A DNA stretch of 64,000 nt from Spirochaetales bacterium (GTDB taxonomy: Bacteria > Spirochaetota > Spirochaetia > SZUA-6 > RPPD01): positions 2,879 through 66,878 of the forward strand of contig JAFGGG010000003.1 in assembly GCA_016930675.1 (NCBI GenBank). The letters run 5' to 3'. Made by a program: the position numbers and the translations under genes. This document shows positions 1 to 64,000 of this stretch, one piece after another. The notes below the pieces were generated by a model, which was not told the origin of the DNA, ran no database searches, and saw only the letters and a list, made by a program, of their open reading frames with translations. Numbering within the stretch: position 1 is the first letter of the stretch; every line of letters starts with the position of its first letter.

Positions 1-2
1 AA

Positions 3-509
3 TTCTACAATATCATTCAGACACCTTCATTCCTTAAGCGCTTGTTTCTTTTCTTCATAAGCCTTTTTTCAATCAAACGACCTTCCTTCTCGTATAAGGA
101 CATGCTTTTCCGCTATTCCAATCCTGAAGGTAAAATCGAAATTAAACAGGCGTCACTTTTACAGCTTATAAAAAGAATAAGCAGCTTTCATCAGTTTCTG
201 GCAAAGTCCAGGGAACAGTTAAGCTATTTTACTTCCTTGAAGGGAATCGACACCCAGGGTTTCAAAGATATTGAAAAAGTAGTCGATACGTGTTTTTTTG
301 AGTTGAATGATATTCATGAACAGAGCACCGGTTTTCGGGAATGGCTGGGAAAAGAGCACAACAAAAAGATCTTAAAAAAAATACCTGAAAAAAGGCAGTA
401 TGAATTTTCCAGCCTGATCCTTACCATTAACCGTATTGTCATTGTGAATAAATATAATCTCATGGATTTTGAAAAATATAAAATCCTCACCACCGAGCAG
501 CCGCAATAA
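3..509 (+). CDS. hypothetical protein, probably the 3' part of a gene that starts left of the window
   Basis: The reading frame is open from the window edge to the stop at 509. No family motif was recognised. It is convergent with nadE. Confidence 0.4.
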   Translation, partial: FYNIIQTPSFLKRLFLFFISLFSIKRPSFSYKDMLFRYSNPEGKIEIKQASLLQLIKRISSFHQFLAKSREQLSYFTSLKGIDTQGFKDIEKVVDTCFFELNDIHEQSTGFREWLGKEHNKKILKKIPEKRQYEFSSLILTINRIVIVNKYNLMDFEKYKILTTEQPQ

Positions 510-609
510 TATACCTCGCGACAATCTATGTGGGTATGTTGTCCGGCAAGAAATCGCGCCTCTCATCCCCGCGGCAAGCTATGGGGGTATTCCAAGGCGC
601 GACCACACA

Positions 610-2250
610 TCAGGCTTCGAAGATGCTTCTGGCTATCGGTATGCGTCTGCCGGTACCGAAAGCCCGCGGCGACACCTTTAAAACCGGCGGTGCCTGTCTT
701 CTTTTATATTCAGCACGTGCAACCATGCCCAAGACCTGCTTTACGAAATCCTTCTCAAAACCCATCTCAATCAGCTGTTGTTTTGTTTTATGCTGTAAAA
801 TATATGCGTAGAGGATTTTATCCAGCAGATCATAAGGGGGAAGCGTATCCTGATCCGTCTGAGCGGGCCGGAGCTCGGCTGAAGGCGCTTTGCTCAGAAT
901 TGATTCCGGAATGATTCTTTGCTTCGTATTGATGGCCCGGGCCAGTTCGTACACTTCCGTCTTAAACAGATCACCGATAACCGCCAAAGCGCCGCTCATA
1001 TCACCGTAGAGAGTGCAGTAACCGGTAGCCAGTTCGGACTTGTTTCCGGTGGCGAGCAGAAGCGAATTGAACTTATTGGCGTACGCCATAAGCAAAGTAC
1101 TTCTTATTCTGGCCTGCAGATTTTCTTCCGTAATATCCGCCTTTTTATTTTTAAATACCGCATCAAGACTTTTTAGGTAATGCGGAAAGATATCCTCGAT
1201 GGAAATGACCTCCAGATCAACTCCTACGTTTTTACAAAGCTGCTGCGCGTCAATAAGACTTGCCTCGGAAGAGTAGCGCGACGGCATGGCAAAGGCCTTA
1301 ACATGTTTACTGCCCAGGGCACGAACAGCAAGAACTGTTACCAGTGCGGAATCAATACCTCCGGATAAACCCAAATGCACATGTTCAAATCCGCATTTAC
1401 GCAGATAATCTCGGATTCCCAATATGAGAGCCTGTTCAATCTCGGCATATTTGTCAGAATACGGTCGAATTCGAGATGATTTCTTTTCAGTATCGATAAC
1501 GGCAAAATCCTCTTTAAAGCCTTTGGCTCTGAAACTCAACGAACCGTCCTTTGCCACATACATCGATTGGCCATCGAATATAAGGCTGTCATTCGCTCCG
1601 ACCATATTTACATAGATAACGGGAATATGAGATTTTTTACTGATATCCGAAATTAAAGAAAACCTAAGCTCCGGCTTTCCGGAAAAAAAAGGACTGGCGG
1701 ATGGAACCATGAGGATTTCAGCGCCTTTGTCAAGCAGTTCAATGACCGGATCTACCGCATATTTTTCACCTGAGTGTTTCTCCTGTTCCCACCAGATGTC
1801 TTCACAAATGGTTATACCTATTTTTTTTTGATTAAATTCGATTACATTTCTTTTTTTGGCCGGTTCAAAATATCGCGCTTCATCAAACACATCATACGTA
1901 GGCAGAAGTGTTTTTGCCTGCGAAAAAATAATCTGATTATTATGAATTAATGAGACAGTGTTCACCAATGGTTTGCCGCTGTGGGCACGATTTTGATCGA
2001 TATATCCGATTAGAACAGCGATTTCTTTTGGTGCTTTATGCTGAATAAAACGCACTGCTTTCAAACATTCCTCTACAAAATTGTCTAAATCCAACAGGTC
2101 CATCGGAGGATATCCGCAGACACACATTTCGGGAAAAACTATTATGTCTGCCTGTTCATGTACCGCTTGTTTTATAAAAGTCAATATTTTTTCTGCATTT
2201 TTAGAAAAACCTGTAATAAGAGGATTAATCTGTCCCAGCGCGATACGCAC
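610..2250 (-). CDS. nadE: glutamine-dependent NAD+ synthetase
   Basis: 546 aa. The N-terminal half looks like a CN-hydrolase domain (FPEMCVCGYPPMDLL, ICEDIW). The C-terminal half looks like an NAD synthetase domain (LGLSGGIDSALV, ATGNKSELATGYCTLYGD). Confidence 0.93.
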   Translation of the reverse strand: MRIALGQINPLITGFSKNAEKILTFIKQAVHEQADIIVFPEMCVCGYPPMDLLDLDNFVEECLKAVRFIQHKAPKEIAVLIGYIDQNRAHSGKPLVNTVSLIHNNQIIFSQAKTLLPTYDVFDEARYFEPAKKRNVIEFNQKKIGITICEDIWWEQEKHSGEKYAVDPVIELLDKGAEILMVPSASPFFSGKPELRFSLISDISKKSHIPVIYVNMVGANDSLIFDGQSMYVAKDGSLSFRAKGFKEDFAVIDTEKKSSRIRPYSDKYAEIEQALILGIRDYLRKCGFEHVHLGLSGGIDSALVTVLAVRALGSKHVKAFAMPSRYSSEASLIDAQQLCKNVGVDLEVISIEDIFPHYLKSLDAVFKNKKADITEENLQARIRSTLLMAYANKFNSLLLATGNKSELATGYCTLYGDMSGALAVIGDLFKTEVYELARAINTKQRIIPESILSKAPSAELRPAQTDQDTLPPYDLLDKILYAYILQHKTKQQLIEMGFEKDFVKQVLGMVARAEYKRRQAPPVLKVSPRAFGTGRRIPIARSIFEA

Positions 2251-2442
2251 TCTTTTAACTCTCTTTCTCGTATTTAATAAACTTCATTATAATATTTTTT
2301 TAATTACATATCTATATGCTATGACTTCTAATATTTTACCTTTTAAAAAAAATAATAACAGTAAAGCTCACGGATTCACACGGGTGGAAACGGATTTATA
2401 GTTGACTGGAGCGCCTGTTTAAAGATATTATGTTATGCCATA

Positions 2443-3066
2443 ATGAAGCGATTGTTAATTACCGATATCGACACACCATTAGGATTTGAACTTCTTTCTC
2501 GATTCTTACATCAGGGTAATAAAGTTATTGCTGTCCAGTCCGGTAAGGAGCTGGGATTTAAACTGCCCAAAACAGCAGCAAAACCGCTTGAAATAATTTA
2601 TTGGAAAAAAACTTCCTCTCTTTCCACTCGAAATCTCATCATTAAATGTAAAAGCATCTGTAATTCTTTAGACGGCGCGCTTTTACTAAATCTCCTTCCC
2701 GAAACAGATGATAGTATGGAAAAGCTGTCGATATCCGCAATCGAGCAGATAGTTGACCGGTGGATAAAGGGTTCGCTCTTCTTTATTAAAGATTTCATTG
2801 ATTATTTCAAAAAGTTGAACAGGGGTATGCTTTCTGTTATTACCTGTTATACAGAAAAAAACAAAAACAAAGCCGAGTTAGTCTCAAGTTTATATGTGTA
2901 CTTTGAAAGTTTACTCGAAACACTTATTAAGGAATATAAACAACAAGAGATCAACATCCATGGTTTTTTTACAAAACAACTGAAAATAGAAACCTGCTCA
3001 GAATATCTGGTAAAAAATATTACAGAAAAATGTTACAAATCCGGCGGAAGGTTGTTTCATTTTTAG
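2443..3066 (+). CDS. Rossmann/SDR-like protein with a degenerate glycine motif
   Basis: The N-terminus MKRLLITDIDTPLGFELLSRFLHQGNKVIAV resembles an SDR nucleotide-binding start, but the TGxxxGxG motif is not intact. Confidence 0.45.
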   Translation: MKRLLITDIDTPLGFELLSRFLHQGNKVIAVQSGKELGFKLPKTAAKPLEIIYWKKTSSLSTRNLIIKCKSICNSLDGALLLNLLPETDDSMEKLSISAIEQIVDRWIKGSLFFIKDFIDYFKKLNRGMLSVITCYTEKNKNKAELVSSLYVYFESLLETLIKEYKQQEINIHGFFTKQLKIETCSEYLVKNITEKCYKSGGRLFHF

Positions 3067-3804
3067 ATGATGAAAAGCACTTGCATAATCAACAGATATA
3101 CATATTTATTACTTTGTGTAATGCTGCTTTTTGCTTTTTTATGCTGTTCCTGCGTTGTACAAGAACACATAACCATAAATCCAAATGGCTCGGGCAGTCT
3201 TGAACTGGTAATTGATCTTGATCCTGCTCTCATTCAATACATAGTTGATATCGGAGAAGCGAGCGGTGAATTTGAATCCGCTGACGACGCAGTAATTTTT
3301 GATAAAACTGAAATTCGCAAAGAACTCTTATCCAGACCGGGTATAGCTGTTAACAAACTACAGGTCTCCAGTATCGGCAGGTTGGAACTGGGAATCAGCT
3401 TTCAAAATATTAAACAGATTTTTGCTGCGGATAAAGTCCTGGCACAAACAGAAATTGTCAAATTTGTTCAGGGCAATACTAAAATTCTTTCCTTCCATTT
3501 GGACAAACATAATTTTTCTCAAATTCTTACACTTTTTCCCCTTTTTCAAACAAAAGAGTTCAAGACATTGCTTCCCCAGGAAGGAGAATCTAAAGAGGAT
3601 TATTTTGACATGCTTGATTTTGCCCTTGACGACGGAGCTGCGCTGTTAAAAAATACAACCGTAAAATTTACAGTTACCGTAAACGGCAGAATTATCAAAC
3701 AAAGCGGTGGTGTTAAACAGAATAACACCGTTTATTATTCACTTGCCTTGGAACGCATACTCTTTTTATCCAGTCCGACAGATTACTCTATTCACTTTCA
3801 ATAA
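3067..3804 (+). CDS. putative lipoprotein, function unknown
   Basis: It has a hydrophobic signal sequence followed by Cys residues (LLFAFLCCSCVV). Its start directly abuts the upstream stop. Confidence 0.55.
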   Translation: MMKSTCIINRYTYLLLCVMLLFAFLCCSCVVQEHITINPNGSGSLELVIDLDPALIQYIVDIGEASGEFESADDAVIFDKTEIRKELLSRPGIAVNKLQVSSIGRLELGISFQNIKQIFAADKVLAQTEIVKFVQGNTKILSFHLDKHNFSQILTLFPLFQTKEFKTLLPQEGESKEDYFDMLDFALDDGAALLKNTTVKFTVTVNGRIIKQSGGVKQNNTVYYSLALERILFLSSPTDYSIHFQ

Positions 3805-3808
3805 CAAA

Positions 3809-3882
<74 letters not shown>

Positions 3883-3924
3883 TAAAGCGTTTGTTATTGT
3901 ATAGCGGCCTTTAAACCTTGTCAA

Positions 3925-5349
3925 TTAAATATCATAATATAAGGCAAACTCCCACGGATGCGGTCGTAAATCCAGTGCCTGAACCTCATGTATCATTTTA
4001 TACTCAATCCATGTTTCAATAACATCACTGGTAAATACATCGCCCTTGAGTAAGAACTCATGATCCTTTTCCAGTGCTTCAAGTGCTTCGCGTAATGAGC
4101 CCGGAGTCTGCGCAACAGAAGCCAGTTCTTCGGGCGGCAGATCATAAATATCCTTATCCAAAGGATCGCCCGGATCTAGTTTGTTCTGAATCCCGTCTAT
4201 TGCCGCCATGACCATGGCCGAAAAAGCAAGATACGGATTACAACTGGGATCAGGGCATCTGAATTCAAATCGTTTTGCCTTCTCCGAAGTTGAATACATA
4301 GGAATACGTACCCCCGCGCTTCTGTTTCTGCTTGAATAAGCCAGATTAACGGGTGCCTCAAAACCGGGAACCAGGCGCTTATAACTATTGGTAGTGGGAT
4401 TGGAAAAAGCGAGAATTGCAGGCGCATGTTTTAGAATACCGCCGATTGCATACATCGCTGTTTCCGACATACCCGCATAACCGTCACCGGCAAAGAGGTT
4501 TTTATTTTCTTTCCAGAAGGACATATGCACATGCATGCCGCTTCCATTGTCATTAAAAAGCGGTTTTGGCATAAAGGTAACGGTCTTATTATGCTTCTTG
4601 GCCACATTCTTGATAATATACTTGTACTTTAACAAATTATCCGCCATGGCAACCAAAGGCGCGAACCGCATATCAATTTCCGCCTGACCTCCCGTAGCAA
4701 CCTCATGGTGCTGACATTCGATCGGAACACCTATCCTTTCCAAAGTAAGCATCATTTCAGAACGTATATCCTGCTGACTGTCTGTCGGAGGTACGGGAAA
4801 ATAACCTTCTTTATACCGCGGTTTATACCCTAAATTCGGAGCTTCACAGCGTCCGCTGTTCCAGCGTCCTTCAATAGAATCGATATGGTAATATCCTTCA
4901 TGTTCATTCTGATCAAAACGGATTTCATCAAAAATAAAGAATTCCGCTTCCGGTCCGAAGTAAGCGGTATCGGCAAGAGCGGTTTCTTTGAGATAATTCT
5001 CCGCTTTCCTGGCGATATTCCTCGGATCTCTTGAATAATCCTTACCTGTGACGGGATCGCAAATATTACAGATAAGCACTAATGTTTTTGCTTCAAAAAA
5101 GGGATCAATAAAAGCAGTATCCGGCACCGGTTTAACGAGCATATCGGATTCATTAATGGCCTGCCAACCGCGGATACTTGAACCGTCAAAACCGAGTCCC
5201 TTTTCAAAAGTCTCTTCTTCTATTTCCCGCGCAGGCACGGAAAAATGCTGCCATAAACCGGGAAAATCCATGAAGCGCAGATCAACAACCTCCACTCCTT
5301 CTTTGGTGATTAACTCCAACACATGCTTTGGCGTGTTAACATTACTCAT
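3925..5349 (-). CDS. glnA: glutamine synthetase type I
   Basis: 474 aa with typical GSI blocks ([42 protein letters not shown]). Confidence 0.95.
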
Positions 5350-5397
5350 AAGTTACTCCTTATAATTAAAGCATTTAAGATTTCTTGATACTATTAT

Positions 5398-5413
5398 TAC
5401 AAGAAGCGTGCCA
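5398..5413 (-). promoter_or_regulatory. candidate sigma-54 (-24/-12) promoter of glnA
   Basis: The minus strand reads TGGCACGCTTCTTGTA, compared with the consensus TGGCAC-N5-TTGCA. The -12 element is TTGT rather than TTGC. It lies about 48 nt upstream of the glnA ATG. Confidence 0.4.
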
Positions 5414-5485
5414 TATTAAGTTATTTCTAAGTTATTGTATTGTAAGAAATTATAATTTTAATCTAACAGCGGCCTGATTAGATTA

Positions 5486-5530
5486 CTACAAAATTGTAGT
5501 TTTATTGAATCATTACCTACAAAAATGTAA
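5486..5530. promoter_or_regulatory. tandem palindromic sites, a candidate enhancer/UAS upstream of glnA
   Basis: CTACAAAATTGTAG (5486-5499) and CTACAAAAATGTAA (5517-5530) each sit in a ~23-nt direct repeat (ATTAC.TACAAAA.TGTA.TTTTA). Their centres are 31 nt apart, 75-120 nt upstream of the candidate -24/-12 element. Confidence 0.35.
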
Positions 5531-5542
5531 TTTTACCGCATA

Positions 5543-6535
5543 TTATAGGTGAGAAAACGGTGTGCCGCCCTTAACTATCATCAAATAGATAAAAAGCTCC
5601 AAAAGCAGGTTATGCAGCTCGGTTTTCATGCTTTTTAACAACACTTCGAATTGCGCAGAAAGCATTATTATGAGTTCAAGCTCATGGATGGTGTATTTAT
5701 CCTTTGCCTCGAGCAGCGCCTTCTGTCTTCTTTTGCTTTTTACCTTAAGCTTCATAAAAATCTCATCCACCCGATAGCCCTCGTCCAACTGACTGCAGAA
5801 GGAAAGCAGGATTCTCATTTGCCAGAGAATACCGTTTATGATGCGCAGAGGATCATCTTCTTTGGAAAGTAATATTTTATGTAATACTTCCATTGCCCCC
5901 GACAGATCCCGCTTTAAAATCTGATCGCTGAGAGTAAAAACGCTTTCTTCTTTACTGTGATAGATGAAATTTTCAATATCACTGTATTTAATAACCGAAT
6001 CCTGGTCAAAAAAAAGGGCAAGCTGTTCGCATTCAGATCTCATATTCTTGGTGTTGTTTTCAACCATCTCTACCATAAAATCAACCGCATCATTTTCCAG
6101 AGTAATCTTATATTTTTTGAAAAAATTAACGATCCAGCCTTTTTTTTGGTTTTCAAACAACTCCCAAAATATTTTTCTGTTCTCATCAGGAATCAGCTTT
6201 TCTAATTGGCCGGGAACGGCCTTCACCTGATCAGAGCAAAGAATCAGCGATGATAAGGCGGAAGGATTCTTACAATAGTCAATTAAAGCATTGACATCAC
6301 TTTTTTTTAGATCATGAATATTCTCAATTATTACAACCTTATGATCTGAAAAAAGCATTCCGTTTCTTAAAAGCGTTATCACATCGATTATATTTATATC
6401 ATAGGGAAAGAATTTAAAAACTTCTGGATTTTTACCCTTTTCTTTTTTTAATCCCTGAATTATCTGATTCAGATACTTATCTTTTTCTCCAACTTCAGGG
6501 CCCAATAGAAGATATACTAATGATGCTTTAATCAT
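5543..6535 (-). CDS. holA: DNA polymerase III delta subunit
   Basis: 330 aa. The N-terminus VYLLLGPEVGEKDKYL and the overall length are typical of HolA. It overlaps lexA by 8 nt. Confidence 0.75.
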   Translation of the reverse strand: MIKASLVYLLLGPEVGEKDKYLNQIIQGLKKEKGKNPEVFKFFPYDINIIDVITLLRNGMLFSDHKVVIIENIHDLKKSDVNALIDYCKNPSALSSLILCSDQVKAVPGQLEKLIPDENRKIFWELFENQKKGWIVNFFKKYKITLENDAVDFMVEMVENNTKNMRSECEQLALFFDQDSVIKYSDIENFIYHSKEESVFTLSDQILKRDLSGAMEVLHKILLSKEDDPLRIINGILWQMRILLSFCSQLDEGYRVDEIFMKLKVKSKRRQKALLEAKDKYTIHELELIIMLSAQFEVLLKSMKTELHNLLLELFIYLMIVKGGTPFSHL

Positions 6536-7133
6536 ACTTCCTGATTAAATAGGACAGTTTGCCCAATATTCTTATATTCTGTGAATAAATCGGTGGATAT
6601 GCTTTATTTTCCGCCTTAAGCATCACCCTGTTCTTTTCTTTAAAGAATCTTTTAAGTGTTACCGCTTCATCAATAACCGCGACTATGATATCTCCGTTAT
6701 CCGCATAATTTTGATAATTAATTACTGCGACATCACCATTCATAATTCCCGCATCCTGCATACTGTCGCCTTTTATGTTTAATGCAAAATGCTTTCCCTT
6801 GCCAATTTCCTGTTCGGGTACTTTCACAACACCATCGAAGTTTTCCTCGGCAAAAAGCGGTTTTCCTGCGGCTACATTTCCCAATACAGGAACCTGGACA
6901 ACCTTACCGTTACTGTTCTCATCATCGAGAATAACTTCGATTGCGCGCGAGCGATTCACATTGCACTTTATATATTTTTTCTTCTCCAAAGCCTTGATAT
7001 GATCATAGCTTCCCTTTACCGAGATCTTAAAATTTTCCGCTACCTCACGAATCGTAGGGGGATATTTATGTGATACGATGTAGGCTTTAATGAATTCTAA
7101 TACTTCGTTTTGCCTAATGGTTAATCCTTTCAT
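6528..7133 (-). CDS. lexA: LexA repressor (S24 peptidase)
   Basis: The N-terminus is a winged-helix LexA DNA-binding domain (LTIRQNEVLEFIKAYIVSHKYPPTIREVA). The C-terminus is an S24 domain with GDSM and a downstream Lys (TLKRF). Confidence 0.9.
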   Translation of the reverse strand: MKGLTIRQNEVLEFIKAYIVSHKYPPTIREVAENFKISVKGSYDHIKALEKKKYIKCNVNRSRAIEVILDDENSNGKVVQVPVLGNVAAGKPLFAEENFDGVVKVPEQEIGKGKHFALNIKGDSMQDAGIMNGDVAVINYQNYADNGDIIVAVIDEAVTLKRFFKEKNRVMLKAENKAYPPIYSQNIRILGKLSYLIRKYD

Positions 7134-8504
7134 TTATGAACACCTCTCAATCTTAATTCCTAACTTTTTTATTTTATTATGTAAATTACTTGGATACAAC
7201 CCCAAAATCTCCGCAGTTTTAGAAATATTGAAACTATTGTCTTTTAATTTATGTACTATGAATTCTTTTTCAAACTGATCCTTGGCTTGATTCAATTTCA
7301 TGTCGGAAAAAGCATGCAGCATTGTGTCCGGTGCCTCGGTCTCAATTGCTCCCAGGTACTGATTTACAGTAGCGGGTAGAATAACCTGTTCCTCTGTCAT
7401 GATATTAATTCTTTCCATAAAATTTTTTAATTCTCTGATATTCCCCGGCCAATGATATGATTTTAAAATGGTCATGGCATCGGAAGATATTTTCTTTGGT
7501 TGCGGATATTTGGGATGCTTATATTTTTTCATAAAATAAGTGATCAACTCTTCTATATCTTCCAATCTTTCACGAAGCGGTGGAACAAAAATAGGGACAA
7601 CATTCAAGCGGAAATACAAATCCTCTCTGAATTTTCCTTTCTTTATCTGCTCTTCAATATTTTTATTGGTAGCGGCAATCAGCCGGACATCGACTGAGAT
7701 TTGTTCTTCACCGCCTATTCTTTCAAAAATAAGCTCTTGAATAACACGCAGTACTTTAGCCTGAGCGTTTAATGATAAATCCGCGACTTCATCTAAAAAT
7801 AAACTGCCCCTATGAGCCAGCTCAAACTTCCCTTTTCTTCTGGAATATGCATTGGTAAACGCGCCCTTTTCATGCCCGAAAAGCTCACTCTCAATCAGGG
7901 TGTCGGGAATGGCAGCGCAATTCACTTCAATAAAGGGACCAAAGGCTCTTTTGCTTTTCATATGAATAGCTCTTGCTACCAATTCTTTTCCGGTTCCATT
8001 CTCCCCCAGAATTAGTATTCTGGCATCAGAATCAGCGCTCTGTTGAATTAAAGCACGAATTTTTTTCATGGCTGTACTGGAACCGATCATCTGATCTTCC
8101 ATAAAAATGGAGTTTTTTAGCGTTCGATTCTCTTTACGCAGACCCTCCAAAGCAAGGGCGTTACGTACAACAGTAATCACTCTTTCCAGGGAAAGGGGTT
8201 TTTCCAGAAAATCAAAAGCCCCCATCTTTACTGCCTTCACGGCGATATCTATATTGGCATGCCCGGAAATAATAATTACTTCAATATCAGCATAGTCTTC
8301 TTTTAACTTTTTCAGTACGTCTATTCCGCCCATATTGGGCAGCCATACATCCAAAATAACCAAATCAACGGGATGTGCCTGCAGCTTTGAAAGCCCCTGA
8401 TACCCGTCTTCGGCTAATACTACGTCATAACCTTCATCTTCCAAAACATCTTTGAGTACGGTGCGAATTCCTTGTTCATCATCAATAATTAAGATTGACG
8501 GCAT
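7134..8504 (-). CDS. sigma-54-dependent response regulator (NtrC/NtrX family)
   Basis: It has a receiver domain (LVILDVWLPNMGG), an AAA+ sigma-54 interaction domain (GENGTGKE, ESELFGHEKGAFT) and a C-terminal HTH. Confidence 0.9.
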   Translation of the reverse strand: MPSILIIDDEQGIRTVLKDVLEDEGYDVVLAEDGYQGLSKLQAHPVDLVILDVWLPNMGGIDVLKKLKEDYADIEVIIISGHANIDIAVKAVKMGAFDFLEKPLSLERVITVVRNALALEGLRKENRTLKNSIFMEDQMIGSSTAMKKIRALIQQSADSDARILILGENGTGKELVARAIHMKSKRAFGPFIEVNCAAIPDTLIESELFGHEKGAFTNAYSRRKGKFELAHRGSLFLDEVADLSLNAQAKVLRVIQELIFERIGGEEQISVDVRLIAATNKNIEEQIKKGKFREDLYFRLNVVPIFVPPLRERLEDIEELITYFMKKYKHPKYPQPKKISSDAMTILKSYHWPGNIRELKNFMERINIMTEEQVILPATVNQYLGAIETEAPDTMLHAFSDMKLNQAKDQFEKEFIVHKLKDNSFNISKTAEILGLYPSNLHNKIKKLGIKIERCS

Positions 8505-8505
8505 G

Positions 8506-10302
8506 CTACTCTTTCTCCATTGGAATATCTATAAAAAAAGTAGTACCTATATTCTTTTGACTCTCAAACCAGATATTACCTTTATGATCAAAAACAATCC
8601 GTTCCACGATCGAAAGCCCCAATCCGGCGCCTCCTTTTTTTGTCGTGAAATAGGGATCAAATACCGACTGTTTTATACTTTCCTCAATGCCAACCCCTGT
8701 ATCTCGCACCTGTATTCTACAGTAATTAGTTTTTTCCTTTTTGACAAGATCCGCACGTATAAAAATTGTTCCTCCGGAAGGCATTGCCTGTATAGCATTG
8801 AGAAGCAGATTGGCAAATACCTGTTTAAACTGATTATAATCAATAAACACAAGGATATTCGCATCGATATTTTTTATTTCAATTTTGATATTTGAAGCGA
8901 TATTATTGTAAAGCGAAGCCGCTTCTTTTACTAATTTTTTTAAATTGATTTTTTCTTGTCTGGGCTCCGGCAGCTTGGCAAAATCACTGAAGTCCTTTAA
9001 TAACTTATTAAGATTTTCCACCTCACCGATTATGGCTGCTACAGATGATTCGATTACCTTTTTAAGCTCCTCATTATCATGTGCTTTTAAATCTTCATAT
9101 TTCCTTTGAATTCTTTGAGCGGATAACTTTATAGGAGTAAGCGGATTCTTGATCTCATGTGCCAATCGCTGCGCAATCTCCTGCCACGCCGCGATCTTTT
9201 CTGCTTGTAAGAGTTTCTTCTTGGAAATCTCCAATTCTGAAACCATTCTGTTAAACGATTTGATTAGATTGGAAAGCTCGTCACTCGAACGCGATAAAAT
9301 ACGGATTGAAAAATCGCCTTGAGCAACCCGCTCGGTAGCTATTTCCAGATTAAAAATCGGCCGAATAATTTCTTCTGCCAGGAAAAAACTCACTAAAATA
9401 GCAAGCAGGAGAATGGGAAAAGAGAATAAACAATAGAAAATAATTATAACGAATTGAAATGTATCTTTAAATAATTCCAACTGCGTGAAAAGTTCTCTTG
9501 CCGCGCTCAATTGCGTTGTCTTTTGATCAAATCCTTTAGGCAGCACCAGCCCGAATAACACAAAATACGTGCGTCTTCCCAGAGTTAATTTATATAAATA
9601 CCTAAGAATTGTGATATCACCCCGCTCGTCTTTAGGAAGTTTGCCTAGTTTATCCGAGATATCGGAAAAATTTTCCCAACGCCCCTGCTCAGCATCCTGA
9701 TTTTCCGCTGTAAAATAATATTCTTCTCCATTTGAATTAAACACCTGTAAAAACTGTATTTCCGGATTGACATCTCGCAGGGTTTGCCACACTTTTTCAG
9801 GACTGGTCGGCGTCTCCCGTAATAAATAAGGCAAAAGATCGCTTTTCCCGAATTTCTCCAGATTCATGGATTTACTATTATAATAATCTAAAGCAATACT
9901 CAAAGCATTATTTACAACATCACTCATCCTAATCACAACTTCTGAGTTGAGAACTGAATTGATGAAAATAATTGAAAGCGTAGTCTGGGGAATAGCAGAA
10001 AGCAATGCAATAAAAATAAAAAACAGAATAAGCCTGGTTTTAAACCGGGCTCCTGATTTTTTGGAAGTCCTTTCCTTAAGCAACTTAATTACATTATATA
10101 TTATAGCTATGAGTAAAATAATCGGAAGTATAATGATGATTGTAAAGATCATTATATTTGTAAAAGGATTACTTCTTGAAATAGTGAGGATAATCTGCTG
10201 AAAGAAAAGAATTATTATGCCTATAAGCAGCATATAAAAAATGACCAGTACCAGGAGAATTATCGACGATGAACGTCCTGAATATTTAATCCTCATATTC
10301 AT
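8506..10302 (-). CDS. sensor histidine kinase, NtrY-like
   Basis: It has N-terminal TM segments, a HAMP-like linker, a HisKA H-box (LAHEIKNPLTPI) and an HATPase domain (DTGVGI, GGAGLGLSIV). Confidence 0.85.
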   Translation of the reverse strand: MNMRIKYSGRSSSIILLVLVIFYMLLIGIIILFFQQIILTISRSNPFTNIMIFTIIIILPIILLIAIIYNVIKLLKERTSKKSGARFKTRLILFFIFIALLSAIPQTTLSIIFINSVLNSEVVIRMSDVVNNALSIALDYYNSKSMNLEKFGKSDLLPYLLRETPTSPEKVWQTLRDVNPEIQFLQVFNSNGEEYYFTAENQDAEQGRWENFSDISDKLGKLPKDERGDITILRYLYKLTLGRRTYFVLFGLVLPKGFDQKTTQLSAARELFTQLELFKDTFQFVIIIFYCLFSFPILLLAILVSFFLAEEIIRPIFNLEIATERVAQGDFSIRILSRSSDELSNLIKSFNRMVSELEISKKKLLQAEKIAAWQEIAQRLAHEIKNPLTPIKLSAQRIQRKYEDLKAHDNEELKKVIESSVAAIIGEVENLNKLLKDFSDFAKLPEPRQEKINLKKLVKEAASLYNNIASNIKIEIKNIDANILVFIDYNQFKQVFANLLLNAIQAMPSGGTIFIRADLVKKEKTNYCRIQVRDTGVGIEESIKQSVFDPYFTTKKGGAGLGLSIVERIVFDHKGNIWFESQKNIGTTFFIDIPMEKE

Positions 10303-10332
10303 TTACCTTTACTTCAGAAAAAGCCACCGCCT

Positions 10333-10920
10333 CTACTGGTGGTATGTTGATGGTGATAATTCCATTCTTACCCAAGGACTTAGAAATCTCCCTTTAAAAG
10401 GCAAAAAAGATAAAATGGTAAATGGGGGAATCAGTTTCACCGAATCAAGTTGAACTCGCACAAGCATATAATACCCGGAAACTTCAGATTCTTCTATACC
10501 CTGCAGGATAAAATCATTCAGAGTTAAAAATGTCTTAAAAAACTGTTCAAAACTTTTAAAGCCGGTTTTTTCCCCCCGCCAGGATTCGATAACATATTCG
10601 TCATCAAAAAAATCTTTATACGCTACAGACGAAGGATTATACTCCGCAACCAGACGGTCCCCTAAAAACGCAAACAGCCCTTCGGATCTTTCATAAATTT
10701 TAATGGAAAACGTAATGTGCGATTTAAGTCCGTCATTCAAAGCTTCCAGGACCGCCTGTTTCCCGCTGCTTGTGAAGGTAACCGTTAAAGCAACGGATTC
10801 ATTATAAAAGCTAATACCTGCTACAGCACGGTCCGCCGCAAGGGAGAATAATATGACACAGCCAAATATTATTAATAAAAAAATTAAAAAACAATTAGTC
10901 TTCTTCAAATTTTTTCTCAA
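10333..10920 (-). CDS. secreted protein, DUF4390-like, a typical partner of NtrY-type kinases
   Basis: It has a signal/TM segment, and its size and position immediately upstream of the kinase fit. The family assignment is from memory of synteny only. Confidence 0.45.
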   Translation of the reverse strand: MRKNLKKTNCFLIFLLIIFGCVILFSLAADRAVAGISFYNESVALTVTFTSSGKQAVLEALNDGLKSHITFSIKIYERSEGLFAFLGDRLVAEYNPSSVAYKDFFDDEYVIESWRGEKTGFKSFEQFFKTFLTLNDFILQGIEESEVSGYYMLVRVQLDSVKLIPPFTILSFLPFKGRFLSPWVRMELSPSTYHQ

Positions 10921-11161
10921 AAAGTGCTACTATTGCTTGTAAAGCCTTGTCTTCATCATCTCCTTCTACAATTACTTTTATCTCGGAATTATACACTGCT
11001 CCCAATGTTATCACACCCATGATAGATTTACCATTAACCCTTTCATTATTCCGCTCTAAAAAAACAGATGAGGAGAATTTACTTGCTGTCTGTACTAAAA
11101 GCGCCGCCGGCCTGGCATGGATTCCGGCTCGATTTTTTACTAATACTGTTTCTTCCTTCAT
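10895..11161 (-). CDS. ptsH: phosphocarrier protein HPr
   Basis: 88 aa. It has GIHARPA (His15 site) and NGKSIMGV (Ser46 site). Confidence 0.9.
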   Translation of the reverse strand: MKEETVLVKNRAGIHARPAALLVQTASKFSSSVFLERNNERVNGKSIMGVITLGAVYNSEIKVIVEGDDEDKALQAIVALFEKKFEED

Positions 11162-11199
11162 AGTGATTATATAATAAAAATAGAGATTTATTTATTACA

Positions 11200-11284
11200 G
11201 CGATTCTAAATTTGCACCATAGCGACACAATTCATTAACATGTGTCTATAAAATAGCCCTATAATCGGGCAAATTCAGAATCGC
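11200..11284. repeat. inverted repeat and structured spacer between hprK and ptsH
   Basis: GCGATTCTAAATTTGC (11200-11215) is the reverse complement, with 1 mismatch, of GCAAATTCAGAATCGC (11269-11284). An inner hairpin GACACA..TGTGTC lies between them. The right arm belongs to a 25-nt motif that recurs at 21706-21730. Confidence 0.4.
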
Positions 11285-11339
11285 TATCGCCAATTTATTA
11301 AAAATCAATTCTCCTTTTTTAAAATGAGAATTGCTGTAT

Positions 11340-12314
11340 TTATTGGCTTTCAAAATATACGGAACGGGCTCTTTCTGTTTCAAGCCAATTCATGATACTG
11401 CGACTAAATTCTTTAGCCGAATGATATCCCAATTTTTTCAATCTTTCATTCATAGCACCGGTTTCGATTATAATAGGAATATTTCTTCCCGGTTTCACAG
11501 GAATTTGCAGATAGGGCACCGCTACACCCAGCAGTTCGATTGTACTGTCTTCAGAGCCGATTCTATCATATGTTTTATTGGTGTCCCATTCCTCCAACTG
11601 TACCAACAGTTGAATCTGTTTTTTATCCCTGATGGCTCCGACCCCGAATAAATGCGTAACATTAATTATACCCAATCCTCTTATTTCCATATGATGACTG
11701 GCTATAACATTAACACCCTTACCCATTAAAAAATTCCCACCTACACAACGTACCTCAACAGCATCATCCGCTACCAATCTGTGTCCCCGTTCAATAAGTT
11801 CCAGCGCGATTTCACTCTTTCCCACACCGCTCTCTCCTTGGATAAGCACACCGATACCAAAAACCTCAACCAGCACGCCATGAACATTTTTTTTGGGCGC
11901 GAAAATATTGCTTAATACTCTCATGATTCTTGTGGAGAACTCGGAAGAGGAAAGATCGGTTTGTAAGATCGGACACCCTGATTCCTCTGCCAGAGAAAAA
12001 AACTGAGGCGGTGGTTCCAGATTACTGGTAAAAACACAACAGGGCAATGTAAATGAAAACATTTTTTTTATATTCGAAAGCTTTTTTTCTTTCTCAAGTT
12101 TGCACAGATAAGACGTCTCTCCGCGACCAAAAATTTGCAGTCGCTGTTCGGCGAAGCTGTCGAAAAAACCGCCTAAAGCCAATCCCGGCCTGTTTAATTC
12201 CGGCATTTTTATCTCTCTGATAAGCCCGGGTCGGCCTCCTAGACATTTAAGATTCAAGGCATCATGCTCTTTTAAATCCAATTGCAGTAAATCTAATACC
12301 GTAAACTTTTCCAT
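11340..12314 (-). CDS. hprK: HPr kinase/phosphorylase
   Basis: It has a Walker A GESGVGKSE, and the length and sequence are typical of HprK/P. Confidence 0.92.
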   Translation of the reverse strand: MEKFTVLDLLQLDLKEHDALNLKCLGGRPGLIREIKMPELNRPGLALGGFFDSFAEQRLQIFGRGETSYLCKLEKEKKLSNIKKMFSFTLPCCVFTSNLEPPPQFFSLAEESGCPILQTDLSSSEFSTRIMRVLSNIFAPKKNVHGVLVEVFGIGVLIQGESGVGKSEIALELIERGHRLVADDAVEVRCVGGNFLMGKGVNVIASHHMEIRGLGIINVTHLFGVGAIRDKKQIQLLVQLEEWDTNKTYDRIGSEDSTIELLGVAVPYLQIPVKPGRNIPIIIETGAMNERLKKLGYHSAKEFSRSIMNWLETERARSVYFESQ

Positions 12315-12335
12315 ATGCTTACTCCCGGCAAAATT

Positions 12336-12629
12336 TTATTTATGCTCCTGTATTTTTTCCTTTTCCTTATGTATTTTCACTTCCATCTTATTAAATAATT
12401 TATCAATTCCTTCCAACACATCAAAATCCCGGACATGTAGATGAGCCGACGTTCCCCATTGAAAATAAATCGAGACTTCCAGTTTAAAATCCTTTTTTTC
12501 TTTAATAATCGTGAAGATAATATCAATTATTTTTTCCTTGATAAAATCAATCTTATGTAATTTTCTATCTATTGTCTGCTTCTCAATATCCGAAATGTCA
12601 TAATGTACACCTCTAATATCGATATTCAT
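12336..12629 (-). CDS. hpf: ribosome hibernation promoting factor / sigma-54 modulation protein
   Basis: 97 aa. The start is MNIDIRGVHYDISD and it lies directly downstream of rpoN. Confidence 0.8.
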   Translation of the reverse strand: MNIDIRGVHYDISDIEKQTIDRKLHKIDFIKEKIIDIIFTIIKEKKDFKLEVSIYFQWGTSAHLHVRDFDVLEGIDKLFNKMEVKIHKEKEKIQEHK

Positions 12630-14035
12630 ATTTCTTCCTCCAATTTTTTTCTTTGAAATGATGACATTATTCCCAGTTCTTTTCTATATTTTGAAATTGT
12701 GCGTCTGGCTATTTTTATACCTCTATTGGCCAGAATATCAACAATCCTATTATCACTCAAGTTTGCTTCACCGCCCTCATTCTGGATTATTTCTTTGATT
12801 ATTTGTTTTACACCCTCTTTTGAAAAACGCGAACCGGTTGAACCTGAACCGGAAATGGAATTAGTGAAAAAATATTTCAATTCAAATATACCAAACTCTG
12901 TTTGAACATATTTCCCATTAGTAATACGGGATACGGTAGCTTCATGAACGCCTATCTCCTGAGAGATATCTTTGAGTGTCAGCGGTACCAAATATTTAGA
13001 TCCTCTTCTAAAAAACTCACGTTGGAACTCAACAACGGCTTTGCAAACCTTGAGGAGAGTATTGTTGCGTTGATTAATGCTTTTTATGAACCACTTGGCA
13101 TCATTAATACTTGAAGTAACAAACAGTTTGGCATCTTTTTCCTCGCCATGCTTCGTGCTGCTTTTAATCTTATTAAAAAAGGGATTAATCCCCAGCACGG
13201 GTATGTCTTCATCGTTCAAGATTATGTGGAACTCTCCTTCTTTAATGATTACCCGCACATCCGGAATAACATATTTAGCGGTTTCCGTAGCAAAATTTCT
13301 GCCCGGAAGCGGCTCCAGAGTTCGGATAAACTGTAAAACACTCTTCATCTTTTCATCTGAAATGCGTAATCCCTTTACAATCTCTTTATATTTACCCTTT
13401 TCCAAATGTTCCAGATATTGATCAACCACCTGATAACTCAACGGATGAGGTTCGGGATGATTCTCGATTTGAACAAGCAATGCTTCTTTATAATCCTTTG
13501 TACACACCCCGACAGGATCAAATCCCTGAATCATTTTCATCATATGATAAAGAATATCTAGATCATCTTCTTTTACCAACAGCTCCGGAGGTTCGATGTG
13601 AAATCCGTTTTCATCCAGATTGAGGATGAGCATTTCACCAACATTATACCACTTGTCGGAAATCGGCTGCAGTTTAAGCTGCCAAAGCAGATGATCATGG
13701 AGAGATTCAGGCCTGGTCAACACGCCCTCAATAAACTTTCTTTTTAAATCCTCCGAACTATTGCGCTGATTGGAGATATACCCTGAATCGGAGGTCTCAT
13801 CAAAAAAATCATAATCATCGGAACTGCGCGAAGACACCTCATCAAAGGATTCCAAAGCTTTATCTTCTATGATTTCCAAAGCGGGATTTTTTTCAATCTC
13901 CTCCCGTATGCACAAACGCAAATCCTGAATAGGCAAAGCCATTATCTTTATTGCCTGATAAAGCTGAGGAGTCATCTTGAGTTTCTGCTCTTGTTTTAGT
14001 ACATGCTTCTGGATTTGCACTCTATTCCTCCACAT
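12626..14035 (-). CDS. rpoN: RNA polymerase sigma-54 factor
   Basis: Region I is MTPQLYQAIKIMALP. The C-terminal part has an RpoN box-like ARRTISKYR and an HTH (ISQEIGVHEATVSR). Confidence 0.93.
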   Translation of the reverse strand: MWRNRVQIQKHVLKQEQKLKMTPQLYQAIKIMALPIQDLRLCIREEIEKNPALEIIEDKALESFDEVSSRSSDDYDFFDETSDSGYISNQRNSSEDLKRKFIEGVLTRPESLHDHLLWQLKLQPISDKWYNVGEMLILNLDENGFHIEPPELLVKEDDLDILYHMMKMIQGFDPVGVCTKDYKEALLVQIENHPEPHPLSYQVVDQYLEHLEKGKYKEIVKGLRISDEKMKSVLQFIRTLEPLPGRNFATETAKYVIPDVRVIIKEGEFHIILNDEDIPVLGINPFFNKIKSSTKHGEEKDAKLFVTSSINDAKWFIKSINQRNNTLLKVCKAVVEFQREFFRRGSKYLVPLTLKDISQEIGVHEATVSRITNGKYVQTEFGIFELKYFFTNSISGSGSTGSRFSKEGVKQIIKEIIQNEGGEANLSDNRIVDILANRGIKIARRTISKYRKELGIMSSFQRKKLEEEI

Positions 14036-14088
14036 CCGCCTCTACTTTAATTCTTCTCTAAATCTTATCAATTTTCCACTCATTTTGC

Positions 14089-14874
14089 TTACATATCAAA
14101 ATCATGTCCCAAATATATACTGCGAGCTATTTTGCTTTTTAGAAGCTGTTTTTTTGTGCCGCATGTTACGATTTCTCCCAAGTTTATAATATACGATCTC
14201 TCGGTAATTTCCAATGTATAATGAACACTGTGATCGGTTATCAGGACTCCGATCCCTTTCTTAGACAGATCTTTCACTATTTTTTTAATTTCCGATACGG
14301 CTATAGGATCTATTCCTGCGAACGGCTCATCCAATAATAGAAATTTGGGTTCAATGGCTAACGCCCTGGCGATCTCAGTTCTCCTTCTCTCCCCCCCCGA
14401 AAGCGTATAGGCCTTCTGTTTTCGGATATGGTTTATTCCAAGTTCTTCCAAGAGATAATCCAGCTTTTCTTTTTTTTGCTGAGCGTTGAGATCTTTTCTT
14501 ACCTCTAAAACCGCCCACACATTATTTTCAACCGACAGCTTCCTGAATATCGATGCTTCTTGCGGCAGATATGAGATACCTTCCCGCGCTCGAATATACA
14601 TGGGCTGATAGGTTATATCCTTGCCGTCCAAAAATATTTTGCCCGCGGTCGGACGAATAAAGCCCACTATCATATAAAAAATAGTGGTTTTTCCGGCGCC
14701 GTTAGGCCCCAGCAGCCCTACGATCTCACCTACATTCATGGAAAAATTGACATCATTTACCGCGACCTTTTTACCGAATCGCCTGACCAATCCGCTGACA
14801 GACAGAGAGCTTTTATTGGACTTCACTTTTATTTTCACTTTGGTTTCCACTATCTTCTTCCTCAAATGGTTCAT
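14089..14874 (-). CDS. lptB: LPS export ABC transporter ATP-binding protein
   Basis: It has Walker A GPNGAGKTT, the signature LSGGERRR and Walker B LLLDEP. The true start may be an internal GTG (14838 or 14826), because the long form overlaps lptA by 62 nt. Confidence 0.9.
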   Translation of the reverse strand: MNHLRKKIVETKVKIKVKSNKSSLSVSGLVRRFGKKVAVNDVNFSMNVGEIVGLLGPNGAGKTTIFYMIVGFIRPTAGKIFLDGKDITYQPMYIRAREGISYLPQEASIFRKLSVENNVWAVLEVRKDLNAQQKKEKLDYLLEELGINHIRKQKAYTLSGGERRRTEIARALAIEPKFLLLDEPFAGIDPIAVSEIKKIVKDLSKKGIGVLITDHSVHYTLEITERSYIINLGEIVTCGTKKQLLKSKIARSIYLGHDFDM

Positions 14875-15538
14875 CTATGGGTTTCTCTTGATCGACCGGT
14901 TGCTTGTCTTGCTTTGTAGTTTCTTCCTCTTCGGAGGTGATCTCACCGGACACATCCCCTTCCAGAGTGATCTCATCCTTATCCAAATCTATATAGATTT
15001 TAGAAGCCCTGTATTCATCCCCTTTCCAGTGCACAATGGGCATACCCGAGAGCTCTAGTTTATCCTCTTTTCTGAGGTAGCGGGCGAACTCAGAACGGCA
15101 GACCATATCCTCTTTTAATATCCTCACTCCGATCTGAATAATAGTAATCTCCTGCTCTTCATTATCTTCAATAAATCCACCTTTTACTACAATCTCGTTT
15201 TCACGATCTACCATTACCGCATTTCCCTGCATGCGTGATTTCTTTAATTTACGGTCATAAAACATCTTTTCACAGGTAAGGTCAATTCCTTTTTTTGTGT
15301 TAATAAGACGTACATTTCCCGTACACAGTACATAAGTATTATCTTTTCCGAAAAGTTCTATCGAATGCGCGGTAATGTGATTGTCGTCGGAAACAACCCT
15401 TGCATTCCCGGTTAAGAGAGTCCGCTCTTTTCCTTTGGCGAAAATAGTCTGAACTCTATTCCCGGAAAAATGAAATACTTCCGTGAAAATAAGACTCCCG
15501 CAAAGGCAAAAAATCAAAAAAATACTACTCTTCTTCAT
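14813..15538 (-). CDS. lptA: LptA/OstA-like periplasmic LPS transport protein
   Basis: It has a signal peptide, an OstA-type repetitive beta-jellyroll sequence, and sits between lptC and lptB. The C-terminal tail is acidic. Confidence 0.7.
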   Translation of the reverse strand: MKKSSIFLIFCLCGSLIFTEVFHFSGNRVQTIFAKGKERTLLTGNARVVSDDNHITAHSIELFGKDNTYVLCTGNVRLINTKKGIDLTCEKMFYDRKLKKSRMQGNAVMVDRENEIVVKGGFIEDNEEQEITIIQIGVRILKEDMVCRSEFARYLRKEDKLELSGMPIVHWKGDEYRASKIYIDLDKDEITLEGDVSGEITSEEEETTKQDKQPVDQEKPIDEPFEEEDSGNQSENKSEVQ

Positions 15539-16097
15539 CTTCTCTCACTATTTTTCCCCATACTTGTGATAAAAAAGAAACAGACTTTCTGCGCAAATCA
15601 GCCATGAACCCTCTTCCCTGAATAAACGAACCGTCATCTTTATTAATCTTTACGAGCTCCTCAGGTTTTGATTGAAGAATCTTTGTCTCTTTTTCCCAGG
15701 TAAGGCTGGGAGTGAAAATCTCCGCTCCCTCTTTGGCGGAATAAAAATAAACATTACCCCAAATTTCAGCGTTCTCGCTGTCTCTGAAAAAGCGGGCATT
15801 ATCCGCCCACCCTTCAGTGACAATTTTACCCTCATAATCATACTCATAGAAATGTACTTTTGTAAGTGATGTTAACTGATTTTTCTTAAAAATCATAGCA
15901 ACTTCAGCTTCAATTTGAAATACCTTTTTATTATCATCAACCACTATATGCTTGAAATTAATCAATACCGTATCCGGAATCTGCTCTTCAAGCTTCTCAC
16001 TCTCAAAAGCGCCTTTATAATCTAGGCTGCATCCCGTTAAGCAGAGATACCCTATAATAACTATAAAAGAAAATCTAAACATTTCCAAGACAAGCAC
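15525..16097 (-). CDS. lptC: LptC-like protein
   Basis: 190 aa with an N-terminal anchor, positioned upstream of lptA-lptB. Confidence 0.6.
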   Translation of the reverse strand: MLVLEMFRFSFIVIIGYLCLTGCSLDYKGAFESEKLEEQIPDTVLINFKHIVVDDNKKVFQIEAEVAMIFKKNQLTSLTKVHFYEYDYEGKIVTEGWADNARFFRDSENAEIWGNVYFYSAKEGAEIFTPSLTWEKETKILQSKPEELVKINKDDGSFIQGRGFMADLRRKSVSFLSQVWGKIVREDEEE

Positions 16098-17682
16098 CTA
16101 TGAAATGAGCAAACAGCGGATGGGGAATATCCGGCTTTGAAATAAACTCAGGATGAAACTGAACACCTATTCCCCAACAATGGTTATCCCACTCCACCGC
16201 TTCTACTAATTCTCTGTTTACTGTAGTAGCACTGATAATTAATCCAGCAGCTATTAGACTATCTCTATAATTATTTGCTACCTCATAGCGATGACGGTGC
16301 CGCTCATATATTTTTGGTTTTTTATAAATAGCATTAAGCTTACTGCCGTTCTGTATAAAAGAAGGACTCCTGCCCAAACGCATGCTGCCGCCTAAGGCTT
16401 TAATATTCTGCTGTTCTTCAAGTAAACTGATGACCGGATGCGTGGTCTGCTGCTCAAACTCCGTGCTATTGGCACCAAATAATGCCAAGACATTGCGCGC
16501 GTATTCAATTACCATTACCTGCATACCCAGACAGATTCCAAAATAAGGAAGATTATGAGTGCGCGCATAATGTGAGGCACATATCATTCCTTCGATGCCC
16601 CGCTGACCGAATCCGCCGGGCACTAAGATTCCTTGAACCTTTTCAAACACATCCGAAATATCCTTTTTATTTTCAATCGCTTCGGAATCGATTTTTACCA
16701 GTTCCACTCTCGCATTATTCTTCATGCCGCCGTGCACTAATGCTTCAAAAATCGATTTATAGGAATCATGTAGCTCTAAATATTTGCCGACAATACCTAT
16801 TTTTACTGATTTTGAAGCAGAAATATAAGAATGCACCAGGTTCTGCCATTGCTTTATTTTTTTATTGGTCGCTTTTGATGTAATATTAAGCTTTGTTAAT
16901 ATTATGCGATCAATCTTTTGTTGAGCGAAAATCAAAGGCACCTCATAGATTGTTGAAGGTACATTATAAGCTGAGAACACGGCTTCTTCAGATACATTTG
17001 TAAAAAGCGATATCTTCTGTTTCAATTTATCATTTAAAGGCTCCTCCGCCCGGCAAAGCAAAATATCAGGCTGAATACCTATTTCAAGCAGTTCTTTTAC
17101 AGAATGCTGGGTGGGTTTTGTTTTTAACTCTCCATTAGAAACAGTAGGTACCAATGTAAGATGAATATAAACTACATTGGCTTTTCCCACATCATGAATA
17201 AACTGCCTTGCGGCTTCCAAAAAAGGCACTGATTCTATATCGCCTACGGTTCCGCCGATTTCAATAATGGTAACATCAACTCCATCCTCATCTCCCACTC
17301 GCCGGATACGCTGTTTTATCTCATCAGTAATATGCGGGATAACCTGAACGGTTCGTCCTAAAAACCTGCCTTCCCGCTCTTTTTTAATTATCTCTTGATA
17401 TATCTGACCGGTAGTAATTGAATTATCCCTGCTTAAGGGACAATTTGTGAAACGGGCGTAATTACCAAGATCAAGATCGGTTTCCGCACCATCATCAGTC
17501 ACATACACCTCTCCGTGTTGATAAGGATTCATGGTTCCGGCATCCACATTAATATACGGATCAATTTTAATTAAGCGGATATTAAGCAGATTCCCTTCGA
17601 GCAGTTTGGCGATTGAGGCGGCGGCCAAACCTTTTCCCAAGCTAGAGCATACTCCTCCTGTGACAAAAATATATTTTCCCAT
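16075..17682 (-). CDS. pyrG: CTP synthase
   Basis: The start is MGKYIFVTGGVCSSLGKG and the C-terminus is a glutamine amidotransferase domain (GICLGMQ). Confidence 0.96.
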   Translation of the reverse strand: MGKYIFVTGGVCSSLGKGLAAASIAKLLEGNLLNIRLIKIDPYINVDAGTMNPYQHGEVYVTDDGAETDLDLGNYARFTNCPLSRDNSITTGQIYQEIIKKEREGRFLGRTVQVIPHITDEIKQRIRRVGDEDGVDVTIIEIGGTVGDIESVPFLEAARQFIHDVGKANVVYIHLTLVPTVSNGELKTKPTQHSVKELLEIGIQPDILLCRAEEPLNDKLKQKISLFTNVSEEAVFSAYNVPSTIYEVPLIFAQQKIDRIILTKLNITSKATNKKIKQWQNLVHSYISASKSVKIGIVGKYLELHDSYKSIFEALVHGGMKNNARVELVKIDSEAIENKKDISDVFEKVQGILVPGGFGQRGIEGMICASHYARTHNLPYFGICLGMQVMVIEYARNVLALFGANSTEFEQQTTHPVISLLEEQQNIKALGGSMRLGRSPSFIQNGSKLNAIYKKPKIYERHRHRYEVANNYRDSLIAAGLIISATTVNRELVEAVEWDNHCWGIGVQFHPEFISKPDIPHPLFAHFIGACLGNV

Positions 17683-17744
17683 CTACTTCGATATTATTGA
17701 TAGAAGAGGGGGTTCTGTCAATCAGAACGGGGATATTAAATTTA

Positions 17745-18209
17745 TTACTCTCGTGTGAAATTAGAATTGAGGGAAGGACAATCTTTATATATTATTTTAT
17801 TATTCACAAAAAGTCTTAGGCTCGGATGCATTACCAAAAGACCCTTGTGCAGCCTAACCGGAATACCCAAACGAACCACCAGGGCCAGACCATCACTAGG
17901 CCGTATTTCCATAGTATAGTGCCTTAATCCCTTTTTATATAAAAGCCTGGAATAGTATTTGTTTTCGATAAATGCATATATTTCCAAAGCCTGAATTTTA
18001 AAGCCGTGTTTCGTCAAAAAACGGATCATGAGATCGTGTGTGAGAGGACGGGGGGGTTTTATTCCTTCCAGTGCGATTATAATTGCATTAGCTTCCGATG
18101 GTCCGATATTAATAGGAAAACTATATGAATCATCCGCAGTCGACAGGACAACCTGCGGCTCTCCTGTTATCTGATCCAATAATATTCCTTTTATATGCAG
18201 CTGAATCAT
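17745..18209 (-). CDS. bifunctional nuclease (BFN/DUF151) family protein
   Basis: The block IGPSEANAIIIALEGIKPPRPLTHDL is typical of the family. Confidence 0.75.
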   Translation of the reverse strand: MIQLHIKGILLDQITGEPQVVLSTADDSYSFPINIGPSEANAIIIALEGIKPPRPLTHDLMIRFLTKHGFKIQALEIYAFIENKYYSRLLYKKGLRHYTMEIRPSDGLALVVRLGIPVRLHKGLLVMHPSLRLFVNNKIIYKDCPSLNSNFTRE

Positions 18210-18434
18210 GGTAATGCTATCCTCATATTAAATATAGCAGCAAGTTAATTAAAAATCTAAACAATTAATAAAAAATAAATTTTCCTTGAGCTCTATCAAG
18301 ACTTTATAACTCAGGCTTATCAAGGACGGCTATAGTTTTATTCATTGTCTATTGACTCCGTATTTGGTACATACTAAACTTTATGTGGATAACACGCTCT
18401 ATAATTCTTACTTATATAAACATAGAAGAGGATA

Positions 18435-19271
18435 ATGTTAGAACCTTTAGACGATTATTATGTGAATCTCTTCAGTACTCTCATCTATAATCAAAGCGGT
18501 ATTCACTTTTCCAAAAATAACAGATCAATCCTTGAGAACAGACTCCGTGAACGCTTAAAGGCAATGAAAATCGATAATATCCGCAGCTATTATGAGATTA
18601 TCATCAAAGATCCTGAAGAGATGAAAGTACTTCTTGATTCGGTTACGACAAATCTCACCCGCTTTTTCCGTAACACCGGTCATTTTCAAACTCTCGAACA
18701 CTATATCATTCCCAAGATTATTTCGTTTAAAAGAGAGAAGGGAATGAACCATATACGAGTGTGGAGTGCCGGCTGTGCGACCGGTGAAGAACCGTATTCC
18801 ATTGCCATGGTGCTTAAAGAGCACCTTCCACTTTCCTTTTCCGCAGAAATAGTTGCTTCCGATATTAGCCTGACATCCCTTTTAACAGCGCGTGAAGGTT
18901 TCTATAACGAGGCAAGGATTGGAGATGTTCCTCTGGCTTATCTAAAAAAATATTTCGAAAAAAAATCCGAAGGTTACAAAATACGCGAAGATCTGAAAAC
19001 AATGATCAAATTCGACTATCATAATTTAAAATATGAAAGCGGATCTAAAAACATCGATATTCTTTTTTGCCGTAATGTTATCATCTACTTTGATGAAACC
19101 GCTCAAAAAGCACTTATAAACCGTTTTTGGGACGCAATGGGTAGCTATTCCTTCCTCATCCTCGGACATTCGGAATCATTATTCGGAATGAAAACATCTT
19201 TTGAATTTGTAAAAACAGATTGGTCGTGTATCTATAAAAAATCATTGACTTTAGCGGAGCGAAAAATTTGA
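18435..19271 (+). CDS. cheR: chemotaxis protein methyltransferase
   Basis: It has TTNLTRFFRN and a SAM-binding block IRVWSAGCATGEEPYS. Confidence 0.92.
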   Translation: MLEPLDDYYVNLFSTLIYNQSGIHFSKNNRSILENRLRERLKAMKIDNIRSYYEIIIKDPEEMKVLLDSVTTNLTRFFRNTGHFQTLEHYIIPKIISFKREKGMNHIRVWSAGCATGEEPYSIAMVLKEHLPLSFSAEIVASDISLTSLLTAREGFYNEARIGDVPLAYLKKYFEKKSEGYKIREDLKTMIKFDYHNLKYESGSKNIDILFCRNVIIYFDETAQKALINRFWDAMGSYSFLILGHSESLFGMKTSFEFVKTDWSCIYKKSLTLAERKI

Positions 19272-20377
19272 GTGCTCGGATTTCTGTCCTCATAGTTGAT
19301 GACTCCTCTATAATGAGAAAAATGATTAGAACTATTTTTGAAAAAACTCCGGATATAACAGTAGCAGCCACAGCTATGAACGGAGAGTTTGCTCTCTATA
19401 AAATGAAAACATTGAAACCGGACGTTATTATTCTGGATATCCAAATGCCCCAAATGGACGGAATTGCTTTTTTACGTGAAAAGAAATCCTTACATAATTC
19501 AACTCCTGTTATCATTCTCTCTTCTATCGCACGACGCGGAGCGCATGAAACAATGGAAGCCTTGGCTTTGGGCGCTTCGGATTTTCTTTTAAAACCAAGC
19601 TCAGAAAACGACTACAATGTACAGCAGGTTGCAGATCAGCTTATCCAGCTGGTAAGAGCCTACAGCGGTAAAAAATCTTTCCATGAAACGGATACGGCTC
19701 TGAGGTACAAAAAATATGAGTGCCTGGAATATAAAACCCCCCAGAAGTATGCCTTAAAAAAAATGATCGTACCAAAAAGGCAGCCCGGAAAAATTGAGGT
19801 GGTTGCCATTGGAATTTCCACGGGAGGACCGAGTGCGCTGCGTGATATGTGTTCGAAATTAAAGGACACGCTTTCGGTACCCGTGCTCATAGTGCAGCAT
19901 ATGCCCCCCGGTTTTACCGAGGAATTTGCCTACAGCCTCAATAAGATCTGTGCGTTGGAGGTGAAGGAAGCGCATAACGGTGACATCATAAAAAAAGGCA
20001 GGGTTCTGCTTGCTCCGGGAACCGCTCATATGGAAGTTGTAAGCAAACCATTGGCAAAAGTTATCCAATTGAAAGATTCTGAACCTGTTAATGGTCATAA
20101 GCCTTCCGTAGGCGTACTTTTTTCTTCAATCGCAGCACAGTACGCAAATCGCAGTCTGGCCATAATAATGACCGGAATGGGAAAAGACGGAGCAAAAGAA
20201 ATAGGTTCGGTTTATATAGAAGGCGGATTCACAATTGCTCAAGATGCCGCATCCAGTGTTGTGTTCGGCATGCCAAAAGTTGCGATTGAGAACGGTTTTA
20301 TCCATAAGGTCGCTTGTCTGGAAGAAATTCCGAAAATCATCAACTCCTTAGAACGCGGGCCTATCCTCAATCATTGA
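19268..20377 (+). CDS. cheB: chemotaxis response regulator protein-glutamate methylesterase
   Basis: It has a receiver domain (VIILDIQMPQMDG) and a methylesterase domain (GISTGGPSAL, MTGMGKDGA). A TTG start overlaps the cheR stop. Confidence 0.92.
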   Translation: MSARISVLIVDDSSIMRKMIRTIFEKTPDITVAATAMNGEFALYKMKTLKPDVIILDIQMPQMDGIAFLREKKSLHNSTPVIILSSIARRGAHETMEALALGASDFLLKPSSENDYNVQQVADQLIQLVRAYSGKKSFHETDTALRYKKYECLEYKTPQKYALKKMIVPKRQPGKIEVVAIGISTGGPSALRDMCSKLKDTLSVPVLIVQHMPPGFTEEFAYSLNKICALEVKEAHNGDIIKKGRVLLAPGTAHMEVVSKPLAKVIQLKDSEPVNGHKPSVGVLFSSIAAQYANRSLAIIMTGMGKDGAKEIGSVYIEGGFTIAQDAASSVVFGMPKVAIENGFIHKVACLEEIPKIINSLERGPILNH

Positions 20378-20390
20378 ATCATATTGAATA

Positions 20391-20840
20391 TTATATATCA
20401 CTGATACTTATTACCTGGGGCCAATCCTTATGTTTAAGCACCCTGCTCCTTAAAAATACGAATACATATCCCGTAATTATACCCGCCAAACCCGCACCTA
20501 CTTTGATCAATTCCGTATCGACTAAAAAAAGCTGTTCGGCCAGAAAATAACACAGAAAAAATAAGAAAAGGGGAACGATAAAAATAAAAAAGCCCGCTTT
20601 AACCGCTTTAAACGGTGAAAGCGAAACCTTTACCACATCACCTTTTTTTAAAGGGAGATCAAATCTATTAATTGCTTTTACATATTTTGCATCCTTATTT
20701 TTCAACAGCCCACATGATTTACAACCCAATGCAAACTGGCTGTCCGACTTTATACCGCAATCAGTACAGATTTCTTGATCGGCAACTTCAATGGTTATGA
20801 TTTTATTATTGATAGCCGTTACTTTACCCCGGGTTTCCAT
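20391..20840 (-). CDS. RseC/MucC (SoxR-reducing system) family protein
   Basis: The N-terminal soluble part carries Cys pairs (CTDCG, CKSCG) and is followed by two TM helices. It overlaps the upstream gene by 17 nt. Confidence 0.55.
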   Translation of the reverse strand: METRGKVTAINNKIITIEVADQEICTDCGIKSDSQFALGCKSCGLLKNKDAKYVKAINRFDLPLKKGDVVKVSLSPFKAVKAGFFIFIVPLFLFFLCYFLAEQLFLVDTELIKVGAGLAGIITGYVFVFLRSRVLKHKDWPQVISISDI

Positions 20841-21639
20841 TGAAGTACTCCTTGCACTCTTGTTTTATTCTTTGGATGGAAGTTGCCGCACCGTTATCGG
20901 CAATCTCTACGACCACGGCTTGAAGTTCCAGGCTTTCACATTTGGTTTTTGAATATTCAGGAATTTGAGTAAGGAATTTTCGTATTTCTACTTCAGGATC
21001 CAAGCCGCCGACCGAATTTAGACTTCCTGTTCTGCCTACATCACAAATAACCGCAGTGGTGTCATAAAAAATAGTTTCATCCGCAGTAGGCACCTTAGAA
21101 TGAGTCCCGATTATTGCTGATACTTTTCCCCCCAGGTGGTAAAACATTGAATATTTTTCAGAGGTTGTTGTGGCATGAAAATCTATAATTATATTATTTG
21201 TTTCCTTTTGAATTCTCTCCACCAAATGAGTTGCAAGTTGAAACGGATTGGATAGATGCACCCGGTTAAAGCCCGCTAAACCCAGCAGTGATATTACGGC
21301 AATCTTTGTTCCGTCTTTTCCATAAATAAGCCATCCTCTTCCGGGATTTTCTTTGGGATAATTTGCCGCGCGTAAAATAAAAGGAGCCTCATTTATATAT
21401 TCAGCCATATCCCGTTTATAATAGATGCACTCACCTCCTGTAATGATATTAATTCCTAATTTGTGTAAATAAATCGCATGATTTTTACCAATACCGAATC
21501 CTCCGGTAGCTCCATCGGCATTTGCTACGACAAAATCTATTGAGTATTTCTTTTTAATTTTCTGTAGCAGCTTTTTCACGCAAAACACACCGCATTTACC
21601 TACTATTTCGCCGATAAAAAGCACCCTCAGCTTACTCAA
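20824..21639 (-). CDS. ymdB: YmdB-like metallophosphoesterase
   Basis: The start MSKLRVLFIGEIVGKCG, the motif VANADGATGGFG, and the size are typical of the TIGR00282/YmdB family. Confidence 0.8.
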   Translation of the reverse strand: MSKLRVLFIGEIVGKCGVFCVKKLLQKIKKKYSIDFVVANADGATGGFGIGKNHAIYLHKLGINIITGGECIYYKRDMAEYINEAPFILRAANYPKENPGRGWLIYGKDGTKIAVISLLGLAGFNRVHLSNPFQLATHLVERIQKETNNIIIDFHATTTSEKYSMFYHLGGKVSAIIGTHSKVPTADETIFYDTTAVICDVGRTGSLNSVGGLDPEVEIRKFLTQIPEYSKTKCESLELQAVVVEIADNGAATSIQRIKQECKEYFNGNPG

Positions 21640-21705
21640 TTAATAATCCTTCCTCTCTCCTTTTAAAATAGCAAATAAGATAAAAATATGCTATATAAGC
21701 GCCAT

Positions 21706-21730
21706 TATAATAGGGCAAATTGAGAATGGC
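21706..21730. repeat. second copy of the 25-nt motif TATAAT.GGGCAAATT.AGAAT.GC
   Basis: It is 22/25 identical to 11260-11284. Both copies lie 70-100 nt upstream, in the minus sense, of a gene start (ymdB here, ptsH there). Confidence 0.4.
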
Positions 21731-21752
21731 CAGTGCCAAATTTTAATAAAGT

Positions 21753-21782
21753 GCACTTCTCAAAGTTCACATTGAGAAGTGC
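21753..21782 (-). terminator. hairpin terminator downstream of rlmE
   Basis: An 11-bp stem GCACTTCTCAA / TTGAGAAGTGC is followed on the minus strand by a T-rich tail (ACTTTATTAAAATTT). Confidence 0.5.
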
Positions 21783-21787
21783 TGAAA

Positions 21788-22396
21788 TCAACTTTTGTTT
21801 AAAAAATCGAAACCAATGTAATAAGTTTCGAACGACTCTCTGCGTGAGGCTTTGGGTTTGAATCCCTTTACGCGCTTGAAACAGGTTTTCATTTCACGCA
21901 TAAGCAGTTGTTCCTCTCCTCCCTGGAAGAGTTTGACAATCAGCATGCCGTGTTCCTTTAATACGGTTTGAGCAATTACAAGTACACGTTCGGCGATTTC
22001 CAGTGATTTTTGCGTGTCCACAAAGCGATTCCCCGTGGTGGCCGGCGCTGCGTCGCTTACCACAAGATCAAACCGTTGCTTGCTCATTATCCACGTCAAC
22101 ACAGAAGCGGAAAAAATATCTCCCTGTAAAAAGCTAAAATTAGGAAACCGCTTAGGCACTGAAATTTCCGGGGAGATATCTACTCCACAGACCCAGCCCG
22201 TGCCTTTTAAACGTTCCAATAGATACTGACTGAAACTGCCTGGTGCAGCTCCCAGATCAAGCACACGATCGCCTTTTTTAAGCAGCTTATATTTCAGCAA
22301 TATCTCCTGTAATTTATAAACAGAACGTGCCGGGTAGCCCTGAGTCTTTGCTTTGTGTGTATAAAAATCAGTCTTACGCTTCATAACCAAATCCAA
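21788..22396 (-). CDS. rlmE: 23S rRNA 2'-O-ribose methyltransferase RlmE/FtsJ
   Basis: It has ARSVYKLQEI, the SAM motif VLDLGAAPGSFSQ and DLVVSDAAP. Confidence 0.88.
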   Translation of the reverse strand: MDLVMKRKTDFYTHKAKTQGYPARSVYKLQEILLKYKLLKKGDRVLDLGAAPGSFSQYLLERLKGTGWVCGVDISPEISVPKRFPNFSFLQGDIFSASVLTWIMSKQRFDLVVSDAAPATTGNRFVDTQKSLEIAERVLVIAQTVLKEHGMLIVKLFQGGEEQLLMREMKTCFKRVKGFKPKASRRESFETYYIGFDFLNKS

Positions 22397-22566
22397 TTAA
22401 AACAAAACCGCTTTAGACAATTGTTTTTTTGAATTAAGCATATCATTAATAGTTTATCCGGTACAGTAAACGCAATACAAGTGCTGATTTTGGTTCTGAA
22501 TACAACCTATTTAAAATTGTTTTTCTCACTATTGACATATCCTGGATATGTTCGTACTTTGATATT

Positions 22567-23268
22567 ATGAAATTTCTAGCTCTGCTGAGAAGACCGTTTT
22601 CTTATAAATATTATAATGTTACTCTCATATTAATAATTATATGCGTTGTTTTTTTTATCTTGCAGAATATAACCCCCATCACAACTATTGAGTTATTCGA
22701 CAGTCAAATACAAAAAGACGTAATTAGACGTATCAATATAATTACCAAATATTTTGCATTAATCCCTGAGGAAATGGGTCAGCACGGTTATATTTGGCAG
22801 ATCGCAACCTATATGTTCATGCATGGCGGCTTTTTTCATATTTTAATCAACATGTTGATTCTCTTTATGTTCGGGACCCAATTGGAACGAGAATTCGGGA
22901 GCAGTGAGTTTTTACTCTTTTATTTTACCGTGGGTATAGGGGCGGGAATTATCATGGCGGTTGTATACCCTCTATTAGGTATGGGTTTTATCCCCGTTGT
23001 CGGCGCTTCGGGGGCTATCTATGGATTGCTCTTGGCATTTGCCACCAGGCATCCCAACCAGCCTATTTATATTTGGGGAATACTTCCTGTCAAAGCCTAT
23101 ATGCTGCTTATTATTTTCACGGCAATTGAGATTTTCTCTCAGGTAATGAACCCGGCCAGTGGTGTAGCGCATCTGGGACATCTCTCCGGTCTTATCGTAG
23201 GGTTTCTCTACTTTCTTGTCCGTTTCAGAATAAATCCCATAACAGAAATCAGAAAAAATATTAGATAA
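22567..23268 (+). CDS. rhomboid family intramembrane serine protease
   Basis: It is multi-TM with HILINMLILF and the catalytic block VGASGAIYGLL. Confidence 0.85.
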   Translation: MKFLALLRRPFSYKYYNVTLILIIICVVFFILQNITPITTIELFDSQIQKDVIRRINIITKYFALIPEEMGQHGYIWQIATYMFMHGGFFHILINMLILFMFGTQLEREFGSSEFLLFYFTVGIGAGIIMAVVYPLLGMGFIPVVGASGAIYGLLLAFATRHPNQPIYIWGILPVKAYMLLIIFTAIEIFSQVMNPASGVAHLGHLSGLIVGFLYFLVRFRINPITEIRKNIR

Positions 23269-23356
23269 GCACGAATTGTTTAACTTTCTCTTCGTGTTTA
23301 ACAAACAATCTTTTATATATAATGTGAGGATCCTTAATCCGATAATATAACCATAA

Positions 23357-24031
23357 ATGAGTCTTTTAAAAAAAATTTTAATTATTATAATTACACTCTT
23401 TTTTTCAGCGTATGTTTTCTCTATTCAGTTCGAGCTTTTAACCATAGATGTGTGGTGCGAGCTTGAACCGCCGGTGAGAGAGCAGGATACCGAATACCCC
23501 CTTTCTAAAAAACAAGCGGCAACACATATCTTAAACGAAGCACGCTTTATTTTCTCCGGCATGATTTATGGTTTCGATTTCTCGTATGTCCCCTTCGATA
23601 AAAGCAGAAATACTCAGGAGCAATTTATACTTACCCCGATTGCGGAAATACCCTGGGGCGACAAAAACCTTAAAATTATTGATGTAGAACAAAGAAATAA
23701 AAAGCTGTTCGCAAAAGTGCAGTATGAACTGGAAGACTTTCAAATTAACAGGCGCGGGGCCTGGCTGAGCAATACCATTCCTTCAGCAACAGGAAGCGGA
23801 GAAGGCAATCTTTTTAGAAGCTATACGGAAAAAAAAACATCGTATGAACAGGCAATAAAAAACGCAATCCGAAATCTGCTCAGGCCACAGTATTTCAATA
23901 AACCCCGTCAGATAATCGGCCAGGCGCTTATCGAAGAAGCTCCGGACATCTTTATTTCATCAGGCACATACGTTTCCAAACTGAGAGTTAAATTGAAAAT
24001 CCAAGAAGTAATCCCTTACTCTGTATTTTAA
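23357..24031 (+). CDS. secreted hypothetical protein
   Basis: It has a signal peptide (ILIIIITLFFSAYVFS). No family was recognised. Confidence 0.5.
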   Translation: MSLLKKILIIIITLFFSAYVFSIQFELLTIDVWCELEPPVREQDTEYPLSKKQAATHILNEARFIFSGMIYGFDFSYVPFDKSRNTQEQFILTPIAEIPWGDKNLKIIDVEQRNKKLFAKVQYELEDFQINRRGAWLSNTIPSATGSGEGNLFRSYTEKKTSYEQAIKNAIRNLLRPQYFNKPRQIIGQALIEEAPDIFISSGTYVSKLRVKLKIQEVIPYSVF

Positions 24032-24042
24032 TAATCACTACA

Positions 24043-24122
24043 GAAAAAGCCACCGCCATGAGTGGGGGCTTTTTCTTCCACCCTTCACCCGTATACCATC
24101 AGCTTTACTGATGGTATGCGGG
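24043..24122 (-). repeat. modular hairpin repeat, copy 1 (modules C and A, inverted orientation)
   Basis: Module C is GAAAAAGCCACC..GGGGGCTTTTTC (24043-24075). The linker CTTCCACCCTTCACCC is the reverse complement of the G-rich linker. Module A is the hairpin CCCGTATACCATCAGCTTTACTGATGGTATGCGGG (24088-24122). Confidence 0.7.
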
Positions 24123-24202
24123 TTTTCTAAAAATCACCTTGAAATTTTGCCCGTTAGGACTTAGCATTTTTTATATAGTCTAAATTATGAAAGGAGTACA
24201 TT

Positions 24203-25015
24203 ATGGGACCATTTATCGGAATCGGACTTGTTGCAGGTGCCATAGCCCTGTTCGTGGCATATTCTTTCCAGAGTAAAAAACTCTTTCAAATCAAGAGTAC
24301 CGAGACTTCACAGATTAATGAGTTGAAAGAAATTTCATCAGCTGTGGCCACAGATATCGGTGGGGGATCATTCAACCAGATAACCGAGGTAAAAGGAAAA
24401 GCGGTTTGTGATAATCCTCTTACCTCAGAACTGGCAAAAGCTAAGTGCGTTTATTATTCAATGAGTGTAACACGGGAATATGAGGAAACATACTGGGATA
24501 CGGACGCTAACGGTAACCGGATACAACAGACAAGAAGAGGATCGGATTCGGTAGCGCACAATACTCGTTCCACACCGTTTTATATTCAGGACGCGACGGG
24601 TAATATTAAAGTGAATCCGGACGGAGCATCATTTGTCACAGAAAAAGCATATTCCCGCTTTGAACCGGGTGAAGTACGCGGTACATCATTACGTATCGGA
24701 GGTCTCACGATTAATTTGGGCAGTATTACCCAGTCGTCCCAAAGACGTACCATCGGCTACCGCTATGAAGAAGAGATTATCCCTTTAAACCGTGTTTTAT
24801 ATGTACTGGGAGAAGCAGCCGACGCGAGTGGAGAACTCTGCATGCAGAAACCCGCAAAAAAAGGCAGTAAATTCATTATCAGTGTAAAAAGCGAAGAAGA
24901 ACTGATAAGAAGCGCAAAAGGTTCCATGACAGTTCTCTTGATTCTTTCCCTGATTGCAGGTATCGGTGGCATAACTCTGTTTTTTCTTTCGTTATTCAAT
25001 ATTATTAAGTTTTAA
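24203..25015 (+). CDS. two-TM membrane protein, GIDE-like (family call tentative)
   Basis: It has N- and C-terminal TM helices. The central pattern (EVKGKAVCDNPLTSELAKAKCVYY ... PFYIQDATGNIKVNPDGA) matches my recollection of bacterial GIDE (PF12483) proteins. A good RBS (GAAAGGAG) precedes the start. Confidence 0.5.
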   Translation: MGPFIGIGLVAGAIALFVAYSFQSKKLFQIKSTETSQINELKEISSAVATDIGGGSFNQITEVKGKAVCDNPLTSELAKAKCVYYSMSVTREYEETYWDTDANGNRIQQTRRGSDSVAHNTRSTPFYIQDATGNIKVNPDGASFVTEKAYSRFEPGEVRGTSLRIGGLTINLGSITQSSQRRTIGYRYEEEIIPLNRVLYVLGEAADASGELCMQKPAKKGSKFIISVKSEEELIRSAKGSMTVLLILSLIAGIGGITLFFLSLFNIIKF

Positions 25016-25021
25016 AATCAA

Positions 25022-25131
25022 CATACCGCCAGCAAAGCTGGTGGTATGTGAGGGGCGGTGTAAGAAAAAGCCACCCCTTAGTCAGCATCTTTTTAACCAC
25101 CGCCATAGGTGGTGGCTTTTTCTGAAGTAAA
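25022..25131 (+). repeat. modular hairpin repeat, copy 2 (modules A and C, forward orientation)
   Basis: Module A is the hairpin CATACCGCCAGCAAAGCTGGTGGTATG. The linker is TGAGGGGCGGTGTAAG. Module C is GAAAAAGCCACC ... CCACCGCCATAGGTGGTGGCTTTTTC, followed by the tail TGAAGTAAA. Confidence 0.7.
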
Positions 25132-25259
25132 AAAATTTGGATAATGGCCGGAAATTTCAAGATTCTTAAGCTACAATAAGATGTGAACAGCGGCTGACTT
25201 GAGATTCTATTGACCGCTCACTTAAAAACAGGTAGATTCATTACCATAGAGGTTATTAT

Positions 25260-26870
25260 ATGCGCATAAATTTGTCTACACTTGTATTATTTCTGCTTGC
25301 GGCTCTCTTTATTCTTCCTGTGTCATCTGAAGAGCAAAATACCGACAAGCAAAACGAGAGTATGCAAAATGATTTTGTTATCGGACTCGGTAGCCAGGAT
25401 ATTTCACTCGATCAGCTTCACGTGCATAAAAGCACGGAAATACAAATTCTTACGGCGCTTTGTGAAGGATTGATGACACATCATCCGATAACCCTTGAAC
25501 CGATTCCGGCCATGGCCGAACGCTGGACACTGTCCGACGACAAACGTATCTACACGTTTTATTTGCGTGAAAATGCCTGCTATAGCAACGGCGATCCGGT
25601 GCGGGCAGATGATTTTAAAGCCACCTGGCTGGAGCTGCTCAATCCGGCGCAACATGCTGAATATTCCGTATATTTGGATGTAATAAAAGGTGCGGAAGGC
25701 TATCGCAAAGGCAGTTCCAAGGATCCGAATTCAGTGGGCATTCATGTTCTCGGAGAGAAAGTACTGGAAATAGAACTTGAAAAACCCACCAGCCATTTTT
25801 TAAAATTACTCTGTATTTTAAGTTTTTCCCCGATTCATCCCTCTTATCTTAATACGGAGAACTGGGACAAGAAAGCCCCACTTGTAAGCAACGGTCCTTA
25901 CTTTCTTTATCAAAGAAAGGATAATGAGCTTATTCTTAAGAAAAATGAGCATTATTGGGATAATGAACAGGTAACCACAGAAAAGGTGAGAATTCTATTT
26001 TATGACGATCCCAAACAGGTAGCCTTGGATTTTAACGAAGGTAAAATACACTGGACCAGTCTTAACGACTGTGATTTTGAAGCATTGGAGGACGAATCCA
26101 AGGCTAAAATAGAAATATTTCCCATGTTCGCCACAAGCTTTTTCTTTTTTATATGCAACAAAAAGCCGTGGGATGATTATCGCGTACGTAAGGGACTTTC
26201 ACTCCTGATAGCCTGGGACAAACTGCGCTCAAAAGATTATTCACCCCTGCCCACAGACAAACTCATTCCTCCAATTCCAAAATACCCGGACAGAAAGGGA
26301 ATAAGCGCCCAAGATATCGAGCAGGGTTTAGCGTTACTGGAACAGGCAGGCTATCCCAAAGGCAAAGGGCTCCCCACCATAAGCTTTCTCATTTCCAAAG
26401 GCAATACCCTGTTTGCCGATATTGTAACCGAAACCTGGAAAAAGTATTTGGAAGTACCGATAGAATATAAGGAAATAGAGTCACACGAATTCTTTAACGC
26501 GCTTAATGCCCATGACTATACCATCAGTTCTTATACGTGGATAGGAGATTTCGCTGATCCTCTGGCTTTTTTACAGATGTGGACAAGTAAGAGTAATCTC
26601 AACGAAGCTCTCTTTGCCAACAAAGAATATGATAGTTTAATCCAGGAATCGCTGGCCAGTATCGGTCTGGAACGATATGAAAAACTGGCCCAGGCCGAAG
26701 AAATCCTTCTTCAAGAAGCGGTGATATTACCGATTAATCATATAGCATCTTACAATATTATTGATTTGGACGTAATTGACGGCTGGTACGGCAATATTCT
26801 GGATATCCACCCCCTTAAATATATTCAATACAAAAATACCTCGGTACCGCCCTGGATTGTTAAAAAATAG
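25260..26870 (+). CDS. ABC transporter substrate-binding protein, family 5 (peptide/nickel type)
   Basis: 536 aa with a signal peptide and an SBP_bac_5-like sequence (ERWTLSDDKRIYTFYLRENACYSNGDPVRADDF). Confidence 0.85.
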   Translation: MRINLSTLVLFLLAALFILPVSSEEQNTDKQNESMQNDFVIGLGSQDISLDQLHVHKSTEIQILTALCEGLMTHHPITLEPIPAMAERWTLSDDKRIYTFYLRENACYSNGDPVRADDFKATWLELLNPAQHAEYSVYLDVIKGAEGYRKGSSKDPNSVGIHVLGEKVLEIELEKPTSHFLKLLCILSFSPIHPSYLNTENWDKKAPLVSNGPYFLYQRKDNELILKKNEHYWDNEQVTTEKVRILFYDDPKQVALDFNEGKIHWTSLNDCDFEALEDESKAKIEIFPMFATSFFFFICNKKPWDDYRVRKGLSLLIAWDKLRSKDYSPLPTDKLIPPIPKYPDRKGISAQDIEQGLALLEQAGYPKGKGLPTISFLISKGNTLFADIVTETWKKYLEVPIEYKEIESHEFFNALNAHDYTISSYTWIGDFADPLAFLQMWTSKSNLNEALFANKEYDSLIQESLASIGLERYEKLAQAEEILLQEAVILPINHIASYNIIDLDVIDGWYGNILDIHPLKYIQYKNTSVPPWIVKK

Positions 26871-26877
26871 ACGCCTG

Positions 26878-27594
26878 TCACAAATTATTATTTTCTGGCT
26901 GTTCGGTAATTCGTTTTAAGAAGGTATACAATTTATCTCGATAAATAATTCCGATTACAATTAAAATAATGCCGCATAGGGCAGTGATTATTGCTACCAG
27001 CCAGTTCTTATCAGCTAAAGCCACACCGATAATTACCGACAAGATTAATCCCAACAATCTACCGCCGCTTGAAATTGTAATAAACACCCAAAACTTTATC
27101 CGTGAAATCCCTGCCACATAGGCGATCACATCTTTTGGTATGCCCGGAATAAGGAAGATAATAAAATATATTAATGCGGATCTGGTTCCTGAAATTAATT
27201 TACGCACCTTTTCAAGACTTTTATGCGGCAGAAGCGCCTCCACAAAAGGAAGCCCTAAAAAGCGCGCCAGATAAAAATTTATGGCAGAACCTATGGCGAT
27301 ACCCACGGTTGAGAGCAGAATACCCCAAAAAAAACCGAATAAATAACCGCCCGCTATTTGCGGAATTTCACCGGGAATTATGAAAACAACGACCTGGATT
27401 ATTTGCAGTAAAATAAAAACCAGAGGGGAAAGAATGCCCCATGAATTAACCCATTCCCTGACGGTATCCACGCTCTCAAATATCTTCCAGATCTGTTGAT
27501 GAAACAGGATAATGACAAAAATGAGAATAATAAAAAATGCGCATAAGAATATTATTACACCGAGTTTTTTTCTTGCTGAACTGGAATTTTCCAT
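26878..27594 (-). CDS. TVP38/TMEM64 (DedA-related) family membrane protein
   Basis: It is multi-TM with a VTT-domain-like block (FIIPGEIPQIAGGYLFG). I moved the start to MENSSS (27594), because the longer ORF-track form runs through intergenic hairpin repeats. Confidence 0.75.
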   Translation of the reverse strand: MENSSSARKKLGVIIFLCAFFIILIFVIILFHQQIWKIFESVDTVREWVNSWGILSPLVFILLQIIQVVVFIIPGEIPQIAGGYLFGFFWGILLSTVGIAIGSAINFYLARFLGLPFVEALLPHKSLEKVRKLISGTRSALIYFIIFLIPGIPKDVIAYVAGISRIKFWVFITISSGGRLLGLILSVIIGVALADKNWLVAIITALCGIILIVIGIIYRDKLYTFLKRITEQPENNNL

Positions 27595-27600
27595 TGTTTT

Positions 27601-27749
27601 GTACTTCCGAAAAAGCCACCATCTGTGGCGGCTTTTTGATTGTATAGTATTTAGTCTGTTTTGACTATAGAAAAAGCAACCACCTCCTGTTGTGACTTTG
27701 CTCCTCCCCTGCACCTGACCGTTAAATCTTCGATTTAACGGTCAGGTGC
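27601..27749 (-). repeat. modular hairpin repeat, copy 3 (modules B and C, pointing toward the TVP38 gene)
   Basis: The minus strand reads GCACCTGACCGTTAAAT-CGAAG-ATTTAACGGTCAGGTGC (a 17-bp stem, module B). It is followed by a G-rich linker, then AAAAAGCCGCCACAGATGGTGGCTTTTTCGGAAGTAC, ending 7 nt before the ATG. Confidence 0.65.
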
Positions 27750-27797
27750 TTCTCAACATTGTTGATTACATATAATATTTACTGTATATTAAGTAAT

Positions 27798-28331
27798 ATG
27801 AAATCCAAACAAGCTAAAAAAACCAAAAAAAGAAGTACTTCTAAATTAAAGTATAAAGTTGACCAAAAGATAGTCTATCCTCTACAGGGTGTGGGACAGG
27901 TAATGGCTATCGAAGAAAAGAAATTTCAAGGCAAAAAGCTCCTTTACTATATCATTTATTTAGATGTACCCGATATGACCGTAATGGTTCCGGTAGACAA
28001 AGTAGATGAGAGAGGAATCAGGCCGATTGTAGACAAACGGCAAGCGCAAAAGGCATTAAATGTGGTTGCCGAAGATTATCAGCCGATTTCCGCGGATTGG
28101 AAAATGCGCTACCAGATGAATCTTGATCTGTTAAAAAAGGGCAGTGTTTTGGATATCGCCAAAGTGGTACGCTCGCTCTATAACCGCAGTAAAATAAAAG
28201 AACTGCCCATATTGGAACGCAAACTATTCGATACCGCATTAAAATTGCTAATTGATGAAATCGCCTACTCGATGAATAAAGAGAAGGATGAAGTGGAATC
28301 GATGATTTATAAAAAAATGGAGATAGTTTGA
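27798..28331 (+). CDS. CarD/CdnL family transcriptional regulator
   Basis: It has YKVDQKIVYPLQGVGQVMAIEEK. I chose the ATG at 27798 over the upstream alternative start in the ORF track. Confidence 0.85.
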   Translation: MKSKQAKKTKKRSTSKLKYKVDQKIVYPLQGVGQVMAIEEKKFQGKKLLYYIIYLDVPDMTVMVPVDKVDERGIRPIVDKRQAQKALNVVAEDYQPISADWKMRYQMNLDLLKKGSVLDIAKVVRSLYNRSKIKELPILERKLFDTALKLLIDEIAYSMNKEKDEVESMIYKKMEIV

Positions 28332-29005
28332 CTTCCGCAGCTGCCATAATAACCGCTGCCGGTACCAGCTCCCGTATGAATATGAATAAAAAAAAACAGT
28401 ACTTATTGATTGGAGGAGTGCCGGCTTTTTGTAAAGCGGTACGAAGTTTTTTATCCACAAAACGTTTTCAGCATGTAGTAATTACCGTACCCAAAGGTGA
28501 TATTGAATACGCAACAAAACTCGCGCAATCATATTTTAAGCCCTCCGATATCAGCATATTAACGCTGATCGAAGGCGGATCAACCAGACAGGAATCCGTA
28601 TATTTGGCGTTAGAGGCCCTGTCACCGTTCGCACCTGAGATTGTGCTGGTCCATGACGGCGCCCGCCCCTGGATTACAGAAGCGCTTATCAATAAAATAA
28701 CCGATTCCACACTAGTCCACGGGGCGTGTATTCCTGTTATCGATATTCCCGATGCGGTAAAAAAAATAAACGGAACCGGCTTTATCGAACAGCATGTGGA
28801 TAAGAATCGGATAAAAGGAGCGCAAACTCCGCAGGGTTTTCTGTTCTCGGAAATTATAAAAGCACATCGTTTGGCCCGGAACACTGACGCCGTATATCTT
28901 GATGACGCGAAATTGTATACCCTCCTCAAGCAAAAAGTATATACTGTACCCGGTGATCCGGCGAATAGAAAACTCACTTATAAATTTGAGGTGAAAGAAA
29001 AATGA
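28328..29005 (+). CDS. ispD: 2-C-methyl-D-erythritol 4-phosphate cytidylyltransferase
   Basis: It has AAIITAAGTSSRM and VLVHDGARP. Confidence 0.92.
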   Translation: MTSAAAIITAAGTSSRMNMNKKKQYLLIGGVPAFCKAVRSFLSTKRFQHVVITVPKGDIEYATKLAQSYFKPSDISILTLIEGGSTRQESVYLALEALSPFAPEIVLVHDGARPWITEALINKITDSTLVHGACIPVIDIPDAVKKINGTGFIEQHVDKNRIKGAQTPQGFLFSEIIKAHRLARNTDAVYLDDAKLYTLLKQKVYTVPGDPANRKLTYKFEVKEK

Positions 29006-29481
29006 GAATCGGCTTTGGTTATGATATTCATAAATTGGTAAGCGGACGCACATTATATATTGGCGGTGTTGTTATACCCTCCGATAAAGGAGAGCTGGGA
29101 CACTCGGACGGGGATGTACTTATTCACGCGCTTATCGACGCACTACTGGGAGCTGCTGCATTGGGTGATATCGGAGCCTATTTTCCTCCTGAAGATCCTC
29201 AGTATAAAGGAATTTCCAGCCGCATTCTTCTGGTAAAAACCCTAACCCTGCTCCGTGAAAAAGGTTATACAATTATCAATATCGACTGTACAGTAATACT
29301 TGAAAAACCAAAACTACTTCCTCACATCGGTAATATCAGAGAAAATCTGGCACACGACTTGAATCTTCCGTGTTCTTCGATATCAATAAAGAGTAAAACC
29401 AAAGAGGGTTTAGGTTTTACGGGACAGGAACAGGCAATTGAAGCCTACACCATAGTCCTTATTCAAGAACAGACTGCTTAA
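29002..29481 (+). CDS. ispF: 2-C-methyl-D-erythritol 2,4-cyclodiphosphate synthase
   Basis: It has MRIGFGYDIHKL and GHSDGDVLIHALIDALLGA. Confidence 0.95.
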   Translation: MRIGFGYDIHKLVSGRTLYIGGVVIPSDKGELGHSDGDVLIHALIDALLGAAALGDIGAYFPPEDPQYKGISSRILLVKTLTLLREKGYTIINIDCTVILEKPKLLPHIGNIRENLAHDLNLPCSSISIKSKTKEGLGFTGQEQAIEAYTIVLIQEQTA

Positions 29482-29606
29482 TCCTTATACCGTCCAACTA
29501 TAATACTCTCACTTTTTTCTTGGCGATGGCAGAAAAAATAGTTATATTAAGTGCTAAATTGTTCTCTACGGAGGGCACGTTAGCTTAAATTAAGTATTAT
29601 CCATAT

Positions 29607-29640
29607 ACCACCACCTGAAATGGTGGTTTTTTTGGAAGCA
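29607..29640 (+). repeat. modular hairpin repeat, copy 4 (module C plus tail only), a terminator-like hairpin
   Basis: The sequence is ACCACCA-CCTGAAA-TGGTGGT, then TTTTTT, then GGAAGCAAAA. It resembles the C-tail ..GGTGGCTTTTTCGGAAGTAAA of the other copies. Confidence 0.55.
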
Positions 29641-29693
29641 AAAGCAACTATTATTGTTCAAGGGAGGTTATTATTCCAAAATTAGGTATCCTG

Positions 29694-30329
29694 TTGCTTA
29701 TATCAATAATTATTGTCTCATCATATATTCCGTTTGAGGGAAAAACCTCATTTTCCCAGGGCGGGCAGCCGCAAAAAAATCTGGCTGACAGAAAAGTACT
29801 GGGAACATATTTGACCGCAATTGTCGAAGAAGATCTCAGCCTAACGCTTTACCGCAATGAAGTTACCCAAAAAATACTTATATCATATTATACGAAAATA
29901 ACCCGGTCGGAATTAATAACGAGAACCATTCTCAAATACGCCGACATGTATAACATCTCTCCGGCTTTGGCTTTTGCTTTATGCAGCAGAGAAAGCGGAT
30001 TCGATATAAATGCACAAAATATAAATAAGGATGAATCAATCGATCGAGGTCTTTTCCAGCTTAACTCCAAATCATTTCCGGAATTAAGCGAAGATGATTT
30101 CTTCTCTGTCGAAACCAACACCCTTTTCGGCCTGAAATATCTGAAATACTGTCTGGAACAAGGAAATAATGAAATTGTAGCGCTTTCTATGTACAATGCA
30201 GGCGAAGGCAGGATTTCCAGCAAAGGCGCGCCGCTGCTTACCCTTAACTATGTTGCGCGTGTGCTTGATTACAAGGAAAGAATTGAAACCGGTCTGAGAG
30301 ACCTGGTTAAGGAAGTATTATATTCCTGA
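29694..30329 (+). CDS. lytic transglycosylase (SLT domain) protein
   Basis: It has a catalytic block CSRESGFD and GLFQLNS. The start is uncertain: the ORF track uses TTG, while a GGGAGG RBS at 29662-29667 would favour a start near 29670-29675. Confidence 0.8.
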   Translation: MLISIIIVSSYIPFEGKTSFSQGGQPQKNLADRKVLGTYLTAIVEEDLSLTLYRNEVTQKILISYYTKITRSELITRTILKYADMYNISPALAFALCSRESGFDINAQNINKDESIDRGLFQLNSKSFPELSEDDFFSVETNTLFGLKYLKYCLEQGNNEIVALSMYNAGEGRISSKGAPLLTLNYVARVLDYKERIETGLRDLVKEVLYS

Positions 30330-30373
30330 ATAGCAGGCTGGCGCCTGTATATCATAGAAATCCATACGGATAT

Positions 30374-31597
30374 CTACCAATCCAGTAAGCGGCGCTGGCC
30401 TTCCAACTTTTTAATATCCGTGATGTCCTGAGTCACTTCGATCACCCCTTTATAAGTGCCTTGTTCATCGTAGATGGGGAAATAGCGGATATGAATAAAT
30501 CTCTCGTTCATGGTAATCCAAAATTCTGCAACCTGCTGCTTTTTTTCTTTAAAGGCTTTTAAAATGTTTTCAACCACATGCACACTCTTTTGCGGATGAC
30601 AGTTCTGAACATTACGACCGATAATGGCCGGACTGCGGGGGAACACCCGTTCTTCGCTGCCCGTATAATATAAAACCTTATCGTGTTCATCCACGTACGT
30701 AACATCAAAGGGCAGGCTTTTCAGCATAAGATTTATCCGCTCCGTACTGAGGGCCCCTACATCCAAACTAATAGCGGATGCGGATTGAGAAATGCTTTCT
30801 GTTTTACGGGCAATCTCATCTTTCACGATTTTCTGCGCGGCAATACCCGCATCCCAGACATTACCCGGCTTTATCCAGGCATAGCCGATTTCTTTTTCTC
30901 CCTTACGGATCTCTGCCCACTCCCTGTCCGTAAGTTTCTTTAAAGCAGTAGGGAAGAGGATTTTTTCCTCCATAAAAATCATGCTTGAGATTGTTGAAAA
31001 TAGTGAACCGCACTCTTTTACAAGTGCGGAGATTGATCCCTGATCGGACAGCTGATCGCACTGCTTTATTCTTTTCCGAATCTCATTATGCTTACCCCAC
31101 ATGACTTTAGAAGGTCCTGTAAATCCCTTTTGCTCAAGATAGGGAAACAGTTGATTTTCTTTTCTCTGATAATGCAGTTCGATTGGTTTTAATTCATTGA
31201 ATTTACTTTTAAACTGCTGATAGATAGTATCATCCTGTTTTTTTCTTTTTACTTTGCGCAAAAGAGCCTTCAGTTGTTTTATTCTCTGTTTGATCTCTTT
31301 GTTTTCCGCCAGAAACGTATGTACGGGATGTCCGGGCAGCTTGGCCGCTGTTTTCTGCTTGGAAAGTGAATCCTTAAATACTTCAATATGTACTTCACAT
31401 AACCTCTGGATTTCGGCGATAGGAAATCCCTCCTCAAGCAATGTCTGCTCCATCCGGGAAATCTCCTCAGGGCTTACATTCCTAATAAGTTTATGAAAAT
31501 CTTGCTTTACCGCGTCAACACTCTCCCCCTGGTGAAGCCGCTTAATAATGGTTTTCAGTTTTTCCTGTTTTTCCTGGTCCGAAAAATATTCACTCAT
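30374..31597 (-). CDS. DUF438 / hemerythrin-like plus PAS domain protein
   Basis: The N-terminal DUF438-like start (IIKRLHQGESVDAVKQDF), the central hemerythrin-like helices and the C-terminal PAS-like block are all recognised by memory only. Confidence 0.6.
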   Translation of the reverse strand: MSEYFSDQEKQEKLKTIIKRLHQGESVDAVKQDFHKLIRNVSPEEISRMEQTLLEEGFPIAEIQRLCEVHIEVFKDSLSKQKTAAKLPGHPVHTFLAENKEIKQRIKQLKALLRKVKRKKQDDTIYQQFKSKFNELKPIELHYQRKENQLFPYLEQKGFTGPSKVMWGKHNEIRKRIKQCDQLSDQGSISALVKECGSLFSTISSMIFMEEKILFPTALKKLTDREWAEIRKGEKEIGYAWIKPGNVWDAGIAAQKIVKDEIARKTESISQSASAISLDVGALSTERINLMLKSLPFDVTYVDEHDKVLYYTGSEERVFPRSPAIIGRNVQNCHPQKSVHVVENILKAFKEKKQQVAEFWITMNERFIHIRYFPIYDEQGTYKGVIEVTQDITDIKKLEGQRRLLDW

Positions 31598-31622
31598 ACA
31601 TCACTCCTTTTTTGTTTAGACA

Positions 31623-32285
31623 TTAATCCGCGCAATTACATACCGCTTTCCGTTGTAAGAAAGCGGTTATCGATTCCCATCCCTCTTTAAAGGCAAAAAC
31701 CGCGATCCCCATGCTTCCGATAACATCGAAGTATCCTATCGCAAACAGTTCGTACAAGACGCTTGAACCTAATAATATACCCGACAAATAAAAGCAGGTG
31801 AGCGTGCATTTGGCATCGGCTATTATGGCTTTTGAATCAAGGGCATTACCTGTTCCTAACTTGGTATAATATAAAAACAGCATGGTTATAAGTGAAATGA
31901 GTGAGATAATTATGCCCGGAACTGTTGTCAGCGGCTGGTGCTGATATACAATATTAAGCAGCGAGCCTATAATCAATCCCCCGCTCAGCAGCATAAAACT
32001 GATCCCGGTAATAAGCAGGGCACCTCGCTCAAAGCGATTTCTATCAGACTGTGCATTCCTTTTTATCCGAATAACCATATGAAGAATGCCTATTCCCGAC
32101 ATTACCTCTACAAAACTGTCCGCGCCGAAGCCGAACAGGGCTAATGTCTCATCCTGGGTTCCGAAAAAAATTGAAATCAGGCCTTCAATTATATTATAGC
32201 CGATAGTGATTACAGACAATAGTACGGCAATATTTAGCAGTTGTGCTGAAGATTTACTTTTTAAAAGACGTGATAGTGTACGCAT
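31623..32285 (-). CDS. cation-efflux-like membrane protein (short, transmembrane domain only)
   Basis: It has 5-6 TM helices. LALFGFGADSFVEVMSG resembles the CDF TM2 metal-site block. Confidence 0.5.
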   Translation of the reverse strand: MRTLSRLLKSKSSAQLLNIAVLLSVITIGYNIIEGLISIFFGTQDETLALFGFGADSFVEVMSGIGILHMVIRIKRNAQSDRNRFERGALLITGISFMLLSGGLIIGSLLNIVYQHQPLTTVPGIIISLISLITMLFLYYTKLGTGNALDSKAIIADAKCTLTCFYLSGILLGSSVLYELFAIGYFDVIGSMGIAVFAFKEGWESITAFLQRKAVCNCAD

Positions 32286-32362
32286 CTTAAATCAGCTTGT
32301 TATAAGTTTTATATTATATAATACAATCTAAACGCAGCGAATAAAAGAAAAATAATATATTC

Positions 32363-32391
32363 TTGACATAAAAGCCGGAAAATCAAATAAT
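32363..32391 (+). promoter_or_regulatory. candidate sigma-70 promoter of the tyrS leader
   Basis: The elements are TTGACA (32363-32368), a 17-nt spacer, and AATAAT (32386-32391). Confidence 0.45.
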
Positions 32392-32494
32392 GATCTCAAT
32401 ATGCTTATCATAACGAGTTATTATTATTACATCGACTCAAAAATGAGGAGGTTCAGGCCGCCGGAGTAATAACTGTGCATGAAGCATATTATAA

Positions 32495-32530
32495 GGGTGG
32501 CCACTCCCGGAGCGGTCACCCTTTTTTTTT
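32495..32530 (+). terminator. intrinsic terminator inside the tyrS leader (attenuator)
   Basis: The hairpin GGGTGGCCAC-TCCCGGA-GCGGTCACCC is followed by nine T. It lies downstream of a promoter and 22 nt upstream of the tyrS RBS and start. No upstream same-strand gene needs terminating there. Confidence 0.7.
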
Positions 32531-32552
32531 GAATTTTTATGAGGAGGAGATT

Positions 32553-33773
32553 GTGCGCACAGAAATTGAGAGACAGCTCGACGTATTCATGGAAAAAACC
32601 GTTGAGGTTATTCCTCTGCCCGAGCTCCGGTCTAAGCTAAAACGCTCACTTGAAAGCAACACACCGCTGCGCATAAAAATCGGTATTGACCCCACAGCGG
32701 CAAAAATTCACATCGGGCATATGGTGCCATTTCGCAAGATTCGACAGCTTCAAGACCTGGGACACACGGCGGTACTCATTATCGGAGACTTTACCGCTCA
32801 AATCGGCGATCCCACCGGTAAAAACAGGGAGCGGCCGCAGCTTTTATTCAAACAGGTCCTGAAAAACGCACATTCTTATACCGAGCAAATTTTTTCAATC
32901 CTTAATAAAGAGCAGACTGAAGTGTATTTTAATTCGGAATGGTTTAAAGATATGTGTTTGGATGAATTTATGACATTAGCGGCCCGTTTCTCGCTGGCAC
33001 AGCTTATGGCTCACGACAGTTTTAGATTGAGAATGGAAAAGGGTGCCCGCCTCGGTGTTCACGAACTGTTTTATCCCATGTTTCAAGCTTTTGACTCCGT
33101 AAAAACAAAGACGGATGTCGAGGTCGGTGGAAACGACCAGAAATTCAATATTCTCTGCGGACGGGATGTGATGGTTCAGGCAGGATTGAAGCCGCAGATC
33201 GTCCTGCTTCTGCCTCTGCTTTCAGGTACCGACGGTCAAAAAATGAGCAAATCTTTGGGTAATGATATTCCGGTATTCTCAACCGCAGAAGATATGGTGG
33301 GAAAAACAATGTCCATTGCAGACGATCTGATCATTCACTTTTTTACCTATGCTACGGATCTCAATCAAAAAGAAATCACAAACATTGAAAAAGACCTGAA
33401 GGAACAACGGAAAAATCCCCGCGATATTAAACTCATGCTGGCCCGGGAAATCGTGTCGCTGTATCACGATAAAAAAACAGCGGATCAGGCCTGCCGGGAA
33501 TTTCTACAGGTGTTTTCGCGGAAGCAGGCCCCATCCGTTATTGCAGAAGTCCTTATCAAGGAAAAACGCCTTCCGCTTCTCAACTTATTGCGTGATTATA
33601 AGCTTGTAAACTCACTTAGTGAAGCAAGAAGGCTGGTTGAGCAGGGCGGAGTATCAATCGACAGTCAAAAGATTTCAGATGTTAATGCTGTTATGGATGC
33701 GGACCATATTTTTGGTAAAATTTTGAAAATCGGTAAACGGCGCTTTTACAAACTTACAGCGCTTAAAAAATGA
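32553..33773 (+). CDS. tyrS: tyrosine--tRNA ligase (type 2)
   Basis: It has the HIGH motif (KIHIGH), KMSKS and a C-terminal S4-like domain. I set the start to the GTG at 32553, preceded by GAGGAGGAG. The ORF-track start at 32475 lies in the leader and would read through the terminator. Confidence 0.9.
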   Translation: MRTEIERQLDVFMEKTVEVIPLPELRSKLKRSLESNTPLRIKIGIDPTAAKIHIGHMVPFRKIRQLQDLGHTAVLIIGDFTAQIGDPTGKNRERPQLLFKQVLKNAHSYTEQIFSILNKEQTEVYFNSEWFKDMCLDEFMTLAARFSLAQLMAHDSFRLRMEKGARLGVHELFYPMFQAFDSVKTKTDVEVGGNDQKFNILCGRDVMVQAGLKPQIVLLLPLLSGTDGQKMSKSLGNDIPVFSTAEDMVGKTMSIADDLIIHFFTYATDLNQKEITNIEKDLKEQRKNPRDIKLMLAREIVSLYHDKKTADQACREFLQVFSRKQAPSVIAEVLIKEKRLPLLNLLRDYKLVNSLSEARRLVEQGGVSIDSQKISDVNAVMDADHIFGKILKIGKRRFYKLTALKK

Positions 33774-33823
33774 ACGATTCTTATCCTTATAAAAGAAAAT
33801 ACCTATTCTGTTAAAAAAGGCTG

Positions 33824-33852
33824 TTGACATAATTAGTTTTATATAGTACTAT
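33824..33852 (+). promoter_or_regulatory. candidate promoter with direct-repeat operator upstream of marR
   Basis: The elements are TTGACA, a 17-nt spacer, and TACTAT. They overlap the direct repeats TATATAGTACT / TATATAATACT. Confidence 0.35.
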
Positions 33853-33878
33853 TTTATATAATACTGTTTGACAAGGAA

Positions 33879-34334
33879 ATGAAGATGCGGCTGAAAAGAA
33901 AGGGCGGATTCCTGATAAGCAAAATACATCAGGTCGGGGGAAGGATTTTTAATAAGCTGTTGAAGAAACATCATATCGAAGAAATCAACTCTGCCCAAGG
34001 CCGGATCCTCTTTGCGCTTTGGGAAAAAGATAACATTTCCATCAGTCAAATATCGGAAAAAACCCAACTGGAAAAATCAACACTTACCAGTATGCTGGAC
34101 AGATTGGAACAAAGCGGATTCATAAAAAGAATGCCCTCGCCCGATGACAGAAGAAAAATCATTATCAGCCGTACGGAAAAAGATAAAAAATTCCAGGAAC
34201 AGTATCTGGCTGTATCCGAGGAAATGAACAAAGTGTTTTACAAAGGATTTACGGATCAGAAGATCAGCAGTTTTGAAGACAGCCTTGAGCGGATTCTGAA
34301 TAATTTGATCGATGAGGAGAAAGATAATGAATGA
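33879..34334 (+). CDS. MarR family transcriptional regulator
   Basis: The winged-helix block is SQISEKTQLEKSTLTSMLDRLEQSGFIKRMPSPDDRRK. Confidence 0.85.
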   Translation: MKMRLKRKGGFLISKIHQVGGRIFNKLLKKHHIEEINSAQGRILFALWEKDNISISQISEKTQLEKSTLTSMLDRLEQSGFIKRMPSPDDRRKIIISRTEKDKKFQEQYLAVSEEMNKVFYKGFTDQKISSFEDSLERILNNLIDEEKDNE

Positions 34335-35118
34335 CACCTTACAAACAATCAATGCCTTGAGAAGCATTCACGGGAATTTCAGTGAAAAAGAATTAAGCCA
34401 GGAAGAGTTGAATCAAATTCTAAAGGCGAGTATGAAAACGGCCAATGCCTCGGCCCGCCAAAGTTATGCGATCATTGTTCTTGATGACCGTAAGGAAATG
34501 CGGGAGTTGTTCGGGTATCAAGGAAGCCGGGCACTGGTATACTGTGTTGATTTCAATCGGATCGGGCAAACGGCCGACCGCCTGGGACATGCCTATGACA
34601 GCGAAAATATCATCGGATTCATTACCGGTACAACTGATACGATTTTGGCCGCCCAAACCGCGGTAATTGCCGCCGCGTCGCTTGGTATTGATAGTCTGAT
34701 CACAAACGGTCTGCACAGAAACAGTTTGGACAATGTTTATAAAAGCCTCAACCTGCCGCAAACATCCTGCTTTCCGCTTATCACGGTTGTATTGGGATAT
34801 GCGGATGAGGAGCCGGCATCTCAAAAAGGTCGTTTGAGTCCGGAATTCATTGTTCATTACGGAAAATATAAACTACCGGATAATTCCGCCTTAGACCGAA
34901 TTATCGCAGAATATGATGATCCCCAAAAACATATTGGTTTATCAGACGCTTGGGAAAAGCAAGGATTCCGCCATTATCTGGACTGGTATTACACGAAATG
35001 GGAAGGCCTACCTCCCAAAGAAAAAAAAATTGACGGAAAAATCAAAGAGTTTCAGGACAGACTGGTTAAAAGCGGGTTCTGGTGGCCGGAGAATAATACA
35101 AAAGAGTACCAATATTAA
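34327..35118 (+). CDS. nitroreductase family protein
   Basis: LRSIHGNFSEKELS..ASARQSY is nitroreductase-like. I moved the start to the ATG at 34327, behind the RBS GAGGAG. Confidence 0.75.
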   Translation: MNDTLQTINALRSIHGNFSEKELSQEELNQILKASMKTANASARQSYAIIVLDDRKEMRELFGYQGSRALVYCVDFNRIGQTADRLGHAYDSENIIGFITGTTDTILAAQTAVIAAASLGIDSLITNGLHRNSLDNVYKSLNLPQTSCFPLITVVLGYADEEPASQKGRLSPEFIVHYGKYKLPDNSALDRIIAEYDDPQKHIGLSDAWEKQGFRHYLDWYYTKWEGLPPKEKKIDGKIKEFQDRLVKSGFWWPENNTKEYQY

Positions 35119-35132
35119 TACGGAGGAGTATT

Positions 35133-35759
35133 ATGGATGCGTATAAAGCTTTAGCTTCAAGAAAATCTATCAGGGATTTTAAAAATCAGGCCATCGATAA
35201 AAAAATTATTAAGAAAATCATTAATGCGGGCTTATGTGCGCCTTCAAACAATCATCTGCGAGAATGGGAATTCGTTATAGTTCAGGATCGAGCAGCCCGT
35301 CTGAAAGTAATCGATAAGATACAAAAGAAGTATACACAAAAAGGGATTGAAGCCTGGCTCGACAGCTGGAACAGCACGGATTCTGTCCAGCGGGCATGTT
35401 ACCTTGCCGCAGTGCCCAAACAGTATACCATGCTGCTCACGGCTGGCTGTCTGATCCTCCCCTTCTTCCGTCAGCCCGGACCGCTTTTAAAACCCAAAAG
35501 CCTATCCGATTTGAATGCGTTAGCCTCGATCTGGTGCTGCATCGAAAACATGCTGATTGCAGCAGCTGCCGAAGGCATTTACGGTGTCACCAGAATCCCC
35601 TTTAGTAAAGAAATCAACCATATTAAAGAAATCTGTAAAAGTCCGGAGGATTATGAAATCGCCTGCTATCTGGCCTTGGGATATCCCGGAGATCAGGCAA
35701 AACAAACCAGGCAGCGTCCGGTAAAAGCGCAAGAAAAAATTCACTGGAACAGCTGGTAG
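35133..35759 (+). CDS. nitroreductase family protein
   Basis: It has LASRKSIRDFKNQAID and GLCAPSNNHLREW. Confidence 0.82.
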   Translation: MDAYKALASRKSIRDFKNQAIDKKIIKKIINAGLCAPSNNHLREWEFVIVQDRAARLKVIDKIQKKYTQKGIEAWLDSWNSTDSVQRACYLAAVPKQYTMLLTAGCLILPFFRQPGPLLKPKSLSDLNALASIWCCIENMLIAAAAEGIYGVTRIPFSKEINHIKEICKSPEDYEIACYLALGYPGDQAKQTRQRPVKAQEKIHWNSW

Positions 35760-35823
35760 AATTAAAAACGGTATTTTTTTTAAGTCCGTTAGTGCTATAA
35801 TAGTCTTGAAGAGGTAAGCACAC

Positions 35824-36276
35824 ATGAAAACCGTGTTTTTAGTTTTAACTCTCATTATTTTGCCCGGTTTGTTTTTACACGCCTCGCTTATAAAAGTAAC
35901 GGTCGATGCCGCCAGTCCCCCGGCCGGATTTAGCAGAATGTTTAGCCTAAATATAAAATACGAGAATAACCTGTGTCTTATAACCATAACATATGATCCA
36001 AAATTGAAAGAGAAAATTACTGAAAAACTTCCCGACGGTTCTTTTATAGAATACTATTCTGAGAGTGGCATTCAGTCATGTTACCTGTTGTTTTATAACG
36101 ATCAAAACTTCAACTTGCTAACGGCTCCCGTCTGTTTTACCGAATCAAATGCCGGACGCAACTCTGCCACCGTTACCATACAAAAAGATTTATTAAAGCA
36201 GTTAAGAATTCAGCTTTATATCCCTAATATAGTAGAGACATTCTGCTATGAACTGCTTTTTCTGAATGTGGATTAA
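35824..36276 (+). CDS. small secreted hypothetical protein
   Basis: It has a signal peptide (VFLVLTLIILPGLFLHA). No family was recognised. Confidence 0.5.
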   Translation: MKTVFLVLTLIILPGLFLHASLIKVTVDAASPPAGFSRMFSLNIKYENNLCLITITYDPKLKEKITEKLPDGSFIEYYSESGIQSCYLLFYNDQNFNLLTAPVCFTESNAGRNSATVTIQKDLLKQLRIQLYIPNIVETFCYELLFLNVD

Positions 36277-36366
36277 ACCAGCAGTGAAAACATTTTATGC
36301 ATAGTTAAAATTTTATTTTTGCATTACAATAATAATATATCTTCATTTTAAAAACGGAGGTGTATC

Positions 36367-38577
36367 ATGGAGTTTTTAAGCGATCTTAATGAATTTATTG
36401 AAGTACCTATACCTGACCAGGAAATTGAAAAAAACGACCAGGCTTTAAATATACTCGTAGATAACAGGACAGAACCCGATAATACCACAACAAAACCGCA
36501 TTTCAATCTGTCACGCCAGCATTTCAAGAACCTGCTTTCCGACCTTGATGCTGTTACCGCCCAATTGGACCGTATAAAACAGGCTGCAGAAAGCTATGCC
36601 AAGCAAAAAAATTCTGCCCATATCCAAACAGTAAAAAAGGCGTTGAATAAAATCCAGACCATATTCGAATACAATATCTATAGAACGGGCATGTCCGGTT
36701 CCTACTGGAGCAACCCTCTCTATGATTTCCGAGTATGGGCGGGTGAGAATATGGATCAGGGCGAGCGGATGCCCCTGGGTTACATGGATACAAAATCCGA
36801 CGGTCCGGATAAAATTTTCGTTATATTCCAGCAGCTGCAGGAAATGGACATAACCAAAACAAAGGACACCTGGGAGAGTGTATATGAGGATTTTTATGCA
36901 CTTATAACATTCGAGAAGGTTAGAATAAACTCCTATCTGCGCCGTATAGACTCTTTTGAAAAGTTCAATACGATTTTGGATCAGGGAGCAAGTTATTATG
37001 CGCTGAAATCTAAAATCTTCGACATACCGACCATGACTATGCAGGAAACAATGCTCAGCACGGCTGTCCGGTATATGTCGCTTTCAATAGAACTTTTAGA
37101 GGAAATCAAGTCCGCAGCCAAGGAGAATCTGAAAGCACTCCCCGATAAAAAGGCAGCAGAAGCCCTGGCATTTCACACGGAACAGCTGATTGATGAGGTT
37201 AACAGGCTGGCTTCCCACGGTCATTTCAACGGCATGTCGCTTCTTACCGGCAGATTCAGCAGGAATCATGAACAGGCCACGTCATCCATGTATATTTTAT
37301 TGGGAGCGGAGATGTCCGAAAGCACACGTGTATATATACCCACACTTACCGCAGTAAGTCTGGTAGTCCCCGGCAACATGGCTCAACCATGGAAATGGGA
37401 TGTCTACGAGGCTTTTACGTCAGAACAGAAAACTAATCAGTTTATTGCCGCATTGGATACCTCAATCGGGAAGATAAAACAAAGCATGCAGAATCTTGAC
37501 CAACTGGCAAAAAAACTGCCGGAGCATGATCCCTATTCCAAGCTGAGCTTCGATTCCATGTACCAGGAAAGCATGCAGTATTTTTTAAAGTCATATTCTC
37601 TTACCATTAAAAATCTTGCATACACTGCCCAACCCGAACATTCAATAAATACTCAAAGCACACTTGTCCTGTTAACGTTAAGGAATGCCCATGAACTGAT
37701 TACTGAGAAGCTGATTAACATGCGGGAACTGGCCGTACAGGCGTGTAATTCCGTGTACAATGATCAGGAGCACATGAAATTAAACGATGAATTTGCAGCT
37801 CTTATTAAAAGCATCGAGAAAATAACCGAACAAACGGTTTTTAACGGTGAAAAAATACTGCATACAGACAGTACACTCTCTTCCGACCGCAGCATCAAAC
37901 TGGATCTGGTATGTGACGAAGACGGTATTATTCAAAAGCAGCTCCTGCTTTTTCCCCTTGATCCTAAAGCATTGGAACTATCCCGCTCCAATTATTTTTT
38001 AGAGATAAATCGTGTAGATGAAGCAAACAGAGCTATTGGAATTCTGGACTGGGCACTGGCCAAAGTGAATTCCAACAAAGCAAGGATCGGCTCCTGTTTA
38101 CAAAGCGTTTTCATCGCGGAGTACAAAGATTCTCTTATGCGGGACTATATCAAGCTATTGACGAGTGCCCCCAAAAAGAATAACTCGGCGGCGACATATC
38201 TGGAATATCTTGGTAATTTGGTAGATTTTACCAAACACGTATATAAAAAAGCCGAAGAGTACGCCTGGATGGCCATGAGCGGTGTATATACCTATAACGA
38301 CAGAGAACAGATGGCGTTTTATTTCAGCAATCTATTGCATGACGTACAAACCCTTATTAAGCACGCACAAACGCTGTCAGAAGCACTGCCTCAGGATATC
38401 ACATTCAATAACCAGCAAAAAACCAAGCTTTCCGCTCTCGTAAAATATCTGGCGAAAATTGGAGCTGAAACCTCAAACTTCATGGAAGAAATCAAAAACA
38501 GCGACTTCTTACGCTCAATAGGCTCAGCCAGAAACGTGTTTGAAAAAATCACTTGGATAATATCGATTAAGGAGTGA
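36367..38577 (+). CDS. multi-module flagellin-like protein (non-canonical)
   Basis: It has an RBS GGAGG. The clearest flagellin-type stretches are MRELAVQACNSVYNDQEHMKLNDEFAALIKSIEKITEQTVFNGEKIL (ND1-like) and AIGILDWALAKVNSNKARIGSCLQSV (CD1-like). Weaker copies occur elsewhere in the protein. It lacks the canonical MIINHN-type N-terminus. Confidence 0.55.
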   Translation: MEFLSDLNEFIEVPIPDQEIEKNDQALNILVDNRTEPDNTTTKPHFNLSRQHFKNLLSDLDAVTAQLDRIKQAAESYAKQKNSAHIQTVKKALNKIQTIFEYNIYRTGMSGSYWSNPLYDFRVWAGENMDQGERMPLGYMDTKSDGPDKIFVIFQQLQEMDITKTKDTWESVYEDFYALITFEKVRINSYLRRIDSFEKFNTILDQGASYYALKSKIFDIPTMTMQETMLSTAVRYMSLSIELLEEIKSAAKENLKALPDKKAAEALAFHTEQLIDEVNRLASHGHFNGMSLLTGRFSRNHEQATSSMYILLGAEMSESTRVYIPTLTAVSLVVPGNMAQPWKWDVYEAFTSEQKTNQFIAALDTSIGKIKQSMQNLDQLAKKLPEHDPYSKLSFDSMYQESMQYFLKSYSLTIKNLAYTAQPEHSINTQSTLVLLTLRNAHELITEKLINMRELAVQACNSVYNDQEHMKLNDEFAALIKSIEKITEQTVFNGEKILHTDSTLSSDRSIKLDLVCDEDGIIQKQLLLFPLDPKALELSRSNYFLEINRVDEANRAIGILDWALAKVNSNKARIGSCLQSVFIAEYKDSLMRDYIKLLTSAPKKNNSAATYLEYLGNLVDFTKHVYKKAEEYAWMAMSGVYTYNDREQMAFYFSNLLHDVQTLIKHAQTLSEALPQDITFNNQQKTKLSALVKYLAKIGAETSNFMEEIKNSDFLRSIGSARNVFEKITWIISIKE

Positions 38578-39428
38578 GCATGCATTCAAACTCCATCGGT
38601 TTTAGGGCCGTACATGACAATCTTTCATCCATACCCTTGCCTGACTCCATAGCCGATGTTCAAAGAATGAAAGGAATACAACTGGCACTCACTGCCATTG
38701 GGCGAACCGTTACCGGTATTGAAAAGCTGCTGTACCAGAGTGTCTATGAAAACGAAGATAGACTGTTTATCACACACAGTATCAAGCGCGAGCAGAAGTG
38801 GATGAGAAAAATCCTTAAAACAGTCAAAATCAAAAACAGATACCCGCTGTTAGGTGATCGGTTTATACTAAACATGGCTAGTTCCGCAGTGTTGGAACTA
38901 TCACTTGAGAAACTTGCATGTGCTAAAATCAGCTTGAATCCAGAAAACACAAGCCTGTTTTTACTACTGGATATGTTACGCGAGTTCAAACAAAAACTGC
39001 AGTATAATGCTGAAGTTATTTACATCTCCTTAATGTTATATAAATCAGATTATGCTCTCTCCGACCAAAAATACAGCACAAATTCACAAAAGCAGCGCGG
39101 TATTGAGCGGCTTGTTTTTTATGAACTGTTCACTCTGGTCAGAAGATACTGTACACGATTAACGAGCAGCTTATTGCCGGCCGATTTAAAGAGTCTCTAT
39201 TTGAGGCTGTTTGTTTTGTTACTGAAAGCTATCAAACGCTTGCATACTGCATATCCAATTGCAATACCGTCACAAGCGCACAATGATCTGCTTTCAATTA
39301 TTGATGCGGTTCTGCGCGCAGAGTATGATCAGATAGGAACAAATACACTGTATGCGCTGCGCAGCTTAATGAATAAAATACTTAACAATCCTCACTGTCT
39401 GATTCCGGGGGCGTGCGCTTTTGGTTAG
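38574..39428 (+). CDS. hypothetical protein with flagellin-like termini
   Basis: Its ATGA start overlaps the upstream stop. The start MSMHSNSIGFRAVHDNL resembles a flagellin D0 start, and the C-terminal EYDQIGTNTLYALRSLMNKI is weakly CD0/CD1-like. Confidence 0.45.
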   Translation: MSMHSNSIGFRAVHDNLSSIPLPDSIADVQRMKGIQLALTAIGRTVTGIEKLLYQSVYENEDRLFITHSIKREQKWMRKILKTVKIKNRYPLLGDRFILNMASSAVLELSLEKLACAKISLNPENTSLFLLLDMLREFKQKLQYNAEVIYISLMLYKSDYALSDQKYSTNSQKQRGIERLVFYELFTLVRRYCTRLTSSLLPADLKSLYLRLFVLLLKAIKRLHTAYPIAIPSQAHNDLLSIIDAVLRAEYDQIGTNTLYALRSLMNKILNNPHCLIPGACAFG

Positions 39429-39657
39429 GAGGCTTTTTTTTATCGGATTCGGTGTATTTACCCTTATTTGCTGCATGTTCATCTTTATATATGGCGCATA
39501 CTCAGGTCTGATTTTTCTTCCTTTAGGGCTTTCTCTCTTGATAACCGGAATTAAACTGCAATGTAGTCCCCAGGCGCGAACCAGAAAAGCACTTCTGAAA
39601 AAAATTGCCCTGCTTATGAAAGGTAAGAGTGACGCTTATATTGAGACACACAGGTAA
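39421..39657 (+). CDS. small two-TM membrane protein
   Basis: 78 aa, with a TTG start overlapping the upstream gene by 8 nt. It has two hydrophobic helices and no clear RBS. Confidence 0.35.
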   Translation: MVRRLFFIGFGVFTLICCMFIFIYGAYSGLIFLPLGLSLLITGIKLQCSPQARTRKALLKKIALLMKGKSDAYIETHR

Positions 39658-39659
39658 TT

Positions 39660-40139
39660 TTAAAATTGATAAAACAAACCCAGATCGGCCTCGATTAAAA
39701 CAACCGGCAAACTTAATAAATAAAGCCTGCCCTGGACCTGGATGCCGATCGCGTCACTCAATCTTATATTTACCCCCAGGACGGCAGGCACGTCAATCAC
39801 GGTTAAAGCCTGAGAGTATATCTGACCCAGCCAAACAGCACAGCCCAGATACGGATCGAAATTTTCCGGGCCTAAAAAATGCAGATTGAGTCCAAGCGAT
39901 TCCGCATATATAATGTCGGTAATCAGCCAAACATCAATATGCGCCACCGCCGAGAGAAAAGGGAAAAAATAATACTCAGCGTTCGCGCCGATGATAATTC
40001 CATCAAGAACACCCAGATCAGAGAAGGCCGTACCCGCATGCCCGCCCACAATAATAGGCCGGCCTATGCTCTGCTGGGCAAAACCCGCGGCGTTAAGCAT
40101 AAAAACAAGACACATTACCGCCAACACTTTCTTATCCAT
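39660..40139 (-). CDS. small outer-membrane beta-barrel protein
   Basis: It has a signal peptide (VLAVMCLVFMLNAAGFAQQ), alternating hydrophobic strands and a C-terminal ..LFYQF. I set the start to the second ATG, behind the RBS GGGGAGG. Confidence 0.6.
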   Translation of the reverse strand: MDKKVLAVMCLVFMLNAAGFAQQSIGRPIIVGGHAGTAFSDLGVLDGIIIGANAEYYFFPFLSAVAHIDVWLITDIIYAESLGLNLHFLGPENFDPYLGCAVWLGQIYSQALTVIDVPAVLGVNIRLSDAIGIQVQGRLYLLSLPVVLIEADLGLFYQF

Positions 40140-40290
40140 ATATAACCTCCCCATATGTTATATCTGTATATAACTATAACACATATTACCAATAATTCAG
40201 ACGGGATATTATGACAGACAGTACCAAATAATGATCATTCATAACAGTAACGGGCGGGAAGATGCTACAGGAGGGAATATGTTATTTTTC

Positions 40291-40319
40291 TTGACTACCC
40301 TACCTGGGTATAGTATATT
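40291..40319 (+). promoter_or_regulatory. promoter with CsoR-type operator
   Basis: The elements are TTGACT (40291-40296), a 17-nt spacer, and TATATT (40314-40319). The spacer contains the pseudo-palindrome TACCCTACCTGGGTA, of the known CsoR operator type TACCC..GGGTA. Confidence 0.55.
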
Positions 40320-40350
40320 ATATGAAGAACAATAAAGGAGTTTGTAAGTT

Positions 40351-40635
40351 ATGATGAACCAGAGTCAAAAACAAGAGGTGCTGGAAAGACTTAAAAAAAT
40401 AGCCGGCCAAATCGGGGGGATACAAAAAATGGTGTCCGAAAACAGGTACTGCATAGACATTCTCACCCAGACCAGAGCCAGCGCGGCCGCCATTAACAAA
40501 GTTGAAGATCTGATTATGTATCAGCATCTGCACACCTGTGTGGCGGAGAGCATGAAAAGCGATGACCCCGAAGACAAAAACCAGAAGATATCCGAAATTA
40601 TAGGTATTTTCTCCAAGTTCAGAAAGGCGGGGTAA
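40351..40635 (+). CDS. csoR: CsoR/RcnR family metal-sensing repressor
   Basis: It has LERLKKIAGQIGGIQKMVSENRYCIDILTQ and HLHTC, giving the C-H-C ligand pattern. Confidence 0.88.
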   Translation: MMNQSQKQEVLERLKKIAGQIGGIQKMVSENRYCIDILTQTRASAAAINKVEDLIMYQHLHTCVAESMKSDDPEDKNQKISEIIGIFSKFRKAG

Positions 40636-40701
40636 ATATCACCCGCATACAAAAAAGAGAAGGGTGGAGGGTCGGAAATAAAAAATTTGCGGAGGTAAAA
40701 A

Positions 40702-41370
40702 ATGAAAAAAACATTATGTAATATGTTTGCTTTGAGTATGTTTATCATGTTCGTTGCCATGCCGCTTGCGGCGCATGACGGCGAAACAGATAAAAGCATA
40801 GAAGACCTTATGGCATCAATCCGCGAGGAGCAGGGTGTAAGCGAGAACCAGGCAATAGATCCTGATAAAGTAAATGAAGACCTGCTGGAAGAACTGGGCG
40901 ATGCCGTGATGAGTCTGAATCATCCGGATGAAAGAGAGCACGAGTGGATGGACGAGATGATGGGAGGAGAAGACTCCGAAAGCCTGCGCGCCATGCATAG
41001 AGCAATGGGCTACAGGTATCTGAAAAGCGGAGATCGTTACGGCACCCCGTTTCGCAGGCCTGGCATGAGAGGTCCCGGATTCTATGGCCCGGGCATGATG
41101 AGAGGATGGGGCAGGCCTATGATGAATTATAATGGCGACCATCCGCATTGGGGGAGAATGGGCAGGGGCCCATTCGCTTTCATGCCTTGGGGAGGAGTTG
41201 TCTTTTGGATAGTTGTCATTATTCTTTTCGGAGGAGTTATAACCGGAGTAGTAATAATTATAAAAAAGCAAAAATCAACCCCGGGACCGCTTGATATCTT
41301 AAAGGTAAGATTGGCAAAGGGAGAAATAACCTCACAAGAGTTTGAAAAATTAAAACAGTGTATTCAGTAG
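40702..41370 (+). CDS. Met/His/Gly-rich membrane-anchored protein with C-terminal SHOCT-like domain
   Basis: From N- to C-terminus it has a signal peptide, an acidic His/Met segment (HPDEREHEWMDEMMGG), a low-complexity GPGMMRGWGRPMM..HPHW stretch, a TM helix, and LKVRLAKGEITSQEFEKLK (SHOCT-like). Confidence 0.6.
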   Translation: MKKTLCNMFALSMFIMFVAMPLAAHDGETDKSIEDLMASIREEQGVSENQAIDPDKVNEDLLEELGDAVMSLNHPDEREHEWMDEMMGGEDSESLRAMHRAMGYRYLKSGDRYGTPFRRPGMRGPGFYGPGMMRGWGRPMMNYNGDHPHWGRMGRGPFAFMPWGGVVFWIVVIILFGGVITGVVIIIKKQKSTPGPLDILKVRLAKGEITSQEFEKLKQCIQ

Positions 41371-41379
41371 GAGGTTGGT

Positions 41380-41538
41380 ATGAAAAAATTTTTTAAGAGG
41401 ATAGGTAAAAAATTAAACGCTTACTTCGAACGTTTGGCAGAATCAAACAATAAGCTTTACGGCAATAAACGTTTGGACTGTTGTGATATGAATAACAAAC
41501 AGAGCAAAATCACGCACCAGTACACGAAGGAGGTGTAA
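41380..41538 (+). CDS. small ORF (52 aa) with a CC motif, below the ORF-track length cutoff
   Basis: An RBS GGAGG lies 6 nt upstream. It encodes MKKFFKRIGKKLNAYFERLAESNNKLYGNKRLDCCDMNNKQSKITHQYTKEV. Its stop is 1 nt before the copZ ATG. Confidence 0.35.
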   Translation: MKKFFKRIGKKLNAYFERLAESNNKLYGNKRLDCCDMNNKQSKITHQYTKEV

Positions 41539-41539
41539 T

Positions 41540-41743
41540 ATGAACAACACAATCACGCTAAAAATAAAGGGTATGGCCTGCCATTCCTGCGCGCAGAGAA
41601 TACAACAGGCGCTTATGGCGGATCAGGATGTAAAAGCCGCTGATGTAAATTTAGCAAAGAAAAAGGCAGTAATTACGACCGGCTCCAAAGATAAAGCGCA
41701 TTTCATTAAAATTATTCAAGACACAGGATATGACGCGGCCTAG
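41540..41743 (+). CDS. copZ: copper chaperone CopZ (HMA domain)
   Basis: 67 aa with GMACHSCAQRI (the MxCxxC motif). Confidence 0.88.
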   Translation: MNNTITLKIKGMACHSCAQRIQQALMADQDVKAADVNLAKKKAVITTGSKDKAHFIKIIQDTGYDAA

Positions 41744-41782
41744 CGGTTCTCAACACCTGCCGCCCTGCAGAGAGACAAGACT

Positions 41783-44047
41783 ATGAGTAAAGTGAAAACA
41801 GCGGAACAGCGAACACATACACAAAGCGAATATACCGAGTATTCGGTACAGGGCATGTCCTGCTCCTCCTGCGCCCTCACGGTTGAAAAAACATTAAAGC
41901 ATATTCCGGGTGTGACAAATGCACATGTAAGTTTTGCTGACAAAAAAGCCCGCATAACATATCTCAGAGATAAAACAGACACCAGACTTTTTAAGAAAAA
42001 AGTAAAACAGGCAGGATACAGTCTGGAAAACATCAGAGACAGGGTGCGGCAGGAAGCAGCTCATGTGCGTAAAGAAAAGGTACGCTTATTGTGGGCCTGG
42101 GCGCTGACAGTACCGCTCACCGTTAAGATGCTCGGAGAAATGTTCTTCGGTTTCTTTATCGCGAAACCACCGTTTCCGCTCATCCTTGATCTCATTATCG
42201 CTTTCCCGGTAATTTTCATCATCGGTTTTCCGGTTATCAGAGCGACCATATTTTCTTTTAGAACTGTATCTTTTAACATGGACTCGCTTATCGGAATCGG
42301 TACCATAGCCGCCTTCAGTACCGGCATCCTCAGACTTACCGGATTAGAGATTGAAAGTTTCGCGGCAGTGGGCGCCATGATAATGTCCATCAACTTCATT
42401 GGCAACTACCTGAAAGAGATGGCTACGGGCAGGGCTTCCCGGGCCATAAAACAGTTATTGGAACTGGGCGCTAAGAGCGCGCATCTTATCGTAAAAAACG
42501 GCAGCACCCGCGAGGTTCCGGTGGAGTCCTTAAAAATAGGGGACCTGGTTCTGGTTAAGCCGGGCGAGAAAATACCCGTGGACGGAGTAATAGTGGAAGG
42601 GGAAAGCTCGGTGAATGAAGCGATTGCCACGGGCGAATCCGTTCCTGTTGATAAATTCCCCGGCCATAAGGTAATCGGAGCAACGGTAAACGGGCAGGGC
42701 GCTTTAAAGGTCCGGATAGAAAAGATCGGCAAAGAGACATTTTTAGCCCAGATCATCCGGATGGTGGAGCAGGCCCAAAGCTCTAAGATTCCCATCCAAA
42801 CCTTTGTCGACAGGATTACCGCGGTTTTCGTGCCCGTTATCCTTGCTATCGCCATGGGAACTTTCGTCTTCTGGCTGGTATTTCCCGAAACAGGAAAAGC
42901 CATAATAAGCCTGTTTACGCCCATCCTGCCCTGGTTAACCTTGAAAACAAGTCTGGTTTCTCTGGCCCTGTTTGCGGCTATTGCCACCATAGTCATTGCC
43001 TGTCCCTGCGCACTGGGTTTGGCCACGCCCACTGCGCTTATGGTGGGAATGGGCAAAGGCGCGATCAATGGAATACTGATCAGGAACGGAGAAGCCATTC
43101 AGACAGCTCAGAAGATAGATACGGTAGTATTCGACAAAACCGGCACCATCACCAGCGGTAAACCCGGCGTTGTTGATTTCAAGACAAGTTATGACTCAAA
43201 ACAATTTTTACGTTTGGCCGCTTCTGTGGAATCACTTTCGGAGCACCCTTTGGCCGCGGCTGTTGTTTCCTATGCCAAACAACAGCATGTTACTCTTATA
43301 AAACCGGCAAAATTCACTTCACTTACAGGTAAAGGCATCACAGCCTCACTGAATAATAAGAAATACACGGCGGGAAGCAAAAAATATTTCACGGAGCTTG
43401 ACATCCGGGTTACTCAGTTCCAGGCTGAGATAAATACATACCAGGGAAAAGGATACACGGTAATAATCTTTGCGGAAGGCAAAAAAGCCATCGGCATCAT
43501 AGCTGTCACCGATACCATAAAACCCGATTCCAAGCAGGCTTTGGAAAAACTGCATAACCTCGGTATCCAAACGGTTATGCTGACAGGGGACAATAAAAAA
43601 TCAGCCGTCTCAATCGCCGCTAACGTCGGGATCGACAGAGTACACGCGGAACTGCTGCCGCGGGATAAGATTACCATGATTAAGAGGATGCAAAAGCGGG
43701 GCCGTACGGTGGCCATGGTGGGTGACGGCATCAACGACGCGCCCGCCTTAAAACAGGCCGATGTGGGAATCGCCATAGGCACGGGAACGGATATCGCCAT
43801 TGAAGCAGCGGATATCACTCTTGTGGGCGGAAGTCTTGAAGGAGTGGTCAGGGCGATCAAACTCTCCAAAGCCACGTTTAGAAAAATTATCCAGAACCTT
43901 TTTTGGGCTTTTTTCTATAATGTAATAGCCATTCCCCTGGCTGTACTGGGTTTACTCCATCCGGCCATAGCCGAGGCGGCCATGGCATTGAGTTCAATCA
44001 ATGTGGTGAGTAATTCACTGCGATTAAAAAGAGTCGGCATCGATTAG
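41783..44047 (+). CDS. copA: copper-translocating P1B-type ATPase
   Basis: It has an N-terminal HMA domain (GMSCSSCA), CPC in a TM helix, DKTGTIT, and GDGINDAP. Confidence 0.95.
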
Positions 44048-44099
44048 ATTGTTATTTTTTTAATAGTAATATATAGTAAAACCCTTAACATAAACCATC

Positions 44100-44798
44100 A
44101 TGACTAATACAAACGACCGCAAAAAACAGAGCTTTCTCCACGCGGCGGCAAAAGGCATGCGCGCACATATAGTACCCGGTCTGGTGCTGCAGGCAGTTGC
44201 CTTAAGCATAGCACTCGCTTATTATTTTAACAGTTTTGCAAAAAATCTTTTTGAAAATATTGCAGTATTAAAAACCGAATACGGTTTTCTTTTTTCCGCA
44301 ATCTCGACCGCGCTTTTCGGAGGATTAATTCCTTTTTTGTACCTGTTGGCAACAAAACAAATCCCTAAAAAATCGACGCACAAAGAATTATTATTTTATC
44401 TGCTGCTCTGGGCCTGGAAAGGCATGGAAGTGGACTCCTTCTACCGGCTGCAGGGAATTATCTTCGGCTATGATCCCAGTGTTGCCGTGATTGTCCAAAA
44501 GACCTTTATAGACCAGTTCGTCTATTCCCCTCTGTGGGCGGCTCCGTCTTTAACCATCGCATTTTTATGGAAGGATTGCAATTTTTCATTTGCCACACTT
44601 AAAGAAAAAATCACCAAAGATCTGTTCACCTTTAAAATTCCTTCCGTAATATTTTCCACATGGGTGGTATGGATACCCGCGGTCGCAATCATTTACTGCC
44701 TGCCCATGGCGTTACAGGTGCCTATGTTCAATCTGGTCATCTGCTTTTGGGTGCTGATATTGAATTTTATCAGCGGTCATAATAATCAAGCCGCATAA
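44100..44798 (+). CDS. polytopic membrane protein, function unknown
   Basis: It has about 6 hydrophobic helices. No family was recognised. Confidence 0.5.
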   Translation: MTNTNDRKKQSFLHAAAKGMRAHIVPGLVLQAVALSIALAYYFNSFAKNLFENIAVLKTEYGFLFSAISTALFGGLIPFLYLLATKQIPKKSTHKELLFYLLLWAWKGMEVDSFYRLQGIIFGYDPSVAVIVQKTFIDQFVYSPLWAAPSLTIAFLWKDCNFSFATLKEKITKDLFTFKIPSVIFSTWVVWIPAVAIIYCLPMALQVPMFNLVICFWVLILNFISGHNNQAA

Positions 44799-44834
44799 AA
44801 AAAGAGGCTGCACGATAAAGCACAACCTCTTGCT

Positions 44835-44918
44835 TGCCCGGAACTGGACTCGAACCAGCACAGGGTTGCCCCCACTAGACCCTGAACCTAGCGTGTCTAC
44901 CAATTTCACCATCCGGGC
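44835..44918 (-). tRNA. tRNA-Leu (anticodon CAG)
   Basis: The reverse complement GCCCGGATGGTGAAATTGGTAGACACGCTAGGTTCAGGGTCTAGTGGGGGCAACCCTGTGCTGGTTCGAGTCCAGTTCCGGGCA has a long variable arm and an anticodon loop TTCAGGG. Confidence 0.88.
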
Positions 44919-44995
44919 GTTCGTTACTATTAAAACACTTTTTTTAATTAAATGTCAATTCATTGCATTAATTCTCATTGTATTTACCCTTTATT

Positions 44996-45024
44996 ACAAA
45001 GGGCCGTCTTTTAAACGGCCCCTT
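44996..45024 (-). terminator. hairpin terminator downstream of the 1290-aa gene
   Basis: The minus strand reads GGGGCCGT-TTAAAAG-ACGGCCC followed by TTTGTAATAAA. Confidence 0.5.
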
Positions 45025-45050
45025 GTATTACATTCAACACGATTCCTTCA

Positions 45051-48000
45051 TTACGGTGTAAGCAGTCCGGGGAAGCGGGCTTCCAGGCCGAGTTTGATCG
45101 ATAATTGACCATAACTTAATTCTTTCAATAATCCGCTTTCTTCATATGTACCCTGATAATTGGCTGCCAGGAAAAATCGTAACGTATCCACAGCATATTC
45201 AAGTATTAAGTCTCCTTCGATTTTTAGAAAATCCATCTGTTCACCGGGCCATGCATATTCACTATAAGGGCCGCCCTGTACCTGCACGGTAATCCCTATG
45301 ATATGTCCTTCAGCCACAGGAAAATAAAGTGCAGCAGCCAATCCTCCGAAAAATTGATACTTGTTTTGGGGTTTGTAATAAATGCCCTCTCCTGCGACAT
45401 CATCCGTGCTGTCCTGATACCAGGCCTGGCCCAGAAGGGTCATCTCAAGGGAAACCGGATACTCCAGCTGCAGGAAGGTCATATCCAGGTATCCGGCGGC
45501 TTCATAGATGATATTATCATCATCAAGCATCTCTCCTTTGCCGTACAGCCTGATTTTGGTGCCTTTTATAACAGGGATATCGATAAAGCTGAACTTCAGT
45601 GTCAGGTTGAGTTCTCCCCACAACTCATACACATTTTCTAAAAAGTAAGCGTATGTTTCGTGGTAGCGTTCATAACCTCCTCTTAAAGAAGCTGTTAAAA
45701 TACCCGTTTCCCACAAGGCAGCTTCAAGATATAGATACGGTTCAGGAACATCCAAATATGCGAAAATCGACTCCGGGGAATATGCTTCTTCACTAAAGTC
45801 ACTTTTACGCATAAGGTCATAAAATTCATCCATCATTAAAATTCTTACTCCCACATAAGGTGTCAGCCTTAACCCCCAGTCAATATAATAAAATGACACC
45901 CCCAGCTTTATATCATGATAATTATACGTAAACGGTTCAGCCGCGGTCGACCATTCCTTGTAATATGTGTAATAATCGATATCATATCCGGCCCTGAAGG
46001 CCCACATGGTGCTGAGAGGAGCTGTGTAGTCCAAATCGCTTTCCAGCTCTATAACCCCTGCCGTATCCATAATATAATTCGAACTATATTGAACCAGGGG
46101 TGAGTTTTGCCGCGCCAGATCGTTATAGAAAGCCATGGTGCGCTCATACGCAGGATCATTATCATACACACGCTTAAAATGATCCATGGCAGCGCTCCAG
46201 TCGCCTTTCCAGCGGTAGACCAGTCCCAGCTGATAGATAGCACCCATATCATTGGGATCCATGGCCAGCACCTGTTCAAACTGACGGATGGCCGCATTAA
46301 GGTTTTCTTCTTCCAGATAGAATTTACCCAATTCGTTTCTCAGCAGGTAGGTATTCTGCTGGTTGTAAAAGAAGGTCCTGACCAGCCTCTGGGAATAGAG
46401 TTCAAGCAGCTGATCGATTGTCTGCTCCACAACCTGCTTGTTGCCCTGGGCTTCGGAAACAATACCCGCAAACTTGGTTGCCAAGTTAGCCAGTTCCTGC
46501 TCGTAATCATCGCTTACACTGCCGGTATACTGACTTACGGCTGCGTATTTTAACAAAAACCGCTTGACTTCACCGGCGTGAGCCGCGTATTCACTGATAG
46601 TCCCCAGCTCCTTGTCCAGAAAGGCAAGCGCGTCCTTGCCTTTTCCCTGCCAGATCAGCGTCTCCACATAGAGGTATTTGCTTTCAGCCGGAAGGGTCGG
46701 TATGTTCTTTATATCATCCTTTATCTGATTTTCAGCATCCGCCAACCGTTTTTCCGACTGAGCCAGCTTGGCCAGAATGTGCTCCGCCAAAAACAGCTTT
46801 TCCGCTTCAAGCTCCCTGAGTTCTGCAACAACAAAGGCTTCATTCCACTGCCAGGTAGTCGTCTCTTTTACCTTTTCGAAGGTCTCATTCTCTTTTTCTT
46901 CAGTGCCTTCAATCGTACCCACTCTGGTCTTTAATGCGTCAACCTCACTTACCGCTTCCGTATACCTTTCAAAATAGGCATAACCCTCCTTTATCTTTTC
47001 TTTTATCAAATTTTGATCTTCAACCACTTTACCGCTTAACTCCTGCTTCTCTTTTTGCAGTTTAGCCAAGTTTGCTTCGGCTTCGGCGATCGATTCCTTA
47101 ATCTTGGCATCCTGTGCTTCATCACCTGTCAATGAGCTTTTTAATGTTGCGATAATATTCTCACTAAGTTCGATATCTTTCAGTACTGTTTCATATTGTG
47201 CGCGGGAACGTTTGACAAGAGCCAATTGGTTATCTACCTCCCTTTTCTTATCAGCAGCCACATTGGGTATATTGTGAAAATAAGTATACAGAATATAGAG
47301 CTTGTCCAGTGTTTCCAGTATGGAAAAGGCTCTGGCATCCGACAGTTTGATTTCTCTGTACGTATGATTGGTAAGTATATTCAGATACTCCTTGACCGCC
47401 TCTCTTGTTAAACCGTTCCAAAACAGGGTCTGCGCCAATAGTTCACGCAGATCCAGGTTGTCCGGATTGCGTTCCAGTTCTTTTCTGTATTCCTGCAGCA
47501 GAGCTTCCCTCATCCCCTGTTTCTCTTTCTGTATTGACAGGTAGGCGTTCAGTTTTTCCGATTCGTAAAATCTTGCTTTGATTTTTTTGTTAAGAGCTTC
47601 CGCCTGCTCCTGCTGGCCGGTTTTATTGTATACCTCCTGCTGCAAAATATAATACTCAAGATATTCCGGGAACTGAGTCTGCATATTCTCATACACGGCC
47701 GCCGCCCGCAGCGGATAACCGTTTACAACATACTCCGCTGCCAGTTCACCCAGCTTTAATCTATCCCCTTTAGCGCTCTCGATTACCTGATTGTATATTC
47801 CTTCGGCTTCTCTCACCTCGCTTGCCCATTCCAGCGTAATTCCCCAATTAAGTTTAAGACCCAAATCATCGGGATAATGCTCCAATCCCTGGCGAAAGAA
47901 TTCCACCGCTTCTCTGTAGCGGCCCGTCCATGCCGCCACCTTTCCCGCCTCCAGCCATACTTCATAGCGTTTGGGATCCAGCGCTAAAAGTTCTTTGTAG

Positions 48001-48923
48001 TATTTTAATCCGCCCTCGACATCTCCGTCCCAAATGGTATTCTTGGCAATGAGCAGCATTATATCCAGGTTGTCGCGATCAATTGCCTGAGCCCTTTTTA
48101 GATATTTCAGCGCGTCGAGATAATTACTCAAAAGTGAGTATACCATCGATACTTCGATGTAAGGTCTCACATCATTAGGATTTCGATTTATTCTCTTTAT
48201 ATATTCCTCAATAGCTAAAAACGGTTTATTGATACTTCTGTTATCCATATTCTTGGGAAACACTTCAGGAACCGGGGTTCCTATGGAACGGCTTCTGCCC
48301 ACTTTTCGCACAAAGAAAAAACAGTCCAGATAAAAATAATATCTTCCGTCATATTTACGTTTTTCTTTTACTTCGAACCTGATTTTGTGTTTACCCCTGC
48401 CTAATGACACATCACCGACTAAATTCCAGTAATAGGAGGGTGTGTACTGTTCCACTACCACCATGCGCCTGCGGTATACATCGATGGCGCGTCCGTCATC
48501 AATAATATAGCTGAAGGGCGAAGAATACGATTCCAAATCCTCTCCCTGAGGCCCTGCCGGAGTGCCTCCGTACCACAGCTCAAAAGTGCCCGGTTCCTCG
48601 ACATAAAATAAAAAATCAGCATAAAAAGCCGCGCCGCCCTGTAAGCCCGTGGCCCTGCTTAACTGCAGGGTCTGTTTACCTGAGCAGCCGAAATTCTTAA
48701 TGGATTCCTTGAAAAAATTGGTGGCTACCGCGTTTTCACCCTCGATAAAGATAATGTTTTTGTTCTCATCGGGGAAAACCGGATCCACTTTCCCTTCCGC
48801 TGGTTTTTCCTCTCCTGCCCCTTCATCAGGGGCTACGGATTCATCCTCCTGAGCGAATACAGGCACAACACACATAATAATCAGCAGGAGAACGCATAAT
48901 TTCATAATAATTTTCTTTGGCAT
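45051..48923 (-). CDS. large secreted TPR-repeat protein with an N-terminal beta-sandwich-like domain and a Tyr-rich C-terminal region
   Basis: It has a signal peptide (LCVLLLIIMCVVPVFAQ), many TPR-like repeats, a central coiled coil (EAEANLAKLQKEKQEL), and about 330 C-terminal residues with an alternating aromatic pattern. Confidence 0.7.
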   Translation of the reverse strand: MPKKIIMKLCVLLLIIMCVVPVFAQEDESVAPDEGAGEEKPAEGKVDPVFPDENKNIIFIEGENAVATNFFKESIKNFGCSGKQTLQLSRATGLQGGAAFYADFLFYVEEPGTFELWYGGTPAGPQGEDLESYSSPFSYIIDDGRAIDVYRRRMVVVEQYTPSYYWNLVGDVSLGRGKHKIRFEVKEKRKYDGRYYFYLDCFFFVRKVGRSRSIGTPVPEVFPKNMDNRSINKPFLAIEEYIKRINRNPNDVRPYIEVSMVYSLLSNYLDALKYLKRAQAIDRDNLDIMLLIAKNTIWDGDVEGGLKYYKELLALDPKRYEVWLEAGKVAAWTGRYREAVEFFRQGLEHYPDDLGLKLNWGITLEWASEVREAEGIYNQVIESAKGDRLKLGELAAEYVVNGYPLRAAAVYENMQTQFPEYLEYYILQQEVYNKTGQQEQAEALNKKIKARFYESEKLNAYLSIQKEKQGMREALLQEYRKELERNPDNLDLRELLAQTLFWNGLTREAVKEYLNILTNHTYREIKLSDARAFSILETLDKLYILYTYFHNIPNVAADKKREVDNQLALVKRSRAQYETVLKDIELSENIIATLKSSLTGDEAQDAKIKESIAEAEANLAKLQKEKQELSGKVVEDQNLIKEKIKEGYAYFERYTEAVSEVDALKTRVGTIEGTEEKENETFEKVKETTTWQWNEAFVVAELRELEAEKLFLAEHILAKLAQSEKRLADAENQIKDDIKNIPTLPAESKYLYVETLIWQGKGKDALAFLDKELGTISEYAAHAGEVKRFLLKYAAVSQYTGSVSDDYEQELANLATKFAGIVSEAQGNKQVVEQTIDQLLELYSQRLVRTFFYNQQNTYLLRNELGKFYLEEENLNAAIRQFEQVLAMDPNDMGAIYQLGLVYRWKGDWSAAMDHFKRVYDNDPAYERTMAFYNDLARQNSPLVQYSSNYIMDTAGVIELESDLDYTAPLSTMWAFRAGYDIDYYTYYKEWSTAAEPFTYNYHDIKLGVSFYYIDWGLRLTPYVGVRILMMDEFYDLMRKSDFSEEAYSPESIFAYLDVPEPYLYLEAALWETGILTASLRGGYERYHETYAYFLENVYELWGELNLTLKFSFIDIPVIKGTKIRLYGKGEMLDDDNIIYEAAGYLDMTFLQLEYPVSLEMTLLGQAWYQDSTDDVAGEGIYYKPQNKYQFFGGLAAALYFPVAEGHIIGITVQVQGGPYSEYAWPGEQMDFLKIEGDLILEYAVDTLRFFLAANYQGTYEESGLLKELSYGQLSIKLGLEARFPGLLTP

Positions 48924-48956
48924 ACCTTTACCTCCTCAGCCTATTCTTACTAAATC

Positions 48957-49029
48957 TGGAGGATAGGGGAATTGAACCCCTGACCTATAGATTGCGAACC
49001 TATCGCTCTACCATCTGAGCTAATCCCCC
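48957..49029 (-). tRNA. tRNA-Ala (anticodon CGC)
   Basis: The reverse complement is GGGGGATTAGCTCAGATGGTAGAGCGATAGGTTCGCAATCTATAGGTCAGGGGTTCAATTCCCCTATCCTCCA. The G3:U70 identity pair is present and the anticodon loop is TTCGCAA. Confidence 0.88.
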
Positions 49030-49145
49030 AAAGTATAAATCAGACAAAAGTATATACTTATAACTATATTATAAAATATGAAATGAACTTTTCCAGTTTA
49101 TTTTTATTTGATTCAAAGATATTGGGAACGAAAGGAAGAATAGAT

Positions 49146-50078
49146 TTAAATTTCTAAAAACAAGCCCTCCCGTGCGGCTTCAACCTCTAATGTTGATTTC
49201 CCCTTAACTTTATTTTTATATAAAGTTTCAAGTTCAGCGAGCTCCTTGTCTTTACGCAGCGGATCATGATGGAAGAGAAATAATCTTTTTACATCGGCTT
49301 TATGGGCCGCGTTTATGGCGTATTCAAACGTACTGTGACCCCAGCCTACCTTTCCCGCCTGATACTCCTTATGCGTATATTGCGTGTCGTGGATTACGAC
49401 ATCCGCGCCTTTGAAAAATTTCAATACCTTTTCATTTTCCTGTTTTGCCACAATTTCACCCTCCTTAAAAGCCTCTTCGTCAAAATCAGGTGAATCCTTG
49501 TTTGTGGCAAAGACATTTTGAAAAGGTTCGGTATCGTAAGCCGTGCACAGCACTTTGCCCTGATACTCGAAACGGTAGCCCAGGCACAGAATGGGATGAT
49601 TGAGATATTTTGTCTTCATAACAATCCCGTCACCCAAGTCCATTTCACACTCCTGCAGCTGGTCATACTTGATTTTGGCGGCCAGCTCGGCCTGACGTAC
49701 CGGGAAATAGCGGTAACGCAGTTGATCACCTACAATCTTGTCCAGGCTATCCTCTTCGTAGGTGACCGGTCCGTAAATTGTCAGTTCCGTGCCGGGGATG
49801 TAAATGGGAGTAAAAAAGGGAAAGCCCATAATATGATCCCAATGGGTATGGGTAAGAAATATTTCAGTTTTTATAGGGCCTTTTGGCAGATCCTGCTTCA
49901 TCAAAAGATCGCCCAATGCTCTTATGCCGGACCCTGCATCAATAATAATAAGACGGTTTATGGGCTGAAATCTCAGTTCAAGACACGCTGTGTTCCCGCC
50001 GTATTTTACCGTATCCGCTCCCGGACAGGGAATCGAACCCCGTACGCCCCAAAAACGCAAACTTATGGACATAGGCAC
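49146..50078 (-). CDS. MBL-fold metallo-hydrolase
   Basis: It has the HTHWDH motif, WGVRGSIP at the N-terminus and HHD near the C-terminus. Confidence 0.85.
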   Translation of the reverse strand: MPMSISLRFWGVRGSIPCPGADTVKYGGNTACLELRFQPINRLIIIDAGSGIRALGDLLMKQDLPKGPIKTEIFLTHTHWDHIMGFPFFTPIYIPGTELTIYGPVTYEEDSLDKIVGDQLRYRYFPVRQAELAAKIKYDQLQECEMDLGDGIVMKTKYLNHPILCLGYRFEYQGKVLCTAYDTEPFQNVFATNKDSPDFDEEAFKEGEIVAKQENEKVLKFFKGADVVIHDTQYTHKEYQAGKVGWGHSTFEYAINAAHKADVKRLFLFHHDPLRKDKELAELETLYKNKVKGKSTLEVEAAREGLFLEI

Positions 50079-50083
50079 TGCTC

Positions 50084-50953
50084 CTATTTGACTACTTCAA
50101 GAAAGATTTGAGCTTTTTCTATTTCTTTTTTAATATCATCCTCGATATCCTCAAGATACTGCCAGCCGATACCTAGATAGTTGAACACATCATCCTGTAT
50201 TTTTTCCGGGAAACGGTCTCCGGAGAAGCCCAACTCACTTACATTGGCAAAATAATTGGAAATCGCTACCGTATATAAAATATCAAGGTGTTCCCCCTGA
50301 TACTCGGTCAAATTATGGTGAAAGAGTACCACATCTACTATATCCTTGCTGAGTTTCCAGCTTTCCACAATTAATTTGCCTATTTCTGAATGATCCACAT
50401 TTAAGACATGCTGCTCCGCGAAGTAAAGGGGATGTCGAGACCTTTCCGCTTCGGCCAAGGCTTCGATGAAATTCTTCGACAGCCTGTTATTGAGTGGGAT
50501 TTTGCCGATATCATGTAATAGCCCGGCAATAAAATATTCTTCGAGTAATTTCGGATCAATATTCCGTTTTTTTGCAATCAGTTTCGCTGTACTCCCCACA
50601 CAAATGGAATGTTTCCAAAATCCTTCCATATTAAGTGCTTGAAAATCTGTTTTTTTACCTAAACTTGCCAATACGGCAGTACTTAACGAAAGGTTTTTTA
50701 CCGTGTTTATTCCCAGCATGATAATAGCTCGTACCAGTGAGGTAATCTTTTGGGAAAGACCGTAATAAGCGGAATTGATTAACTTCATCACCTTACCCAT
50801 AAGTACGGGATCGAGGCTGATTAATCTGTTTAAATCGGTGGGAGATGTCTTCGGATCATTACAAATTTGTAAAATTTTCGCCACTGTGGTTGGCAGGCTG
50901 GGCATCTTCTCAATATAAGATTTCATTACATATAATACATTTTCCCTTTCCAT
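50084..50953 (-). CDS. HDOD domain protein
   Basis: It has PSLPTTVAKILQICNDPKTS and GLLHDIGK. Confidence 0.85.
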   Translation of the reverse strand: MERENVLYVMKSYIEKMPSLPTTVAKILQICNDPKTSPTDLNRLISLDPVLMGKVMKLINSAYYGLSQKITSLVRAIIMLGINTVKNLSLSTAVLASLGKKTDFQALNMEGFWKHSICVGSTAKLIAKKRNIDPKLLEEYFIAGLLHDIGKIPLNNRLSKNFIEALAEAERSRHPLYFAEQHVLNVDHSEIGKLIVESWKLSKDIVDVVLFHHNLTEYQGEHLDILYTVAISNYFANVSELGFSGDRFPEKIQDDVFNYLGIGWQYLEDIEDDIKKEIEKAQIFLEVVK

Positions 50954-50956
50954 TCT

Positions 50957-53872
50957 TTATGAGCTCCTCATCTTGTCTAATATGGAATCAATCTTTAAAG
51001 CTATAACATTCCCCATATCTTTATCCGGCATATATGACGAAAGGTTTTTTATAAAGCTAAACGTAGAACTAATGGCATTTGTCGTTAATTCAGGTCCTAT
51101 TGGTTTTACGTAATCTTGAAACCGTTCATGTATCTTTCTTATTAACCCTTTGTTGCCAGAAAGCTTAGCCCGTAAATACTGCATTTTCATATGCATTTCA
51201 GACTCTAACAAATTAAATCGTCTATCTTGTGGTAAATAATTTGCCATATTCGTTAAATAGTCAAGAAGTTTTCCCGGTTGTTTATTTCTAAATCGCTCCT
51301 TTTTGGAAAAAAAATCAGCGTGCTCGGAGGCTTTTTGCCTTACATGTTCATAATCATCCTCCCCGGAATCGGACGTAACATAGTTTTCTTCCAATAGCTC
51401 GGGTTGCTCTTCGAGGATAAGTTCCTCATCTTCAGGAGTTTTGCTTTCTGCTGCCACATCATCCTCGAATAGTGCGTCCTCCTCCTGTTCCAGCAGCTCT
51501 ACTGCCGGCTCCTCATCAATCCTGCCTAATGACTCCTCTTCGTTAATTTCAGGTTCGAGCTCCTGTTCTTCCTGTTCTGTTCCCAGAATTACAGGTTCTT
51601 CTTCGTCTTCCTCTGTAAAGCGCGCGACTCCTGCCTCGCCCTCATCCGCTCCCTGTTCCCGCTTAGGTTCCCTGTACGATATTTCAACAGGAAGCGGAGT
51701 TTGAGGAACCGCAATATATTGTGGTGTAACCTGCGGGATTACAATAGGAGAAGGAGCAGCCGTTTGTTGGTGTGCTCCGGCCTGCATATTCGCTACATTT
51801 TGCTGGAGAGCTCTGGTGGCAGCATCCATTGCACTTCTTATTTCATTTTTAAGATCTTTAAGCTCATCCTTATAAGAAGGGCTTTCCCCGGACAGCTGTG
51901 CGGACACCGGTTTTCCTGCCGGCTCTTCTCTGTTATAAGCCGGTGGCGCGGGAGAAGTCTCCGGTAACGGAGTGTAAGACGGCGAAGCTCCTGCCGGAGG
52001 CGGAGGATAAGCCGCCCTTTGCGGAGGAATATAAGGACTCTCTTTATAAAGCTCCTGCCCTTCCAGCAGGTTCATAAGAGAGGGAGCCTTTTCTTCTCTT
52101 ACCTCAATAATTCTACGCTCTTCTACTTGGGGAAGAGCTTCGTCACTTTCTTCTAAAGTTATCTCTGCTTCTTCTTCTCTGACAGCTAAAACAGGTTCCA
52201 TGCCGCCTACTTTAATAATAGGTACGGATTCTTCTTCGGCCAACTCTTGTTCATTGAACAAAAACGCGTCTTCATCTTCCGCCTGCTGCTTTTCAAAATC
52301 AGCCGCGAGTTCTCTGTATTTTATAAGATTCTTCTGCCACTGCTCATCATGTTCTCTTTCATACTCCTTTATTGTCTCTTCATAGAGTTTAAGTGACTCA
52401 TTTAATTTATCCATCTCATTGATTTCTTCACTGGAACCTTGTTTTTCCACAATTTCTTTCAGGACTGCAACGGCTTTCTTATGGTCCCCCAGCTCTCTGT
52501 AAACTTTAGCCAATAAATAATATGCTTCTTCATAAAGAACACTGCTTTTAATAAGTCTGATAAGAGTTTCTTCCGCATTTCTAAGATTGCCCTGCCTATG
52601 ATAAAGATCCGCTAAAAGAATTTCAGCCTTCCCGTCTCCCGGATTATGCTCTAAATAGATTTTTACTTCCTGGAGAGCCTTTTTAAACTCACCTTTATCT
52701 TTCCAGATAAAAGCCAGGTCCAGATGAAATCCCAGGTTCTTTTGCCCCTGCTCCCAAAGCCGATTCTGTATTTCATATGCTTTGTCGATTTTATCTTGTT
52801 TTAGATATACATTGGTCAGCGCTTTTAAACTATCCGTATCCTTTGCATCACGAGTTAAAACCTGCTTGAAACAATGTTCCGCCTCTTCATATCGGCCTAA
52901 GATCATAAGAATAGATCCTTCGCGGTAGAGTACTTGATAATCTTCCGGATCAATTTTTTTTATTTTTTCCAATTGCTCTAGTGCTTCATTATGAAGTCCT
53001 TGTTCCGCATATAATAATGCCAGATTAAAATGAGCCCGACCATACTGCGGATTATGCTGAATGGCCCTTTTAAAGGAAGTAACCGCCTCATCAAAATGTT
53101 TTTGTTTATGTAACAATACGGCAATATTATTATGTACTTCCGCATTCTGAGGTTGGCTCTTTAAAATATCCTGAAAAATCTGCAAAGCACGCTCATATTC
53201 ACCAAGCTCCTGGTAAATAACTCCCAAATTATTCATGGCTTGAATCCAACCGTGCTTTATGCGACAGGCATATTCGAACTCATCCTTTGCCTGTTTATAA
53301 AATCCCTTTTGTTTGAAGATGACACCCAGATTATAGTGCAAACTCGGATGATTAATATCAATTTGCAGCCCCTGCTGGTATACCTTGATAGCCTCATCAA
53401 AATGACCTGATTTTTCCAGAACCGTACCCAAATTATTATACGCCAATATATAGTGCGGATTTAATTCCAATGCCTGTCTGTAATACTTGACGGCCTGAGG
53501 ATACTCACTCTTATCCCTATGGAGATTACCTAAATTATAATAGATGTCCACTTTGTTGCGGGCAACATGCAAGGCCTTTTGCAAAATCGTATATGCCTTT
53601 TCAATTTCCCCTGAGTTTTTATAAGCCACTCCCAAATTATTATACGCTTCGCTGTTATCCGGTTTTAATTCTATGGCCTTATGAAAAATCTCTATGGCCT
53701 CTTTATATTTACCCTTACGCTCGTAGATACTGCCTAAAACATTATAAATATTATGTAAATGCGGTTTTTCTAAGACTATCTTTTCTAACAGTTTTTCCGC
53801 GAGATCATATTCCCCCATGAGAAAACTAGTGCGAGCTCGAGCTAATCTCTCATCGAGGGTCATTGTTTTCAT
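50957..53872 (-). CDS. TPR-repeat protein with a long acidic/Pro-rich C-terminal half
   Basis: About 13 consecutive TPR units (AYNNLG.., YYNLG..) are followed by low-complexity E/P/A-rich sequence. Confidence 0.8.
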   Translation of the reverse strand: MKTMTLDERLARARTSFLMGEYDLAEKLLEKIVLEKPHLHNIYNVLGSIYERKGKYKEAIEIFHKAIELKPDNSEAYNNLGVAYKNSGEIEKAYTILQKALHVARNKVDIYYNLGNLHRDKSEYPQAVKYYRQALELNPHYILAYNNLGTVLEKSGHFDEAIKVYQQGLQIDINHPSLHYNLGVIFKQKGFYKQAKDEFEYACRIKHGWIQAMNNLGVIYQELGEYERALQIFQDILKSQPQNAEVHNNIAVLLHKQKHFDEAVTSFKRAIQHNPQYGRAHFNLALLYAEQGLHNEALEQLEKIKKIDPEDYQVLYREGSILMILGRYEEAEHCFKQVLTRDAKDTDSLKALTNVYLKQDKIDKAYEIQNRLWEQGQKNLGFHLDLAFIWKDKGEFKKALQEVKIYLEHNPGDGKAEILLADLYHRQGNLRNAEETLIRLIKSSVLYEEAYYLLAKVYRELGDHKKAVAVLKEIVEKQGSSEEINEMDKLNESLKLYEETIKEYEREHDEQWQKNLIKYRELAADFEKQQAEDEDAFLFNEQELAEEESVPIIKVGGMEPVLAVREEEAEITLEESDEALPQVEERRIIEVREEKAPSLMNLLEGQELYKESPYIPPQRAAYPPPPAGASPSYTPLPETSPAPPAYNREEPAGKPVSAQLSGESPSYKDELKDLKNEIRSAMDAATRALQQNVANMQAGAHQQTAAPSPIVIPQVTPQYIAVPQTPLPVEISYREPKREQGADEGEAGVARFTEEDEEEPVILGTEQEEQELEPEINEEESLGRIDEEPAVELLEQEEDALFEDDVAAESKTPEDEELILEEQPELLEENYVTSDSGEDDYEHVRQKASEHADFFSKKERFRNKQPGKLLDYLTNMANYLPQDRRFNLLESEMHMKMQYLRAKLSGNKGLIRKIHERFQDYVKPIGPELTTNAISSTFSFIKNLSSYMPDKDMGNVIALKIDSILDKMRSS

Positions 53873-55368
53873 TCCAATACCTCTGAAGGCCTGGCACTCT
53901 TTTCCTCGGCAAATTCACTTAAATGCGGCGGCGTGGAAGAATCGTAAGCCACAATAGAAAAATAATAGAGTTTTCCGTTATTAAGACCGGTAATTTGAAA
54001 CATGTCTACATTTCCCACATCGATAGGTGAATCACCTTGATCACTTCCCGTACCCATATAATTAAGAGGTCTGTCACCGTAAAAAATAAGATATCCCTTT
54101 ACATCCTCTTCTGTTACCCTTTTCCATGTAAGGGTAACTTTACCGTTACCGGGGATTACGCTAAACCCTACCGGCCGTATAGGCGGCAGATCCTGTTCAT
54201 AGATAATATCAATCTGATAAATACCGGGGGAATATTCCTGGCTTCCATCCGGAAACATTTCAACTCTTAACTGCAGATACCTCCCCCTCACATTTTCTTT
54301 AAAATCGGTTCCCGGAACAAACTGAGTCCACTGGACAGAAAGTGAGTTTTGAGATCTATACTCATCGCTGCAGCGATAAAAAAAGTAAATTTCAGAATCA
54401 TGAGGTTTGTCCAGATGAGCAATAATTTTTTTAACGCGAGTTCCCGAATATCCCAAATCAAATACCCTGCTTACCGCAGTTCCACTGTACGCTCCATATG
54501 TATTAAGATGAGGTTTGGTTATAAATGTTTTTGAAATACGGAACTCATCAAGAAAGCCGGTAAAGTCTTTTCCGATGACAAGCTGTGCATCGTCCGGCTC
54601 TCCTAAAATAGGCCTGGCCAGGGAACCTGTTGCCGAGTGTGTGTCTGTGGTATATATAACACCTTCCGGAATACCGTCAACTAAATATTCTAAAATCCCC
54701 TCGGTACTGTTGAACCTGAGCAGATGATGATGCCATTTTCTCGGAATAAGCTTGGTAAAACCTTTTAATTTGAAAGAATAATTACTGCCTTCCGGTGATA
54801 CAAAAAAATTATTAAAAATCCAGACCAGAGCTCTGTTCTCCACCCTGCACTCAAAACTTTGAGGTACCAGTTCATTTTTCGCCACCCTTAATCCCCGCCA
54901 GGAAATAACAGTCTCCCCTTCTGAAAGCGACGCAGGATAAAGCCAAAATTCAATAGAAAAATCATTCCAGACAACTCCTCTGCTAAAAAGGCAATTTTGC
55001 TGAGGTATTATACCGCACCCGCCTCTGCCCTGAAAAACAGCGGTACCTTTTCCCAATTTTGGAACCTTATCGGAAATTCCAGCCTTTTGCAGGTTTACCC
55101 GATAATGACCTGTTTCATCCTGTGCGGGCTTGCGGTTAAAGTGCAAAAGCAGGTCTGTTTCCTGTTCTACCGAATACTCACCGTGATCAAGTACCAAATC
55201 CAAAAATCCCCATTTACCCTGCTTCATATTCACGCCATCTAGATAAGTAATGGCTTTCCAACCATCTTCTCTTCCGAGAATTATTGTCTGCTCTTCAGCA
55301 ATGATAAACGGACCAATTAAGAGAAGATAAAAACAAAGTAAAAATATGTATCCTTTTTTATACATCAT
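53869..55368 (-). CDS. secreted LamG/concanavalin-like plus FN3 domain protein
   Basis: LamG-like block: FSIEFWLYP..GETVISW. C-terminal FN3-like block: VTLTWKRV..GYLIFYG..YYFSIVAYD. I set the start to MMYKKG (55368), behind the RBS GAGGGTG. Confidence 0.65.
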   Translation of the reverse strand: MMYKKGYIFLLCFYLLLIGPFIIAEEQTIILGREDGWKAITYLDGVNMKQGKWGFLDLVLDHGEYSVEQETDLLLHFNRKPAQDETGHYRVNLQKAGISDKVPKLGKGTAVFQGRGGCGIIPQQNCLFSRGVVWNDFSIEFWLYPASLSEGETVISWRGLRVAKNELVPQSFECRVENRALVWIFNNFFVSPEGSNYSFKLKGFTKLIPRKWHHHLLRFNSTEGILEYLVDGIPEGVIYTTDTHSATGSLARPILGEPDDAQLVIGKDFTGFLDEFRISKTFITKPHLNTYGAYSGTAVSRVFDLGYSGTRVKKIIAHLDKPHDSEIYFFYRCSDEYRSQNSLSVQWTQFVPGTDFKENVRGRYLQLRVEMFPDGSQEYSPGIYQIDIIYEQDLPPIRPVGFSVIPGNGKVTLTWKRVTEEDVKGYLIFYGDRPLNYMGTGSDQGDSPIDVGNVDMFQITGLNNGKLYYFSIVAYDSSTPPHLSEFAEEKSARPSEVLE

Positions 55369-55544
55369 GAGTTCACACCCTCTATCATCGGCAGAAAAAT
55401 CCCTGCCACATATATCTATATTTCGTCTGTTATGCACTTATATTATACAACCTTTATGATAATTATCGTATGTAATGCACAAATTATATCGCTATTTTCT
55501 CTCTATATAAATATACTATACAAATACAATATTTTAAAAAAGGT

Positions 55545-55573
55545 TTGACTCCTTTTTATTAGAGGATTAGTAT
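55545..55573 (+). promoter_or_regulatory. candidate sigma-70 promoter of the larB operon
   Basis: The elements are TTGACT (55545-55550), a 17-nt spacer, and TAGTAT (55568-55573). Confidence 0.4.
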
Positions 55574-55588
55574 TTTAACAATGTAAAC

Positions 55589-56335
55589 ATGGAAGACAAA
55601 CGACTTTTAGATCTGTTAGAAAAGATAAAACAAAACAGTATCACCCCGCAAACGGCACTAACATACATCAAAAATATGATCTCAACAAATCTGGGATTCG
55701 CGGAAGTGGATATAAGCCGCGACACGCGCAAAGGATTCCCTGAGGTAGTGTATTGTAAGAATAAATCAGATGAAGATATTTTAGCCATCAGCAAAGAACT
55801 TTATAAACACAATAAAAAACTTCTGCTTACCAAAGTAACTGAGGCAACAGCCACACTTCTCCAAGCACATTTTAAAGTAGTACAATATTACAAGAACAGC
55901 GGTTCGCTGGTAATTGGTAAAATCAATAAAGGTTGCGGAAAAGTAACTGTTGTGTCCGCCGGTACTTCCGACATTCCCGTGGCCGAAGAAGCAGCTGTTA
56001 CAGCCCGGGTGGTGGGCGCGCATGTGGAAACGTACTGGGATATCGGCGTGGCGGGAATCCACCGGCTGCTCTCAAAAATCGAAACACTCCGCACAAGCAG
56101 AGTAATAGTGGCTGTGGCCGGAATGGATGGCGCCTTGCCCAGTGTAATCGCTGGACTGGTAAGCTGTCCGGTTATTGCCGTACCGACCTCGGTCGGATAC
56201 GGAGCACATTTAAACGGCATTGCTCCTCTTTTAACCATGCTTAATTCCTGTGCGCCTGGAGTAACGGTGGTAAATATTGATAACGGATTCGGCGCCGGTT
56301 ATACTGCCGCTCTGATCAATCAAATTGGAGAATAA
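55589..56335 (+). CDS. larB: LarB-type (PurE-like) nickel-pincer cofactor biosynthesis protein
   Basis: The core is PurE/AIR-carboxylase-like (VTVVSAGTSDIPVAEEA, AVAGMDGALPSV), with the LarB-type N-terminal extension. Confidence 0.8.
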   Translation: MEDKRLLDLLEKIKQNSITPQTALTYIKNMISTNLGFAEVDISRDTRKGFPEVVYCKNKSDEDILAISKELYKHNKKLLLTKVTEATATLLQAHFKVVQYYKNSGSLVIGKINKGCGKVTVVSAGTSDIPVAEEAAVTARVVGAHVETYWDIGVAGIHRLLSKIETLRTSRVIVAVAGMDGALPSVIAGLVSCPVIAVPTSVGYGAHLNGIAPLLTMLNSCAPGVTVVNIDNGFGAGYTAALINQIGE

Positions 56336-56338
56336 CGT

Positions 56339-57439
56339 ATGTATCTGATAGATTTGTCCGCCGGAGTTTCCGCGGAACTCATTTTTTCTTCTTTTGCCGT
56401 CATAAAACCGCACGCTTCCGCTCTTTTACTGGACTACTTTCAAAACATTAAAGATCTGGCTTCAAACCACTTTATCAGCATAATCCTTTCTTTTTTAAAA
56501 CGCAGTCCGGATTTAAACGAGATAAAGCAATTAAAAAAGGAGTTGGCAGAAGAGAAAGCTGTTCCTGCCGGGAAGTACTTTGCTTCCATGAAATCCAGTA
56601 AAGAAAAAGTTGCTAAATTCCTGAAAAGAGCTAAAATTAAAAATCTTGACCCATGGAATATATTTATTTATATTTCTCTTATAATATTTCAAAATAATGC
56701 CAAAAATGAATTTCTAGTATCAATACCAAGTGTAGGAATATCTTCTCAAGCAAAGGTCTTTGAAGTATTTGAAGAGAAGCAAATAAGAGTTGATGCTAAT
56801 GCAAGAGAATTATCTCTTATGCTCGCGGTATTTCTCGAAATATTTTTAACACCGTTTAGCGAATATTGTACTATGAAAATAAAAGCAGTTACTAACATAG
56901 CAGATCCTCTTTTCCCCGCTCATCATGCCAAATTATTTGAGTTTGAATCGGCAAACAATCCAATGGTAACGGACCGGATTATGGTTTTTGAAACAAATAT
57001 CGACGATTCAACTCCGGAAATCATTGCCGCTGCTTTACAAAATATTCTTGAACACGGAGCGTTAGACTTCACAATTGTTCCCGCAACCATGAAAAAAGGC
57101 AGACCCGGCTTTATGGTACAGGTCCTGTCTCCTCTTGATAAGCAGGAAAAGATTGAAGATCTGCTTTTAACGACCACATCAACCTTTGGCGTCAGGAAAT
57201 ATCTTACTGAACGCAGAATTCTCAAAAGAGAAGTGAGAAAATTCCAGTCCTCACTGGGAGAAATTCGAGTGAAATCCGGTTTTTTGGACGATAGATGTAT
57301 CAAAACCGTGCCGGAAATTGATGATATTATAGCCTTAAGTAAAGCAAAAAACATACCGCTTATGAACATATATCAGCAGGTTTGTCATGAACTATATCAA
57401 AAAGATTACATTACATTTTCTCAAAATAATTCAACTTAA
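56339..57439 (+). CDS. larC: LarC/DUF111 family protein with a divergent N-terminal half
   Basis: The C-terminal half is a good match (ETNIDDSTPE, MKKGRPGFMV, TSTFGVRKY). The N-terminal motif expected as GISGDM reads GVSAEL, and I saw no His-rich segment. Confidence 0.65.
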   Translation: MYLIDLSAGVSAELIFSSFAVIKPHASALLLDYFQNIKDLASNHFISIILSFLKRSPDLNEIKQLKKELAEEKAVPAGKYFASMKSSKEKVAKFLKRAKIKNLDPWNIFIYISLIIFQNNAKNEFLVSIPSVGISSQAKVFEVFEEKQIRVDANARELSLMLAVFLEIFLTPFSEYCTMKIKAVTNIADPLFPAHHAKLFEFESANNPMVTDRIMVFETNIDDSTPEIIAAALQNILEHGALDFTIVPATMKKGRPGFMVQVLSPLDKQEKIEDLLLTTTSTFGVRKYLTERRILKREVRKFQSSLGEIRVKSGFLDDRCIKTVPEIDDIIALSKAKNIPLMNIYQQVCHELYQKDYITFSQNNST

Positions 57440-57450
57440 AAGGAGCTCTA

Positions 57451-58872
57451 GTGGTTAAAAAAGAATTTCCCAAAGTGCATTTTTACGATCAAGACATAGT
57501 CGACCTCTATAACCAAACATGGAACTGGATAAAAAACTCTTGGAAACACGGTACGAATAAAAACGGTTTTGGAGCGAAGTATTTTAATTATCCTAAAAGC
57601 GACAAGATAAACCAGTTCGAAGCCTGTTTCTCTACTTTTTTTCTCGTATACTGTAATAAGCATTTTCCCGTAACTCCGTTATTAGATAATTTTTATGCAA
57701 AGCAAGAGGCAAGCGGAGCAATCTACGGTGAATATAGTGAAGAAAACGGAAAACCCATAACATCCAAAAAGAATCCTTCCGGGGTACATCCTCCTCTTTT
57801 TTCTTGGGCTGAGTTTAATATCTATCATAAAATCGGATCTAAAAAACGTATTAAAGAAATAATTCCCAAATTAGATCTGTATTATCATTGGTTGGAGAAG
57901 AGATTTAAAAAGGAAAACGGACTTTATTCCGTACCGTTATTCGCTACCATCATGGAAAACGCGCCGCGAAATGAAATGGAATATCCGGTCGATTTTAATG
58001 CTCAACAGGCCTTAAACGCCCTGTACATGTCATTACTTTATGATATTCTGAACGATAAAGAAAAAAGCTATCGCTATAAGAGATATTATTTCTCGCTCAA
58101 AACAAGAATAAATTCAATGATGTGGCACAGTGAAGATCATATTTATTACGATCTTGACAAAAAAGGAAAACATGTCCGTACAAAAACTATTGCTTCATTC
58201 TGGCCCTTACTGGCAAAAGTACCGAATGAAGAAAGAGCTGAAAAACTGATTATACACCTCACTAATCCTAAGGAATTTGGCTTAGACAATCCGTTTCCTT
58301 CCCTGGCGGCTAATAATAAGCATTTTGATCGGACCGGTTATGGATTCAGGGGATCTGTTTTTCCTCCTTTTACTTATATTGTAATAAAGGGATTGGAAGA
58401 ATACGGACGATTTGATCTTGCTCGTGAATGTGCGATCAGACATCTTTATTATGTGCTTGATAGTGTCCATCCTACTGATAATACTCCGGGAACTCTCTGG
58501 GAAGCATACTGCCCTATAAAAGAGGGTAAAGCAAAATGGCCTAAAAAAGATAATTTCCCGAGAGAATTGTTTTTACCGTATGCCGCACTTTCAACAATAG
58601 CTCTTATTATAGAAAACGTCATAGGGCTTTCTATTTCACTGCCTAGAAAAACCGTAGACTGGATAATTCCAACCTTAGAAATTATGGGAATTGAAGATCT
58701 CTCGCTGAAAAGGAATTTAATAACCATTCTGAGCAATAAAAGTTCGCGGGGCTGGGAGATAAAATTGGAATCCGAAAAACTTTACTATTTTACCGTGAAT
58801 ATTATCGGACAAAAGAAAAAAACACTGCCCATTCCCTCAGGCAAATGTTCTATTCTCATAGACAAAATATAG
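57451..58872 (+). CDS. putative (alpha/alpha)6-barrel glycoside hydrolase (GH63/trehalase-like)
   Basis: It has a GTG start behind the RBS AAGGAG. The size and aromatic-rich blocks (FWPLLA, LWEAY) suggest the fold, but the family call is weak. Confidence 0.45.
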   Translation: MVKKEFPKVHFYDQDIVDLYNQTWNWIKNSWKHGTNKNGFGAKYFNYPKSDKINQFEACFSTFFLVYCNKHFPVTPLLDNFYAKQEASGAIYGEYSEENGKPITSKKNPSGVHPPLFSWAEFNIYHKIGSKKRIKEIIPKLDLYYHWLEKRFKKENGLYSVPLFATIMENAPRNEMEYPVDFNAQQALNALYMSLLYDILNDKEKSYRYKRYYFSLKTRINSMMWHSEDHIYYDLDKKGKHVRTKTIASFWPLLAKVPNEERAEKLIIHLTNPKEFGLDNPFPSLAANNKHFDRTGYGFRGSVFPPFTYIVIKGLEEYGRFDLARECAIRHLYYVLDSVHPTDNTPGTLWEAYCPIKEGKAKWPKKDNFPRELFLPYAALSTIALIIENVIGLSISLPRKTVDWIIPTLEIMGIEDLSLKRNLITILSNKSSRGWEIKLESEKLYYFTVNIIGQKKKTLPIPSGKCSILIDKI

Positions 58873-58943
58873 TTATTTGTATATATCCTATATTATATAT
58901 ATCAGAAGTTATAATTCTTTTCATTAATGAAAAATGAAATCGA

Positions 58944-59008
58944 CATACCGACAGCTTTGCCTGCGGTATGCGAGGGAGCACCCCGCAGGGGTGCGAGGTG
59001 GAAGAAAA
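58944..59008 (+). repeat. modular hairpin repeat, copy 5a (modules A and B plus linker, no C)
   Basis: The sequence is CATACCGACAGCTTTGCCTGCGGTATG, CGAGGGA, GCACCCCGCAGGGGTGC, GAGGTGGAAGAAAA. Confidence 0.7.
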
Positions 59009-59071
59009 CGCGTATAAAATATTGTGCCATATGAGTTACTTTACTTTTTTTGTGTTTAGTAATATAATAAT

Positions 59072-61166
<2,095 letters not shown>

Positions 61167-61188
61167 CAACATGTATTAGGAGTATGCC

Positions 61189-63615
61189 ATGAGTGATCAT
61201 ATAGGTAGAGTTATACCTGTTGCCATAGAAGACGAAGTTAAAGAATCATATCTCAACTACGCAATGTCCGTTATTGTGAGCAGAGCCCTTCCTGATGTAA
61301 GAGACGGTCTAAAACCCGTTCACCGCAGAATCCTCTACTCAATGAACGAAATGGGCCTCAGGTCCGACAGAGCTTTTAAAAAGACAGGCAGAATAGTTGG
61401 CGATGTATTAGGGAAATTTCATCCGCATGGCGACCAATCAATTTATGACGCGTTAGTCAGACTTGCTCAAGATTTTTCATTACGCTATCCCCTTATCACA
61501 GGCCAAGGTAATTTCGGTTCGGTCGACGGAGATCCTCCGGCTGCCATGCGGTATACGGAAGCACGCATGGCTAAACTGGCCGAAGAAATGCTTCGTGATA
61601 TTAATAAGAACACGGTGGACTTTGTACCAAACTATGACGACTCACTCCAGGAACCCTTTGTGCTGCCGGCGAATTTCCCCTTTCTGTTAGCCAATGGGAC
61701 CAGTGGAATCGCAGTAGGCATGGCAACCAATATGCCCCCCCATAACCTGACAGAAATCGCAAGTGCGATTGCCGCAGTTATCGATGATGAAAAAATAAAG
61801 GATAAAGAACTTTTACACTATATGAAAGGTCCGGATTTTCCTACCGGAGGTATTATTTACGGTACACAAGGAGTAAAGGATGCGTTTAAGACAGGTAAAG
61901 GCCGAATAATTGTTCGCGCCCGATTTGTATTGGAAACATTAAAAGGCGGAAAAGAAGCCATCATTGTTACGGAGATTCCTTATCAGGTCAACAAATCGGC
62001 ATTGATTGTAAAAATTGCCGAGATGGTAAAAAATCATAGAATAGACGGTATCTCCGATTTGCGCGATGAATCCGATCGAAACGGTATTAGAATTGTAATT
62101 GAGCTTCGTCGGGGAGCAATCCCGAAAGTTACCTTAAACCAACTTTTTTCAAACACACAACTTCAAGTAAGCTTTAATGTCAACAACATCGCTCTGGTCG
62201 AAGGCAAACCCAAGCTTGTCAACTTAAAAGCACTGATTTCATGTTTCATAAAGCACAGAAAAGAAGTTGTTATTCGCAGAAGCAAATATGATTTAAAAAA
62301 AGCACAGGAAAGAGAACATATCTTAGAAGGATTAAAAACAGCCTTAGACAATATTGATGAAGTTATTAAAATCATCAAGCAATCAAAAACGGTGGATATC
62401 GCCAGAAAAAGTTTAATGCAGCGGTTTAAATTTTCTAAAATACAGGCACAAGCTATCTTAGATATGCGGCTGCAAAAACTTACAAGTCTGGAAACACAAA
62501 AAATACTTGATGAACTGGCGGAAATAAAAAAATTAATCGCCTATCTAAAAGATCTTTTATCCAGTGAGAAGAAAATACTTGCGGTGGTTAAACAAGAAAC
62601 GCAAGAGATCGCTAAGAAATACGGTGATGCTCGAAAAACCGAGATTGTAGAAGCAGAAGTTGAAAAACTGGATATCGAAGATTTAATTGTAAAAGAAGAT
62701 ATGGTTATCCTTATCTCAAACAAAGGATTTATCAAGCGGTTACCGCTCTCCGCCTACAAGAGGCAACATCGGGGCGGCAAGGGGAGTTCATCCTCCAAAT
62801 TGAAGGACGAAGATTTTATCACTCAGATTTTTATTGCCTCAACCCATGATTATATCCTTTTTGTTACCTCCGAAGGAAAAGCCTATTGGCTCAAGGTGCA
62901 TGAGATTCCGGAAGGATCAAAGATTTCCCGCGGTCAGAATATTAAAGCCTTACTGGCTCTTTCTGAAAATGAAGACATCACTACCTGCGCCTCACTCGCC
63001 GATTTTACGGAAGACAATTTTGTTTTTATGGTTACCAGCAAAGGTGTTGTAAAAAAAGTAAAAACAAGTGATTTTTCCAATGCCAGACAACGCGGAATTA
63101 TTGCAATCAACCTCGACCAAGACGACAAACTCATCGGAGCAAATCTCTCACAAGGTAATGAAGATATTATCCTTATTACACGAAACGGGTATGCTCTGCG
63201 CTTTAAAGAGAAGACTGTTCGCCCTACAGGAAGAACATCGAGAGGGGTTACGGGCATCCGTCTTTCTGCTAACGATTTGGTCATCGCAGCACTTACCGTA
63301 CAAAAAGACGAACAAATGGTGCTCATCAGTGAAAACGGATTCGGCAAACGCATCCTTTATGATAACTTCAAGTCACACGGCAGAGCAACTAAAGGTCAAA
63401 TCTGCTATAAAACCAATGAAAAGACCGGAAAACTTTCCAGTGCGCTTTCAATACGAAAAAAAGATGATCTCATCTGCATTACCTCACTTGGCAATACTAT
63501 CAAACTCAAATTAAAGAGTATCCCAGAGATGGGAAAAAGCGCAATCGGAGTTTGTATTGTTAAAACCAATGAAAATGATTGGATCGTTGGTATTGCCAGA
63601 GACGAAAAGGAATAA
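61189..63615 (+). CDS. gyrA: DNA gyrase subunit A
   Basis: It has [29 protein letters not shown] and AAMRYTE (active-site Tyr region). Confidence 0.97.
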
Positions 63616-63645
63616 AACTATATACTATTTTTGTTTCACGTGAAA

Positions 63646-63681
63646 CAAAAAAGGGCTGCTTTTTAAGGCAGCCCTTTTTTA
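63646..63681. terminator. bidirectional intrinsic terminator between gyrA and the nifU-like gene
   Basis: The sequence is AAAAAA-GGGCTGC-TTTTTAA-GGCAGCCC-TTTTTT. It is preceded by a perfect 18-nt palindrome TTGTTTCACGTGAAACAA (63631-63648). Confidence 0.75.
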
Positions 63682-63708
63682 TAAAATCAATTATCATCTA
63701 TAAGTATT

Positions 63709-63936
63709 TTAAACAGCTTCGACTTTAGTTACGTCAGGCACCTGCTTTTTCAAATATTTTTCAATTCCATTACTCAATGTCATTTGAGACATCGGACATC
63801 CCTGGCAGGCTCCTTTAAGCTTTACCTGCACAACACCATCTTCGTTTACATTTACTAATTCCACATCTCCGCCGTCTGCCTGCAAAGAGGGGCGCACATC
63901 ATTAAGTGCTTTTTGTACTTGCTCTTTTAACATCAC
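63709..63936 (-). CDS. NifU-like Fe-S cluster assembly domain protein
   Basis: 75 aa with LQADGGDVELV and GACQGCPMS (the CxxC motif). Confidence 0.8.
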   Translation of the reverse strand: MMLKEQVQKALNDVRPSLQADGGDVELVNVNEDGVVQVKLKGACQGCPMSQMTLSNGIEKYLKKQVPDVTKVEAV

Positions 63937-64000
63937 ATACTCCTTGGCTGAACGGTATCTATTTGTTTTTCCACCGTTGTAATCTTACCTATAAGATATA

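Follow-up and report, generated by a model that had tools for sequence, protein, structure and literature searches.

A rare three-gene locus of Spirochaetia predicted to encode four tandem FlaB-like flagellin D1 cores without D0 segments

The window (the whole stretch of DNA analysed, 64,000 nucleotides) contains four ORFs that a preliminary description had read as one tightly coupled operon, and the ORF listing of the window has all four at the coordinates given there. The locus comprises the following features:

35824-36276, + strand: gene for a Cys-containing 150-aa protein of secreted type, with a signal-peptide-like N-terminus
36320-36360, + strand: putative promoter -10 box TG-n-TACAAT (36320-36330) and Shine-Dalgarno GGAGG (36356-36360) of the large gene
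36367-38577, + strand: gene for a 736-aa, predicted tetra-D1 flagellin-derived protein with neither D0-N nor D0-C (Pfam Flagellin_N, FlaB profile match, homologues)
38580-39428, + strand: partner gene, 282 aa from ATG 38580 (mechanical ORF start GTG 38574)
39421-39657, + strand: gene for a 78-aa two-transmembrane (2-TM) peptide, TTG start, overlapping the partner gene by 8 nt

The large gene, the partner and the 2-TM peptide gene are translationally coupled, and this tight arrangement is kept in five divergent lineages. The TTG of the peptide (39421) precedes the partner stop codon (39426-39428), confirming the 8-nt overlap reported before. The junction between the large gene and the partner had been read as an ATGA overlap. 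However, it reads AAGGAG-TGA-GC-ATG; a start at GTG 38574 would overlap the large gene as GTGA. ATG 38580, which leaves a 2-nt gap, is the likely start and gives 282 aa, in agreement with the homologues (275-284 aa). Where separate, the partner gene lies directly 3′ of the large gene in all loci examined. A peptide counterpart of 71-78 aa follows the locus in five of five lineages, the L010 copy being an uncalled ORF. Large gene, partner and peptide occur together in L002-L008; in L010 and L011 a large protein of 844-896 aa is followed directly by the peptide. Residues 705-757 of P0015 resemble the partner N-terminus (E 0.009), and in two lineages the partner is apparently fused to the C-terminus of the large protein. 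The conserved unit is three genes, encoding the large protein, a helical partner of 220-282 aa and a two-TM peptide of 71-78 aa. This fits better than the four-gene operon first proposed, as the 150-aa gene has its own promoter-like box (TGCTATAAT) and is found in close relatives only.

The 150-aa gene, noted earlier as a small secreted protein upstream and consistent with that by its N-terminus, adjoins the locus in the window, L002-L004 and L008 despite differing upstream genes. L007 instead has an unrelated 80-aa gene at this position. The 150-aa gene is probably a separate transcription unit. Its product has 6 members among 5.8 billion proteins, has no PDB or Pfam match, and is a clade-restricted orphan linked to the locus in the close clade only.

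Ahead of the large gene, TACAAT or TATAAT with TG 5′ of it is kept in the window, L002, L008, L007 and L011. We found no sigma28 or sigma54 consensus there, and in a generic promoter scan the large-gene promoter did not rise above shuffles; the putative promoter is of a sigma70-like, housekeeping type. Neighbouring genes in the window encode nitroreductases, a CsoR-type repressor and a Cu-ATPase, as the earlier mention of nitroreductase and copper genes had it. The reported lack of flagellar genes nearby extends to the whole 64 kb window, in which no flagellar structural gene was found. The chemotaxis genes CheR and CheB lie at 18435-20377. In every lineage examined the locus lies outside flagellar loci, amid unrelated neighbourhoods.

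Degenerate flagellin signatures had been seen by eye in the 736-aa ORF, and profile searches bear this out. Of the two Pfam flagellin models suggested at the outset, Flagellin_N (PF00669) matched two stretches at 47.2 bits, above its gathering cutoff of 26.6, and Flagellin_C (PF00700) gave no match. NCBIfam flagellin models were hit at E as low as 9e-15, and the family profile matched spirochaete FlaB in the PDB (E=4.9e-25). The protein gave a weak AF2 model (pLDDT 58), whose top Foldseek matches are all flagellins (5z7q, TM 0.66, rmsd 4.2 A). Profile-profile alignment placed four D1 modules in tandem:

36544-36954, + strand: module A (aa 60-196), degenerate D1 copy; hhalign against FlaB 80-228, prob 82%, E 1e-5
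37051-37521, + strand: module B (aa 229-385); hhalign against FlaB 72-227, prob 99%, E 2e-20
37666-38097, + strand: module C (aa 434-577), complete D1 copy; hhalign against FlaB 72-222, prob 99%, E 7e-21
38149-38370, + strand: module D (aa 595-668), ND1-type helix pair; hhalign against FlaB 56-129, prob 85%, E 6e-6

Reversed-profile controls in hhalign gave E 0.14-0.65. The preliminary description was right to propose tandem modules (E 1e-5 to 1e-21, clean reversed controls), and the ND1- and CD1-like stretches it listed each fall inside a module in register with FlaB D1 (B, C or D), but it overlooked the fourth, module A. A D1 core runs from ND1 helices through surface loops or a beta-hairpin to a CD1 helix. 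Module B, the copy nearest to spirochaete FlaB, carries the motif 'DEVNRLASHGHFNGMSLLTGRF' and scores 61 bits across 62 residues against T. denticola-type FlaB 114-177. Module C contains, in order, 'MRELAVQACNSVYNDQEH...FNGEKIL', a hairpin and 'EANRAIGILDWAL'; the best Pfam stretch (439-500) falls within it, and it is the AF2 region that superposes on the D1 of B. cereus flagellin. Module D, with the motif 'SGVYTYNDREQM' and no hairpin, aligns to module C at E 3.5e-5 and is followed by C-terminal helices running to aa 736. In module A the hairpin motif 'AGENMDQGE' resembles FlaB 'GANMDQRE' and the CD1 motif 'YLRRID' resembles 'YQNRLE'. Moreover, module A is supported by transitivity, being collinear with the first module of the di-D1 proteins described below, which is itself FlaB-like at E 2e-18. 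From these alignments, the predicted 736-aa product consists of four tandem flagellin D1 cores derived from a spirochaete-type FlaB.

A canonical flagellin N-terminus had been reported missing, and no hhalign alignment of the protein touches FlaB residues 1-55 (D0-N). Its best NCBIfam score, 54.6 bits, is below the flagellin cutoffs (282-983), and it reaches 14.4 bits on the FlgL model TIGR02550 (cutoff 127.2). The terminal D0 segments build the inner tube in every flagellar axial polymer. Therefore, a protein lacking both should be unable to act as a filament, junction or cap subunit, and failure of the flagellin and FlgL models likewise argues against a filament or junction subunit. The earlier statement that the protein does not match flagellin, FlgK, FlgL or FliD architecture thus holds, on both model scores and the absence of D0. 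The protein puts the flagellin fold to a use that is new and uncharacterised.

The gene at 36367-38577 is genuine and conserved. It founds a very rare family, with about nine clusters in a set of 1.84 billion representatives; five homologues are full-length, at 42-66% identity, and four are distant. All sources are Spirochaetia MAGs or metagenomes, and homologue searches found no member in cultivated model spirochaetes. Twenty residues are invariant in 9/9 members and are FlaB signature positions ('G.NMDQ.E', 'DE..R.ASH..F.G', 'AN..IG..D'), among them the spirochaete-specific signatures 'ASH', 'TGRF' and 'NMDQ'. They include G126, D130, Q131, E133 and R193 in module A and D276, E277, R280, A282, S283, H284, F287, G289 and G295 in module B. 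In T. denticola FlaB1, S126 and T137 are glycosylation sites and D162 contacts FlaA (PMC13439194). Module B keeps the equivalents of S126 (9/9) and T137 (8/9), and D130 of module A, the equivalent of D162, is kept in 9/9. On D1, these retained positions face outwards, towards the sheath. Although predicted to be disordered, the first 45 residues of the protein are conserved.

The partner is predicted to be all-helical with one beta-hairpin (AF2 pLDDT 72, pTM 0.73) and has no match in Pfam, NCBIfam, PDB, PHROG or PADLOC. It had been thought to carry only flagellin termini. However, hhalign against flagellin gave E 0.1-0.3, equal to the reversed control and not significant, and flagellin enrichment among the top fold matches of its predicted structure was non-significant. 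Nor is its start, said to recall the flagellin MxINxN..A.R.L, conserved among homologues. Neither the large protein nor the partner shows a recognisable signal peptide. The 2-TM peptide has a basic N-terminus (+2), a neutral loop (0) and a basic tail (+7, '...LMKGKSD...'), and matched no holin profile.

Compared with FlaB (T. denticola FlaB1, Leptospira FlaB; 9pim, 9lrz, 6pwb), the tetra-D1 modules are in register with D1 (~56/72-228), module B holds a 22-residue spirochaete-specific FlaB motif almost verbatim, and FlaB filaments rank first in the fold search. However, FlaB is about 285 aa long, whereas the 736-aa protein has four D1 copies, neither D0, no Flagellin_C match and no 'MIINHN' start. 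Its gene also lies outside flagellar loci behind a putative sigma70-like promoter, and entry into the filament core should be impossible. Also related are uncharacterised di-D1 proteins of ~340-360 aa (P0035, P0043, P0045, P0061, P0067, P0070, P0101, P0121 and P0131), collinear with aa 39-391 (modules A and B; hhalign prob 99.7%, E 1e-26, 327 columns). They too lack D0-C and are encoded outside flagellar loci. They differ in having half the length, a conserved 'MKIxxNPL' start, an upstream partner of 434-447 aa that itself contains a D1 module and begins with a Tat-like N-terminus, and no 2-TM peptide.

We propose, with a probability of roughly 0.4, that the three genes specify a membrane-tethered, non-polymerising mimic of FlaB D1. 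All three products appear to lack Sec and Tat signals. The basic ends of the peptide should face the cytoplasm, which would put both on that side. For these two reasons, we propose that the peptide anchors a complex to the inner membrane on its cytoplasmic side. FlaB-like D1 surfaces would be arrayed on this complex in a form that cannot polymerise, giving a mimic or docking platform that may bind FlaB or a factor (chaperone, glycosylation or export machinery) that recognises FlaB D1 ahead of export, and might so tune periplasmic-flagellum assembly from outside the filament. Helicobacter pylori HP1076 is reportedly a FliS co-chaperone, a cytoplasmic accessory in the flagellin-FliS export pathway, and is said to have a helical fold like that of flagellin or hook-associated proteins. 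This small protein has a single domain, and we found no sequence relationship to it; the analogy is one of mechanism only. Borrelia FliS still binds FlaB without the C-terminal D0, apparently via D1 (PMC12327847). The four-module architecture without D0, conservation of FlaB signatures, gene linkage, the peptide charges, the lack of visible signal peptides, this Borrelia precedent and CheR and CheB in the host all speak for a mimic.

Against a mimic, the tetra-D1 protein lacks the main known determinants for cytoplasmic flagellin binders. The C-terminal D0 of flagellin, the classical FliS site, is absent, and the FliW-critical Asn (N287 of Bb FlaB) aligns with invariant Tyr594, module C. The weak AF2 model also counts against it. 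Moreover, a Sec-type secreted gene is linked in the close clade, and D0-less multi-D1 families elsewhere bear Sec, Tat-like or lipoprotein signals; together these suggest that such modules may work in the periplasm. The sheath-facing FlaB positions would suit a periplasmic partner at least as well.

It is possible, and nearly as likely, that the tetra-D1 protein and partner are a periplasmic accessory of the periplasmic flagella. They would cross the inner membrane through the flagellar type III system via the 45-residue N-terminus, whose conservation despite predicted disorder fits this, or through a holin-like 2-TM peptide. Once docked on sheath proteins or the FlaB core, by contacts of D1-D1 type or between D1 and the sheath, they could staple the lattice, serve as a sheath adaptor or span several subunits as a tether. 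The equivalents of D162, S126 and T137 lie in sheath-facing loops, in keeping with such contacts, and the linked Sec-type 150-aa protein and the signals of related multi-D1 families or their Tat-like partner point the same way. An adjacent gene in L011 is weakly like a T3SS/YbjN chaperone (E 1.4e-4, below cutoff), and the peptide layout is generally holin-like (two TM helices, basic tail), although no holin profile matches. However, the tetra-D1 protein has no signal peptide and no D0, bearer of the flagellin export signal and FliS site; sigma28 promoter and nearby flagellar genes are missing. A protein of this type is also absent from the purified T. denticola flagella proteome and structures, and the family is missing from cultivated model spirochaetes.

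Less likely is a non-flagellar scaffold, in which the D1 three-helix bundle was recycled as a generic rod-forming block. With the partner, the four linked modules would then make up a rigid rod, or else an element of the cytoskeleton or envelope that associates with itself; the peptide would be its anchor, and it would have no flagellar tie. Campylobacter FlaC and Sphingomonas p5/p6 keep D0 termini and are exported via the flagellar system. These homologues (FlaC, PMC4863622; p5/p6 of the cell surface, PDB 2zbi, 3k8v) are a precedent for non-motility, non-propeller use of the flagellin fold, but they are single-copy flagellins, not tandem arrays that lack D0 and have a membrane peptide as partner. 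The unrelated neighbourhoods, housekeeping-type promoter and covalently chained, D0-less modules agree with a scaffold. However, the invariants are FlaB signature positions, from which one would expect a simple scaffold to diverge, and the family occurs only in Spirochaetia, whose flagella are internal.

An ordinary divergent flagellin or hook-associated protein (FlgL or FlgK) is very improbable. JGI names P0003, P0004, P0005 and P0015 'flagellin-like hook-associated protein FlgL', probably a generic orthologous-group label with no specific assignment, whereas NCBI calls the relatives hypothetical proteins. FlgL shares the superfamily and the D1 helical bundle, Flagellin_N matches, and FlgL fragments (2d4x, 3pwx) appear low in the fold-search list. 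However, FlgL has a single D1 with D0 at both ends; here D1 is present four times, both D0 segments and Flagellin_C are missing, and NCBIfam scores fall far under cutoffs (54.6 vs 443 and 14.4 vs 127.2). Lastly, although a further copy, truncated or split, lies downstream in the closest relative (L001 3373-4473; two ORFs in L002), chance resemblance or a decaying, functionless pseudogene is effectively refuted, as similarity statistics are far outside chance and the intact 736-aa frame is kept at 42-66% identity in several lineages with its accessory genes alongside.

All four ORFs that the preliminary description had placed at this locus are present on the + strand.

Genes of the locus (window coordinates, strand, product)
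35824-36276, +, 150-aa ORF
36367-38577, +, 736-aa ORF encoding the large protein, stop codon at 38575-38577
38574-39428, +, partner ORF, 284 aa from a GTG start or 282 aa from the ATG at 38580
39421-39657, +, ORF for a 78-aa peptide with two transmembrane (TM) helices, TTG start at 39421

The large and partner genes had been described as overlapping by ATGA. However, the GTG start of the mechanically called partner ORF (38574) gives a GTGA overlap, and the junction reads AAGGAG-TGA-GC-ATG, with the ATG at 38580 sitting 5 nt past a perfect AAGGAG. Homologues of the partner are 275-284 aa long and the window copy is catalogued at 282 aa. Therefore, translation almost certainly starts at 38580, with a gap of 2 nt between the large and partner genes. 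The reported 8-nt overlap between the peptide and partner genes does hold (TTG 39421 against the partner stop at 39426-39428) and recurs in relatives.

The flagellin resemblance of the 736-aa ORF, previously noted by eye, is well past chance in Pfam, NCBIfam, PDB profile and Foldseek searches. The large protein matched Pfam Flagellin_N at 47.2 bits (gathering cutoff 26.6) in two stretches that span only profile positions 75-136 of 139. More than 20 NCBIfam flagellin models matched locally, with E-values down to 9e-15, all far under their full-length cutoffs (the best scored 54.6 bits, where 443 are required). A profile built from the five close members of the family matched solved chains of the spirochaete core flagellin FlaB in three separate stretches (E=4.9e-25), among them query residues 271-332, which gave 61 bits against FlaB 114-177 in a span of just 62 residues. 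AlphaFold2 produced a model of mediocre overall quality (pLDDT 58); the model's top Foldseek matches in the PDB were flagellins throughout, including Leptospira FlaB and Caulobacter FljK, and the best local fit was to Bacillus cereus flagellin D1 (TM 0.66, rmsd 4.2 Å, 27% identity). Moreover, when a profile of the nine-member family (the large protein and its homologues) was aligned by hhalign to nine FlaB-type flagellins, four tandem segments each fell in register with FlaB D1.

Module map of the large protein (residues, FlaB counterpart, hhalign probability and E-value)
60-196, module A, FlaB 80-228, 82%, E 1e-5
229-385, module B, FlaB 72-227, 99%, E 2e-20
434-577, module C, FlaB 72-222, 99%, E 7e-21
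595-668, module D, FlaB 56-129, 85%, E 6e-6

Reversed-profile controls gave E=0.14-0.65, and modules aligned with one another (B with C, E 3e-8; C with D, E 3.5e-5). The predicted secondary structure runs helix, helix, hairpin, long helix four times over, module D being without the hairpin, and the D1 core that marks a flagellin (ND1a/ND1b helices, beta-hairpin, CD1 helix) is found in four copies. The ND1- and CD1-like stretches picked out earlier all lie inside the mapped modules, module A alone having been missed. This module is independently confirmed by a separate group of two-module proteins, the di-D1 family, because that family is collinear with large-protein aa 39-391 (hhalign probability 99.7%, E 1e-26, 327 columns) and its first module is FlaB-like at E 2e-18.

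Neither end of the large protein carries a D0 domain. No hhalign alignment reached FlaB 1-55, all starting at position 56 at the earliest, and the MxINxN start is absent, the actual N-terminus (MEFLSDLNEF...) being unrelated. On the C-terminal side the strong alignments stop at FlaB ~222-228 and there was no PF00700 (Flagellin_C) match at E<=10. As regards architecture alone, we are therefore highly confident that the large protein strings together four D1 cores of FlaB type and has no D0. In every flagellar axial polymer, as is established, D0 makes up the inner tube, and it also bears the flagellin export and FliS-binding determinants (PMC12327847). Lacking it, the large protein is ruled out as a subunit of the filament, the junction or the cap. 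The suspected mismatch to both flagellin and FlgL architecture was borne out by curated models: an ordinary flagellin was rejected on the missing D0 at both ends and on full-length NCBIfam scores far under cutoff, and FlgL on the missing D0 and on scores of 14.4 bits against a cutoff of 127.2 (TIGR02550) and 20 against 337 (NF005187). The family proteins are labelled hypothetical by NCBI and flagellin-like hook-associated protein FlgL by JGI, and the automated FlgL label is misleading.

A word-indexed search of 5.8 billion proteins returned only five members of the family, at 42-100% identity over their full length. Exhaustive HMMER analysis of 1.84 billion representatives added the distant members P0006, P0007, P0008, P0009, P0015 and P0026, full-length or partial, beyond which the list merges into about 4,000 ordinary flagellins. 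The named sources are all metagenome-assembled genomes, from uncultured Spirochaetaceae, Spirochaetales bacterium and Spirochaetia bacterium. Across nine divergent members 20 residues are invariant (9/9), and these are FlaB signature positions spread across the modules: G126, D130, Q131 and E133 in the hairpin of module A; L157, W169 and R193 in the rest of that module (R193 in CD1); D276, E277, R280, A282, S283, H284, F287, G289, G295 and L332 in module B; and N554, G558 and D561 at the CD1 start of module C. In the structure of Treponema denticola FlaB1, S126 and T137 are O-glycosylated and D162 touches the sheath protein FlaA (PMC13439194). FlaB1 S126 corresponds to S283 of module B (9/9), and T137 to T294 (8/9); the counterpart of D162 is D130, which is invariant and belongs to the module A motif NMDQ. 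That such FlaB-specific residues have been kept speaks for constraint from a partner that recognises FlaB.

The 282-aa partner had no match in Pfam, NCBIfam, PHROGs or PADLOC, and a PDB profile search was empty. Its flagellin-like N-terminus, remarked on in the preliminary description, is not conserved across homologues. The further proposal that it is a flagellin reduced to its termini found no significant support: its profile gave hhalign E 0.1-0.3 against FlaB and every D1 module, the same as the reversed control, and comparisons with the di-D1 family and the Tat-like protein encoded beside it were no better. The AlphaFold2 model is reasonable (pLDDT 72, pTM 0.73) and has a D1-like topology, with helices at 25-56 and 61-84, a hairpin at 94-108, a helix at 126-164 and then four helices. 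Flagellins recur among its top Foldseek matches (3v47_D, probability 0.90, rmsd 2.8 Å, 91 columns), all non-significant, with a best E of 0.84. The partner may be a degenerate fifth module. The 78-aa peptide consists of two TM helices and a basic C-terminal tail, with charges of +2 at the N-terminus and +7 in the tail and a neutral loop. This fits a holin-like layout; no holin family of Pfam, NCBIfam or PHROGs matched, the best hit being phrog_2531 (unknown function) at E 0.065.

The block of large gene, 274-282-aa gene and 78-aa gene is kept at the related loci L002-L005, L006 and L008. The distant locus L007 has the same order (220-aa and 72-aa genes) in wholly different surroundings (TonB/ExbBD, HisG). 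At L011 an 844-aa large protein is directly followed by a 71-aa peptide, and at L010 an 896-aa large protein is followed by an uncalled two-TM ORF at about 5094-5312. The latter (MVKKVTTVVV...LMKGRRF), missed by the gene caller, begins 10 nt past the 896-aa gene. Throughout, the small peptides carry basic residues at the N-terminus and in the tail, on either side of two TM helices, and LMKG often occurs in the tail. A separate partner gene is absent from L010 and L011, and residues 705-757 of P0015 resemble the partner N-terminus (E 0.009; P0009 more weakly, E 0.22). Together, these observations suggest that the partner is fused onto the 844- and 896-aa relatives and hence that it is physically linked to the large protein, although they are only suggestive. 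The closest relative (66% identity) has a second, half-length copy of 366 aa with modules A and B only, right after the two-TM gene, as one ORF in L001 (3373-4473) and as two called genes in L002 (13309-13815 and 13873-14409). This copy, which the window lacks, may be a duplicate in decay or a paralogue of di-D1 type.

A four-gene operon had been proposed. A TG-n-TACAAT/TATAAT box is conserved 5′ of the large gene in five loci, and the 150-aa gene, found in the close clade only, carries its own promoter-like TGCTATAAT box. Therefore, the transcription unit most likely comprises three genes. A generic promoter scan at the locus did not rise above shuffles. Control by the flagellar regulon through sigma28 or sigma54 was rejected, as no convincing motif for either was found at the locus and the TACAAT/TATAAT box is conserved instead. 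The 150-aa protein has a signal-peptide-like N-terminus and stays adjacent in the close clade despite differing upstream genes (window against L008); in L007 an unrelated 80-aa gene takes its place. It has six relatives in the database and matched nothing known; a FlaAP-like sheath-associated identity was rejected on this and on the lack of a PDB match (best E=1, an unrelated malaria antigen).

A phage origin was rejected, the PHROGs search returning only the flagellin-like phrog_16088, as was a defence origin, the four proteins of the locus having no PADLOC match at E<=0.1. CfpA, the Treponema cytoplasmic filament protein of similar size, did not appear by name in the NCBIfam scan or the table of named homologues, where distant kinship would be undetectable, and no link to it was found in the literature. 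Neither literature searches nor the inventory of purified T. denticola flagella yielded a tandem-D1 or D0-less flagellin-like protein. To our knowledge, characterised members of the flagellin superfamily share one architecture, with D0 at both ends and a single D1. FlaB is the closest characterised relative. What we describe is a familiar fold arranged in a new way, in several copies and without D0, and accompanied by an accessory set of its own; it is real, conserved and rare. It shows that the D1 bundle is reusable as a stand-alone module, and would be unexpected to a flagellum specialist.

The closest relatives in architecture are the di-D1 proteins, themselves uncharacterised, of ~340-360 aa with an N-terminal MKIxxNPL and two FlaB-like modules (L012 6700-9068; L017 6664-9026; L013, L014, L018). 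They share with the large protein the collinear tandem D1 modules and the absence of a C-terminal D0. However, a gene for a 434-447-aa protein invariably lies upstream of the di-D1 gene and overlaps it by 4 nt, whereas the window has a downstream 282-aa partner and two-TM peptide. The N-terminus of this 434-447-aa protein is Tat-like (ITRRELLERSGAALG / IPRKAFLQAGLTLAALAA), and its C-terminal part is a D1 module (hhalign against FlaB, probability 97%, E 3.5e-11). The di-D1 gene and this upstream gene are located outside flagellar loci. Other multi-D1 proteins bear export signals. In P0120 (737 aa, L015 8001-10214) the signal is of lipoprotein type (...IMFSSC) and Flagellin_N matches in three stretches; P0145 (460 aa) and P0112 (599 aa), each with a Sec-type signal, contain 2-3 D1 modules. 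P0082 belongs to the same set. Such families without D0 but with Sec, Tat-like or lipoprotein signals suggest a hidden layer of flagellin-derived accessories. At least the window family is spirochaetal, and the flagella of spirochaetes are internal, their sheath and core composition still being worked out.

We propose, with a probability of about 0.4, that the large protein acts as a mimic of FlaB D1, or a docking platform, that is tethered to the membrane and does not polymerise. Since the large protein and partner have no Sec or Tat signal and the peptide is basic at both ends, the three would form a complex on the cytoplasmic face of the inner membrane, presenting the D0-less D1 array so as to tune flagellar assembly. 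A FliW sponge was rejected, as the Asn on which FliW binding depends is matched in the large protein by the invariant Tyr594. The classical FliS site, in the C-terminal D0, is missing, which counts against a sponge version; Borrelia FliS still binds FlaB without the C-terminal D0 (PMC12327847). Binding to FlaB or to the factors that handle it would make the large protein a new regulator, or a new structural adaptor, of the periplasmic flagella.

The main rival, which we rate only a little lower, is a periplasmic flagellar accessory exported via the fT3SS or the holin-like peptide. Several points favour it: the FlaB positions that have been kept face the sheath, the gene for the secreted 150-aa protein is linked to the locus in the close clade, and sister families bear export signals. 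Moreover, a 154-aa gene (12614-13078) adjoining the L011 two-TM gene weakly resembles T3SS/YbjN peptide-binding chaperones, its sub-threshold match to PF22551 TY-Chap1 (E 1.4e-4) scoring 22 bits where the cutoff is 27. Less probable again is a scaffold with no flagellar tie at all; were the large protein to bind neither FlaB nor its handling factors, it would be another case of the flagellin fold redeployed. A further, rather unlikely reading is that D0-less multi-D1 proteins are an unrecognised class of covalent protofilament mimics, bound for the periplasm by non-flagellar routes (the holin-like peptide here; Tat-like, Sec or lipoprotein signals in sister families) and forming or organising a structure on or beside the periplasmic flagella. 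Spirochaete motility would then have a further, new structural part, or the structure would be a new type of non-flagellar filament.

As had been claimed, the locus lies outside flagellar loci, with zero flagellar structural genes within the 64-kb window. The window does encode CheR, CheB (18435-20377) and RpoN, and therefore the host is likely motile. The sigma-54 factor RpoN, an NtrC-type response regulator and a HAMP histidine kinase are found at 12626-14035 and 7134-10302, and the host likely uses sigma-54 regulation. A copper/metal homeostasis cluster occupies 40351-44047.

Copper/metal cluster (window coordinates, product)
40351-40635, CsoR-type repressor
40702-41370, 222-aa His/Met/Gly-rich protein with a signal-like N-terminus and a SHOCT domain at its end
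41540-41743, 67-aa metallochaperone-like ORF with a CxxC motif, read by eye
41783-44047, P-type ATPase

Further downstream, two very large TPR-repeat proteins (1290 and 971 aa) are encoded on the - strand at 45051-48923 and 50957-53872, in a cluster that also holds HDOD-domain, metallo-beta-lactamase-fold and Laminin_G_3 proteins. A 270-aa protein at 24203-25015 carries a GIDE (E3 ubiquitin ligase) Pfam domain (E 1.7e-36).
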